Assembly (NCBI RefSeq): GCF_000143415.4 | Contig: NW_003314270.1 | Span: 1,853,048 to 1,917,047, forward strand | Length of the DNA stretch: 64,000 bases | DNA from: Selaginella moellendorffii | Taxonomy: Eukaryota; Plantae; Lycopodiophyta | Direction of reading: 5' to 3' | Notes under the pieces: generated by a model | The model's input: only the letters and a program-made list of their open reading frames with translations | Database searches by the model: none | What the model was told of the DNA's origin: nothing | Part shown: positions 1 to 64,000 of the stretch, piece after piece | Numbering within the stretch: position 1 is the stretch's first letter | Layout of the letters: every line of letters begins with the position of its first letter | Position numbers and translations under genes: made by a program

Positions 1-49
1 GTAAGCGTATAGAGAGGATGTCCCACGCTAAGCTTTACTGTTTTTCCAG

Positions 50-2580
50 CTGCGCAGGTCACTCATACGCCTTGGTCCATTTTACATCAAGGTATATTGT
101 CAGATTTGTGAAGCTGAAACTGAGTTCTTTTCTCTGCCCATCCAGCTTGGTCAGGCTCTGAGTACCAGACCGGACATTCTTCCCAGTGTTTACTGTCACG
201 AACTGTCAAAACTTCAGGTTGGTTTTCTTAGTGCTTCTATTTCCGCAGACGTAACACGGCTTTTCTCAGGACCAAATCCCCCCATTTCCTAGTTCTAAAG
301 CGCTGAAGTTTATTGAGAAGGAACTTGGAGCCCGCACTTCAGAAGTTTTTGCGGAGATTAGCAAAGAACCTCTTGCCGCCGCATCGCTGGGTCAAGTCTA
401 TAAAGGTATTGCATATAAGTTTTTATAACAAGAATCTTTTTTATCATTGTTATAAACAGCCAAATTGTTTTCTGGGGAAACTGTAGCCGTGAAAGTATTG
501 AGACCTGGTGTGCCTGCGCGTCTTGCTCTGGACGCGCGGCTGCTAAATCTTGTTGGCGGCCAGCTGCAACGTTTTACCAGAGCACGGGGCGACGTTGCTG
601 CCGTTGTAAACGAAATGGTAAGGCGTAATTCTTTGAGGCATTTCTTTTTCTGACACGTAGTTTTTAGGTGGCTCATATGCTTGAGGAAACGGATTATCTT
701 AACGAGGCCAAAAATACAGAACGTTTTGCAAGCCTTTATGGCATCGAGCATCCAGGTACCGATTTGTTTGCATTCATGCAAGGGTTAGTTAAAGACTCTA
801 GTCTGTCCTACGTCTAGCTTAGTTCTTGGAATGTGTCAACGACTGAGTCACTTCTTTTCTGTAATGCCAGTCCGAAATTTGTTTCTCAGACGAAGGGCTA
901 CTAACCGGGAAAAGGAGATCGAAGAAAGGATTGGTTAAAGTCCCGAAGATATTTTGGCGTTACACTACCAAGGGTGTGCTCACAATGGAGTGGATTGACG
1001 GTATTAAACTTACTGACAGGGAGAAACTAGAAAAGCTGAACCTCGACGTTCAGGATCTCGTCGACCAGGTTTATATTGCTTTATTTATTTGATATGCTTA
1101 AACTTATTTATTTTATTTACTTTCACCAGGGTGTCTTTTGTTCCCTGAGACAATTGCTCGAAGATGGTTTTTTCCATGCTGATCCTCATCCTGGCAACCT
1201 CGTAGTGACTCACAAGGGGATTCTTGCATACTTTGATTTTGGTATGATGAGTGACTTCCCTAGGCATTACCGCATTGGTCTCATTCGCACGGTATGCTTA
1301 ATATATATTAATGGGTGAATTCTGACGAGGTTGTTGCAGCTTGTACATTTCGTGAATCGAGACTCGGAAGGACTTGCTCAAGATTTTCTGTCACTTGGAT
1401 TTACTCCCCACGGTTCCGACCTGAAGCCTATTGTTCATGCGCTCCGCAAGTCTTTTGGAGATGAGAAGACAAAAGCCCAGCTAGATTTTCAGGTTAGTAC
1501 CCAGTTTCTCGTAAATGCTGTTGTAAAGCAAATTGATTTTGCAGGGCATAATGAGTCAGCTCTCCGATGTTATGTACGAGTTTAACTTTCGCCTGCCTCC
1601 AGAATTCGGACTTGTGATAAGAGCCTTGGGATCTCTTGAAGGAACAGCAACAACTTTGGATCCAGAATTCAGAGTTATCGAGAGTGCATATCCTTTTATT
1701 GTCGGGAGACTTCTTTCAGATCCTGAGCCGGATATGCGACAAATACTGCTGGAGCTTTTGATACGCACCAACGGCACAATACGGTGGCATCGGCTTGAGC
1801 GGCTGGTATGCAATCTTTACAAGATTTATCGGGCATCTGTATGATTCGAAATTTTGTACAGGTTGTAGCCATATCCCAAGACTCTACCCCTACCAAGCAG
1901 TCTAGACTCCAGTCATTTGACATGCGGGCTGTTGCATCCGCAGCCGATGATCTGCTCGCCTACATTCTCTCTGACAAAGGCATACGAGTGCGAATTTTGC
2001 TGGTCAAGGACATCGTGAAGGCTTTGAATGCACTTATCAAAGAAAGCATTCTTGAATTTTACGGGCTGGAAAATCAGCGAAGCAATGTCGTGGAAGAGGC
2101 ACCTGACCAAGACGTACAGCAGGCACCCGAACAAGAAGTACAGCAGGTGGAGAAGACAACTTTTTTTTCTCGAATGAGAAGGTTTCCATGGATTCAAGGC
2201 CAGAAAGTACAAGCTAGGTACAAGAGTGCAGCTCCTGGTGGTCGTCCTAGAAGTACCCGAGCAAATCCTGAGCAAGGGAAAAGCAGCACGACTGTTGAGG
2301 TACGTAGTATCCATGCTAACTCTCTGAAAAAACATTTCGTTGGTTTTGTCAGGGTAAAAACTTGAAAAGTCGGGTCCAGGGAGGGATTCATGCTTTCTGG
2401 GAAGCTGTTAACACCGCCCCTGAAGTGTGGATTCCCTTACTGCTTAAGGTTGCGGCAAATCGTGAAGCACAAAAGCTCTTCGTGACGATTTTACGCGCGA
2501 CGCTTGAGTCATACAACGATCAAACTTCTGAAGCTGGCTTTCTCTTCTTATCGAAAAAGCTACACGAGGATGACAAGTGA
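50..2580 (+). CDS. ABC1/UbiB atypical kinase (ABC1K family), 5'-truncated, multi-exon
   Basis: Spliced exons give [64 protein letters not shown]; GT-AG introns of about 50-60 nt; stop TGA at 2578-2580. Confidence 0.92.
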
Positions 2581-3243
2581 AACGTAGGGGTAAGTAGAAC
2601 TTTTTTTGTTGACGTCGTATACATACAGATTCTTGAGCTGATGAGAAAATAAAGCAAAGTTTCCTTGCGAAATTCACCTCTACGTTGATTGTATTTACTT
2701 CAGACGAAACTTTCTTTGAGGTATTCTCTTTGTCAATCAGAGTCTGAGCAGATAAAACTCGCGAGGATGTTGTCGGTGCGACCTTTCACAGCAAATCGGT
2801 AAAGTCTTTGTTCTATAGGTGCGAATCCTGACTGATCGTTACTCCAGGAAGTCGTGCGAAGTTAAAAGGATCCAAAAAGCTTTCGCAAAGAAGTAGCTGG
2901 AGCGAGCAGAGACACAACATACGTATCTTACAAGTTGGAAAAGGAAGGCCCGGCGCATTCGGCAAAGATTTTGATTTAAAACCACTCACGAATATGGAAG
3001 GTCACAGGTACGCATTTGAATTTAACTCCGGGTAATCTTGACACCGATTTTTGGATTTGCTTGTTCGCGCAGCCTGGGGTTGGAAACCATCGGTGTCACG
3101 CCTTGATGAAAGGTAAGCCATTTACTTTCCAATCAATTCATTCAGCGCTGGTAGTAACGCTGTTCTAGAGATGGCTGGCACGCATCTCACGCCAGGCTGC
3201 TGTTACTAGCATCGCCTATCGCTGCTTGCCAGCATCGCCCAAC

Positions 3244-3270
3244 GCTGCTGCTGCTGCTGCTGCTGCTGCT
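3244..3270. repeat. (GCT)9 microsatellite
   Basis: Directly visible. Confidence 0.9.
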
Positions 3271-4053
3271 CGCTCAGATCATCATCAGTTCATCAAGAAA
3301 TCTGTTTGTTTTTGTTCAAACTCGCGGTTTGGATCCAGGAGCTTTCTCTGCTTGGAAAAAGCTACGCAACGCTACGATCAAGGCGAAAAGAAAAGGAAGC
3401 CATTTATTTTGAGGAACGTCTTTGCAATGATGTGAGCTCGTAGGGGAGGCGAGATTGTGTGTTCGATTCGGTGATAGCGAAAGGAAGCACTGTGGCGGAT
3501 ATTCGTTTGGAGAACCCACTGTTCTCTAAGTGTGTGCGTCAATAAATAGAGCGAGCTTTTGTCATTCGGTATAATGGGAGGCCTCCATTTGATTGTGCGT
3601 AGCGTGATGATGTGGCCGCCAGTATGGCCCAAAAAGTGTTTTTCAAAATGGGCCGTACGGTATGGTGTTTAAATATTTACTGGGAATTCACATGTATAGT
3701 ACTACTTGCGCTAGAACAGTTTTTTCCCTCCTTTGCGCCAGAATAATTTGCGCGGCGAGCGAGCGAGCGAGGGTTTCTTGCGAGGCGCCGCGACGAGTCG
3801 ACGAGGCGCTGCTGCGGCGCCGCCTAGATCCGGTATGTTGTGCTCCCGGGGCTGATCAAGCGGCTCTCTCTTGGCGCTCGGGTAGCTAGAATCTACATTC
3901 TTGAGCGATGTGTTCCTCCGGCTTCTTCGTCTCCCTCCTCTCCGCCCTCGCAATGCTGTTCGCCGGCTTGTTCTTGTCGCTCCACGGCGCCTACGCGGCT
4001 CAGCCAAGATTCACCGTCGTGTGATTCGCGTTTGGCTGGATAGCGCCCCGGCA

Positions 4054-6517
4054 ATGGCCGCATTCTCGCAGCCGGGCCGTGATCTCCAGGACAGGGACGT
4101 CAAGAAGCGAGTGAATCCCATCTACGACGAAGACGAGGAATTCTACCAGTCGGAGTCCTCTGCGAATCTGTCCAGTGACTTCTATGACGATTTGTCGCGG
4201 CCGGGGAAGATGGACACCATTTACGAGTCATTCGAGGAGTTTGTGGATTCGTCCGACGAGAGAAGCAACGGGGCCAGCTCCACGGATTGCACGAGTAGCT
4301 CCGCGCGTGTCTCAGCGGACTCTCCCACCAGCATTTTGCGACGCAGTGTGAGGGCCTGGTCAGTACGTAGTGTTTTCACTTGTTTTTCTGGGCGTTTTAT
4401 TGAGCTTTCCACATGCAGGTGTGATGCTACAGGTTTGCCCACCACCGTTCACGTTGAGATAAAGGAGCGGAGCTTTGGACTACACAAGGTGGGTGATTTG
4501 TTCTTTTCGTAGGACTCTTTTTTGCCTCGAAAGCAACCGATTTTTGTTTTGTGTCGGTCTTTGTAGTTTCCTTTGACATCCAGAAGTGGCTTATTCAAGC
4601 GCTTGCTCTCGGACCAAACTTATGTGAAGCTGGGTGACGACTTTCCAGGGGGCTCCGAGGTTTTCGAGCTGATCGCAAGCTTTTGTTACGGCTCGACTAT
4701 CCACATCGACGTGTCAAATGTTGCGGTTCTGCGGTGCTGTGCCGAGTTGTTGGAGATGACGGAGGAATACCGGAAGGGAAATCTGTCTGGGAGGACTGAA
4801 GACTACTTGACTCAGGTGGTGTTTAAGAGCTGGGTGGATACATTGTCGGTTCTTCAGCAATGCGCGAAGCTAGTGCCGGCGAGGGAAGCATTTCAGATTA
4901 TTAGCCGGGGTATTGACTCTCTGGCAGCTGCCGTTTGCAAGGGCCTTCGACAGGAACGGGTCTCTGTAACGTCAGAGAATGACAGGTGCTCCATGGTCAA
5001 GGACATACTCGAGCTGCCAGTTACTTTCTTTGATAGGCTGGTCAATGGGCTTAGGAAGCAGGGGCTGGACGAGAAGCCGGTTAGCCAGCTGATTTTGGAC
5101 TACATCAAAAGATGGGTTTTGGGAACGAAAGAGGGGACCGATGTTAAAGATGGTGATGTTCACCTTATCGAAGCGACCGTGAGACTGCTGCCTTTGGAGA
5201 GATTTCTGGTACCGATCAAAGTTCTATTGTCTTTGCACGGGTGCGCGTTTGCATGGAATGCGAGCAAGGACTGCAGGTTACAGCTAGAAGCCAGGATTGT
5301 TTCCCAGCTCGAGCTGGCCACTGTCGACGACTTTCTCATGTCATTGAGAACGTCCAAGAACAGCAGAGCTCACATGGACAGCATGCGGCAGATTGTGTCG
5401 GAATTCATGTCGCAGCAGGAAATTCTACTCGACGGTTCGGAAATGCTTCTCACTGAGCGGGAGTTGAGAAGTGCATCTTCGTACAGCTTCTTGGCCGTCT
5501 CAGCAGTCGTGAAGGTTTGGGACGAGTACCTCGCGGAGATTGCAAGCGACCCCGAAGTAGGCCCCAGGACATTTGTGGAACTTACAGAAGCTGTTCCGTC
5601 AAACATACGTCCCAATCATGATCTTCTTTACAGGGCCATCCACGCCTACTTTCAGGTAACGGTTTCTCTTCCTCTTTGCAATGCTGATGCTCTCGTTTTT
5701 CTTACAGTCACATCCGAGTCTGAGTCACGCAGACCGGGTAACCGTATGTCAAGGCCTGAATTGCCAAAAGCTGTCGCGAGAGATCTGCATGCATGCTGTT
5801 CAGAACGAGCTCATGCCCCTGCGGATGATAGTGCAAGCTATGTTTGTCCAACAGCTCGAGTCGAGAGGTGCCGAGCACCTGGACAATCCTCTCAGGCCGG
5901 TGGCCAATGTCGAAAGAAGGACTAACCCGAGCATCCCAAGCCAGGCCTTCGGACGTGAGGCCAGAGACGATGGCCTACCTCTGGGAGTTATCCTGCAAAG
6001 AGATGCGGCTTTCCGGGAGGCGGCATTCCTGAAGGATGATTTCGAGGCGACAAAGGCCAGGCTCAAGGAGCTAGAACAGGAACTGATGCGTATGAAGATG
6101 ACCATGGACGTGGATCGTCCGGCCAGCAATGGCAACCATGGCGGCAGGCCCGCTTTCATGGACGGGAAAGGCAGGAAGAAGCTCGCGGGGAGCTGCATGT
6201 ACCAGGTGTGGGGAGCTCAAACCAGCGGGATCAGGTTCGGGCAGCGCATCACAAAGACGTTTCAGAAGCTGGGATTGGGAAGCTTTTGGAAGCCTAGGCC
6301 GAGCGGGGCTGCGCAGCAGCGGACCAAGGATCACACCAGCGCGGGTGTAGCCGATTGTAAAGTCCGGCAATGGCAGGATGAACAGGATTATGGAAGGCAG
6401 CAACAACAGGAGCTGGAGGCTGGAACTCCGTTGCGAGCTAGCTCTTTCCGCAAGGTGGAAGGAGAGAGATCCAGCGGCGTTCTCCGCCGCCACGCCAGGC
6501 ACCACTCCTTCTCTTGA
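4054..6517 (+). CDS. BTB/POZ-NPH3 domain protein (NRL family)
   Basis: ATG 4054; spliced FGLHK|FPLTSRSG, DFPGGSEVFELIASFCYG, NVAVLRCCAELLEMTE, VVKVWDEYLAEIA, HDLLYRAI, LNCQKLS..CMHAVQNELMPLR and a C-terminal coiled coil. Confidence 0.92.
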
Positions 6518-6636
6518 TCAAGAGATCTCTCACTATCTGTATCTTAATAGTATCGAAGTTCTGAGATTATTTGATAGTTGTTGACTGTTCGACTAGGTCT
6601 TTGACTAAAGGATATGCTGCACCGATTCTTTGCCCT

Positions 6637-6683
6637 ATCCCACATGCCGGGGCGCAGAATGAGGGCACAAGAGCAGTATATAA
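6637..6683 (+). promoter_or_regulatory. Plant snRNA promoter (USE ATCCCACAT at about -70, TATA at about -30) of U1 copy 1
   Basis: ATCCCACATG at 6637, TATATAA at 6677, U1 start at 6707; same layout at copy 2 (12388/12428) and copy 3 (14222/14261). Confidence 0.85.
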
Positions 6684-6706
6684 GATAGGGCCTGAGGAAG
6701 AGATCC

Positions 6707-6867
6707 ATACTTACCTGGACGGGGTCTATTGGTGATCATGAAGGCCAATGGCCTAGGTTCGGCTTTCCCATTGCACTACGGCTTGGCCGGCCTACCATCT
6801 TCCCAAAGTGGAGGAGTGGACGTCGTAATTTGTGGAAGTTGAGGGCTCGCGTACGCGCGGCCCTCTC
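6707..6867 (+). ncRNA. U1: U1 spliceosomal snRNA, copy 1 (canonical)
   Basis: ATACTTACCTGG 5' end, SL1 loop GATCATGAAG, SL2 loop ATTGCAC, Sm site AATTTGTG, terminal GC hairpin GAGGGC..GCCCTC, USE and TATA upstream. Confidence 0.95.
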
Positions 6868-6919
6868 CAAATTCTAAGGCCTATAAGTTGTAACTTCCAG
6901 TAGACCCCCAAGTTGTGAC

Positions 6920-7297
6920 AATGCGGCTCGCTCCTCTCTCTGGAACCGTTGAGCAGGGTGTGTCCAATCGGCTCGGGCTGCCTCGTTGGCTGCTGCATCA
7001 ACATCCCCGCCACTGGCGGCGCATACGCTCCAGAAGGTTTCGAGCCAAATTCTTGCTGGGATACCATGGAAAAGAATTTCTTGTTGCTTCTCTCGTTTCA
7101 GTGAAGCCTTGCTCTTGCTGGAGAGCGGTGCTAATCTCCACAGCCTGTGTGTGTATGTGAAGAGAGAGTAAAGATTTCGGAAACACGCCTTACCTTGCGA
7201 GCGCCTCCCGTCTCAGCCACAATGATGCCATGGACCATATTGAAACGAGAGCTCACTGATGTCCAGGTAGTCATTGTAGTCTCTGAGGGACGCGACA
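6920..7297 (-). pseudogene. MAT1 gene fragment (DNA-level copy with internal deletions)
   Basis: Reverse complement matches about 62940-63510 including intron sequence; multiple deletions and a lost splice acceptor. Confidence 0.85.
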
Positions 7298-7470
7298 CCA
7301 AGCATTGGCACCAAACAAGTTGTGTAATCTGGAACTCCTTCAAATGAAAAGATCATTCCAGGCCCTCCTCCAACTTATAAGGCTGGCTGGATTCAAGGCC
7401 ACAGATTCATTGCGTCAATAAAACGAAAACATGTTAAACGGCACTAAACACTAAACTCTGATTCTTTGTT
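7298..7470 (+). pseudogene. 3' remnant of the SSPIH peptide-precursor gene
   Basis: CACCAAACAAG..CTGGAACTCCTTCAAATGAAAAGATC..CCAGGCCCTC matches about 10890-11075 with stops and deletions. Confidence 0.75.
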
Positions 7471-8599
7471 AGAGAAAAACATAGGGTCACTTACTGAATC
7501 AGTGACGATGGCCGGCCTCCAAATGGAGGGAGAAGTGGAAGAAAGAGCCCGAAGTTACCATGTGATCATGCAAGAAACACAAAAAGTGGATGCCCCTTGG
7601 CATGCTTTGTATCCTTCTTGTAAAATAGTTTCTTGATCACAAGACTATAGAACTTAGGAAAGAGAGAAACCACTTTCTTGCCTTTCAATCTAGTTGTTTA
7701 AGAGCCACGCAAACAAACTTTTGTTCGGTTGCTTCAATCCAGCTTTACAATTCTCCTGCTCATAGATTTTTCTTCTCTAGTTCCTTGTTTCAATCTTGTT
7801 TTTTCCTAAAAAATCCGCGGATCTGCTTTGGAATTCCTTGGTTGCCTGTTCGATCAAGGAAACCTCCTTGACAACCTCCTTGACAGGTGAATCTTATAGG
7901 TATTGTCCAAGGACTTTCCACACGCCCAGAACTCATCACGGCAAAGGTGAAAGGAAAGATCTAAAGCAAAGCATCTTGATCGACTGAAGCTGCTGTTCCT
8001 GCTCTTAACACACAACACTGCTTCTCTAAGATCCGATAGGTCAGTGCTTCTTCTTGTCCATACAAACTTTCACTTTGTTTGTTCTCCACAGATTTCGCTT
8101 GTTCTTAAGTCAGTGCGAGAGCATTGGCTGCAGTAAAAAGAGACTGCAAAAGTAGCCAAAGTTAGCATTTATCCTTAAGCTAATGTATGACTTATTTTGA
8201 ACTCATGGCCTTTGATCATCTGCTCAAACTTCCCGACTTGCTGCTCTTGACTGCAGATCAAAGAGGAGCTGCCACTGCTCGTTCTGATTCTTCTTGCCAA
8301 GGACCACCGTAAGCTCTTGCAGAAGCGAGAAACACTACGGAGCCAGCCAACCTATACAGCACAGCGGCCGTTGTCCTCCAAGTCCTCCGAGTCCTCCAAA
8401 GGTCATCATTCTGGGCCATCTGAGTGACATAGCTTTTAGCCAACCCAGACATCCTCTAACCAAGTAGCCCTTGAATTCAGGACCATCGGCAGCTGATTTT
8501 ATGAGAAGGAACTCATTCTTTTACCGACTTCTGACCCACTCATAAAAAAATGCTCCCTTTTTTATCAACACTGTATAACTAGAAAGATTTCCTTACAGA

Positions 8600-9459
8600 T
8601 CACACTACCTCCAGTTCCATTTTGCTCTGTAAGGGAAAGATCAGACACCAAAAGCAAGGACACGAGAGAAAAGAAAGCATACCAAAGGACCTCCACTTCT
8701 TGCGTTTCTTGCAAGATTGCAGGATCTACAGGCATGGTAATTTCAGGCTCTTCCGGTTCTTCCACTTCTCCCTCGAGGAAGAGCTTCTTCCTCTCGGCCT
8801 CTTGCGCCGCCTTGACCGTGGCATCCTGCTCGGCCTTGAGCTTCTTCATCTCTAGCTCCCGCTGTTGTCGCTCAAACCATGTATCGGCATCGGCCCAAAC
8901 TGCAAAGATAGAATTCCAAATCAACAAGGTAAGACAAATAGCAAAGAAAAATCAAAGAGACAAGAAGAAAAGTAATAGTTTAGAGAAAGAACTGACAAAC
9001 AAAATATCTAGTGGACGAAAGGCAAGAGAAGTAAAACAACTGACTTCGTTTAGGAATGAAGAACTAAAAGAAAAGAAATCTTCAGCAAATCCATATACTC
9101 TATGAAGATGAAATCTAACGCAAAAAAAAAAAAAAAAAAACGAGGAAGAAGGGAAATGGAAGAGAAAACTCACTTGGTTGAGATGCCCAGCCCTGTTCTC
9201 TTCCCTTGATCTTCATGGGCTGCGGGTAATTCACCGTCAACAGTTTGTGAAAGAGCTCCGAGTTGTGCATGTTGTCCATGGCATCGTCCCTTGATCCAGG
9301 GGCATTGTCACGTCCTTGATGTCCCCAAACGGAATGAAACCCCGTGGAGAACCCCCTCGTTCACATTCTCGTTGTCCCAAAATCTTGGAAGAAACAATGC
9401 GATCAAACACACACTAACAGTCGCGCTACCGGCGCCGTCATAGGATTCGGCGCCGCTAT
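8600..9459 (-). pseudogene. Pseudogene of the RRM (CYP33/ATE1-like) gene
   Basis: [19 protein letters not shown] exon retained; ATG mutated to ATA; RNP1 segment deleted relative to the 26256 gene. Confidence 0.85.
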
Positions 9460-9489
9460 TCTCCAAGAAACTTTAGGGTTCGAATGAAT

Positions 9490-10223
9490 GTCAATAAACG
9501 ACCATTCGACACTGCCGCCTAGTGACGTGGAACACCATGCTGACGACATAAGCCTAGAAGGGCCACGTCGATGCCACTGCAAGCTTTTTTCTCAGAATAA
9601 ACGCAACGTTGTGAATGCTCGCGGCATATGCCCAAAATGGGCTCTTGAAAACTCTCAATTCTTGTTTCATACAATGCCACACAAGAACCTCACGATGCTC
9701 TCTGCATATTCACAGTGCTCCCAGGCAAAGAATCTGTTTGACAGCATGGACTCTCTTGACAGGAACGCAATGCTTGGCGCTTACTCCAACCACAGAATGT
9801 CCCAAGAGGCGCTCTCCCTGTTTCACGAGATGCTCCTCACAGTGCCATCACGATGACCGCCACCCTGGTCGCCACAAGTCAACGGGGGAGCCCCGGCAGC
9901 GCCAGCGCCCGGTGAAGGTCAGCGGAATTTGACTTTGGTCTGACCGACTACAGCTGCATGGTCAACGCCATGGGGCAGTGTGGCCACATCCACGACTACA
10001 CATGCCATACGAGCCGGATGGCATGAGTAGCTATCCGCCATCTCTCGCCATGGATCACATTCTACACATGCCATACGAGCCGGACACGCTACTGTGGACG
10101 AGTTTCGTTCGGGCAGCATCGGGGAAAGAAGTAGCGAGAGATGGACTTGACTTACACGAGCTGGAGACTTTCTCCGTTTTGCTCTACAACTTCCATACGT
10201 CGCCTTGTTACTTTCGTTCGTAG
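9490..10223 (+). pseudogene. 3' remnant of the PLS-PPR gene at 34061-36376
   Basis: Frameshifted MLAAYAQNG / MLGAYSNH / HMPYEPDTLLWTSFV with internal deletions and a short duplication. Confidence 0.85.
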
Positions 10224-10547
10224 GCGAGGATTCAAAGTTCAGGAATGTTTTTGTTTCACCGGGAGGGAACGAGATTCTCGTTCAAACGAAACAGCGTGTT
10301 TTTGACGGATGATTTTTCAAAAAATTTCCGAAGGGTAACCGTGTATAAAAGTCATTAATGAAGCTGGGGTATCTCCAAGTGAGAAGAAGCAATCCCATTG
10401 GAACGGGAAGAGCAAAAGCTGCGATCCCATTGGAACTGGAAGTCCAGCAAAAGTTGGAGAGAGCAAGCGATTCCATTTGAACAGGAAGAACAAACGTTGT
10501 CCAGAGTTGGAGGAGATCAAAGCAAAAGCACTCGGAAGTGTCGGATC

Positions 10548-11039
10548 ATGGAAACTCGTCTGATCTTCCAGCTGCTGCTGCTGCTGCTGCTGCTGCTCCT
10601 GGCTGGAGAGATCCACCAGGAACATGTTGGAGCTTCCGCTGCTTCTCTCGTTTCTTCTGCTGATGAAGCAGGAGCACGGCATCATCGTAATCTCTTGCAG
10701 GATTTCACGGTCCAGCTCTCGCAGGCTTACAATCTCGAGATCCCGGTAGCGACAACAGTGCTCAAAGGAAAGAGCTCGCCTATACACCCGGCAGTGAATA
10801 AAGAAATTATACTCCCAGCAGTGATCAAACGGAGGAGCTCGCCTATCCAGCCAGGACCAAAACACATTAGTGCATTCGAAAATGGATCTCCTCCAAGCAT
10901 TGACACCAAACAAGCTGTGAGATCTGGAACTCCTTCAAATGAAAAGATCGTTCCAGGCCCTCGTCCAACTCGTAACACATTTGCAGGCCGGCTGGATTCA
11001 GTGCCATCGTCGCCGATTCACTGCACAAAACCATGTTAA
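10548..11039 (+). CDS. Secreted small-peptide precursor (SSPIH-repeat family), copy A, 163 aa
   Basis: ATG 10548, poly-Leu signal peptide, RHHRNLLQ, repeats KGKSSPIHP and KRRSSPIQP, C-terminus RLDSVPSSPIHCTKPC; intronless; indels relative to paralogs are in frame. Confidence 0.7.
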   Translation: METRLIFQLLLLLLLLLLAGEIHQEHVGASAASLVSSADEAGARHHRNLLQDFTVQLSQAYNLEIPVATTVLKGKSSPIHPAVNKEIILPAVIKRRSSPIQPGPKHISAFENGSPPSIDTKQAVRSGTPSNEKIVPGPRPTRNTFAGRLDSVPSSPIHCTKPC

Positions 11040-11086
11040 ACGCATGATCAACCAAATAAATAAACTCTGATTCTTGACCACAAGAC

Positions 11087-11087
11087 T

Positions 11088-11122
<35 letters not shown>
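11087..11122. repeat. (GA)n microsatellite
   Basis: Directly visible. Confidence 0.9.
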
Positions 11123-11123
<1 letters not shown>

Positions 11124-12456
11124 ACAGTTTCAGAATCAAGAAACTATTTTTTATGTAACGAACAAATCAGATGGTCACTTATGGCGCTGCTCAATCGCCA
11201 CCCTGAAAATGTGCTATGAGTCCGAAGCTACCATGCCTGTAGATACGGTGAGAAACACAAGAAATGGATCTTTTCTCTCGTGTCCTTGCTTCTTATAAAA
11301 TAGTTTCTTGATCACGAGAAGGAAAGATTTCAATTGATTTCTTTAAGAGCCATTTGCTTCAATCCAGTTTTATAAATTCCTATCCCGCTCATAGAGTTTT
11401 GTTCTCTAGTTCCTTGTTTCAATCTTCAAGCTTTTTCCTCAAAAAACCGGGAATCACTGCCTTTGGAATTCCGTTCGATCGAGGAAACCTCCTTAGACAA
11501 CCTCCTTGACTGGTGAATCTTCAGGAAATTGCCCGAGGACTTTAGACGTGCCTAGAACTATACCTTGTATATAAAATAACTCTCAAGGAAGAGCTCATCC
11601 CCGCAAAGGTTGGAAGAAAAGATAGTTCTAAAGCAAAGCGAAGGTAATGGCTCTTGATTGACTGAAGCTGCCGCTGCTGCTCTTGTTCACATCAACACAC
11701 AGCACTGCTTCTCTAAGATCCAATAGATCAGAGTTTGCTTTTTCTCTTCCATACAAACTTTCACATTGTCTGTTCTCCATAGATTTCTGCTGTTCAGTGG
11801 CTGAAGCAGAAGGAGCTAGTCAACCTATACATCCACAACTGCCATATTATATACATATTGCGTGGCACTTGGTCTATTACCAACAAAACAAAATACAAAA
11901 TTTTGCTTGGTATAGTTTGATGCTTGGACCATTAAATGAAGTTTAGGTAGTGTTACATTCTGTTGGTGAAGAAATTCATTGATGGTGGTGCCAAAATTGA
12001 GCTAGGGTTTCGTAAAGGACCACGCCACTTTCATATATTTGAATAAAAATTATTTTTACAAATATTGTGGTACTTTTTTAACTTCTGGCCGGGGGTTCGA
12101 ACCGCGCGCGGGGTGCTCAGATATGGCATCCGCCCGAGCCAATTACATCATATTAAAAGAGTTATGAAGATCGTGGCATTCGACCACTCTTGGGCAAGAT
12201 ACTTGCAGCAACAGTATCAATTGTTGTAAAGGTCACATTAAGTTCTTGCTACTCCTTGGAGAGCTTTGCTCAAATACAAAAGAGAAGATGAGTTTCTCAC
12301 CCGACGACACTCTTCCCTCGTCTCGGTGATCATGACCATTTGACTAGGTCGTTGACTGAAGGATATGCTGCACCGATTCTTTGCCCTATCCCACATGCTG
12401 GGGAATGGAATGAGGACACAAGAGCAGTATATAAGCCAGGGCCTGGGAAGAGAGCC

Positions 12457-12599
12457 ATACTTACCTGGTGTTATGAAGGCCAATGGCCTACCTTCGGCTT
12501 TCCCATCGCACATAGGCTTGGCTGGCCTATCATCCCAAAGTGGAGGACTGGACGTTGTAATTTGTGGAAGTTGAGGGCTCGCGTGCTCGCGGCCCTCTC
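12457..12599 (+). ncRNA. U1: U1 snRNA variant or pseudogene, copy 2 (stem-loop I deleted)
   Basis: ATACTTACCTGG followed by a 14-nt deletion; Sm site, SL4, USE and TATA intact. Confidence 0.85.
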
Positions 12600-13325
12600 C
12601 AAATGTTAAGCCCTAAGATGGGTGATTCTTTCATCTCTTGTCTTTTTGAATTGTTGCTCTCCTCTCTTAGGAAATCAGTCCAGGGGTTTTCGCATTGTCT
12701 AGAGGAGCACGAGTTCAGCAGTGAAAGACAAGATATTCACCAAACTGAACGGAATGATTGACTGGGTGCATGGGAATGTAGATATCGGAATGACACCAAT
12801 ATGAACGAGGACAAGGTAGAAAACACATAGAATACAAATGGGAGGTTTGTGGAACTGGCCGGGTTGGCCCAAAACCAAGGAAATGTTTTTTTCTCATCTA
12901 CAAGGAATATCTCTTCCACTTGTGGGCATCAAACCATGTAGACAAGGTGAAAGGCGAGGAGCACGAGTTTACATTAAGGAGTTTCGAGTGTCTCTGAATA
13001 ACATCCTGGGTTGATCAGCTTGTGCATGCCGCATGTCAACTTGGGATTACCATGCTTATACGAATGTTGTGAGGGACGTACTTGCTGCTTTGAATCTTGT
13101 CCATTGGTGGACAATGTCCGATAAAAAATTGCTACTTGCCCATGGCAAAATGATACTTGCACGACAATCTTGGAGAAGAATCTTGAATCTCTGATTTGCA
13201 TCTGTTGACCGCTCTTGCTCTCGGAATTGTCTTGTCAATGTGCTCTTGGAGATGGGGAAGCAGAAAACGGGGGACCGAAATGGACTCGACTCCATAATAG
13301 TATCTAAGTACCAATATTATTGAAA

Positions 13326-13398
13326 GCCGGTCTAGCTCAGCTGGTAGAGCGCAAGGCTCTTAACCTTGTGGTCGTGGGTTCGAGCCCTACGGCCGGCG
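13326..13398 (+). tRNA. tRNA-Lys (anticodon CTT)
   Basis: GCCGGTC acceptor stem, D-arm GCTCAGCTGGTAGAGC, anticodon arm CAAGG-CT-CTT-AA-CCTTG, T-loop GGTTCGAGCC; 73 nt. Confidence 0.96.
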
Positions 13399-13499
13399 AA
13401 GGGGCTCCTGCAAGTGATAAAAATCATTTAGCCATCTCTTAAAAAAATGGGGATGCATTTTGCGAGTGATGAAAATCGTTTAGCGCTGAGAACCTGCTT

Positions 13500-13990
13500 C
13501 AGGTGAGGCGGATATTCTGCGACGCGGCATACCGGGTGATCTTCGAGGCCTACGTGCATTTGGAGGACGCCAGGCCGATGTTCTCGTCTCTCCCTCGGGC
13601 AAAGTCGTGGTGGTGGATCCAGATGATGGCGGCCTACGCCGGCTATGGCAAGGTGGCGGAGGCGAGCGAGATCTACAACTGGATGCCGCAGCATGCTATT
13701 GCCACCCTCGGATTCCATCGCTGCCAAGTCTTCTTGCCGAGTGCATCAAGGCCGTCAACTTGATGCCCGAGACGACACGGTGAGTAGAGGGTACGGAGGC
13801 CGTACAGCATTCGACAATTTGATCTGTCTGTTGAAGCATGCAACATGGTGTAGGCCCGGAACGGGCATCTGGTTGAGGCAAAGGAGCTGTTCGATGCGAT
13901 GCTGGTGAGGAGCACCCTCACCTGGACGTCAATCATGGACGCGTGCACCATGCGGTTCTTACCGCATTCTCGGCTCCAGTGCCTGGAGAA
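13500..13990 (+). pseudogene. Degenerate PLS-PPR fragment
   Basis: WIQMMAAYAGYGKVAEASEIY, NGHLVEAKELFDAML, TWTSIMDAC in broken frames. Confidence 0.65.
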
Positions 13991-14290
13991 TGGGGCTCAG
14001 CGTGGAGCACTACTGCGCTGCTCACACTGCTGACGAGGAACAAACCCTACGAGATAATGCGATACCGTTCGTGGCCAGGCCACCGGCACTCCTTGACGTT
14101 CCGTTGACGGAAGCGACGGGTGTAAGATCCGAGCGCCGCATGGACTAAAGCGGTCAAGATGTTGACCGTTTGACAGGTTAGGTCTTTGACCAAAGGATAT
14201 GCTGCACCGATTCTTTGCCCTATCCCACATGCCGGGGCATGGATGAGGACACAAGAGCAGTATATAATCCGGGGCCTGGGGAAGAGCTCC

Positions 14291-14451
14291 ATACTTACCT
14301 GGACGGGGTCTATTGGTGATCATGAAGGCCAATGGCCTAGGTTCGGCCTTCCCATCGCACTACGGCTTGGCCGGCCTACCATCTTCCCAAAGTGGAGGAG
14401 TGGACGTCGTAATTTGTGGAAGTTGAGGGCTCGCGTACGCGCGGCCCTCTC
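14291..14451 (+). ncRNA. U1: U1 snRNA, copy 3 (full length, SL2 loop variant ATCGCAC)
   Basis: Near-identical to copy 1; USE at 14222, TATA at 14261. Confidence 0.93.
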
Positions 14452-14539
14452 CAAATTCTAAGCCCTAAGATGGATGATTCTTTCATCTCTTGTCTTCTCG
14501 AATTATTGCTCTCCTTAGAAAAATCATCCATCACCTGTC

Positions 14540-14895
14540 AAGAACACTCCCCCCTGCGATGGCGGCTCGCTCCTCTCGAATCCTCTGCGGATCGTCGGCA
14601 TGCCACCGTTGAGCAGGCTGTGTCCAATCGGCTCGGGCTGCCTCGTTTGGCTGCTGCATCAACATCCCCGCCACAGGCGGTGCATGCGATCCAGAAGGTT
14701 TCGATCCAAATTCTCGCTGGGATACCATGGAAGAGAATTTCTTGTTACCTCGTTTCAGTGAAGCCTTGCTCTTGCTGGAGAGCGGTGCTAATCTCCACAG
14801 CCTGTGTGTGTGTGAAGAGAATTGTCCTCGCGCTTGGTTGTAGCTGCACAATCGATTGAGAAAAATGGCAATGCTTACATGCTCGCGATGTGTAT
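14540..14895 (-). pseudogene. Second MAT1 gene fragment
   Basis: Reverse complement gives QRIREERAAIAGG, AGMLMQQP, YNQARG and ATCGCGAGCATGTAAG, matching 62850-63520 with deletions. Confidence 0.82.
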
Positions 14896-15579
14896 GCTTC
14901 TTGGGTTTAATTGGATGCTTCTTGGGATTTTGGAAGCCGTCTCGTAGACAACCTCCCAGTGCTTCTTGGTTTTAAAGGGCTGCCCGCGAGAGCGCCCGAT
15001 TTCTTACAAGGGAACTGGGTCTCCTTTATATACTGATCAAACTGCAGATGTTTACTCTCCGGCATGTGGGATAGGTTGAAGTGGGTTAGAATATTCGTTT
15101 GTCCCTTCAATTATCCACCTTTTGTCTTCTCGTATACATCACATTGTATTGATTGAATAAGCCTTCCTTTACGCAACCTTTATTTCCTCCATTTTAATCT
15201 TTGCATTTGTGATGGTTTAGGAGGCCCGCTCAAGGGAGTTCTGCAAAGTAAGCAGCGTCAACCCAAGGCCAGCCTATAAACCCTCCAAAAATAGCTCACG
15301 CACGGAGGCGTGGCAACGGGCATTGACCCATTGCTTTGTTTTCCTTACTCATTAGTTTAAGGCAAGTTGTCCGTTTCTTCCTCGCCAGCTTATATACGCT
15401 GCTAAATGTCCGATTCCAATCCCCGGCAAGTGGGATATCTTTGCCCTCGCAGCATATGCTCGAATCTAGGCTATCGTGAGCTTGGAATATTTACCGGCAT
15501 ATACTTTAAAACTTTGCGATGTGGTGTGGCGCTTTTATGTACACACGAGGCCCAGCCATGGCTGAGAGCTTCTTTGCGA

Positions 15580-17991
15580 ATGGAACTGCGATGCCGAGGA
15601 ACACTACTGCCGGCACTGGCTCCCCCTTCCTCCAGGGGACTCCAAAGGTACGCTACAAAACTAAAACTCCACTACTCGAGCAAGCGTCGTCTTCCATGCC
15701 TGAAAACTTCGGAGGATTTTACAACGAGTTCTTCGACGCTGGCGTCCGCTGCAAATGCAAGGATAGAAAACGAGTTAGATCGAGAGGAACAAGAACAGAC
15801 GGCACTGCTCGAGGCTCTCAAGCAGTGGAAGACTCAAGTTGCTTGGACGAAGTTTGAGACAATGACGAAGAAGCTGGGTGTCTTACCGGATAGAGTGTGT
15901 GTGAGCAGGCTTGTAGCACAGCTCTGCCACCAAGGGACGGCGGCCAGTGTGTCCAAGGCACAGCAGATAATGGTGGAGCTCCGGCAGAAGAGGAAAGTGT
16001 CCGAGCTCGTCGACTGCGATGCAATGGGATTGTTAGTGATGGCGTCGGCGAGAGTTGGGACCGCTCACTACTCGCTGGGAGTACTAAGGACGATGCTGGA
16101 GCTGGGATATCACCCACCTGTAAAAGTTTGGAGCGCAGTGGTGTCGAAGCTCGGGAAAAACGTTGATGACGCTCAGCTCGCTCTCAAAGTTTTTGACGAG
16201 GTTTGCCAGTGCGTTGTGGAGCAAGGAATGATCCAGCTGCACAGAAAGATGGAAGTTGATGGGAAGTTTGTCGACGAGAAGCTTACCAAGAGTGATGAAG
16301 ACAAAGCTCTGATCGCTGTCGATGAGACAAAGCTAGCGAGACGTAGCGACGAAAATACGTTTGGTACTAGTTCTGGCTACTCTGAAAAGAAAGAAGCCAC
16401 TTCAACACTCCTCGTAGTGACTGCTGAAAGGGAAGAAATCGACGACTTAGAATCAGAGCAAAGTGAAAAACTCACAAACATACAACTCAAGGAGGAAAGG
16501 CAAGCACTTAAGAGGATGAAACCTGACACGGGAGCTTTCAACGCAGCACTCAACGCCTGCGCAAACATCGGCAACTTGGAGCGAGCAGAGCAACTCTGGG
16601 AACTCATGCCAGCATTCGGAGTAAAAGCAAACACGCTCACCTTCAACGTCATGATCAAGCTGTACGCTCGAGTCGAGAAGCTGGACAAGCTCGAACAAAT
16701 CCTCCACACAATGGCCGACGCAGACGTCGATCCGGACGCCACCACCTTCAACTCTTTGGTGGCTGCCTTCGTCGGCCTCGGCGAGCTCAGCCTAGCCGAG
16801 TCGATCGTCCAGAGTTTGCGAGGAGAAGGCGAGCACCAAAAGAGAGTCCCAGCGCTGCTGCCAAAGCTCCGAGAGCACAGCGCCAAGTTCCAGCCCGACG
16901 TGAGAACGTACACCACCCTGATGAAAGGCTACGTCCAGCATAACCGGGTGAGCGACGCCATGCAGCTTCTAGTGGCGATGCAGCAGGAGAAGACCTCGGC
17001 GGCGATGCCAAACGAGGTGACTTTCACCACTGCCATCCGAGCCTGCGCCAAGATGGGACTGCTAGACGAGGCCCGGGTGATCCTCCAGGAGATGGCGACG
17101 CAGAAAGTAGCCGCCAACGTCGTCACTTACAACACACTCCTCCAGGGAGTGTGCGTCTTCCCGATCACGGACATGAAGCGAGCGCTCGAGATCGTCGAGG
17201 ACATGAAGGAGGCCGGAGTGGAGCTCGACGTTGTCTCGTACAACACCCTGATCAATGGATATCTCGAGGCCGGAGACAACGAGCAAGCGCTGGCCGTCTT
17301 CACGAGGATGAGAGAGGCCAAAGTTCCGGCCTCCAAGGTGACGTATGGAACTCTGATGAAGGCCTTTGCTCGGAGCGGCCGGACGGAGCTCGTCGTCAAG
17401 GTTTTCACGCAGATGGCGCTGGACCCGAGAGTCCGAGTCGACGTCGTTGCTTGGAACACGCTGATCGATGCATACGCGAGAGCTGGCCTGGAGCAGGACG
17501 CGACGAGAGCGCTGGAAGACATGAAGAGCCGCGGCTTCTCTCCCACCAACGCGACTTACAACACGCTTGTCAAAACTTACGGGCGATCCCGGAACTTCGG
17601 ACAGCTGATCCTTCTCTGGAAAGAGATAAACGCTCGATCAGTGGAGGAAGACAGTGCTGCGGTGAGAGACAAACCTTTGGTGGTGGGAGCTCTCAAGCCG
17701 GACGCGGCGCTGCTCGACAGCCTCATCGACTCGTTCGTGCGAGGAGGATACTTTCAGCTCGCGCTCCAGGTGGTGGACTGCATGGATCGGCAGGGAATCC
17801 ACTCGGGGCGAGCCAAGGCCAAGTACAAGCGATTGTACGTGGAACTTTACGCGAACCTCTACACCAGCAGGCACACATCCGAGAGGAGGAAGTCCAAGAC
17901 GGCCGAGAGAAGACGCGCTGTGGAGGCGTTTAAGTTCTGGGTGGGACTTCCAAACAGTCTCTACAAATCGGAGTGGAGACCTTTCGAGTGA
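15580..17991 (+). CDS. HCF152: P-class plastid PPR protein, HCF152-like (intronless)
   Basis: Tandem P-type 35-aa repeats (PDTGAFNAALNACAN, PDVRTYTTLMKGY, NVVTYNTLLQG); C-terminus RRRAVEAFKFWVGLPNSLYKSEW matches my recollection of HCF152; transit-peptide-like N-terminus from Met 15580 (ORF open from 15406). Confidence 0.85.
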   Translation: MELRCRGTLLPALAPPSSRGLQRYATKLKLHYSSKRRLPCLKTSEDFTTSSSTLASAANARIENELDREEQEQTALLEALKQWKTQVAWTKFETMTKKLGVLPDRVCVSRLVAQLCHQGTAASVSKAQQIMVELRQKRKVSELVDCDAMGLLVMASARVGTAHYSLGVLRTMLELGYHPPVKVWSAVVSKLGKNVDDAQLALKVFDEVCQCVVEQGMIQLHRKMEVDGKFVDEKLTKSDEDKALIAVDETKLARRSDENTFGTSSGYSEKKEATSTLLVVTAEREEIDDLESEQSEKLTNIQLKEERQALKRMKPDTGAFNAALNACANIGNLERAEQLWELMPAFGVKANTLTFNVMIKLYARVEKLDKLEQILHTMADADVDPDATTFNSLVAAFVGLGELSLAESIVQSLRGEGEHQKRVPALLPKLREHSAKFQPDVRTYTTLMKGYVQHNRVSDAMQLLVAMQQEKTSAAMPNEVTFTTAIRACAKMGLLDEARVILQEMATQKVAANVVTYNTLLQGVCVFPITDMKRALEIVEDMKEAGVELDVVSYNTLINGYLEAGDNEQALAVFTRMREAKVPASKVTYGTLMKAFARSGRTELVVKVFTQMALDPRVRVDVVAWNTLIDAYARAGLEQDATRALEDMKSRGFSPTNATYNTLVKTYGRSRNFGQLILLWKEINARSVEEDSAAVRDKPLVVGALKPDAALLDSLIDSFVRGGYFQLALQVVDCMDRQGIHSGRAKAKYKRLYVELYANLYTSRHTSERRKSKTAERRRAVEAFKFWVGLPNSLYKSEWRPFE

Positions 17992-18252
17992 GAAAAAAAT
18001 CGTAACTTGACAAGCTTACTTGGAAATCTTTGACGAGGCAACGAAGAAAATTAGAAATCGCGCATGGAAAGCTTTGCAACTTGGAAAATCTCACCATCAG
18101 CTTGTTCTCGGACAGCGCTAGACGATCTAGCACCGATCCTTGAGTGCTACATTGTACCTGGTTGATCTTGGAGCGCCCGATCGATCGCCGCGCCCATTTC
18201 TCCACACAAAAAAACCCTCCACAATGTGAGGAGGTTTTAGGGCTCCACAAGA

Positions 18253-19857
18253 ATGAAAAAGATTATCGTGTGCTTGTGCGTCGGAGCCGGGGCCGCGTGC
18301 TTGCTCGCCCTGAGGAAGCTCGTCTCGATTAGCGCAGTGGACGCATCAGGTGTGATTCTTTCTTCGATTTCTCGCATTCTCTCATCATCGGCGCTGATCG
18401 ATCGACCGCTTTAGCCGAGATTATCTACGTCGTCGCGAAATCCAAGGAGCTTGTTCCTCCTGGAAAGCCCAAGCTCCCTGAGAAGGCTGCTCTCGTCGCG
18501 TTGATCCCTCCAGGAAAGCCAGCCGCTGGCTCCTTTCGCGTCGCGGATTTTGTGAGTCGATTGAGCGCCACTATCTATGGCAGGCTCTTATACTATGGAC
18601 CGCGCATGCCTTCTACACAGACATTCCTTTCTCAGTGAGTTTATTACTCGCGTTTTTCACTTGGTTCATCGAAAACTTACTGTCGTTCTCTTGTCCAGGA
18701 ACGCTCATTCACTCCCGATTGGAACCGTGTGTATTTCCGACGTCCAGTACCAAGGAAAAGGTAGCGAGGCTTTTGGTCTCTTCTTCTTCAATCTTTGGCT
18801 TTGTGTTTCTCCAATCCTTGGACAGGTCGAGCAGGAAATTCTTGGGTGTCTCCGGACGGATGTTTGATGTTTTCGTTTACGTTGCAAATGGAGAATGGAC
18901 GAACAGTGCCTTTTGTCCAGTACGTTGTCTGCCTGGCCGTTGTACAGGGAATTGAAGCGGCTGCTCGAGCTAAAGTAAGGCCAGTTCACATCTGTTTTCT
19001 AAAAAATCTAAAGTTTTACTGTACCTGATGTTTGTTCTTTAGAATGCGACGATTCCGGACGTAAGGATCAAATGGCCCAATGATCTGTATAGTGGCAACT
19101 TAAAAATTGGAGGAGTCTTGTGCTCGTCAACTTATAGCTCGAAAACTTTCTACATCGTTGCTGGTAATTTTCTTTTTCTGTTGTTTTTTTTTTTTTTTCT
19201 GGACTTCTACATGGCTAAACTCGCTGGTCAAAACTACAGGGGTTGGCCTCAACGTGGACAATGACGAGCCAACGACGTGTTTAAACTCCGTCTTAGCCCG
19301 ATTGGATTCGAAAGCGACTCCATTTGCGAGAGAAGAGCTGCTCGCTACGATTTTGGAGAGCTTTGAGAAACTGTTTACGACGTTCACAACGCAAGGCAAG
19401 TCTCTGTTTACATTTCTCGCTCTCTACTAGAATTCATGCTTTGCATTGTGAACAGGATTTAGTGCATTGGAACTCATGTACTACGAAAAGTGGATGCACA
19501 GGCAAGTTTTTTCTTTTAAGAAAATGTTCTAGCCGCTATCACCATTTCTTATAATTTGTGATTCTCAGTGGACAGAAGGTGATTTTAGAAGACGACAGAG
19601 TTTCGGTAGTGATCGAGGTAAGAACCCCGGCTTTTCTTTAGATACTATTCTTACGGATCATCAACAGGGTTTGACTCCGGCTGGTTTCCTCCTCGCCTCG
19701 GACGATGCTTTCAACAAGTACGAGCTTCATCCAGACGGCAACAGGTACCTCTTCCTCTACAAAAACCTCTTGCACAAATCATTCACTCATCTCCCTTCGC
19801 AGCTTGGATTTCTTCAAGGGACTCGTTCGAAGGAAGCTCCCTGGCTCAGCGCAATAA
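18253..19857 (+). CDS. HCS: Biotin-protein ligase / holocarboxylase synthetase
   Basis: Spliced DVQYQGKGRAGNSWVSPDGCLMFSF, IKWPNDLY..KIGGVLC, GVGLNVDN, YELHPDGNSLDFFKGL; stop TAA at 19855-19857. Confidence 0.93.
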
Positions 19858-20699
19858 AAAGTCATGACAATGTTTTTGGATTTAAAGGCGGATCGTCAGC
19901 ACGTCCAAGCCACGATTCTCCAAACTGTGTAGGAGGATCAAACTTTCGAGCAGGTCGGTTGGAAACTTTAGAACACACTCGGGGCTCCACCGGTTGGAGA
20001 TTCGTTTCCTGTGTAGCAGGAATTTGATACAACAAAAAAAAATGGTGGAGTTTTTGCGTCTTGGAGAATGTGTATATATAACAACATGGACAAATCTAGA
20101 CAGCCGTGGTAACGACAATGCGGAGATTGAGTGATTATTCGTTGGGCAAGACGATGGAGCCTAATGGCAGCACACGGGCGCTACTAAGAATCTCGCTGGG
20201 TTTGCGCTTATGCCAGAGGGCAACGCGCAACGAAACAAAGAGCAGGGAAGAGAGCAAGAGCGAGAGAGAGAGAGAGAGAGAGAGAGGGGAAGCGTGGTTG
20301 CATAGTAGTCCCGGCATTTTGACAAGTGCGAATCAAGACAATCCAAAAGATGTTAAATGCCCAAGCTCGAACTGTTCCTTTCGGTATCTCCACCAGGAGA
20401 CCCACTCGACTGAAAGAAACCCCAAAAAATAGAGAAGAAAAAACACGACTGTTCCTTTGATCGTGTTGGTGTTCTTCTCTCCCGCATTTTTTTTCTCTTC
20501 TTTTCCTTGAACGAGTCAAGTTTTCGTGCGAATTTTTGGGAAAGCGAACGAGATCCAACTGTTGATCGACTCGAGGGTCTTTCCCTGGGAGGTTTCATCG
20601 CTGGATACAGGTGATGGGATTGTTAGTTTGTCACGGTTTTGGGGGAATTGGAGCAGCGCTCTTGGGATAGCGGAGTAAAAAAGAGGGACTTTTGCAAGG

Positions 20700-22583
20700 A
20701 TGATGGTGAGAAACACGAGCGAGGAGATGATCATCCGGAGTTTGATAGACGGCGGCTCCACTGCTACTCACGGTGCTGCTGCTGCTATTGCGTTTGAAAA
20801 CATGGGCTTCATGCCTCACAGGGCCAGCAGCGAGGAGCTCTTCAATAGCTGGATTGCCAATTCAGAGGTTTGATCTTCCTGGTTTTCGCGAAACCATCTT
20901 TCTTAGCTTTGGATTTCTAGCAGGGTGGCTTGCCCCCGCACGCTCGTCCATCTCGCAAGTAAGAAAAGATGGAATTCACCTCTGATCTTCACGTTTTGTG
21001 TTTTGTTTTTGGTTCTTCCCTCGAAACTCATCAGGATGTCGACTGAACTGGCTGCTCTACTCGCCCAGCAACAAGGAATGGATCACGGCTTGTATCTTCA
21101 AAGCGAGCACAACGCAAAGTCAAGGTGAGATCAAAGTTTCGATTTTGATGCTATTTACTAATATTCCTCCTTCTTCTTCTTCCTGGTTTTTCGTTTGAAA
21201 GATCACAGCAGCAGCAAGAATATCCCTCGCTGCAGGTACTACTCGCTTGCTCTGATAATTCAATCATACTCAATCCATTTTCTATATGTAGGCACTAAGC
21301 TGGTTTCAAACTTCTCAACCCATGACTCGAAGCCGTTCCACAGAGCTCAGGTCATAAAAGAAAACTTCCCTCTCGTTTCTATACCAAAAGAAAAGCAAAA
21401 ATTCAGGAAAAAAAAAAAAAAAAACTAAACTTTGCGGAAACAAATCATTGTTTCTTTGCAGGCGCCGCTACCTTGAGATGCAAAGGCAAGATTTGTCGTC
21501 GGGAGCAAAGCCAACCGAGCAAAGTTTCCTTCCGTGGCCCGATAATCTCCCCCAGCATGATCACAACTCGTCAGTCTCCACAGTCTCCACGGTCGTAAAC
21601 ATGCTCAAGGGATCATTGGAGAAGAAGAGAGTATCAAAAGAGCTACAACACCACTGCCAGGCCGAGCAACACGAACTCCATCAGCAGCAAAACGCTGTCC
21701 AGGACGCAAGTTTCATGTTTCGGCTGGCGAACCCGAGCGAGTCCTCGGGTGGCAACGACAACAATTCGTGCCCCGCTACTCCAAGCCAGATCCATCTCTT
21801 CCACGATCAACAGGCGGGCCGAGCGATAAGTGAGTCGAAATATCTCCCGAGTTTGGGTGATGAGCTTGTTCTTGGCGCGAGTTTCTTCTCATTTTGTGGC
21901 AGTTTTTGCAGGCAATAACGACTTGCAGACTGAAGATCAACACAAGGTCTGGTTTTCTCTGGTGTTTCTTCTTTCTCTTTGTGACTTTAGTATCATGTTG
22001 CAGAAGCAGCAACCACAGCTCTCGCGAGCAGGATCGATCACATCTTCTGGAAGATCTGGTATTCATTTATATATTTCTTTGTCAAAGTCTTGCAGCTTTT
22101 GATTTTTGAGATTCATAAGCTTCAAATGTGACTTTTCAGGTATGGAAGCTTCGGACGTTTCGACCAAGAAGCGACGAGTAGAACGCAAGAGAATGTAAGG
22201 CATTCCATCACTAAGCTCCGCTTGGAATTATTCGATTCTAAAAAATTCTTCTTTTCTGGAATTCCAGGATGGTGGAAGCCAAAGGAAGATCGTCAGTCCC
22301 AGCGATGCCTTCCGACATGCAAGCAGCGATCAAGCGCTCGGATGCACTAGAAAAGGAAGTTCGATCTTTGAAGCTCAACCTTTCCTTCATGAACAGGTGA
22401 TTCACAAGGCTCTAGCGTAGATAAACTTCGCTCAAGCTTGAAAGTTTGTATCTATACAGGAAGGATTCCGAGCAGACAAAGCGAATCGAGGAGCTGGAGA
22501 AGCAAAACGAGGAGCTCTTGCGAGAAAAGAGCCGACTAACCGAGGAGTTGGATCAACTAATCTCTTCAAGATCAACATGGTAG
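20700..22583 (+). CDS. CYCLOPS: CYCLOPS/IPD3 symbiosis transcription factor
   Basis: Spliced RNTSEE, RASSEELFNSW, RMSTELA, WFQTSQPMTRSRSTELRRRY, VVNMLKGSLEKKR, KKRRVER, EKEVRSLKLNLSFMNRKDSEQTKRIEEL; largely missed by the ORF track. Confidence 0.93.
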
Positions 22584-23012
22584 AAAAACAAAGTCATAAC
22601 TCACAGTACAAAAGAAAGTAAATATTGCAGAGAGAGATGGAGAGGATAAAACAAATCTACGAAGAAACGAAGAAACCAAACACTAAGTCTTTCCTTACAG
22701 CGACTTTGAAACAAAGAGAAGAAAACTATTCCACGGCTTTGTGGGAATGACGTGCCGGAATATTCGCGGTGACTAGACGGTGGCGGAAGGCTCGGTCCCT
22801 TGTCTTTCCATTGCGCGTCCCGCGGGGTGTTTAGAGTCCTTTCTAAAGCGGTGATAGCGCGCTAGGGCTCGCGCCCGGGAGCTCCAGTCGCGGACAAAGC
22901 GCGAGCGTTTCGTGCTGATTGATCATCCCGTGCTTGCTCCATCGATCGATGCGTCGTTCTTTAGTTTAATGTTTATCGCGGCGGCTTTGGCGGATCTAAT
23001 CTTCTCGCGGCG

Positions 23013-25581
23013 ATGTTCGGTGGGAGCGGCAGCTCCAAGGCGACGAAATGGTGAGTGTTCTTCTTTCTCGTCTTGGGATTTCTTGAGAATTTCTTCCATG
23101 GCTGCTCCGCAGCAAGACGCAATTGCGACTGGTGGTGTCGCGGATCAAGATTCTACGCAACAAACGCGAAATCCAAGTCAAGCATTTGCGGCGGGATGTG
23201 GCCCAGCTCCTCCAGAACAAGCAGGATGGAAATGCACGCACTCGGGTATGGAGACTTTGGGATTTTTTCCTCTTTCGTTTTGGCCTTAAGCTCTCTCACA
23301 GGTTGAGCACGCGATTCGTGAACAAAACATGGTCGATGCCTACTCGCTCATCGAAGGATACTGTGAGTTTCTAGCGTCAAGAATCCAGAGTATCAGTGGA
23401 AAGAAGTAAGACCCCACAATTATTGGTTTCCTTTTGCGCGTTTAACACTATCTTATCCCTTTGCAGGGAATGTCCTCCGGAGCTCAAGGAGGCCATCGCC
23501 AGTTTGATTTATGCTGGACCGAGGTGTGCTGATTTGCCGGAGCTGCTGGAGATACGGTCGATTTTCAGCTCCAAGTATGGGAAGCAGTTTATCGCTACTA
23601 TAGTGGAGCTTCGTGTTGGTTGTGGAGTTGGCAAGAAGGTGAGATTTTTTTTTTCTTCAGGGGAGAGTATCCAGTAACTGGTTTCACTTTTTGTTTGTAC
23701 GTGTAGATTGTGGAGAAGCTATCAACACAACCTCTCACTGCAGCCATGAAGCTAAACTTCATGGCTGAAGTTGCGAAGGAGCACAACGTGAATTGGCAGC
23801 CCGCGGACTTGTCTCTTCCTGCCGAGGCACCTGATACACCTCCGAAACAACAACAAAAGCCTACGGTAAGCACGCTTTTCTTCTTCTGTTTCAATGCCTA
23901 TGCCTATAATCTGCTCAATGTGGTGTCACATCAGCAACCGCAGCAAACCAACAGTAGCAGCTCTCCAACGTCGCCGCTTGACAAAAGACCTGCTATTCCT
24001 GCCGCTCAACCGGCCGTTCAGCCGGCCCGTGTTCAACAAGAGTCCAAGTCCGATTCTGACGACGATGAACCTGTTTCAAAGCCTTCCGCATCTCGTCCCG
24101 TTCAAAAACCCGGCCATCAGCAACAGTTCATTCCGTTCGTTCCACCAACTCCAGCGGCAACAGTGAGTAGCGTTCTAGATCCTTACGCACAGTACACAAA
24201 AGGGATTGTCAATCCTTACGCTCACAAAGCTGCACCGCCCCCACCACCTCCACCGCCACCGCCACCACCACAGCAAATGACTGATGATCCTTACAGCGAG
24301 TACAGAAAGCAGTTCAGTGGGAATCATGCCTACGCAGACGTTGCAACTGCCGCGGAAGCCGCTGCTCAGTCTGCTGATCATGCTGCTGCGGCTGCTCGAG
24401 CTGCTGCAACTCTTGCTCACAAGCATCTCTCGCGGGAGACTTCAATGACTTCAGAAGCGGATCAGGGAAAAGCTCGGGTCAGGGAACTCGACTTGGTGGC
24501 GAATCTGGAGGATAGAGTAGCATCCTACATCAGAGCCCATGCAAACGATACGGATTCGTCGGAATGGGAAACTCCGACTCCACTGGCAAAGCAGCAATCC
24601 TCGCCGATATTGAACCCAAGCAGGAACTTGCAGGGAGAAGCGGAAGTAGCTGAAAGACATCGTTCAATCAGAAAGTCCCATACCACTGATGGGATTAACA
24701 TGGAAGAGCATCAAAGATGGAGGCATACCACAGGTGATGAAAATGACCTCAGTCCAGTGAAGCAGAAGGCGGGTAGTCCTCTTGGAATGCGAACTGGCCA
24801 TTTCGACAACAGCTTGTTTAGAAGTGAGCCCGCCGAGAAGAAAGAGGAGGCGGGGAGTCCTCTTGGAAAGCCAGTGTTTGATCACTTTGGCGGTACAGAG
24901 GAGAATCGGAGCTCCAGCTGGATGTCAGGATCTTCTTATGACAATCGGCCAGTATATGATCATTCGAGGCCAACAAGATACGACGAAGAACCCGAGCAAA
25001 CTTTCAACAGAAGAGCAGAAGCATTAGCAAATCGGCCTTCTTATGATCATCAGCGCGATGAGATCAAGCTCAAGCCAGTTTTTGATGAAGCTCCAGCGGC
25101 AGCGCCAGTGGTTTCCAGACTGGATTCGTTCACTCTAAACATGGAGACGATGCACGGGAGCGTCCTGTCCAGAACCGAGAAGCTGTTCGAGAAAGAAGAC
25201 TCGGATCACTCGTCTCCAGCGCCGAGATCGAGCCGGCGAGCCCGATCAAACTTCCGGAGAAGCTTTGACGTCGATGATTCGGGAGAGGAAGAAGAGTCAA
25301 GCACCAGCTTTGAGAGTGAAGCCAAACCGGCACCATCGTCCATTCCCGCGGCTCCATCTCAAGAACAACAGCCATCATCGTCGCCATGGCGATCGCGACC
25401 TCCTCCAACTCGCCCGCCTCCAACGCTCCATCTCCAGCAAACCGAGAATCTCGATCCCAGTGGCAAGCACCTGGATGTCCAGAAGCAATTCCACGGTCAC
25501 AGCGAGCAGTCATTGCCGCCACCGCCATCGATGAGGACGCACAGGCTCGGTGGAGCAAGCGTTAGAACACGACGCACGTAA
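23013..25581 (+). CDS. IST1-like protein (regulator of Vps4, DUF292) with long Pro-rich tail
   Basis: KCKTQLRLVVSRIKILRNKR, ARTRVEHAIREQN, ECPPELKEAIASLIYAGPRCADLPEL. Confidence 0.9.
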
Positions 25582-25657
25582 ATATGTGTAGCAAATTTGA
25601 GATTTTTAAAATTTGAAAATTAGCGCGCGAACCCCTGCATTTAGGGTTCTTTCTCTG

Positions 25658-26098
25658 CTAGAGGAGAGAGGCGACCAATTCGTCCTCGGCGTGCGTGATG
25701 ACGACCAAATCGCTTGTTGGGTAGGCGATGCAAGTGAGCACGAAGCCCTGATCGATGTGCTCGTAGCCCATAAACGCATTTCCGCCCTGATCCACGCTGC
25801 CCATCTCTAGTTTTCCTGCGCAAGCAGGGCAAGATCCTGCGCGGCAGAAGAATGGGAGCTCCAAGTTCGCATCCTCGGCGGCGTCCAGGATGCTCTTATC
25901 GTCAGGGCAAGAGATCATCTTCTCACCTAGGGGCATTTTCAACAAGACTCTGTATGCTGTCGCTCGGATCGCAAAAGAGGGCTTTAATCGCTCCCTGCGG
26001 CTTTGGAGTTCGATCCCAATGGCAGCTCTTCGGCGAAGATCGAGGCCCAGATTGGAAAACACAGTTCCAGGATGATCGCGCAATGCCAGTGCTGCCAT
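25658..26098 (-). CDS. Plant-type [2Fe-2S] ferredoxin with transit peptide
   Basis: CRAGSCPAC...[11 protein letters not shown]; ILDAAED; intronless; ATG at 26098. Confidence 0.92.
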
Positions 26099-26255
26099 GA
26101 GCCAAATGAAGGTTAGGATTTTTTCTGGGCGAGTTCTTGACCATACGCGTGGCAAGCTGCCAAGCCATACACGTGTACCAATGCTAACTTACTTGAAGAA
26201 CCCTAAAGTTTTAGCCGTAAAAGCCCTAAGGTTTTTGGCGCAGAGTTCTTGGAGA

Positions 26256-27191
26256 ATGGCGGTGCCGAATCCAAAGACGGCGCTCTATGTCGGTAAGCGC
26301 GACTGCTCCGGTGTGTTTGATCGCGTGTGTTTCTTCCGGGATTTTTGGACAACAGGAGGCTTGGATGAGAATGTGAACGAGGAGGTTCTCCACGCGGCTT
26401 TCATTCCGTTTGGCGACATCAAGGACGTGACAATGCCGCTGGATCAAGGCACGCAAAAGCACCGGGGCTTTGGATTCGTCACGTATTTGGAGAGGGACGA
26501 TGCAGCGGCTGCCATGGACAACATGCACAACTCGGAGCTCTTTGGCAAAGTGTTGACGGTGAATTACGCGCAGCCCATGAAGATCAAGGGAGGAGAACAG
26601 GGCTGGGCATCTCAACCAAGTGAGTTTTCTTCCATTTCCTTTCTTCCTCGGTTATTTGTCGTTAGATTGAGGTACACATTTATTTGGAATATCTTCCTTT
26701 AGGTGGATTTAGATTTCTTTTCTTTTTCTTCACGAGTTCTTCATTCTTATAAGAAGCCAGTTGTTTTCTCTTCTCTACTTCTCTTGCGTTTGGTTCACTA
26801 CATACTTTGTTTGTCAGTTCTTTCTCTCAACTATTACTTTTCCTCTTGTCTCTTTGATTTTTCTTTGCTATTTGTTTCACGACAGCTTCGTCTTACCTTG
26901 TTGATTTGGAATTCTATCTTTGCAGTTTGGGCGGATGCCGATACGTGGTTTGAGCGTCAACAGCGGGAGCTAGAGATGAAGAAGCTCAAGGCCGAGCAGG
27001 ATGCGACAGTCAAGGCAGCTCAAGAGGCTGAGAGAAAGAAGCTCTTGGATGCCCTCGAGGGAGAAGTGGAAGAACCAGAAGAGCCAGAAGTCACAATGCC
27101 TGTTGACCCTGCGATCATGCAGGGGACGCAAGAAGCAGAGGTCCCTTGGTATGCATTCTTTTTATCTTGTGTCCTTGCTTTCGGTGTCTGA
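26256..27191 (+). CDS. RRM protein, CYP33/PPIE-RRM-like (Arabidopsis ATE1-like); exact 3' end uncertain
   Basis: [64 protein letters not shown]. Confidence 0.88.
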
Positions 27192-28133
27192 TCTTTCCCT
27201 TACAGAGCAGAACAGTGTACTTCTCTTCTGGATTATCTGGAAACTGCAGGTAGTTTGACTTTTTAGTTATTCGGTGTTTGATGAATGTTGTCAGGTCTTT
27301 CACGTTCCTATGAAAAAAAAAGGAGCATTGTATGAGTGGGTCAGAAGTGAAGGTCAGTATGGGTCGGCTGGAAGATTGACGACCTTTGGAGGACTTGGAG
27401 GACATGCACTTCTCACGGCAGTTGTGGATGTATAGGTTGAGTAGCTCCTTCTGCTTCAGCCACTGTTTCTGGAGAACAGCCGAAATCTGTGGAGAACAGA
27501 CAATGTGAAAGTTTGTATGGGAGAGAAAAAGCAAACTCTGATCTATCGGATCTTAGAGAAGTAGCGCTATGTGTTGTCAACAAGAGCAGTAGCTGCAGCC
27601 TCAGTGCCATTACCTTTGCTTTTCTTTAGAACTATCTTTTCTTCCAACCTTTGAGGGGATGAGCGAGTTATTTTATACACACAGTATAGTTCTAGGCACG
27701 CCTAAAGTCCTCGGGCAATACCCTGAAGATTCACCAGTCAAGGAGGTTGTCAAGAAGGTTTCTTTGATCGAACGGACAACCAAGGAATAGTGGAAAGAAT
27801 TTATAAAACTGGATTGAAGCAAATGGCTCTCAAAGAAATCAATTGAAATCTTTAACACTATAGTCTTGTGATCAAGAAACTATTTATAAGAAGCAAGGAC
27901 ACGAGAGAAAAGATCCATTTCTTGTGTTTCTTGCATGATCACTGTATCTACAAACTTCCACTTCTCCCTCCAACTCATAACACATTTTCAGGGTGGCCAT
28001 TGTAGCTGATTGAGCAACGCCATAATTACCATCGGATTATAAAAAAATAGTTTCTTGATTCTGAAACTGTTTTTTTCTCTTTCTTAGTCTTGTGGTCAAG
28101 AGTCAGAGTTTATTTATTTGGTTGATTATGCGT

Positions 28134-28622
28134 TTAACATGTTTTTATGCAGTGAATCGGCGACGATGGCCCTGAATCCAGCCGGCCTCCAAATGTGTTA
28201 CGAGTTGGAGGAGGGCCTGGAACGATCTTTCCATTTGAAGGAGTTCCAGATCTCACAGCTTGCTTGGTGTCAATGCTTGGAGGAGATCCATTTTCGAATG
28301 CACTAACGTGTTTTGGTCCTGGGTGGATAGGCGAGCTCCTCCGTTTGATCACTGCTGGGAGCATAGGCGAGCTACTTTCTTTATTCACTGCTGGGTGTAT
28401 AGGCGAGCTCTTTCCTTTGATCACTGTTGTCACTACCGGGATCTCAAGAGCCTGCGAGAGCTGGACTGTGAAATCCTGCAAGAGTTTACGATGATGCCGT
28501 GCTCCTGCTTCATCAGCAGAAGAAACGAGAGAAGCAGCAGAAGCTCCAACGTGTTCCTGGTGAATTTCTCCAGCCAGGAGCAGCAGCAGCAGCAGCAGCT
28601 GGAAGATCAGACGAGTTTCCAT
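28134..28622 (-). CDS. Secreted small-peptide precursor (SSPIH-repeat family), copy B, 162 aa
   Basis: Signal peptide, RHHRKLLQ, three 12-aa repeats, C-terminus RLDSGPSSPIHCIKTC. Confidence 0.7.
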   Translation of the reverse strand: METRLIFQLLLLLLLLAGEIHQEHVGASAASLVSSADEAGARHHRKLLQDFTVQLSQALEIPVVTTVIKGKSSPIHPAVNKESSSPMLPAVIKRRSSPIHPGPKHVSAFENGSPPSIDTKQAVRSGTPSNGKIVPGPPPTRNTFGGRLDSGPSSPIHCIKTC

Positions 28623-28950
28623 GATCCGACACTTCCGAGCGCTTTTGCTTTGATCTCCTCCAACTCTGGACAACGTTTGTTCTTCCTGTTCAAATGGAAT
28701 CGCTTGCTCTCTCCAACTTTTGCTGGACTTCCAGTTCCAATGGGATCGCAGCTTTTGCTCTTCCCGTTCCAATGGGATTGCTTCTTCTCACTTGGAGATA
28801 CCCCAGCTTCATTAATGACTTTTATACACGGCTCCATCCGTCCCGGAAAAACTTTGAAAAATCATCCGTCAAAAACACGCTGTTTCGTTTGAACGAGAAT
28901 CTCGTTCCCTCCCGGTGAAACAAAAACATTCCTGAACTTTGAATCCTCGC

Positions 28951-29905
28951 CTACGAACGAAAGTAACAAGGCGACGTATGGAAGTTGTAGAGCAAAACGG
29001 AGAAAGTCTCCAGCTCGTGTAAGTCAAGTCCATCTCTCGCTACTTCTTTCCCCGATGCTGCCCAAACGAAACTCGTCCACAGTAGCGTGTCCGCCTCGTA
29101 TGGCATGTGTAGAATGTGATCCATGGCGAGAGATGGCGGATCGCTACTCATACCATTTGGCTCGTATGGCATGTGTAGTCGTGGATGTGGCCACACTGCC
29201 CCATGGCGTGGACCATGCAGCTGTAGTGCTCCCGTGGCGGTCCGACCAAAGTCAAATTTCGTTGACCTCCACCTGGCGCTGCCGGGGCTCCCCGTTGACT
29301 TATGGCGACCAGGGTGGCGGTCATCGTGATGCAGTCGGGTGGCACTGTGAGGAGCATCTCGTGAAACAGGGAGAGCGCCTCATGGGACATTGGGTGGTTA
29401 GTAAGCGCCAAGCATTGCGTTCCTCCATGTTGTCAAACAGATTCTTTGCCTGCTAGCACTGTGAATATGCAGAGAGCATCGTGTTCCAGGACGTGAGGTC
29501 CTTCTGCGGCATTGTATGAAACAAGAATTGAGCGTTTTCAAGATGCCCAATTTTGGGCATATGCCGCGAGCATTCACAACGTTGTAGCAGTTAAATAGGG
29601 ACCGACTCTCCATTCATGGACACAAGCAAAGAAACCAGAGAAATCAAGAGAGATCAACATCTGAACCACCACAACACACTACAGAACACCATCCAGCGCC
29701 CATCACTTCTCTCCTGCCATCCTCTCTCTCCAACCAAGAACTCAACCGTCGGTTAAGGTTCGACTAAACTACCTTACGCTCCTTTATTCTGAGAAACAGC
29801 CATCAACGTGGCCCTTTCTAGGCATATGTCGTTAGAATGGTGTTCCACGTCAGTAGGCTCCCGGGGCAGTGTCGAAGAAGTCCAGCCGCACTCTGGCCAT
29901 TTGTT
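28951..29905 (-). pseudogene. 3' remnant of the PLS-PPR gene, interrupted by an insertion
   Basis: Matches 34061-34860 with deletions; same lesions as 9490-10223. Confidence 0.85.
29583..29773. mobile_element. About 190-bp insertion, solo-LTR/TRIM-like
   Basis: Absent from both paralogous PPR segments; starts TGTAG, ends CTAC(C), internal TTAAATAG; no clear TSD. Confidence 0.45.
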
Positions 29906-29938
29906 GACATTCATTCCAACCCTAAAGTTTCTTGGAGA

Positions 29939-30805
29939 ATGGCGGCGCCGAATCCAAAGACGGCGCCGGTGCTATCGTGTGTTTGATCGCATTGTTTCTT
30001 CCGAGATTTTTGGACAACGAGAATGTGAACGAGGGGATTCTCCACGTGGTTTCATTCCGTTTGGCGACATCAAGGACGTGACAATGCCCCTGAATCAAGG
30101 GACGATGGGGCGGCGGCCATGGACAACATGCACAACTCGGAGCTCTTTCGCTAAGTGTTGACGGTGAATTACCCGCAGCCCATGAAGATCAAGGGAAGAA
30201 CAGGGCTGGGCATCTCAACCAAGTGAGTTTTCTCTTCCATTTCCCTTCTTCCTCGTTTTTTTTTGCGTTAGAGTATATGGATTTGCTGAAGATTTCTTTT
30301 CTTTTTCTTCTTGTTCTTCGTTCTTCATTCCTATAGGAAGTCAATTGTTTTCTCTTTTCTACTTCTCTTGCCTTTGGTTCACTAGATACTTTGTTTGTCA
30401 GTTCTTTCTCTAAACTATTACTTTTCTTCTTGTCTCTTTGATTTTTCTTTGCCATTTGTTTCACGACAGCTTCGTCTTACCTTGTTGATTTGGAATTCTA
30501 TCTTTGCAGTTTTGGCCGATGCCGAGCGACAGCAGCGGGAGCTAGAGATGAAGAAGCTCAAGGCCGAGCAGGATGCCACGGTCAAGGCGGTGCAAGAGGC
30601 CGAGAGGAAGAAGCTCTTGGATGCCCTCGAGGGAGAAGTGGAAGAACCGGAAGAGCCTGAAACTACCATGCCTGTAGATCCTGCAATCTTGCAAGAAACG
30701 CAAGAAGTGGAGGTCCTTTGGTATGCTTTCTTTTCTCTCGTGTCCTTGGTCTTTCCCTTACAGAGCAAAATAGTGTGCAGAAATCTGGAACTGGAGGTAG
30801 TTTGA
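29939..30805 (+). pseudogene. Pseudogene of the RRM gene
   Basis: Matches 26256-27260 with frameshifting deletions that remove RNP1. Confidence 0.85.
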
Positions 30806-31628
30806 TCTGTAAGGAAATCTTTCTAGTTATACAGTGTTGATGAAAAAAAGGGAGCATTTTTTATGAGTGGGTCAGAAGTGAAGGTCGGTAAAAGAATGAG
30901 TTCCTTCTGATAAAATCAGCTGCCGATGGTCCTAGAGGATGTATGGGCCGGCTAAAAGCTATGTCACTAAGAGGGCCCAGAATGATGACCTTTGGAGGAC
31001 TTGGAGGACAACGGCGGCTGTGAATGTATAGGTTGGCTGGCTCCGTAGTATTTCTCGCTTCTGCAAGAGCTTACGGTGGTGCGAGCTTGCTCCTTGGCAA
31101 GAAGAATCAGAACGAGCAGTGGCAGCTCCTCTTTGATCTGCAGTAAAGAGCAGCAAGTGGGGAAAGGCCATGGGTTCAAAAGAACTCATACATTCGCTTA
31201 AGGATAAATGCTTGAAAACTTAACTTTGGCTACTTTTGCACTTTCTTATGGATAAAGTTACTGCAGCCAATGCTCTCGCACTGACTTAAGAACAAGCGAA
31301 ATCTGTGGAGAACAAACAAAGTGAAAGTTTGTATGGACAAGAAGAAGCACTGATCTATCGGATCTTAGAGAAGCAGTGTTGTGTGTTAAGAGCAGGAACA
31401 GCAGCTTCAGTCGATCAAGATGCTTTGCTTTAGAACTATCTCTACTTCCACCTTTGCCGTGATGAGTTCTGGGCGTGTGGAAAGTCCTTGGTCAAGGAGG
31501 TTGTCAAGGAGGTTTCTTTGATCGAACAGGCAACCAAGGAATTCCAAAGCAGGTCCACGGATTCTTTAAGAAAAAGCAAGATGGAAACAAGGAACTAGAG
31601 AAGAAAAATATATGAGCAGGATAGGTTT

Positions 31629-32221
31629 TCATGAAGATCAAGGGAGGAGAACAGGGCTGGGCATCTCAACCAAGTGAGTTTTCTTCCATTTCCTTTCTTC
31701 CTTGTTTTTTTGTCATTAGATTAAGGTACACATTATTTCCTTTAGGTGGATTTAGATTTCTTTTCTTTTTCTTCACAAGTTCCTCATTCCTATAAGAAGT
31801 CAGTTGTTTTATCTTTTCTACTTCTCTTGCCTTTGGTTCACTAGATACTTTGTTTGTCAGTACTTTCTCTCAACTATTATTTTTCTTCTTGTCTCTTTGA
31901 TTTTGCTTTGCTATTTGTTTCGTCGTCTTACTTTGTTGGAATTCTATCTTTGCAGTTTGGGCGGATGCCGAAACGTGGTTTGAGCGTCAACAGCAGGGGC
32001 TAGAGATGAAGAAGCTCAAGGCCGAGCAGGATGCGACAGTCAAGGCAGCTCAAGAGGCTGAGAGAAAGAAGCTCTTGGATGCCCTCGAGGGAGAAGTGGA
32101 AGAACCAGAAGAGCCAGAAGTCACAATGCCTTTTGACCCTGCGATCATGCAAGGGACGCAAGAAGCAGAGGTCCCTTGGTATGCATTCTTTTTATCTTGT
32201 GTCCTTGCTTTCGGTGTCTGA
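31629..32221 (+). pseudogene. 5'-truncated copy of the RRM gene
   Basis: Begins at ATGAAGATCAAGGG (equivalent to 26577); retains the intron and last exon. Confidence 0.82.
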
Positions 32222-33266
32222 TCTTTCCCTTACAGAGCAGAACAGTGTACTTCTCTTCTGGATTATCTGGAACTGCAGGTAGTTTGATCTGTAAGGAAAC
32301 CTTCGGTATTTGATGAATGTTGTCAGGTCTTCCACGTTCCTATGAAAAAAAAAGGAGCATTGTATGAGTGGGTCAGAAGTGAAGGTCAGTATGGGTCGGC
32401 TGGGACCTTTGGAGGACTTGGAGGACATGTACTTCTCACGGCAGTTGTGGATGTATAGGTTGAGTAGCTCCTTCTGCTTCAGCCACTGTTTCTGGAGAAC
32501 AGCCGAAATCTGTGGAGAACAAACAATGTGAAAGTTTGTATGGAAGAGAAAAAGCAAACTCTGATCTATCGGATCTTAGAGAGGCAGCGCTGTGTGTTGT
32601 TGTGAACAAGAGCAGCAGCGGCAGCTTCAGTCAATCAAGAGCCATTACCTTTTCTTTGCTTTAGAACTATCAACCTTTGCGGGGATGAGCTCTTCCTTGA
32701 GAGTTATTTTATACACATGGTATAATTCTAGGCACGTCTAAAGTCCTCGGGCAATACCCTGAAGATTCACCAGTCAAGGAGGTTGTCAAGGAGGTTTCTT
32801 CGATCGAACGGAATTCCAAAGTCAGTGATTCCCGGTTTATTGAGGAAAAAGCTTGAAGATTGAAACAAGGAACTAGAGAACAAAAATCTATGAGCGGGAT
32901 AGTGGAGCGAATTTATAAAACTGGATTGAAGCAAATGGCTCTCAAAGAAATCAATTGAATCTTTAACACTATAGTCTTGTGATCAAGAAACTATTTTATA
33001 AGAAGCAAGGACACGAGAGAAAAGATCCATTTCTTGTGTTTCTTGCATGATCACTGTATCTACAAACTTCGGGTTCTTCCGGTTAGAATTCCACTTCTCC
33101 CTCCAACTCATAACACATTTTCAGGGTGGCCATTGTAGCTGATTGAGCAACGCCATAATTACCATCGGATTATAAAAAAATAGTTTCTTGATTCTGAAAC
33201 TGTTTTTTTCTCTTTCTTAGTCTTGTGGTCAAGAATCAGAGTTTATTTATTTGGTTGATTATGCGT

Positions 33267-33764
33267 TTAACATGTTTTTATGCAGTGAATCGGCGACGAT
33301 GGCCCTGAATCCAGCCGGCCTCCAAATGTGTTACGAGTTGGAGGAGGGCCTGGAACGATCTTTCCATTTGAAGGAGTTCCAGATCTCACAGCTTGCTTGG
33401 TGTCAATGCTTGGAGGAGATCCATTTTCGAATGCACTAACGTGTTTTGGTCCTGGGTGGATAGGCGAGCTCCTCCGTTTGATCACTGCTGGGAGCATAGG
33501 CGAGCTACTTTCTTTATTCACTGCTGGGTGTATAGGCGAGCTCTTTCCTTTGACCACTGTTGTCACTACCGGGATCTCGAGATTGTAAGCCTGCGAGAGC
33601 TGGACCGTGAAATCCTGCAAGAGTTTACGATGATGCAGTGCTCCTGCTTCATCAGCAGAAGAAACGAGAGAAGCACCAGAAGCTCCAACGTGTTCCTGGT
33701 GGATTTCTCCAGCCAGGAGCAGCAGTAGCAGCAGCAGCAGCTGGAAGATTAGGCGAGTTTCCAT
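33267..33764 (-). CDS. Secreted small-peptide precursor (SSPIH-repeat family), copy C, 165 aa
   Basis: As copy B; intact frame; LHHRKLLQ. Confidence 0.7.
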   Translation of the reverse strand: METRLIFQLLLLLLLLLAGEIHQEHVGASGASLVSSADEAGALHHRKLLQDFTVQLSQAYNLEIPVVTTVVKGKSSPIHPAVNKESSSPMLPAVIKRRSSPIHPGPKHVSAFENGSPPSIDTKQAVRSGTPSNGKIVPGPPPTRNTFGGRLDSGPSSPIHCIKTC

Positions 33765-34060
33765 GCTCCGACACTTCCGAGTGCTTTTGCTTTGATCTCC
33801 TCCAACTCTGGACAACATTTGTTCTTCCTCTCTCTCCAACTTTGCTAGACTTTTGGTTCCAATGGGATCGCAACCGTTCCAATGGGATCGCTTCCTATCA
33901 CTTGGAGATACCCCAGCTTCATTAATGACTTTTATACACGGTTATTCCTCTCCATCCGTCCCGGAAAATCCTTGAACAAACATCCGTCAAAACGCTGCTT
34001 CGTTCGAACGCGTTCCTTCCCCGTGCAACAAAAACAAATTCCTGGACTTTGAATCCTCGC

Positions 34061-36376
34061 CTACGAACGAAAGTAAGAAGGCGACCTATGGAAGTTGTAG
34101 AGAAGAACGGAGAAAGTCTCCAGCCCGTGTAAGTCAGGCCCTTCTCTCGCTACTTCTTTCCCCGATGCTGCCCAAACGAAACTCGTCCACAGTAGCGTGT
34201 CCGGCTCGTATGGCATGTGTAGAATGAGATCAATGGCGTCGTGGATGTGGCCACCCTTCCCCAAGACGTTGACCATGCAGCTGTAGTGCTCCTTCGTGGC
34301 TGTCAGACCAAAGTCAAATGCCGTTGACCTCCACCGGGCGCTTGCGCTGCCGGGGCTCCCCGGTTGACTTGTGGCGACCAGGGTGGCGGTCATCGTGATG
34401 CAGTTGGGTGGCACTGTGAGGAGCATCTCGTGAAACAGGGAGAGCGCCTCTTGGGACATTCCGTGGTTGGAGTAAGCGCCGAGCATTGAGTTCCAGGAGA
34501 TTGTGTCGAGAGAGTCCATGCTGTCAAACAGAGTCTTTGCCTGGGAGGGGTGGCCGCACTGTGAATATGCAGAGAGCATCGTGTTCCAGGACGTGAGGTC
34601 CTTGTGTGGCATTGTATGGAACATGAATTGAGCGTTTTCAAGATGCCCATTTTGGGCATATGCTGCGAGCATGGTATTCCACGTCACAACGTTGCGCTCC
34701 TTTGTTCTAAGAAACAAGCTTGCAGTGGCATCGACGTGGCCCTTTTGGGCATATGTCGTCAGCATGGTGTTCCACGTCACTAGGCTCTTTAGCTCTTCCG
34801 GGGCAGTGTCGAAGCAGTGACGGGCCTCGTCTAGCCGTCCACTCTGGGCATTTGTGGTCAGGATGGCGTTGATTGACACCGAGTCCCATTCTTGCATAGA
34901 ATAGAACACAGAGACTGCCATCTGAAGATCCCGGTTCTGGGAATATCCGCACAGGAGAGCGTTATGGGAGACAAGATTCCTCTCCTGCATTGAGTCAAAG
35001 AGTGCTTTAGCCTCTCGCATATTCCCGTCTTGGGCATATACCGAGAGCATCGTGTTGGATGAAATGAGGCTGTGCTCTTTCATCCTGTGAAACATGTCTT
35101 TGGCATTGTTGAGCTCCGCATTGTGAAGGTAACCAGAAATCATTGCATTGTAGGAAACAATGCTTCTTTCTTCCATGGAATCAAACACGAGTTTTGCCTT
35201 TAGAGTCTGCCCAGCATGGGAATATCCGGATATAAGAGTGTTGATGGACACAATGTCGTGGGATGGCATCGAAGCAAATAAGTATTCGGCCTGGTCAAGA
35301 TAGCCACCCTCGGTATATGCCACTAGCATTGTATTCCACGCATAGAGGTTCCTTTCACGCATCAAATCAAACACTTGCTTGGCTTTGTCCAGATACCCAT
35401 TGCTCGAATATGCGGTTAGCATGATGACCCATGAGACAAGGTTATGCTCTGGCATCTTCTCAAATATTCTTTCAGCATGCGTGACAGACGCAGCTCTACT
35501 GTAAGCATCTAGCATTGCAGAGCAAGAAATGACATCTCTTTCATACATTGAAGAAAAAACTCTCTCTGCGTCGGCAAGATGCCCACAATGAGAATATGCT
35601 GTTAATAAGGCATTCCATACCACCAGGTCATGCTCCGGCATTTTGTTCCAGATTCTTGCGGCATCATCGACTTTCTGGGAATATGCCACCAAAATCACAG
35701 TCCATACAGAGAGATCGCTCACAGGCAATTGGTCGAAAAGAGCTTTCAAGTTGTAAAGGTTGTCACTAGCATGTAAGGTAAGCATGAGAGTTGATGATAC
35801 AAGATCTCTCTCAGGCATCTTATCAAAAAGAGACCTCGCATCTTCAAGATTCCCGGATCGGGCATATGCCCGAAGCATCGCGGTCCAGCACCTCATGTCA
35901 CGCTCTTGCATGGAATCAAACACCAGTTTCGCCTCTTTAATATACCCTTTTTGGGCATATGCATTTAGCATGGTTGTCCAGCACACAACATTCCATTCGA
36001 ACATTCTGTCAAAGAGGTCTTTAGCCTGGAAAAGTTGGCCGTGGCTTGCAAAGGCTGCAAGCATGGCGGACCACGAATGGAGATCTCTCTCGGGCATCTC
36101 GTCGAAGATCCTCTTTGCCCGAGAGAGATGCCCGCTTCGGGCATATGTAGTAAGCATGAACGTCCATGAGAATACGTCTTTGTTGGCGATGGACGTGAAG
36201 ATGGAGAGAGCTTCATGTACTGCTCCGAGCTTCCCATACAAGTCGAGGAGCTTGTTCGACGCATAAGTGTCGAGAGTCGAAGTAGCGCTTTGGAGAAGAC
36301 GAGCGTGGGCTTGTTTTACCGCTTTGAGAGTCTTGCAGCTTCCCAGGAGCTCGTTACATGATTTACGATCGAGCAT
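34061..36376 (-). CDS. PLS-class PPR protein (S-motif-rich, truncated E domain, no DYW); probable RNA-editing factor
   Basis: 771-aa intronless ORF with about 20 repeats of about 31 aa (W..ML.AYA..G.L..A...FD.M.ER); ends EHYSCMV..MPYEPD..LW. Confidence 0.93.
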   Translation of the reverse strand: MLDRKSCNELLGSCKTLKAVKQAHARLLQSATSTLDTYASNKLLDLYGKLGAVHEALSIFTSIANKDVFSWTFMLTTYARSGHLSRAKRIFDEMPERDLHSWSAMLAAFASHGQLFQAKDLFDRMFEWNVVCWTTMLNAYAQKGYIKEAKLVFDSMQERDMRCWTAMLRAYARSGNLEDARSLFDKMPERDLVSSTLMLTLHASDNLYNLKALFDQLPVSDLSVWTVILVAYSQKVDDAARIWNKMPEHDLVVWNALLTAYSHCGHLADAERVFSSMYERDVISCSAMLDAYSRAASVTHAERIFEKMPEHNLVSWVIMLTAYSSNGYLDKAKQVFDLMRERNLYAWNTMLVAYTEGGYLDQAEYLFASMPSHDIVSINTLISGYSHAGQTLKAKLVFDSMEERSIVSYNAMISGYLHNAELNNAKDMFHRMKEHSLISSNTMLSVYAQDGNMREAKALFDSMQERNLVSHNALLCGYSQNRDLQMAVSVFYSMQEWDSVSINAILTTNAQSGRLDEARHCFDTAPEELKSLVTWNTMLTTYAQKGHVDATASLFLRTKERNVVTWNTMLAAYAQNGHLENAQFMFHTMPHKDLTSWNTMLSAYSQCGHPSQAKTLFDSMDSLDTISWNSMLGAYSNHGMSQEALSLFHEMLLTVPPNCITMTATLVATSQPGSPGSASARWRSTAFDFGLTATKEHYSCMVNVLGKGGHIHDAIDLILHMPYEPDTLLWTSFVWAASGKEVAREGPDLHGLETFSVLLYNFHRSPSYFRS

Positions 36377-36463
36377 TCGAGCGAGTCAGCTCTGTTAGAA
36401 AGACTTATAGCAGTACAGAAAAAAATAAAAACGATGAGAGAACTTAGAACCGGTCTGTCGAGA

Positions 36464-37770
36464 TCAGTGTTCCTCGTCTTCTTGAACTTGTTCGCGTTTT
36501 CGTTTTTTCTTCTTGTGCTCCTTGCGTTTGCTGCTGCTGCAAATATATATATATAAAATATCAGTGATTTTAATCATCGATGGAAGACAATTACCTCGGC
36601 TCGGCCTCGACCTTAAGCTTGCTGCTGCTGTAAAAAGAAGAGAGAAAATATAAAACTGGGAGTTTGACCATCTATCAATATGAAGGAAAACGTGGTCTAC
36701 CTTGACTCGGCCTCGGTCTTTCGCTTGCTCCTGCTAAAAAAAACCAGAAAAAAAAAAGAAAAAGAAAAAAGAGAGGAGAGATCCGCGTAAACAAACGAGA
36801 AAAAAGAAAATACGGGTTTACCTTTTCTCGCTAACAGGTGTTTGTTGTTCTTGCTGGGCCTCTTTGTCTTCCTCAAGACATGCGATCCAGTCTAAAGCAC
36901 CGGTCTCCGGAGGAACAAGGGACCCAACGATGTCAATAAATTCATCCTCTTCCTGAACACTGACCCCATTGAAGACAAAAGCATGGCAGTCAGCTTGCTT
37001 GTTCTTGAGATAAATTTTGTGCCCACCTCTTAACAAGGAAAGAGACCCTGCTCCCAACTCTAATGCAATGCCGCTCATCGCTCTCGCTTATCCAAGTTTG
37101 CTCAGTAGCCTGTTGAAGTTAAGAGACAAAGAAGTAACTTAGCACTGTCACGAAAATTGAAGTTCAGGAACAAAGCACTAACTTAGATGGGAGAGAGAAT
37201 GAAAGAGAAACTCACCACTTCATCGTAAAAGAGGTCTTGCCTGATGTCATTGATTCCTATTGCCGCGTTAAACAATCCCAAAACCAGCATTCCAATGTAA
37301 TCCTTCTCGACTTTGTTTACTTTGCCTTCTGTCCTGTCCACAGCCAAGCGCCTAAAGCTCGTTTAGAATGATCGCGGCAAAGAAAACGAGAATGGAGCAC
37401 GTACCGATGAGCATTCCCGCTTTTGGAGAGAAGAGAAGCAAATCGGCCTTTAGTCGCACAGTGAAGTAAGGAAGCAGCGGAAGGATCTTGTGGCCAAACT
37501 TTAAAATCTCTGGGCGAAAGGAGGCGAGAAGAACACCATCGAAGCTACTGTCGAATCTAAGAAAACCGAGGAAAACATGAGAAGAAGGAGCTAAAAACCA
37601 CATTACTTGAGAAGCATCGAGTTGAGAACCTCTCGCACGGAAGCCTCGAGATTGGAGGCGCATTTCGGATGGAGATACATGCGAATGCGAGCGCTGACGG
37701 ATCGAAGCCACTCCACTCCGTCTGGATCGTCCTCCTTCCCCGCGACGGCACAATGCACGGGCACAGCCAT
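36464..37770 (-). CDS. RPA43: RNA polymerase I subunit RPA43
   Basis: Spliced RMYLHPKCASNLEASVREVLNSMLLKFDSSFDGVLLA, PYFTVRLKADLLLFSPKAG, GKVNKVEKDYIGMLVLGLFNAAI; Lys-rich tail. Confidence 0.85.
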
Positions 37771-37900
37771 TCCCCACCAAAAGCCCTAGCTGGGTTTAGG
37801 GCTCCAATTTTATTAAAACTTGAGCTTCCACGTGGCTTTTAGACAGCCGTCGATACGCTATACAAGGATCGACGGCCGAGAAAGCACGACATTTGTCTGA

Positions 37901-39313
37901 ATGAATCTCAATGTCAAGGAGTTTGCTAGAGTTTTAAAAGAGTGTGGAAACCAACGAGATTTTCTCAAAGCAAAGCACCTCCACAAGGTAATTCTCAGGA
38001 ACAGTGAGTTCAACCACAACAAGTACCTTGCAAATCTTGTGATTGAAATGTATGGAAAATGTGGGAGTCTGGAGGATTGTCTTGCGGCTTTCTATGAGAT
38101 CGAAAGGCCTAATGTCTTCTCTTGGTGCATTCTTCTCTCTGCATATGCCAGGAATGGGCATCTTCAGCAAGCCAAGGCTGTTTTCGATCTAATGCCTGAA
38201 GTAAACATCGTAGCCTGGACTTCGCTTGTGAAGTCATACGCAGATAATGGTTTGCTGCACGAAGCAGAAAGAATGTTTTGCGAAATCAAGGCAGTTTGTA
38301 ACCTTGTCTGCTGGAATTGCATGCTCGCAGCATATGCCCAACACAACCTTGTCGAGAAAATGGATTCAATCTTTTCTGAAATGCCTGCCCGTGATTTGTT
38401 CTCATGGAACTCGGTACTTTGGGCAAATGCTGAGTTTTGCGGTTTCGGAAAGACCAAGACCATGTTTGATGCGATGCCCGAGTGGGATATTATTTCATAT
38501 AATGTGATGCTTTTGGCACATACCCACACTGGGCATATCAACGACGTCGAGTCCCTCTTTGCTGCTATGCCCGAGCGCGACCTCGTCGGCTATAGCCAAA
38601 CCATTGCAGCACACATCGTGCACAAAGATCTAGACCGAGCGAAGTTGCTGTTTGATCAATTGCCGGAGCGAGACGTGATTTCTTCCACAAGATTGCTGCA
38701 AGGGTACGTGGAATCACGAAACCTCGAGGCAGCGACAGATTGCTTCAATGCTATGCATCAACTTAGCGTCCCGTCTTACAACTTAATGGTCGTGGCATAT
38801 GCCCAAGAAGGACATCTCGACTGGGCGCAAAGGGTTTTCCACGAGATTCCCGAGAGGAGCATCGTGTCGTGGACGTCGCTGGTTGAGGCATATGCCCAGA
38901 ACGGGCATCTTGGCGACGCGAGAGAGATGCTCGAGAGGATGCCCGAGAGGAATGTGGTGGCCTGGACGGCCATGGTCTCCTCGTATGCACACAATGGCTA
39001 TGGACGATTGGCAATTTCAATGTTTCGGGAGATGGAGGTTAGTGGTGAGGAGGCCAACGAGGTTACCATCTTGGGTGTTCTTCTGGCGTGTAACCACAAA
39101 GGGATGCTTGTCGAGTGCTTGGGTTGCTTCAAAGGGATCAAAGAGGACTATGGTGTTACTATGGTTGTGGATCACTATCTGGCAATGGTCGTGGTTTTGG
39201 GACGGCTTGGATATGCCAAAATCGCGAGAGATTTGCTGAATTCCATGCCTTTCATCACTGACAATCCTCGAAGTTGGGAGATCTTCCTGAGGTTTTGTGA
39301 GGGATGGACTTGA
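37901..39313 (+). CDS. PLS-class PPR protein (no DYW)
   Basis: 470-aa intronless ORF; ANLVIEMYGKCG, NVFSWCILLSAYARNG, NEVTILGVLLACNHKG, DHYLAMVVVLGRLG. Confidence 0.92.
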   Translation: MNLNVKEFARVLKECGNQRDFLKAKHLHKVILRNSEFNHNKYLANLVIEMYGKCGSLEDCLAAFYEIERPNVFSWCILLSAYARNGHLQQAKAVFDLMPEVNIVAWTSLVKSYADNGLLHEAERMFCEIKAVCNLVCWNCMLAAYAQHNLVEKMDSIFSEMPARDLFSWNSVLWANAEFCGFGKTKTMFDAMPEWDIISYNVMLLAHTHTGHINDVESLFAAMPERDLVGYSQTIAAHIVHKDLDRAKLLFDQLPERDVISSTRLLQGYVESRNLEAATDCFNAMHQLSVPSYNLMVVAYAQEGHLDWAQRVFHEIPERSIVSWTSLVEAYAQNGHLGDAREMLERMPERNVVAWTAMVSSYAHNGYGRLAISMFREMEVSGEEANEVTILGVLLACNHKGMLVECLGCFKGIKEDYGVTMVVDHYLAMVVVLGRLGYAKIARDLLNSMPFITDNPRSWEIFLRFCEGWT

Positions 39314-40103
39314 GAAGCTTGAAGAAAAGTTTTGGATTTTTCAATAAATAAAAAGAGTTTAAGCGATTTAAAAGTCATGATAATTACACGTGTCCTTTAA
39401 AAGATGCATACCATAGTCATACCCATAGCCACATACCCATACCAAGAAGGAAGAACAAGGGTGAGCACATAATTATTGTCTCGCTCGAGCGCTCCTGCTT
39501 GCTCCGCCTCCGAATCCGCGCCTGGCGGGTGCTGCCAATCCCATCGCCGTGGCGCCGCTGCTCATCTCGCGAGATTCTTCCGGATTGCGCATGGGTAAGT
39601 CGTCCTCTCCCCTCTCCGTGGAGAATTCTGGCGAGAATTTCTAGGGTTTTCGTGCCTCCCCTCTATGTCCTGGAATGGATGCGTTCTGTGCCCGAGCAGC
39701 TGGAGGATTTGTTTTCTCCTGGCTGCCTCGAGGCACTGGGCATTGACTTTGTGGAATTGGGTTCTCTGGGTTAGGGTTAGTGTGTGAATTTGTGTGTGGA
39801 TGCCTTGGCTGAGGGTCTAGTTTTGTTTCTTCCCTCTTTAGTTTTTTTTTCTGTGGAGATCGGCTGTACAGATTTAATTTTTTCTGGATGGATGGCAGGA
39901 AATAGCGATTTTGGCAGCAGTTTTTAAGTGTTGTAAGATTTTTTTCCGTAGGAAGCTTAGCTTAGGCTATGGCTGCACTCTCATAGCTAGAGCTTGCTAG
40001 AAAAAAAAAAAAAAAACAAAAAAAAAAAACAAATTGAGCTTTCTCTCTCTCTCTCTCTCTGACACTCTTCTCATGTTTTAGGTGGAGGAATATTTTTGGG
40101 AGA

Positions 40104-41901
40104 ATGTCACTTGTAACAAATCGGAGCAGTGGTTCTGTTGTTGCTCTAGACGAGCCTCCCGACAACGGATTGTCGAAGAAGCTTGCTCGGCTGAGCTTGA
40201 ATCCTGATGCTCAGGAGTTTGTACCATCGTCCTCAAGAACATCAGTGAGTGCTGGAAACTCGGGCTCTAATGGTGCTGCTTCCGAGGCTAGAAGTAAAGC
40301 TAACGTTGACAGCTCCAGCAATCCCAACGCTTCCGATGACGAGTTTAGACAGTTTTGGCGATCGCAGCTCCCGGACGATCTCATTACCGACTCAGACTTT
40401 TCCTCGGAGATTTACTCGCCAACCAACCAATATGACCAGCAGCAGGCGCGCGACTTTGACGTAAATTTTGGTGGAAGAACTGGTGGCCCGCGAAGGAGCG
40501 AAAGAACAAATGGTTAGTACGCTCTTGAGTGTTATTATCCTTCTTATCAATCTGATGTTGTTTGAGGTTCATATTCGCAAGACGAGAAGAGTGCTCACTC
40601 CTGGCCGGCTAATGGGAGTACTGATGGTGTGGAGTTGGAACAGTCCCCAGATGAGATTCACCCGCTTACTTTACTCGCGACCGAGTTTCCAAATTTTGGT
40701 GTCCAGAGCTTGTCCGACATTTATTCCGCTACCGGGTGTGACTTGAGCCTGACGATAGAGATGCTAACGCAACTCGAAGTAAGCTCCTTTTCTTTTTCGT
40801 TTCTGGTAGAATGTGACTCTTGCTTTTCATGTCAGCTTCAAGAGGAAGGTGCACCATCTCGACGTACTTCACGTCCAGCTGCTGTACCCTCCTTGACCCC
40901 CACAGATTTTCCATCTCTACCGGGTGTAGAAATTATCAACGGACTGTCGGGTCATCAAGAAACGCGTCCCATGAGTTCTCAAAGACCGATGGAGCTGGCT
41001 ACTTCACTTCGCCGGTTTGGCCCTGGGGAACAAGGCATAGATTTTGCAGCGGTTGTGAGAAAACAGGCACAGCAGGCTGTTCATCAGCAACCTTCACATT
41101 GGCCATTCGAGAGAAGTGCTGGAGATATCACCATCGGGCCGGGGCGGTCTTCGGCGGCGCAGAGCCTCGGTGTCTATGGCTTTAACAGTCGTCCTCCGCA
41201 GCAACCCTGGCTTGAAACAGGAGAAGCTGTGGGTAAGTCCGTGACAAATCTCGGCCCTACTCTACCGTTTTCCATTGGATTGCAGCGAGCATGTACAGTG
41301 ATATGAGGGAGGAAGCTCGGGACCATGCGCGTGTTCGAAATGCCTACTTTGAACAGGTACTTCGTTTTTCGAAGTTGGCTTGCTTAGTAGTTTCTCTCTC
41401 TCGTTTTTGTTTCCAGGCTCGACAAGCTTACCTTGTCGGCAACAAAGCACTGGCTAAGGAGCTGAGTGCCAAAGGCCAGTGGCACAACGAGCAAATGAAA
41501 AACGCTCATGGAAAAGCCGCCGAGGCCATCTTCCACCAGAGGTTCGTCTCTTTTTTTTTCTCTCTCTCTCTCTCTTCAACTAAAAGTCCAAATGTTTCAA
41601 CTCCAGGAATGCGTCGCTGCTTCATCTGGCTCGCGATGGCAACAGGATGATCGACTTGCACGGGCTTCACGTCGGCGAGGCGATCCCTCTGCTGCGGCGA
41701 GAGCTCTCGGCGCTGAGAATAGCGAGCCGAGTGACCTCCAAGCGGCAGTGTGTCTACGTTTGCGTGGGGACGGGCCACCACACCAAAGGCTCGCGGACTC
41801 CAGCTCGCGTGCCCATCGCCATTGAGCGGTATCTCGCCGAGGACGAGCGGCTCCAGTTCTCGGAGGTCCAGCCGGGGATGCTGCGCGTGTTTGTCCAGTG
41901 A
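40104..41901 (+). CDS. CID7: PAM2 + CUE + DUF1771 + Smr domain protein (CID7-like)
   Basis: SLNPDAQEFVP (PAM2), WRSQLPDDL, PWLETGEAV, MREEARDHARVRNAYFEQARQAYL, IDLHGLHVGEA, VGTGHHTKG. Confidence 0.88.
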
Positions 41902-42296
41902 AGCGGCGAGCGAACAAACACGCGCGAGCAAAAGGCATCGCCAACTTTGTGAATTAACAACCTGTTTTGTTTTGTACACTTTGCAGCAGCACCAAGCAAG
42001 CAAGCAAGAAGGAGAAGTCACAGTTTCAACAAAGAACAAGAGAGAGAAGAGATTGAAAAGCCGAGAAAACATCATGGTCGTTTGTCATTGGAAGAATTTT
42101 TTGTATCGCTTTGGTAGCGTTAGCTATTTAATCTGTATATTATGTAAAAACACAAAAGCCTGGTGCTCTGAGAAGTTGGCCACCTTTTTCCATTGTAGAG
42201 AAAATGAGAACGAACTTTGCTTCGATCAAACGAAACAAAAATAATTTTTCTTGGAAAACAAAAAGCCACATGGAATCGAGCGAATCGATCACAGTG

Positions 42297-44210
42297 TCAG
42301 TGGTACTTCATGCTCGTCACGTCGAAGCCGGGCATGTCAAAAGAGGTGGCGAATTTTTCCACCTCGGCCTTGAGATTTGCGAGCTCCTTGTTGTCCACCA
42401 GTCCCTTGTTGAAGTCACGCAGCATCTTACCGTGTTGTTTCTGGATGGCGAGCGTGATGTCAATCGCCCGTCCCAGGAACTCGGCGATTTGCTCGAAGTC
42501 TTTCTCCTTGAGACCTCTTGCGGTCATGGCCGGCGCTCCTGTCCATTGCAAATAAGTTGGTTTCTCGCCAAATCTAAAGAAACATGATTTATCTCACCAA
42601 CACGGACGCCTCCAGGCGCAAGAGCACTGCTATCTCCAAACACCGCGTTCTTGTTAAGTGTTATGTGAGCGAGCTCGCACACCTTCTCGACCTTGTTTCC
42701 TGTCGAAGTAAAAACGATGGTTTGTTTTCGTTCTTCCAGCTGCGAGAGGAATTTACGTACCAGTTAGAGCGAGCGGACGCAAGTCCCAGAGGATGAGATG
42801 GTTCTCGGTGCCGTCAGTTACTATCTTGTATCCCTTCTTCATGAGCGCGTCCCCGAGAGCCGCTGCATTGGCCCGGATTTGCTTCGCGTACACCTTAAAC
42901 TCGGGTGTATTGACTTGCTTCAGTGCCACGGCCAGAGCAGCGATCTGATGGTTGTGCGGTCCTCCCTGGAGCGATGGAAACACAGCAAAGTTGACCTTGT
43001 CCTCGAAGTCGTAGTTTTCTTCCGTTGTCTGGCCCTTCTTGGGAGGCTTGGGGCCCTTTCGGTAAAAGATCATGCCGGCTCTTGGTCCTCTCAGGCTCTT
43101 GTGCGTGGTCGTCGTCACAATGTCGCAGTGCTCGAACGGACTCTTTGCCTCCTGGAATGTTTGGAATTTATGAGAAACAATCACAAAAGCCAAAATTCTT
43201 GAAGAGGACCACCACAAAAAAAAACATAGGACACGCACAAAGTTCCAGAAATATCAGCACGACCACCACCATGAAATCTCAGCGCAAACAATCCAAATTC
43301 ACCCATCTCGAGAACTTGAGAACTTCCAACAGGAAATCATTCAATCCAAATGCAGAACAAAAGAGTTCCAGAAATCTCAGCACGAGCAGCAAAGAAAGTC
43401 GCTTGTGAAATCTCAACTCAAACAATCCAAATTCGCACGCAGACATCTCGTAAACTTGAAAGCTTCCCACAAGAAACCATCCAATCCAAATGCAGACATA
43501 AACCAGATTTAAAAATCCAAATGCTCACTCACCTCGGCAGCCACGAGCCCGCTAATGTGAGCCATGTCACAGAGAAGTAGAGCTCCACATTTGTCCGCAA
43601 TAGCGCGAAGCCTGGCATAGTCCCAGTCCCTTGGATACGCGCTACCGCCGCAGATGATAAGCTTGGGCCGGAAATCCATAGCTTTCTCCTCGAGCCGGTC
43701 GTAGTCAATGTAGCCGGTCTTGGGATCCACTTTGTATGGCAAGCTCTCGAAGTAGATCGATGTGGCCGAGATCTTCTTACCCCCAGATGTGTAGTAGCCG
43801 TGGGTGAGATGGCCACCGGATGGGAGATCCAAGCCCATAATCCGGCTATGCGGCTCAAGAACAGCAGTGTAGGCGGCGAAATTCGCCGGGCTTCCAGAGT
43901 AGGGCTGGACATTCACACCCCACCTCTCCGGATCGAGGCGATAAGCCTGCAGCGCCCTGGATCGGCACAGATTCTCGATCTGGTCGATGAACTCGTTGCC
44001 GCCGTAGTAGCGATTGCCGGGTATACCTTCCGAGTACTTGTTGGTGAGCGCGCTGCCCAGCGCCTCGATCACCGCCTGCGACGTGAAGTTCTCCGACGCG
44101 ATGAGCTCGATCCCCTTCCACTGCCGCGCCTTCTCATGCTCGATCAGGTCGAAAATCTCCTCGTCCACAGCGCTCAGCGGCTGATTCCCCCACTCCTTGA
44201 CGGATGCCAT
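42297..44210 (-). CDS. SHM: Serine hydroxymethyltransferase, cytosolic (SHM4-like)
   Basis: [50 protein letters not shown]; no transit peptide from ATG 44210. Confidence 0.96.
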
Positions 44211-44812
44211 GGCCGACGAGAGAGGCGAGCGAAATCTAGCTCGCTGGAGAGCTGGGATCTGGAAAATCTGCCCCCGCAAAACCCTGGCGCCCTTCTTGCT
44301 CTTCGCGCGGCTGTGACAATGAGAACAAACTGGGAAATGCGCTACATACAAAAGCTCATGAACTTTCAACTGCATTGGATGCTTGGGTTGGCGTCCGGAA
44401 GCATCCCGGCCCTTGGCTCCTGCCAAAGCAACAGTGGCCGTCGATCGACATCCGCTGTGTGGACCATAGAACCCAGAATGGTAGCTAGCTTGAGAGTAGT
44501 CGCTGGAAAATCACCAAACCTTCGTCCACAGTAACTTACATGAAATTCGAGTTTTTAATGCTGGATCCAGTCTAGCTTGCGCTGAAAATCTTGTACAACA
44601 ACGTGCACTGAACACAATCTTAGAAAACTCGATGCGACAAAAGTTTACCCCAGCGATCTGTCATTCCAGTCGAAATGCATCAGCTACTTCCTGTATGGTA
44701 GAACGAACTAAACGAAAGCGATGTCTGATCGAGACGCAAGAATCTCTGAAGGAACCGTAGCTACCTCAAACTCCCGGGAAAATGGAGAAAACTTTTGACA
44801 AAACTTTTGCTG

Positions 44813-47369
44813 CTACGCTCGAACTTTTCCGATCGAGGACACCATCTGTGTGTGAAAACGAAGTACGATTGTGAACAACTCAAAGCTACTGCCAGAAAAA
44901 AACGAAAAAGAAGAAGAGAACTTTCAAGACATACCAGTAGCGTGTTCATGGGTCCTTTGAGAACATTGTCGTTGACAGTGATGCCGTCGAGATACTGTGT
45001 GAGAGCGGACTGGAGGCGGAAGTTTTCAGCGGCGACTCTTTTCTTCTCGAGATCGAGTGCCATCTTGTCGAGCAAGACCTGGTAAAAAAGACGAAAGCAT
45101 CAAAACTGGACTGCGAATTCTACGAACATGTACCTTGTTGTAGCGCTGTTGAAACTGGGAGAGATAATTCCACTCTTCGACTTCGCTCCCAGATTTATCG
45201 GTGGCATAAGCTGCGGGCCTGTAGACCTCCTCCTGTTTCTCCAGCTTTTCGCCATGAAACAAAATTCGTGGCTTCTCTGTTATAGTGACGCTTCTCTTTT
45301 GTCCTTTCACCTTGGTGTCAACAACGTCATCGGCCGTATCTGAACAGAACATCGATTAGTTACAAGGAAAAGAATATTGTATGAGGTTACCATCGTCTTC
45401 TGGCAAGAGGTCAGGCATAATAGAACGACTGCAATGCAAAGGATCAAACGGGAAAATCCTTTCATGCTCCGTTTCCAGCTGCTTGAGAGAAAACAAGTGT
45501 TTGAATAACTGTGATACTACAAAACTATGTACCTTGCAGTTAAGATCTCCAAGCCTGATGATGCGGTCGGACACTTCCAGCTTACCAGTAAGATCTAGTC
45601 TCGCTTCCTCGCTCATTTTCGATATTTCCTGCAAAATATGTTTCAGATGCAAAAAGGGAGAGGACTCGAATACGAACCTTGAGTTTTATGTGCTCGGAAT
45701 TTCTCATTTTCAAGAGCTTCTTCTTGAGTTCTTGATAATGCTGGTTGACAGAATCTTTCTGGTCGCGAAGTGCCTTGTTTATTCCTTCCCATTCTCGGCT
45801 GTTTAACCCCCTGGGTGAGAACTCTGATCCTAATAGCGCCGTTGTCAAAGAACCTGTTCGTGGCTATCTTTGCCCGCCAGTAAGAAATGCTTTCATGTAT
45901 ATGGATGAGCTTTCTCATTCTTTGCTCAATTAGCTTCGCAGTAACCTTGTCCTTTTCGATCATCCTCTTAAATGCCTGTGTCTTTGTATCTGTACTTGAC
46001 AGATAGGACTGTGACGGAGATGCAGAATGTGAGTTAGTCGTAGAAATCCACAGCAAAAAGTAGTACCTGATGTGTCTGCTCCAAGCGCCGCTCGAGTTCT
46101 TCTATTGCATTCTCAAGTGAAATTTTCAGGACGTTGTATTCCTCCATGTTCTTGTTCTGAAACAGGCGAAAAGCAAACCAAAATGAATGCAATCTCATAG
46201 AAAGGCGGAGTTACTTTGAGCTCTTCGCGGTTGGCCTCAAACTCTTGACGCATCTCTGTTTCAGCCTCTTTGAATTCCGCTTCCATTGCAGCCATCATAT
46301 CATTCAATACCTATATAGAACTGAAGAAGACGTTGAGATTGAGTTAAACTAGTCTGTCTTACCTTTTTCTGCTTGTCATGGGCCCTGACAACATCCATCT
46401 TTTCATTGTTGAAATCTGTGGAAAGTTCATGAAGACGATTCTGGAACTCCTCGTCCATACCCTGTCACCATAAATTATAGACATCCAGACGAAATGACTC
46501 AAGAAAAAGTTACCTTCAAACGAGAATAATGCAAATCAATCAGACCATCAACGATGTGCAAATGTTTGCTGAATAGCATGAGATGCTGTCCTTCGGACTC
46601 CTCCAGCTCCTTGAACAATGACGAGATGAGTGCATCTTTCCTCCTAACCTGAAGAACAGCATACATAAAAGGAGTTTTCTCAGAAGTATTTTCATGGCAA
46701 ACCTGAAAATCGTGCTCTTCCGAGCACTGCATGACTTCCTCCCGCAGCTCCTTGGTTTTATCTTGTCGAAGTATTTCTCTCCATTTAGCATGAATTTCTC
46801 GCGTGTTATCTTTCGTATATCGCTCCTCTCTTTCCTAAAACATGGCAGATTCGAGAAATCAGAGCTTGAACAAAATGTAATGAACCAGAAAACTTGCCTG
46901 AAGCTGCACTAAGCGAGCACGCTGTTCCGCTTCTTTTTTCTTCCGTGCTTCTTCAGCCTGTTGAGAAAGACAAGCGTAATGAACTAAATAACCACGAGTG
47001 TCACCTTGAGAGTCATCATCTGTGCCTTGAGCTTCTTCTCCTCCGGCGTCATCTTCTTTCCCTGCGGAAAAAATCTCAGCTAAATCAATACGAAAGAAAT
47101 CGTAGAGCTGAGAAGTCATGAAGCAAAAAGAGTTTTTGAGCTAGCGACGTGTGTTGAATTTCTTTATCGACAGTGAAAGCAAGAATTCTACAGATTGAGC
47201 TACTTCTAGAAACGATTTCAATGAGAGCTAAGATTCTCCATGGCTAGAAGGACAATTTGTTGTTAAGAACGCTACAAGAGCTACTCAAATGAGAGATGAA
47301 AGAGACAGGAGCTTCTCCTCGAATCGAGAGGAAAGATTGCGCAGGCAAGAGTCACATTACCTTGGCCAT
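44813..47369 (-). CDS. DRC2: Dynein regulatory complex subunit 2 (CCDC65/DRC2), multi-exon
   Basis: RRKDALISSLFKELEESEGQ, HLHIVDGLIDLH, EMRQEFEANREELK, WRAKIATNSREWE, LTQYLDGITVNDNVL; coiled coils; ends approximate. Confidence 0.78.
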
Positions 47370-47545
47370 GGCTGGGGATGCCGGAAGGAATGGCGAAGAA
47401 ATCCCAAAGCCCTAGCTATGGCGCCAACCGGCATTCAAAGACCGATGCCACATCACAAATAGTGCGCTACACACGTGGACGTCGGAGATGTCATAAGGGA
47501 TTTTCGCGAGATAGGGTTTGTGGCGGAGGGTTCGAGTGATGCAGT

Positions 47546-50500
47546 ATGATCAACGATGGAAAGCTCTTCAAAGCTCAGATTCCTGAGAGATCGCTGCTGG
47601 CAGCTCCAGCTGATGGCGCCGCCGCCGCCGCTGCCGATTCTTCCTCGCCGTCGCCGTCTGGGAGTTCCAGAAGATCGGTGTTTAGTCATCTAGGGCCTCC
47701 CGCGAGTGACAAGGTAGCGATTGGCGCATGGGAATTTGTGGTTTGATTCGGGGATTTGATGCAGGAGCGCGCAGCTCGAGAGCGAATCGATGCACAGAAG
47801 TACGATGTGGAGGCGTGGGAAATTCTTGCGGATGAGGCCCAGGTAAATGCTGCTGCTTTCGTTGCTCACATACTTTTTGCCGATCCAGTCTAGACCGATT
47901 GCTCACGCGACGGGAATTTTCGAGCTACTCGTTTCTACCTTTCCAACTGCGGTAAATATTCTTTTCCTTTTTCTCGGACGTCTTCTTACGTTGGTTTCTC
48001 GTAAAGGGGAAGTTCTGGAAGATGTACGCGGAAGCTATGATCAAGGCGAGCAACGATGATGCGGTCCGGCATATCTTTAGCCGTTGTTTGCTCAGCTGCT
48101 TCCATTTGGAGCTATGGTAAACGAGTAACATTGTGTGTGCTTGAGCTGATGGTACTGTCTCCAGGAAATGCTACATCAAGTTTATTCGCAGAGTGAATGA
48201 ACAGAAAGGCCCTGAATCAAAAGAGGAAACGAGGAAAGCTTTCGAGTTCACAGTCGGTCATGTTGGTACGTAGCTTCTACATTTGCTTCTTCGTATCTCA
48301 TCGATTGTCTCGCAGGAATGGACATATCAGCAGGACCTTTGTGGTTCGAGTACATCACATTCCTGAAAACGATGCCCGTACGCTCGCTGGCTCCAAATGT
48401 TTTCTCGTTCTAACTCTTCCTTCCAACAGATTTCTAGTCCTCAGGAAGAGGCTCAGCGAATGCTCCTGCTCCGCAAAGCTTATCAGCAAGCTGTACTCTC
48501 CCCGATCCATCACATTGAGCAACTGTGGAAAGAGTATGAAAGCTTCGAGAACACCATCAGCCGGGCACTGGTTGGCAGCTACTTCCCTCCCTCCATCTCT
48601 CGTCTTCCAAGGAGAAACCTTGTAGCTCGTATGCAGATGAATAAAGATGGCATTGTGTCTCCGCTCCGGCTTTCTCCGTTTTTTTTTCTTCTTCTTCTTT
48701 TAGTTTTCCTTTCTTTTCTTCTTTCAGTTTTCTTTTTCTCTGTGAAGGTCTTCTAAAGTACACGCGCTTGTTATGCAGGCAAAAGGACTTGTGGCCGACT
48801 TCCAGCCAAAGCACTTCAATGCTCGTGCTGTCTACAGGGAACGAAAGAAGTTCTGGGACCAAATTGATCAGAGTTTGCTACCAGTTCCTTTTGCCGGTTC
48901 TTTCAAAGCAAGTTCTTTTTCTTGTCTGCCGAAGTTCTAACGTGTTTTCCTGTGACAGGAAGAACAACAAAATTCTTCGTGGAAGCAACTTCTTGCGTTT
49001 GAAAAGTAACTACAGCTCTTGAGTCCGTTTTCGTTAAAAGCTTACAAGGTCGATTGCAGGAACAATCCTCAGCGGTTGGAGCCTGCTCTTTTGGCTAGAC
49101 GTGTGGTGTTTACTTATGAGCAAGTACGTCGTTTTTGTTTCCCTTGATTTTGTCGATTGAGCTAGATTTTTTGCAGTGCCTTATGTATTTTTACCATTAC
49201 CCAGATATTTGGTATGATTATGCAATGTGGCTCGCTCAAAATGGATCAAATGACAATGCTGCCGTAGTTTTTGGGAGAGCTCTCATTGCCTTGCCAGGTT
49301 TATGGAATTTTTAGTGATACTCAAAACTGACACTCGCTGCATTTTCTTTAGATGCAACAATCATCTATTATGCTTACGCAGAATTTGAAGAAGCTAGAGG
49401 CTCCATCAAGGTACGAAAATTCATCTTTTGGCGATTTATATACCACCGTTTCAATCCAGGATGCGAAGAAGATTTATGAAACTCTTGTGAGTCATGAAAA
49501 AATAGCAAATTCCTTGGCTCATATACAGGTTCGTTCGATCTAGGACTTCATTTGTTTCATCATAACGATTCTTCCAGCTGATGCGCTTCGTGAGGAGAAC
49601 CGAAGGCATTGAGGCCGCTCGCAAGGTTTTTTCCGAGGCACGAAAGAGTCCTTCCTGCACATATCATCTTTACGTGGCGTGTGCCGTGATGGTTTTCTGC
49701 GTTGACAAGGACCCAAAGGTTTGCAACCTTATTTTTAACGCGTCAACAAAGCTGCTGTTTGTGCAGGTAGCGCGAGACATATTTGAGTTAGGATTGAAAA
49801 AGTACATTCATGAGCCTAGTTACGTGACAGAGTGCGTATATTAAAAAAAAAAAATCCTTGGTTCATAGTAATCCTCTGACTTCGCAAATTTGTAAAACAG
49901 GTATGCTGACTTTCTTTGTCGTCTAAACGACGACAGAAATGTGCGAGCACTTTTTGAGCGTGCTCTGAATGTTCTTCCAGCAGAAGAGTCCGTAGAAGTA
50001 TGTAATTCTCAAAGTATTAGTCAAGGAACGTTTTGTAATTCTTTCTTGCAGGTATGGAATCGATTTTTGGCGTTTGAACAAATGTATGGTGACATTCCGA
50101 GCATGCTGAAGGTAAGAGATGTATGGCCTTAAGAACTGAGATGTAAGTCACTGGCTTTTGTTCAAGGTGGCACAAAGAAGGAAAGAAGCTTTGACTGGAG
50201 ATGATGGTGTCGCGGTAGCATCCTCAGAAAGCTCGATGCAGCAGCTAATATCTCGTTACCGCTTTTTGGATCTCTGGCCTTGTTCATCACAGGATCTCGA
50301 CCACCTCGCGCAGCAACAGGTTGTATATGCATTCGTCTTTGTTTTTAATTAATTCTCTGTCTCCTACAGATTATGTTGCAAAAGCTGGAAGAGAAACAGT
50401 TGGCTATTGGTAACGTACAAGGTTTGCAATGCATTTCACACACGCTTAAGTACAGTTTTCTTGTCTTATCAGGCGCGAAGAAGTCTCAGAACTCCGTAGC

Positions 50501-51289
50501 GACACCTCCGAAGAACTTGATTCGGCCAGACGTATCGCAAATGACTCCGTATGATCCCAAGCCAGGTACTTGGAAGTTCCTGATCGCTTGCAGTTTTTAA
50601 TTGTTTTCTCTTGTGTCATGTTTAGCGGGAAATGACGCCCTTGTGCTGAGTGGTCTGGGACTTCAAGGTTGTCTTGCTACTTCTTCGGGAAGCAATTGAA
50701 CTTACAAATATGATTTCAGGTTCTACTGCTATGCCTGGATTGGCCTCTCGTGCGGGTCTTGGACGAGGTCCTGCGGATGATTCTTCAATGGAAGAGCTCT
50801 TGAGGCTCTTACCACCAGCAGTAAAAACGTTTCTTAGCCAGCTTCCACCTGTTGATGGTAAGTTCTCGTTTGATATACTGGAGCGAATACATATCGTCTC
50901 TGCTTCGTCGCAGGACCCATTCCCGATGTAGACCTGGTGATATCTATTCTACTCGAGAATGAAGTTCCCAATCCCACGGGACCAAACGGAAGCACAAAGT
51001 CCGCAGCTGCAACATCAGGAAGAGCTGGACGCCACGCAAAACGCAAGGACCTCGAAGGTAAGGTATCGATTCGTGCTGCGGCAAATAATTCACTCGTGGT
51101 CTTTGCTTTCCAGCTCAAGAAGAAGACGACGCAGCGTTACAGTCCCAGGCAGCTCAAAGTGGTCCGAAGGACGTGTTCCGGATGCGCCAGCTCCAGAGGT
51201 CGAGAGCCGTGAGCAACGCCAGCGCCAAAAGGCTACAACAGTCGTCCACTTCGAGCGGCTTAAGCGCCGAGAAGTCTGTAAGTAATTGA
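47546..51289 (+). CDS. CSTF77: Cleavage stimulation factor 77 kDa (CstF77/Suf/RNA14), HAT repeats
   Basis: YDVEAWEILA, FPTAGKFWKMY, LRKAYQQAVLSPIHHIEQLWKEYESFE, YHYPDIWYDYA, MRFVRRTEGIEAARKVF, KDVFRMRQLQR. Confidence 0.93.
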
Positions 51290-52037
51290 AGCCATCATTT
51301 CCTTCTCTTTCCTATGTACATGGATTCATTAACTTCCCTGAGAGGCCATTTTGGCTGGCACAGGCTCTCTTCATATCTAGCACGGCTTTTCTTCGTTCCA
51401 GTTCGTCAAAACACTAGAGCTCGCGAAGCCGTGTCGTCGGCACTAACTCGGAGAAGAACTCTCTTTCCTGACGTAGAAGAAGTCGAAGGAAAAAAACGTC
51501 ACGCATTGCGTCGTTTCATTCCGTTAAGGCCACCTTTCATCACACGAGACGAGCGCTGCTGTACTTTTTCCCTGCGGTTGTAAAGAGCACAGCGAGCTCT
51601 TTCGTTTTGTCGCATAAAAAAACTGACCATCGGAACCAAGCCAAAGAGAATGTGATGAGAAAGAGAGAAACTACCTGGGCGCGTTCCATCCCAGACAAGA
51701 GTACGCATCCTTGACCTGGAAGGAATGGCGACCATTATAAAACCAAGGTCAAGAACACACCACTCCAAAGTCCTCACGTGTACCTCTCTGCCGATAAGGA
51801 TAGCTCCCTCTTTGTCCCGCAAATTCTTCCACCCAGCAGTCGAGAGTTTCCACAGGGACCAACGATTTCCCTCCACCTATACAGTCCGTCCACCACAGCC
51901 AAAGCTAAGCTCTCGCGTTTTCCAGAGTTTGTGTGGATGCCTGGCGCGAGGACCACCATCACCACCGAGCCAGTTCTTCGAGAGCTTCCACTTGATGAGA
52001 ACGACGACGAGGGCGGCGAGAGAGCTCACTTTCAGCG

Positions 52038-52799
52038 ATGGTTGACAAGCTCTGCCACCACAAAGTAGCCAGGATCGAGGACGGAAGGTACTTGCCGCAG
52101 CAGCGGAGTAGTCACAGCAGCAGCCGAGAGGGATCGCTGCGTCCCAAGTATAAAGGAGTACGTAAGCGGAGCTGGGGGAAGTATGTCTCGGAGATCCGGG
52201 AGCCGAACAAGAGGTCGCGGATCTGGCTCGGCTCCTTCGAGACACCCGAGATGGCGGCTCGAGCCTACGACGCTGCTGTTCTGTGCCTGAGAGGTGCCAA
52301 TTCTAGCTTCAACTTTCCAGAGTTCCTGCCTGGCCTGCCGCGTCCTTTGCCGACCACCAACAAGGAGATCCAAGCTCTGGCTGTTTTCGCTGCTCAGCAA
52401 GCTCGAGTTACTAGCACCACTGCTACCGCTGCTGCTGCTGCTGCTGCTCCTAACTTGGTTCGTGTGCAGGCACCTCCATCAATCTCTTCGACTGCTGAGT
52501 TCTACCATCGGAGAAGATCCAGTCAAGAAAGCCTCCGAGCTGTTCCCGACGAGAGTGGCGGTGGCAGCAAGCGAGGCGCAGTAGGTCCAGTCGCTCAGAG
52601 TTCCAATCCAAACGCATCGTCTACATCAGCAGCGCCTGTGTCAGCACCGAACTCGTCGCGTTCCACGACATCTAGTGACACAGTACCGGCTGCTGTCGGC
52701 TCCACCGAGATACTTTCAGCAATCCCACTGTGGATGGACGCTCCAGAAGACGCGAGTGACTTGGATCTCTGGACGTATCCCGAGTTTCCATGCACCTGA
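52038..52799 (+). CDS. AP2/ERF transcription factor, DREB subfamily
   Basis: [53 protein letters not shown]; acidic C-terminus with LW motif. Confidence 0.93.
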
Positions 52800-53090
52800 A
52801 GCTGAGACGATTTTTCGCCGGGGATCTTGTTTTGGGCATTCCTTTTCTTTGTCCTATCTCCATCTAGATCAAGCAACATGTCAAAAGATTAGAAAACAAA
52901 ATAAAGAAAGAAAAAGAACAGGAAAGAAGCTAGCAGCCTGTACCTGATTCATTTCATAGCGAAGCCGTTAAATCAATCTTGCTAACAGTAAAGCAAAGAA
53001 AGCAATGTAAACGACCAACGTGAAGGAGCTAAAGTTGTAGCGCGAATGTTATACGAAAGGTCACAAGCGAAAAGAACAAAAACTACATTT

Positions 53091-53746
53091 CTACACCTCG
53101 TCTTCGTTGAGGAGCATGTTTGGGATACCTTTCGCTACGGGGAATTTTCTCCCAGTCTCTGGACAGACCAAGTCTCCTTCCTCTAGATGGATCTGAGAAA
53201 AAGCGAAGCGTGACGAAGTGAGCAACAGGATTTTCTTTCGTTTTCTCGTTCGTACCTCAAGGAGAGCATGATGAAATCGCCGCAGGAAGTCATCATCGTC
53301 CAGCATTGAGGGCTCTACTTGCTCGGGAAGATCATTCACACCTAGCTGGAACACAATAAGACCGAGCACGAGGATGAGAAAGCTAAAGCAAAGAAAAAGA
53401 ATTCGGAGCAAACGATACTATCAAGAACTAGAAGCTTTGTAGAAAATAGTGGAAAGAACGAACAAGCATAGAATGTAAGAAAACCATTTAAGAGACTAGC
53501 AATCGTCATTTTCGAAGAAACAATAGAAAGCATCTGGGCTAACAAAGAACACCTTGAGAGCAAACTTACAGTCTTTGCGGCTTCCTGGAACGCTTTCCAC
53601 TCGATTTTGGGGAAGGAATGGCGCAAGAACTGCGGATTAAACTCTACCGTCTTGGTTTCCAGCTTGGCGACCTCGATGCCGAGCGGGAATCCCTTGCTGA
53701 CGCCCTTGATGTTGCAGGACAGCATGTTGTGCGTTAGCAGCCTCAT
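53091..53746 (-). CDS. TRM112: TRM112 methyltransferase activator (3 exons)
   Basis: MRLLTHNMLSCNIKGV..FPL, LEEGDLVCPETGRKFPVAKGIPNMLLNEDEV. Confidence 0.96.
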
Positions 53747-53767
53747 CGCGATCGCGCACAATCCAAG

Positions 53768-53798
53768 AACCCTAAAACCCCGGGTTTTATTTAGGGTT
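53768..53798. promoter_or_regulatory. Inverted pair of telo-box-like motifs in the TRM112/WDR75 divergent spacer
   Basis: AACCCTAAAACCCCGGGTTTTATTTAGGGTT. Confidence 0.65.
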
Positions 53799-53806
53799 TT
53801 TCGGCT

Positions 53807-56800
53807 ATGGCGCTCCGGGGCGGGAGCTTCTTCGCCGATAAGCAGCCCTCCTTCTCTTGCGATGGGAGATTTCTTCTCGTGTGCACTGGATGCACGGTCT
53901 CCGTCCTCAGCGTCGCGACTGGACTCCGGGTAAGATCCTACTTGCATTTTCTCTTTCGCTGCTGCTAGATTTCGAGGAATGCGTGATCCAGGTCGCGGAG
54001 CTGCAAGGCCACACCGATAGAGTGACGAGCATTGTCGTGGTTAAAGGCCTGGAAGAGGCCAAGTCCGTGCTCACACACGCTTGGACTTCGTCATGGGACA
54101 AAACCATTCGGCTCTGGAACTTCATGACAGCGACACAGATCACAGTGATCGACGTTGGCTACAAAGTAGTGTCTATGGTACGCGAGCAGCACGAAACTCT
54201 TTCCTCTCTATGTTCTATTGAGATGAAGTGAATTTTTCCGGTAATTTCAGGTGATCCCAGGAGCATCATCTACGCTTTCTGATGACAAGGGTGTTGCGTT
54301 CTTGTCCGTTGCGTGGGACAAAGAAGTGATAACTTCGAATGTCCAAGCTGAGCAAGAACAACAGTCTGAGTCAGAAGAGTCTGAGTCAGATGATAAAGAA
54401 GAATCGGGAGGAGAAGAAAAGATGGGAGGCGAAGCAGAAACCAAGATTTCAGACACAACAGTCATTCGCAAGACAGAATTTCGAGGCTACACTGGTCGAG
54501 TCTTACTACTTCATATAGCTTCGCAGAAAACGGTGGAGGGGCACTTGGCAAAGGTTTGTTTTCTCAGAAGTTTGTTTTGTTTTGCTAAGTTTTCTACTTT
54601 CCAGACGAGTCTTCCGCGGGTGCTGGTGGCAAGCCGCAAGGGGAGCTTCGTTGGAATGGCTGATTCAGCGAAAGTCTGGGTATGGAAAGTCCCTGCTCCC
54701 AGTGTTGGCTATTGTTCGGAAGTTCAAGCGACGGTATTGCATCCATGGCAACCTTTAACAGTTATGGCTTTCGATCCTACCGAAACCTTGGTAGCGGCTG
54801 CTGACCGGCGGGGACTGATAACAGTTTGGAAAAACGTAGGAGAACGAACGTTTTATTCGAGCGACTATCGTCGAGGAAAGTCGGACAGTGGACGGGCAGA
54901 CGCTAACGATGATGCCGAGTCGAGGACAACATACCATTGGCATCATAAAGAAGTGGCATGTTTGAGCTTTACCGCCGATGGCTCATATTTGCTATCAGGT
55001 GAGTTTTTTTGCATTAACTTGTAGTTTTCCTGATCGCTTTATATACACAGGGGGACGGGAAGCGGTTTTTGTCATGTGGCACATTGAGACTGGGAACCAA
55101 CGGTTTCTTCCGCGCTTAGGAACTCCATTCAGATACATCACTAGCGCTCCTGATCCATCGGTGTTTGTGGTATGATGTTTAAGTTTCTCCATTGGCTTTT
55201 GTTGCTTACGTTTGGAGTTGCAGCTTTCCATGGCAGACAATTCATTGAGATTTCTAAACATTGGCAGCATGAGAATGGATCGCGTTATCTTCGGAATTAA
55301 GGTTGATATTGTCGTTATGATGCTAGTATCCTAACACCAAGTTTGGTGTTTGCTTTTTTTCAGCCTTATGTTACTTGTCCAGATACTCTTGAATGGTTAA
55401 ATGTCACCAAAGTGGCTCTTCATCATGTCCATGGGACCGTAGCTGTGCCTACAGCAAATCTCATAGTCCAATTTTACGATGTCCTCCTCGACAAGCACGC
55501 AAATCAGGTATGCCAAATTCTTAAATATAATGTGCAGAACTTTTACATGCAGTTGTGCAGATTCAAGTGTCACCAAGAAATTTCGTATCCTTTGATCACT
55601 CGAGGGGTGATTTTGGACAATCGGTAAGCTTTACTTTTGTCAAAAGACTCTTATTAACTGTAGATTGTCATCCTAGACGCTGGTTACACACGTTGCATTT
55701 TCAGCGGATGCCTCAGTGATGGTCACGGTTGACCTCAGAGTTGCAGAAGCCGGTGTCGGCGGAGGTTCTTTTCTAAAATTTTGGACAAAAAGTTCTGAGA
55801 ACATCCCCTATACTCTACACACTAGCGTTGATAGTCCCCATGGGTACGTACGTTCCTGCTAATCCGTTAGTACTTTTTTGAACTTGAGTTTTTTAGTGGG
55901 GAAGTGTTGGCTTTAGCATATCATCCCTCGAAGAACATTGCTGTTACGTGCTCCCGAGCCAATGATTTCAAGGTATGTCTTTGTAGTTTTCTGTGTGGAT
56001 ACTGATACTCGCCTTTAAAGTTATGGGTTCAAACGAAAAACGAGAGCAAGGACACCCACAACTGGCGATGCAGCGCAACTGGCTCCTACAAGTAAGCTTG
56101 ATACGACATATTATCTTTCTTTCTCTGAAAAGTGTGATTTAGGCAGAAACGCATGCATGCAGCAGCCTTTTCGCACGATGGAACTCTACTTGCGGTAGCT
56201 GCTGAGGAACTCATCACTTTGTGGAATCCTCTATCCAACACTCTTGTCTGTGTATTGAGTATTCCAGGTGCATTCCATGAGGTATTGCTTTTTAGCTTCG
56301 CGTCTTCATACTTGAAATGTCTTAACTTCCTTCGAACAGGTTGTGGGAATGTTATCCTTTGTTCCTAAATGCCCGTACCTCATTTCTGCATCATTCGGCA
56401 AGCAACCTCAGCTAACTGTGTGGAATTTGTCCACTCTTTCCGTATGGTGGTCTTACCAAGTCGAGGTCGAAGGTAATCTTCTGTTGTCAGCTGATGGTTT
56501 CCTCAGACAGCTTTATTAACAGGCATCACTGTGGATCCAAACGGCGGACACTTCGCAGTCCTCGCTTCGAGCCACACAAAACGGTATCATAAAGGAGGTG
56601 CTGAAGTTAAACGCAATGGAACCGCTCAAGTCTGCCTATTTAAGCCAGAAAGTCCGCTTCCAACCTCAGTCTGGGACTTTAAAGATGTAAGTGCGCGGCG
56701 CTGTGCGGCCTTATGCACCTAAACATATCCTTTTCTTGCAGGGCATTGGTGGTGCTCTCCTGTTCCTCCCTCCAACGGAGGAAGTGAACAAAGCCATCAA

Positions 56801-57179
56801 CGCAAGCTCCTCCGAATCCAAGTTACTTATCCTCAACAAACACCGGGAGTACGTTATATTCGATCCATACTCGGAGTCCAACCCAAAGCCTGCTTCCAAA
56901 ATCGCGGCCAATGCCGCAATCGAAGATGGTAAGCTTCTCTCTTTCAGCATTTATCTCTCTCTCACTCTCGAGCCATCGTTCACAGCTCTCGACACATTTA
57001 ACGCTATGTACCTCACCACAAACACATCCAAACCAATCGCCCAACACGATCAACTTAGCAAAATCACGTCAACACAGCCTTGGGGAGATCTCCTTAACGC
57101 ACCCTCTCACGTCCTACCATCGCTCACCGACATCGGCCAACAAATCTTGGAGAGTTTCCTGCAAAAGAAAGCACAGTGA
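53807..57179 (+). CDS. WDR75: WD40 SSU-processome protein WDR75/UTP17/NAN1
   Basis: GGSFFADKQPSFSCDGRFLLVCTG, LQGHTDRVT, TYHWHHKEV..LSFTADGSYLLSGGREAVFVMW, FLPRLG, APSHVLPSL. Confidence 0.88.
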
Positions 57180-57274
57180 AGAACACAAAGAACACGAAGA
57201 ACACTCGGGACTTTTGTTTCGACAAAAGGAAACATCTCCTTTTTTCTCTTATTCAGATAGCAATGCTGGATCCA

Positions 57275-58789
57275 CTAGAGCGACGGGACTGCCTGGTGGT
57301 GAACCAAATCCTTCCCAGCGAAGGGAGTCGTCCACTCCTGGCTGGCCAAGTCGTCCGGCGAACCACGGTAACCAGACTGCTGTCGATTCCATCCCTCGCT
57401 TCTAACCATGAAGCTCCGTGGCAGCGAAGAACTCAAGCCAAAGCTCGTCGCCGGCTTCGCGAATGGAGACGGTGGTATGCCCGTGCTCCAGTCTATAGTG
57501 TGGTAGTCCACGCTTCGGGCCACCGGGATGTCCCAGCTATCGGAAGGACTGCTCGAGTTCCCAGCACTCCACGGCGGATGGATCGACTGCGCCGGAGGAG
57601 CTACCGAGAGCGACGCCGGTGCGAGCTGCTGTAGCGGATGAGGATGGTGTAAACTCGTTGGAGAGCCGTGCTGGTGATACTGGAGTTGGTGGTGGTGTTG
57701 CTGCTGCTGCTGCTGTTGAGGGGACTTTATCAAATGGGGCTCGTCCAGGCGTCGAAAGCGTTGCAGCATGGCTTGCTGGTGACTGGGATGAGAATTCCTC
57801 CAGTCGGTGATGATGTCCCGCTCCCTGCTCTGCTGCTCCAGAAACTTGAGCGCCGGGTCCAGCCTCGCGGCGGCGGCGGCACTGACAGAGCTCAGCGAGT
57901 GATGGAGGCTGCTTGCCCCGCGTTGCCACACCGGAGGTGGCGGGAGAGGCACGGCCCTCAAGCCAGGAGGAACTGGGGCTGGAGCCGGACTAGCAGATGG
58001 CACCACCAGTTGACTTACGCGAGCCTCCGCGCTTTGCAGTTTTGTCTCCGCCACCTTCGAAGCTTGCAGATCCTGCCGCTGCGGCGCCGCTGCCACCGGC
58101 TGTCCACTGTGATCCCGCAGCCACTTGAGAGCAGCATCAATGTCGCCCTCGCAGGCCACGATGGCGCGCTCGATCTCGGCCAGAGGATAGCCGTGCCGCG
58201 TCTCGATGTCGGCGAGCCTGGCGAGCTGGTCGGATATGTCGAGCTTGAGGCTGGCATTCCTTGGCAGCGTCTTTGGGATCTCGCCGTCCTCGAGCAGAAA
58301 GGTGATGGACTTCTCCATGTCGCCCTCGTTGAGGATGAGAGCCATGGTGGCGCTCTCGCAAGAAAAGCCCATGGGGACGAGCTGCTGGGCGAGGCTGTCG
58401 AGCTTGCGGGACATGAGGTAGCTGGCGCACCGCTCCTTGAGTTCCTTGGTCTTGCGCTCCTTCTGCCGCTGGTGCTTCTTCTCGTTCTTGAGGCGGATCT
58501 TCTCCTGCTTGTCCGGGGAGGCGTCGAGCCCCGGGATGAAAGCTCGCTCCTTGGACGGGAGCTGGGACTGGTCCTCCGATTCGCCCGAGCAGCTGCCGTT
58601 GTTGGAGATGGAATCAAACTCGGAGGCCGCGATGGAGCTGGCGTCGTCCAGGTGCTTGGGCAGCTTGGGCTCGAGCGCGTCCAGCAAGTGGAAAGTTCCA
58701 GCGGGAGTGGCCAACGAGGAGCTGCTCTTGGACGATGGCGATGGCGACGACTTCCATTGCTGCTTGGCGGTGGGAGCTTTCCGTGGCAT
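57275..58789 (-). CDS. Plant UBA-domain protein (UBA/TS-N family)
   Basis: EFDSISNNGSCSGESED, EKIRLKNEKKHQRQKE, YLMSRKL..QQLVPMGF, IERAIVACEGD, EWTTPFAGKDL; intronless coding region. Confidence 0.85.
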   Translation of the reverse strand: MPRKAPTAKQQWKSSPSPSSKSSSSLATPAGTFHLLDALEPKLPKHLDDASSIAASEFDSISNNGSCSGESEDQSQLPSKERAFIPGLDASPDKQEKIRLKNEKKHQRQKERKTKELKERCASYLMSRKLDSLAQQLVPMGFSCESATMALILNEGDMEKSITFLLEDGEIPKTLPRNASLKLDISDQLARLADIETRHGYPLAEIERAIVACEGDIDAALKWLRDHSGQPVAAAPQRQDLQASKVAETKLQSAEARVSQLVVPSASPAPAPVPPGLRAVPLPPPPVWQRGASSLHHSLSSVSAAAAARLDPALKFLEQQSRERDIITDWRNSHPSHQQAMLQRFRRLDEPHLIKSPQQQQQQQHHHQLQYHQHGSPTSLHHPHPLQQLAPASLSVAPPAQSIHPPWSAGNSSSPSDSWDIPVARSVDYHTIDWSTGIPPSPFAKPATSFGLSSSLPRSFMVRSEGWNRQQSGYRGSPDDLASQEWTTPFAGKDLVHHQAVPSL

Positions 58790-59652
58790 TGTTTCCTCCC
58801 CTTGTTTTTTGAAATACCTGCGCAAAGCCAACGGATTTCATCATGCAGAGCCCTAGCGATTTCCATTCTCTATCCAGGCAATCGCAATCGCAAGCTCGCA
58901 ACGCAGCAGAGCAGCAGCTCAAGAAAGCTCGAGCTCGCGCATTGGCATTTCTATCCCAGCCGCCGCTGCTGCCGCCGCGAGGCGATGCTGGAGGGAGAGG
59001 AAATCAATCGCAATCGCAGAGCGCCGCGGCATACCTCGTGAGCCCTTCCTCCTCTGCGCGAACAATAACCCTAAGCCCGCGCCTAAAGCTCCAGGAGGGC
59101 GCAAAGAATGCGAGGAGAGTGTGAGTGTTCTGTGAGCGTACTAGGGTTTCCAGCTGGGAGCCGTCCCTTTCGGAGCCAGAGGTCGTATCCACCGTCGATT
59201 CCGACAAAACGTTTCCGTCCATGCTGGCACCATCCCAGCCGCTGATGTGCAAGCGCCTGGCCGACGGTGGCGATCGATCCCATCCCACCCCTAAATAGGC
59301 GCACTGAAGCGAGAGCTCTCCTCGCTTCAATGGCGCCGGGCGCCCACGCAACAGGCCGCGAGGATCAAATGTCGTGAATCTGGTATGGTTTATCTCCCCC
59401 CCTCGCCGTTCGCATTCGCGAGATCTATCGTACCATGGCTTAGGGTTTTGCGATCGCGATTGTGTGGGCCGATCGGATGATATTTCGTGGGTTTTCCAGC
59501 AGCGCGGAGCTGTTTTCGATCGACACCAGCGTCCTCTGGGAGCTCGTATGTGATGTCAGTAACAGAGGGTCTCATTGAAGATAAAGCGGATCAAAATAAT
59601 GGGGTGGCAGTGGTCCCCATATCCACCACCACGGACCACAGCCCAGGATCTC

Positions 59653-60780
59653 ATGGACAACCGGATGCTCGAATTCTATCTAGAGTTTGCAGGCAAGTTC
59701 TCTCTTTTCTTTGCTTGATTCTCATCCTTTTCTTTTCCCAGATATTGTTTCCACGGACGATTCTCAAGAAAGAATCAAGGCGCGTTTGAATGCTCTCTTC
59801 GCGTATGCGGATTCACGAGCTCTCACTGGGTATGCGAGTCTTTTCTTTTCACTAGTTCGTTTCTTGTGTTAATTCGTCGCAAGGTTTCAGCCATACCTCT
59901 CTCGATGGTCTGCGCCAGCTTGTTAACGATTTGCACTGGGAGGTATGAAGCATCGCCAGTGAGAATAGCCGCGCTTAACCCCTCGCAATTTGCTGCAGCT
60001 CTTAGATGCTCGCCGGTTTGGAACGTTCTACCGTTTTGTGTTCTTCATGTGCCGGGAAAAGGGTCAGAAAAGCCTCAGTAAGTGTTATGTTGTTGCCTGC
60101 TGCTGGATGGTTTCTCACTGCGTTATTCTTCCTGTCAGCTGTGAGCATCGCGGTGGATGCTTGGAGGCTGGCCTTAACCGGGCGTTTCAGGCTGCTCGAC
60201 CAGTGGTGCGAGTTTGTGCGAATGCACCATCGCCATGCTATTACCGAAGATACCTGGCGACAAGTCCTGGAGTTTAGTAGGGTGGTGCACGAGGATTTGA
60301 GCAATTACGATCCAGAAGGTAGAGAAAACTTCCCCCTTCGCGTGCTCTGAGCTAACTAACGTAGCTGCCGCTCCAGGTGCTTGGCCTGTTCTTGTCGACG
60401 AGTTTGTGGATCACATGTACAGGTAACACACTGTAGTTCTCTTGCTGGAAAAGAATGGCCGTCCTCACAAAATCCTCCTGCCTTCAGAAGCTCGTCATGC
60501 TCTTGCATTGCGGAAGCCTGCGTTTGCGATCCGAGTGCAGTGCTGAGCTCTTCGGAAGTTTTGGATGCTACCTCTCAATTGAACCGAGCGAATACACTAC
60601 CAGGCAAGAAAACTCGCTCCCACTATGATGTCTAAAGATCTATCTCTCTTCACAGGTATGGCTGCTACCGCCGGTAGTAAGAGGCGGAGGAAAGACACGA
60701 ACGACGAGGTGTCTTTGTCGCGGCATTTGAAGCGTCTACTGCTGGAGAAACCTCTGCTCATGTCCTCCGGTGGGTTTTGA
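59653..60780 (+). CDS. DCN1-like (cullin neddylation, PONY domain) protein
   Basis: FYRFVFFMCREKGQKSL, AWRLALTGRFRLLDQWCEFV, ITEDTWRQVLEF, NYDPEGAWPVLVDEFV; start uncertain. Confidence 0.87.
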
Positions 60781-61039
60781 CAGATGAAAGCTTTGTAGTA
60801 GAGAAATTCTTTTCAATGTATAGTGGTGCCCGAGCGAGCGATGATTCTTTTTCCGCATAGCATTCTTGTGACCGAGAAAAACGTGACAATAATATTAATT
60901 CTCACTCGTGATCTAGACTCTATTCAAGTCAAAGTCTGGTCTATATTTCTTGGCTAGCAAGTTAGGATGAAGTATATAATGTGTGCCCTAAGGACATACA
61001 AAGGAAGGCAACGAGAAAATTTCTTTCATTTGTTTTGGA

Positions 61040-61327
61040 ATGGCAGCAGGTGGAAACAGCATCAAGATGGACGAGCAACAAGAGGTTGCAAAGGTCGATT
61101 GTTTTGGATGGATGAGACAATGGAAAGTCAAAGTCGCAAGCAAGGTGGAGAATTCGCAAGATTGGAGCAAGACTATGGAGAGCTGCAGTGAGAAAAAGAA
61201 AAAGGATGCAGTTGTCGTTCCTCACTTCTCTTCCTCGCCAAAGACTTCCACTCCTGTAATAGTAGAGAAAAGCTTCCAAATTGTTTGTTCTCCCTCCAAA
61301 TATCTTATTTGTATAATCTGTTTTTAG
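61040..61327 (+). CDS. Small basic protein, paralog of the 62407 gene (possibly degenerate)
   Basis: TATA at 60973; CFGW and DAVVVPHF motifs shared with the 62407 ORF. Confidence 0.45.
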   Translation: MAAGGNSIKMDEQQEVAKVDCFGWMRQWKVKVASKVENSQDWSKTMESCSEKKKKDAVVVPHFSSSPKTSTPVIVEKSFQIVCSPSKYLICIICF

Positions 61328-61484
61328 ACAAGGATTGAAATCAGGAATTCGCAGCAACAGAGCGTAGAAAATCTACCATCCTTTCTTCTCTCCAATTTGT
61401 GACTGGCTCAATGGAGTTAGTGCTTTGGATGGAGGAGTAGTCAACCCACACAATCTGAGTCCTGTTGATTGCCCTCACAATATC

Positions 61485-61930
61485 CAGAAGCTCGTCGTGC
61501 TCTTGCATCGCGGAAGCCTTCCGAGTGCCGTGATGAGCTCTTCGGAAGTTTTGGATGCTACCTACCGAGAGGCAGAGGAAAGACACGAACGACGAGGTGT
61601 CTTTGTCGCGGCATTTGAAGCGTCTACTACTAGAGAAACCTCTGCTCATGGGTTTTGATAACAAGACAATAATATGAAGCGAATTTTTTTTTCCACTGTT
61701 GTGATCTAGACTCTATTCAGATACAAAACGATCATTGATTTTGGAATGGCAGCAGGAGTTCAAGGTGGAAACACGGACGAGCAACAAGAGGGTGCAACGA
61801 GACAATGGAAATTGAAACAAGTAGCAAGCAATTTGAGCAAGACTATGAAAAGTAGCAGTGAGCCAGTGAAAATGAATAACGATGCAATTGTCACTTCTCT
61901 GCCTTGCCCAGACTTCCACTCCAGTAATAG
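61485..61930 (+). pseudogene. Duplicated DCN1 3' end plus a degenerate copy of the 61040 gene
   Basis: 61485-61660 matches 60485-60780 with deletions; 61690-61930 matches 60905-61262. Confidence 0.8.
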
Positions 61931-62406
61931 GCTTCTAAATTTTTTTATTTTTTGTAATGAAAATAAAATCTGTCATCTTGAACATCTGAATGTGTTCTAA
62001 ATTTTGGTAGTCCATTTCGTGTGAGGGATGTGATCCTCCCAAAAGCATGGAAATTTAAGATATCTCGATTGAATACTGGACGTTAATCTTTTCAATCACA
62101 TTAAAATTCCAAGTAGAACTGCACGTGATAATTTTGCCCTTTGAAACTTTCAAGATATGTCATAACATCACATCCCAACACATTCCAGGATACTTCATTT
62201 GCATGCCAAGTCTTTTGCTTGGTGTGCAAGGAAAGCCTCGTGGAAAGCTGGGATATAAAACATAGAGGATGGGAAGCTTCAGTGTCAAGAACTCGTAGCG
62301 ACGCAGTGTAGAAAATATAATTCCAGGCTCCAGGCTCCAGGCACCAAGTCCATAGCAATTCTGCAAATTCTTCATTGTCGATTCTCCATTTTGTGATTGG
62401 AAACCC

Positions 62407-62628
62407 ATGGCTCAAGTTCATGCTGCGGAGTTGAAGGGCAATCAACAGGACCTCAGTCCTAAAAAGCGCATGGGCTGTTTTGGATGGAGGAGTAGCAGCA
62501 ACAAGACCAGCAAGATCAAGCCCAAGAAGAACGCCCAAGTCTCAGATGGGAAGATCAAGGAGAGAAAACAAAAGCAAGCAATAATTGTTCCACACTTTGC
62601 AACTTCAGCCAGATTGTCAATGCTGTGA
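62407..62628 (+). CDS. 73-aa small basic protein ending in -SML (candidate PTS1)
   Basis: ATG in good context, TATA at about 62315, MGCFGW..AIIVPHFATSARLSML. Confidence 0.55.
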   Translation: MAQVHAAELKGNQQDLSPKKRMGCFGWRSSSNKTSKIKPKKNAQVSDGKIKERKQKQAIIVPHFATSARLSML

Positions 62629-62824
62629 CATGGATTTGCACAGATTCAAGACTTTTTCCTTTTCGTCTTGAAGAAGCGAACTTGTAATATATTTTGTTTC
62701 GTGAATTGAAATCATTCTATCAATTCAAAAAAATTTCTTCAATTGATCACAAAAATGCTTGTTGTGAAGAAGAAGAACTGAGAATGTGGAAAACTTCAGG
62801 TTTTAGGGTTTCTACGGCCTAGGT

Positions 62825-63176
62825 ATGAACAAGGAGATGCAAGTGCGAAGGCGCATCGCGAGCATGTAAGCATCGCAAATGTCTCCTCCACTTTTCTCAA
62901 TCGCTTGTGCGTGCCAGCTACAACAAGCGCGAGGACAATTTCGCGTCCCTCAGAGACTACAATGACTACCTGGAAGACGTAGAGGACATCAGTGAGCTCT
63001 CGTTTCATTCTCTCAGCTGCTCACTCACTTTGCCTTGTAGTCTTCAATCTGGTCCAAGGCATCGATGTGGCTGAGACGGAGGCCAAGATCAAGGCGTATA
63101 ATGAGGAAAACTACGAGCAAATCCTCGCATCCAGAGCTCGCAAGGTAAGGCGTGTTTTCGAGGAGAAACAAATCCT

Positions 63177-63224
<48 letters not shown>

Positions 63225-63583
63225 TACACACACAGGCTGTGGAGATTAGCACTGCTCTCCAGCAAGAGCAAGGCTTCACTGAAACGAGAGAAGCCATAGA
63301 ACAGGTAATCAGAAATTCTTTTCCATGATATTCCAGCGAGAATTTGGATCGAAAACAGGGACCGTCTGGAGCGTACGCGCCGGCAGTGGCGGGGATGTTG
63401 ATGCAGCAGCCAACGAGGCAGCCCGAGCCGATTGGACACAGCCTGCTCAACGGTGGCGCGGCCGAGGATCCAGAGGCGCAGAGGATTCGAGAGGAGCGAG
63501 CCGCCATCGCCGGGGGCTGGTCCATAGACTGCTGCCACAGGAGGGATCTCACGGAAGCTTTCTCCAGCTTGTGGGTCAACTAG
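62825..63583 (+). CDS. MAT1: CDK-activating kinase assembly factor MAT1 (plant RING-less type)
   Basis: Spliced KEMQVRRRIASIYNKREDNFASLRDYNDYLEDVEDIIFNLVQGIDV..RAAIAGGWS..EAFSSLWVN; last intron 63305-63358 keeps the frame. Confidence 0.88.
63179..63220. repeat. (CT)n microsatellite inside a MAT1 intron
   Basis: Directly visible. Confidence 0.9.
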
Positions 63584-64000
63584 AGACAAGAGAAGAACTG
63601 CTGCTCAATGGATGAAGTAGCAGTGTTCTTGAGAGCCGGCTCTCGTTGGATAGCCCCTGTTTCCATTTTTTCTTCAACTTTTCTACAACTTTTCTACAAC
63701 TTCTAGTAATTCTGTGCTCACAATACCACGTAGCCTTTCATTAGCTTAAAAAGCTGACAAAGGTGGAACCTACAGAACAGATCACAGAAAGTTCAAATAG
63801 CATACAACTTTCAAACTTACCACAGCTTTTTCTTTTGAACGTTTTTCTTTTAAACGTTCACTCTACCTTACTTCTCTGAAGGTAAACTGTCCCGCTCGCT
63901 CGTGGGCATTCCTTTGTTGTCACAACCAGCCTTATATAACTAGTGGAATACCATTCTTTGAGTTTGTGAGAGCCTTCTAAATTCACTTTCTTGTCCAGCT

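What the first reader, a model, noticed from the sequence alone, without database searches (positions are those of the whole stretch)
28134..28622. Unannotated secreted multi-peptide precursor family with 12-aa CLE-like repeats
Seen: an intronless ORF with a poly-Leu signal peptide, an HHRKLL motif, three tandem 36-nt units (TVIKGKSSPIHP / AVNKESSSPMLP / AVIKRRSSPIHP), then KIVPGPPPTRN and a C-terminal GRLDSGPSSPIH-CIKTC. Known: mature CLE peptides are 12-mers; CLE45 is RRVRRGSDPIHN, which aligns in register with AVIKRRSSPIHP. PIP peptides begin RLxSGPS, and RxLL-type sites are cut by subtilases such as S1P. Inference: one precursor releasing several CLE/PIP-like ligands, plus a Cys-x3-Cys tail I do not recognise from those families. 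It lacks the CLE N-terminal Arg and terminal Asn/His, so it may be a new lycophyte peptide-hormone or phytocytokine class.
Basis: partly seen in the sequence, partly recalled or inferred. Interest (0 to 1): 0.85.

Follow-up and report, generated by a model that had tools for sequence, protein, structure and literature searches.

The report
Spikemoss-only secreted repeat-peptide precursor family
This is a real, transcribed family of small secreted proteins found only in the spikemoss Selaginella moellendorffii, built like a plant peptide-hormone or defence-peptide precursor but belonging to no described family, and its function is still only inferred.

Summary
Window 28134-28622 (minus strand) is an intact 162-aa ORF with a poly-Leu N-terminus, HHRKLL, three 36-nt tandem units and a C-terminal RLDSGPSSPIH-CIKTC.

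- **Origin:** the window is S. moellendorffii scaffold GL377574.1.
- **"Unannotated" is wrong:** the exact proteins are already in NCBI/UniRef. Their named paralogues are called "hypothetical protein".
- **Copy number:** three copies lie in the window, seven intact copies plus decayed relics in the assembly.
- **Evidence for a gene:**
  - Only this frame is stop-free in all seven copies.
  - All four CDS indels are multiples of three, while the flanks are full of other indels.
  - A TATA box and an AATAAA signal are conserved.
  - RNA-library contigs from five studies cover the CDS but not its flanks.
- **Homology:** searches found nothing outside this species.
- **Membership:** it fails the defining tests for CLE, IDA, PIP and CTNIP. 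It keeps only an S(G/A/V)PS core and a recurring SSPIH motif.
- **Selection, an unexpected pattern:** the signal and acidic pro-region are conserved. The basic, disordered Pro/Ser-rich C-region takes mostly amino-acid-changing substitutions.

Best reading: a lineage-specific secreted pre-pro-protein, probably processed into bioactive peptides. Whether these are ligands or defence peptides is unresolved.

The scan very likely noted the same family on other DNA (s1-346892).

The parts
28134..28622 (-). Copy W1: intronless CDS, 162 aa (protein P0003), the finding itself
   Evidence: only stop-free frame in all 7 copies
28569..28622 (-). Signal-peptide-like N-terminus, residues 1-18: METR, then a hydrophobic core of L5-L16 with 8-10 Leu, then A-G before Glu. 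The Leu run is a CTG/CAG microsatellite (28575-28599) whose length varies in frame between copies.
   Evidence: Hydropathy peak 3.1; AF2 helix 2-24; TRF period 3; no SignalP available
28431..28568 (-). Acidic, His-rich pro-region, residues 19-64 (net charge -3/-4, pI 5.7), with a predicted helix at 39-59. Under purifying selection among paralogues.
28479..28490 (-). RKLL (residues 45-48), a candidate S1P/SBT6.1-type dibasic-x-Leu cleavage site. Kept in 6 of 7 copies; RNLL in W3.
   Evidence: RRXL site of RALFs cited; cleavage itself is inferred
28320..28427 (-). Three tandem 36-nt / 12-aa units (residues 66-101). Units 1 and 3 end in SSPIHP. Unit 2 is degenerate and has lost SSP in 4 of 7 copies.
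28197..28229 (-). KIVPGPPPTRN module (residues 132-142). It resembles CLE or IDA only if one gap is allowed.
   Evidence: by inspection against the Selaginella CLE motifs printed
28152..28184 (-). C-terminal module RLDS(G/V/A)PSSPIH (residues 147-157). It has the S(G,A,V)PS core of IDA/PIP plus a third SSPIH encoded by different codons.
28137..28151 (-). C-x-K-x-C tail (residues 158-162). Both Cys and the Lys are invariant in 7 of 7 copies.
28110..28119 (-). AATAAATAAA poly(A) signal, 15-24 nt after the stop and conserved in all 7 copies. RNA unitigs end at about 28106.
28819..28826 (-). TATAAAAG box 204 nt upstream of the ATG, conserved in all 7 copies within indel-rich flanks
33267..33764 (-). 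Copy W2, 165 aa (P0004). CDS is 98.4% identical to W1.
10548..11039 (+). Copy W3, 163 aa (P0006). Differs by RNLL, a shortened unit 2, SSPIQ in unit 3, and SVPS and TKPC at the C-terminus.
7298..7375 (+). Decayed relic of a further copy (residues 115-140, with an internal stop)

Best explanation
This is a lineage-specific tandem gene family of Selaginella moellendorffii that encodes small secreted pre-pro-proteins.

**Architecture**
- A cleavable poly-Leu signal peptide.
- An acidic, helical pro-region that ends near a conserved RKLL subtilase-type site.
- A 95-98-aa basic C-region (net +8/+9, pI about 10.5). It is intrinsically disordered and rich in Pro and Ser. It carries three SSPIH modules, a KIVPGPPPTRN module, and a C-terminal RLDS(G/A/V)PSSPIH followed by an invariant C-x-K-x-C.

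**Most likely mechanism (inferred)**
1. The protein enters the ER and loses its signal peptide.
2. The pro-region is cut off at RKLL.
3. Prolines next to Ser are hydroxylated.
4. The C-region is released whole or cut at KGK/KRR sites into short peptides that act outside the cell.

The peptides could be ligands in the style of the SGP-rich superfamily (CLE/IDA/PIP/CEP) or fast-evolving cationic defence peptides.

**Shown here:** the gene is intact, maintained in frame, multi-copy and transcribed.

**Inferred only:** secretion, cleavage, modification and bioactivity.

It is not a member of CLE, IDA, PIP or CTNIP.
For: **Gene reality**
- Seven intact copies.
- The sense frame is the only one of six without stops in all copies.
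- The CDS has 4 gap blocks, all multiples of 3. The flanks have 35 gap blocks in 1115 columns, only 11 of them multiples of 3.
- The in-frame stretch upstream of the ATG carries 19-, 10- and 13-nt indels, which fixes the start codon.
- TATA and AATAAA elements are conserved in 7 of 7 copies.
- Relics without the N-terminus have decayed: one has a stop, and another has its C-terminal motif degraded to WLHSRPQIHC.

**Transcription**
- RNA-library unitigs of X1 and X7 cover 28106-28536. Depth is zero over 27592-28103 and 28616-28871.
- Cutting the query from 1001 bases to a 471-base stretch over the CDS roughly doubled the share of words held (0.39 to 0.76). Fourteen RNA-type runs from five studies hold it.

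**Architecture**
- Hydropathy and charge partition.
- AF2 gives pLDDT 49.6, helices only at 2-24 and 39-59, and coil at 60-162.

**Motifs**
- SGPS, SVPS and SAPS across copies match the S(G,A,V)PS core defined for IDA/PIP.
- The first seven residues, RLDSGPS, match AtPIP1's RLASGPS at 6 of 7.
- SSPIH recurs at the C-terminus with different codons. It shares 15/36 nt with the repeat unit. My rough, after-the-fact estimate of the chance of an exact 5-aa match there, from the residue frequencies, is about 5e-4.
- A predicted Brassica CLE motif, RIPRSGSSPIHN, also carries SSPIH.

**Language-model neighbours**
- These are plant peptide-hormone precursors, but at weak scores.
Against: - No homologue exists outside this species, so motif conservation over time is untested.
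- Overall paralogue omega is about 0.7.
- The putative peptide region has S=3 and N=27, meaning neutral or diversifying change. Substitutions are not clearly excluded from the motif cores.
- The middle unit has decayed in 4 of 7 copies.
- One copy has His changed to Gln in unit 3, and one has His changed to Asn in the C-terminal motif.
- No terminal Asn or GxGH is present, and these are what anchor known ligands in LRR-RK pockets.
- Raw RNA-seq run X21 gave zero reads on the CDS in 9.2 million reads.
- The 5' end of the transcript is unresolved. No signal-peptide predictor was available.
Confidence: 0.55

Rival explanations
1. Host-defence reading. The basic Pro/Ser-rich C-region is itself the product, an antimicrobial or otherwise pathogen-facing secreted polypeptide. 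The acidic pro-piece neutralises it until cleavage. The family evolves in an arms race rather than as a conserved hormone.
For: - The pre-pro region is conserved (S=12, N=4) while the mature region changes fast (S=3, N=27; Fisher p=1.5e-5; excess of amino-acid changes p=0.029).
- Net charge is held at +8/+9 despite the changes, against a -3/-4 pro-piece.
- The family is a tandem cluster with copy turnover and relics.
- It is restricted to one species.
- From my own knowledge: a conserved pre-pro region with a hypervariable cationic mature part is typical of defence peptides and toxins.
Against: - There is no similarity to any known antimicrobial family.
- It has only two Cys, and no amphipathic structure is predicted.
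- Substitution counts are small, and gene conversion between copies could distort them (mosaic flank identities).
Confidence: 0.2
2. An unprocessed secreted disordered protein, such as a hydroxyproline-rich or lightly glycosylated cell-wall or apoplast protein. The repeats would be structural and not peptide units.
For: - Pro is 11.8% and Ser 13.9% of the sequence, with many isolated S-P and G-P sites suited to Hyp-O-glycosylation.
- Residues 60-162 are fully coil.
- Unit number and content vary between copies.
Against: - PAST content is only 39%, below typical arabinogalactan proteins.
- It has no SPPPP extensin blocks and no GPI signal.
- Dibasic KGK/KRR sites and RKLL are conserved.
- The exact SSPIH motif is kept at three places using different codons.
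Confidence: 0.13
3. A young orphan gene family with little or no function. It would be kept open only because the copies are recent duplicates homogenised by gene conversion, and transcribed at noise level.
For: - Overall omega is about 0.7, not significantly below 1 (S=15, N=31).
- There are no orthologues.
- RNA depth is low, 4-30 against 330 for the neighbouring gene, and zero in X21.
Against: - The indel spectrum shows clear frame maintenance against the flanks.
- The pre-pro region is under purifying selection (p=6e-5).
- Truly decayed relics exist for comparison.
- TATA and poly(A) signals are conserved.
- Transcripts were found in five independent studies.
Confidence: 0.09
4. A true, merely divergent member of the CLE or PIP/IDA family, homologous and perceived by the orthologous receptors.
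For: - It has the S(G,A,V)PS core and an RLxSGPS start.
- If one deletion and one insertion are allowed, RLDSGPSSPIH matches the Selaginella CLE motif RLVPSGPDPLHH at R, L, S, G, P, P and H (by inspection).
Against: - Key CLE positions P4, G6, P7 and N12 are not met in register.
- The (R/K)(R/K)HN and GxGH tails are absent.
- A low-stringency CLE predictor run on the S. moellendorffii proteome lists 8 CLEs, none from this family.
- There are no Pfam or HMMER hits.
- PIPs are reported to arise only in angiosperms.
Confidence: 0.03

Closest known systems
PIP/PIPL (PAMP-induced secreted peptides; AtPIP1 RLASGPSPRGRGH)
   Same: - Secreted precursor.
- C-terminal module starts RL-x-SGPS (6 of 7 identical).
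- S(G,A,V)PS core.
- Could end in His.
- Some PIPs carry two tandem motifs.
   Different: - No GxGH.
- The motif is not at the extreme C-terminus; a CIKTC tail follows it.
- The precursor is twice as long, with extra repeats.
- PIPs are reported only from seed plants or angiosperms.
IDA/IDL (AtIDA PIPPSAPSKRHN; MpIDA1 EVPPQGPSPIHN)
   Same: GPS-(S)PIH resembles the GPSPIHN of the Marchantia IDA, and it shares the SGPS core.
   Different: - One extra Ser.
- No terminal Asn; the published SmIDA1-3 keep His-Asn.
- Multi-module architecture.
CLE peptides, especially the CLE45 type (RRVRRGSDPIHN; predicted Brassica RIPRSGSSPIHN)
   Same: - 12-aa register.
- S-x-P-I-H core.
- Basic residues before it.
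- Multi-domain CLE precursors exist (multi-domain CLEs from my own knowledge).
   Different: - Lacks R1 in the repeat units.
- Lacks P4, G6 and N12 throughout.
- Not called by a CLE predictor on this proteome.
CTNIP/SCREW phytocytokines (HSL3 ligands)
   Same: An IDA-like linear core followed by a C-terminal Cys pair that could form a disulfide cap.
   Different: CTNIPs need 9-11 residues between the Cys (Cys58-Cys68). Here the spacing is C-x3-C, there is no sequence similarity, and CTNIPs were traced back only to the base of the angiosperms in that study.
Hydroxyproline-rich systemin precursors (preproHypSys, 146 aa, three peptides)
   Same: Same size class. Signal peptide plus several Pro/Ser-rich peptides in one precursor, and a defence context.
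   Different: No sequence homology was shown. HypSys is confined to Solanaceae and Convolvulaceae and has contiguous Hyp blocks.

Membership tests
CLE | 12-13-aa motif with R/H1, P4, G6, P7, P9, H11, N/H12 near the C-terminus | tested here: not met
   - The repeat units keep only P9 and H11.
- RLDSGPSSPIHC keeps R1, P9 and H11.
- Compared by inspection with the 7 S. moellendorffii CLE motifs printed (an eighth id, Sm86322, was cut off).
CLE | Recognised by family models or predictors | tested here: not met
   - No Pfam hit at E up to 10 for the whole protein or its pieces.
- The Zhang 2020 supplement lists 8 Sm CLEs, none with SSPIH and none with the known ids of this family.
IDA/IDL | S(G,A,V)PS core motif | tested here: met
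   SGPS (W1, W2), SVPS (W3, P0005, P0002, P0007) and SAPS (P0001) at residues 150-153.
IDA/IDL | Core followed by (R/K)(R/K)HN; C-terminal His-Asn anchors the peptide in HAE/HSL | tested here: not met
   The core is followed by SPIH-C, and there is no HN anywhere in the protein.
PIP/PIPL | SGPS core plus GxGH at the extreme C-terminus | tested here: not met
   The core is present, but GxGH is absent and five residues (CIKTC) follow the His.
CTNIP/SCREW | Two conserved Cys 9-11 residues apart forming a cyclic C-terminal loop | tested here: not met
   The Cys pair is C158 and C162, with 3 residues between them.
Generic post-translationally modified small-peptide precursor (SGP-rich superfamily style) | N-terminal signal peptide | tested here: inconclusive
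   - It has an n-region with Arg, a 12-14-residue Leu core and an A-G cleavage context.
- Hydropathy reaches 3.1 and AF2 predicts a helix at 2-24.
- No SignalP was run.
Generic post-translationally modified small-peptide precursor (SGP-rich superfamily style) | Variable pro-region with a conserved C-terminal peptide motif | tested here: not met
   Among the 7 paralogues the pattern is reversed: pre-pro S=12, N=4 and C-region S=3, N=27. Cross-species conservation could not be tested.
Generic post-translationally modified small-peptide precursor (SGP-rich superfamily style) | Proteolytic release and Pro hydroxylation of a 5-20-aa peptide | not testable with these tools
   This needs peptidomics. 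Only candidate sites (RKLL, KGK, KRR, S-P) are visible in the sequence.
HypSys-type multi-peptide precursor | One 146-165-aa secreted precursor yielding several Hyp-rich glycopeptides | not testable with these tools
   The architecture is similar. No homology was detected by the HMMER search of 1.84 billion representative proteins.

The most novel reading that the evidence does not exclude
A lycophyte-born class of SGP-type peptide ligands. One precursor would release several hydroxyprolinated ...SSPIH peptides plus a C-terminal RLDSGPSSPIH peptide capped by a small C-x3-C disulfide loop. One of the HSL/CLV1/PXY-clade LRR receptor kinases of Selaginella would perceive them, and ligand and receptor would diversify quickly. 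This would be an independent invention of a cyclic-tailed IDA/PIP-like phytocytokine outside seed plants.
Probability: 0.2. Interest if true: 0.65.

Novelty: new variant of a known kind. Interest (0 to 1): 0.4.

Why it matters
PIP peptides are reported to arise only in angiosperms and CEPs in gymnosperms, and lycophyte IDA and CLE ligands are few. Selaginella nevertheless has several LRR-RK XI receptors of the HSL clade.

A species-restricted, expressed, multi-module precursor with an SGPS core gives a concrete candidate for lineage-specific ligands or defence peptides in an early vascular plant.

The selection pattern is also an example of the rule used to find peptide hormones ("conserved C-terminal motif, variable pro-region") failing to hold. 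Here the pre-pro region is conserved and the mature region diversifies.

As it stands, this is a well-supported gene family with an unproven function. It is not a demonstrated hormone.

Tried and rejected
- **Pfam:** scans of the whole protein, three pieces and four paralogues at E up to 10 gave only a spurious LSDAT_euk match at E about 0.2.
- **Word-indexed search of 5.8 billion proteins:** found only the family's own two clusters.
- **Same search with residues 95-162 alone:** no candidate shares three words.
- **Full HMMER profile search of 1.84 billion representatives:** found the family's own cluster plus two unrelated tandem-repeat proteins (P0008, P0009). I rejected these after reading them.
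- **PDB sequence search of residues 100-162:** nothing below E about 1.
- **ESM Atlas:** all scores were below 0.9. I used them as a weak lead only.
- **AF2 model:** pLDDT 49.6, so no fold search was run.
- **Literature searches:** neither the SELMODRAFT ids nor the motif strings appear in any paper.
- **Supplements of Furumizu 2021 (SmIDA sequences):** not held as text.
- **Antisense 210-aa ORF (28260-28892, +):** rejected. It is cut short in W2 (111 aa), every reverse frame has stops within the CDS range in all copies, and there is no RNA over its 5' part.
- **CTNIP reading of the Cys pair:** rejected on spacing.
- **Bacterial promoter/terminator scan:** not relevant to a plant gene.
- **Run X21 raw reads:** no reads on the CDS, so no strand information was obtained.

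Full report
**Observation**

The ORF is on the minus strand, 28134-28622. Tandem Repeats Finder reports a 36-nt period with 3.0 copies at 28319-28426 and a CAG/CTG run at 28575-28599, which encodes the poly-Leu stretch. The three 36-nt units are 28-31/36 identical to one another.

**Origin and copy number**

- tblastn of the protein against the window finds two more full copies, 33267-33764 (-) and 10548-11039 (+), and a relic at 7298-7375 with an internal stop.
- The database search returns only Selaginella moellendorffii proteins: SELMODRAFT_405538 and 408887.
- The end of the window is 100% identical to the end of locus L002 on scaffold GL377574.1 of GCA_000143415.2. Window 20930-43601 is collinear at 95-97.6% with GL377569.1.
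- Exact look-up shows that the three window proteins are themselves in NCBI, UniRef and nr. Their names are masked because they belong to the window. The cluster mates 405536 and 405532 are named "hypothetical protein".
- The family therefore has seven intact copies on two scaffolds of a diploid assembly, plus a truncated relic in L002 (7822-8196). That relic lacks the N-terminus, has lost one unit, and has a C-terminal motif decayed to WLHSRPQIHC.
- "Unannotated" is therefore not correct. "Uncharacterised" is.

**Is it a gene?**

- In an alignment of the seven copies with 500 nt upstream and 330 nt downstream, the CDS has four gap blocks (3, 6, 6 and 9 nt), all in frame. The flanks have 35 gap blocks in 1115 columns, of which only 11 are multiples of three.
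- The open stretch upstream of the ATG carries 19-, 10- and 13-nt indels. Translation therefore starts at the ATG at 28620-28622.
- Of the six frames, only the sense frame is free of stops in all copies.
- A TATAAAAG box 204 nt upstream and an AATAAATAAA signal 15-24 nt after the stop are identical in all seven copies.

**Transcription**

- RNA-library contigs of runs X1 and X7 cover 28106-28536. Depth is zero over 27592-28103 and 28616-28871, which argues against DNA carry-over. The repeat at 28570-28609 is skipped by the tool.
- Cutting the query from 1001 bases to a 471-base stretch over the CDS roughly doubled the share of words held (0.39 to 0.76 in X1). Fourteen RNA-type runs from five studies hold it.
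- Depth is low: 4-30 against 135-330 for the neighbouring gene. One raw-read run (X21, 9.2 million reads sampled) had no read on the CDS. Expression is therefore weak or conditional, and no strand information was obtained.
- The 5' end of the transcript is unresolved.

**Architecture**

- Residues 1-18 form a signal-peptide-like segment: Arg4, a Leu core with hydropathy up to 3.1, then A-G before Glu.
- Residues 19-64 are acidic and His-rich (net -3/-4, pI 5.7).
- Residues 65-162 are basic (net +8/+9, pI 10.5), with 16 Pro and 15 Ser.
- AlphaFold2 gives mean pLDDT 49.6. It predicts helices only at 2-24 and 39-59 and coil from 60 to 162.
- RKLL at 45-48 lies in the second helix. It fits the dibasic-x-Leu form of S1P/SBT6.1 sites (RRXL in RALFs). 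From my own knowledge, RKLL and RRLL are the processing motifs of pectin methylesterases. The site is RNLL in copy W3.

**Motifs**

- SSPIH occurs in units 1 and 3 and again in the C-terminal RLDS(G/V/A)PSSPIH. The C-terminal copy uses different codons and shares only 15/36 nt with the repeat unit, against a null mean maximum of 17. It is therefore not a recent duplicate. By my rough estimate from the residue frequencies, an exact 5-residue recurrence there has a chance of about 5e-4. This calculation was made after seeing the motif.
- The residue between S and P varies G/V/A across copies. [quoted passage not shown]
- The first seven residues match AtPIP1 (RLASGPSPRGRGH) at 6 of 7.
- GPS-SPIH resembles the Marchantia IDA EVPPQGPSPIHN with one extra Ser.
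- A predicted Brassica CLE motif, RIPRSGSSPIHN, and the CLE45-type motif RRVRRGSDPIHN share the S-x-P-I-H end.
- C158, K160 and C162 are invariant.

**Membership tests**

- **CLE:** positions P4, G6, P7 and N12 are not met in register by any unit. A low-stringency CLE predictor applied to this proteome lists eight CLEs, and none belongs to this family.
- **IDA:** the core is met, but the (R/K)(R/K)HN tail is absent. The published SmIDA1-3 keep His-Asn, so they are different genes.
- **PIP:** the core is met, but GxGH is absent and the motif is not terminal.
- **CTNIP:** this family needs 9-11 residues between the Cys, and here there are three.
- **Sequence searches:** Pfam, PDB and HMMER searches against 1.84 billion representatives give nothing. 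The two extra HMMER hits are unrelated tandem-repeat proteins.
- **Language-model neighbours:** these are plant peptide-hormone precursors (CEP9, IDL5, RGF/GLV, CLE, PSK), but at scores of 0.5-0.8. They are leads only.

**Selection**

- Pairwise Nei-Gojobori dN/dS among the copies ranges from 0.17 to 1.35.
- Counting events over the alignment gives S=15 and N=31, an omega of about 0.7.
- The split is striking. The first 61 codons (signal plus pro-region) have S=12 and N=4, fewer amino-acid changes than neutral (p=6e-5). The last 98 codons have S=3 and N=27, an excess (p=0.029). Fisher's test between the halves gives p=1.5e-5.
- Amino-acid changes fall in and between the modules. Examples are His to Gln in unit 3 of W3, His to Asn in the C-terminal motif of P0001, and loss of SSP from unit 2 in four copies.
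- This is the reverse of the classical "variable pro-region, conserved peptide" pattern. It resembles families with a conserved pre-pro region and a diversifying mature part.
- Caveats: the counts are small, the copies are recent, and the mosaic flank identities point to gene conversion.

**Reading**

- The family is a real, expressed, lineage-specific set of genes for secreted pre-pro-proteins.
- I think the C-region is most probably released by cleavage and acts outside the cell.
- Secretion, cleavage, hydroxylation and activity are all inferred.
- The genomic surroundings are ordinary: PPR, NPH3, SHMT, AP2 and WD40 genes. They give no functional hint.

**Earlier notes of the scan**

- Note s1-339455 concerns copy W3 on this window and agrees with my reading.
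- Note s1-346892 sits on another piece and describes 486-letter genes with copies at 32.7, 34.9, 50.7 and 53.5 kb. The 15.8-kb and 2.8-kb spacings match those of P0007, P0005 and P0001 on GL377569.1. It is very probably the same family.

Noticed in passing
window 27400-27551: A strongly expressed neighbouring transcript end (word depth 135-330 in X1; X21 reads with the first mate on the minus strand). Two sites, 27441 G>C and 27468 T>G, appear in about half of the reads. This looks like an allele or paralogue mixture.
   Followed up: no
window 26493-27177 vs 30098-30748; 26576-27776 vs 31630-32812: Internal segmental repeats (83-90% identity) surround the peptide genes. The 1.4-1.8-kb gene-bearing unit has been duplicated together with its flanking DNA.
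   Followed up: partly
window 20930-43601 vs L001 (GL377569.1); window 63321-64000 vs L002: The region is collinear with a second scaffold at 95-97.6% identity. A further copy plus a relic lies on the window's own scaffold about 9 kb beyond the window end, and its flanks are 99.8% identical to those on the other scaffold. Both haplotypes, or an assembly duplication, seem to be represented.
   Followed up: partly
window 28260-28892 (+): A long antisense ORF (210 aa from TTG) overlaps the gene. It is cut short in copy W2 (111 aa), the reverse frames have stops within the CDS range, and its 5' part has no RNA. It is a by-product of codon composition.
   Followed up: yes
L002 7822-8196 and window 7298-7375: Decayed relics of further family copies. 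They show loss of the signal-peptide end, a whole-unit deletion, a degraded C-terminal motif and an internal stop. They are useful as a picture of neutral decay in this family.
   Followed up: yes
window 28616-28870: No RNA unitigs lie between the ATG and the conserved TATA box 204 nt upstream, so the 5' UTR and start site remain undefined. A separate small covered patch at 28929-28968 has unmatched leading letters.
   Followed up: no
window 15406-17991 (+), 34061-36376 (-), 37901-39313 (+): Three intronless PPR genes are interleaved with the peptide-gene copies. Other neighbours are NPH3 (4573-5925), SHMT (43509-44426), AP2 (52038-52799) and a UBA-domain ORF (57275-58831).
   Followed up: partly
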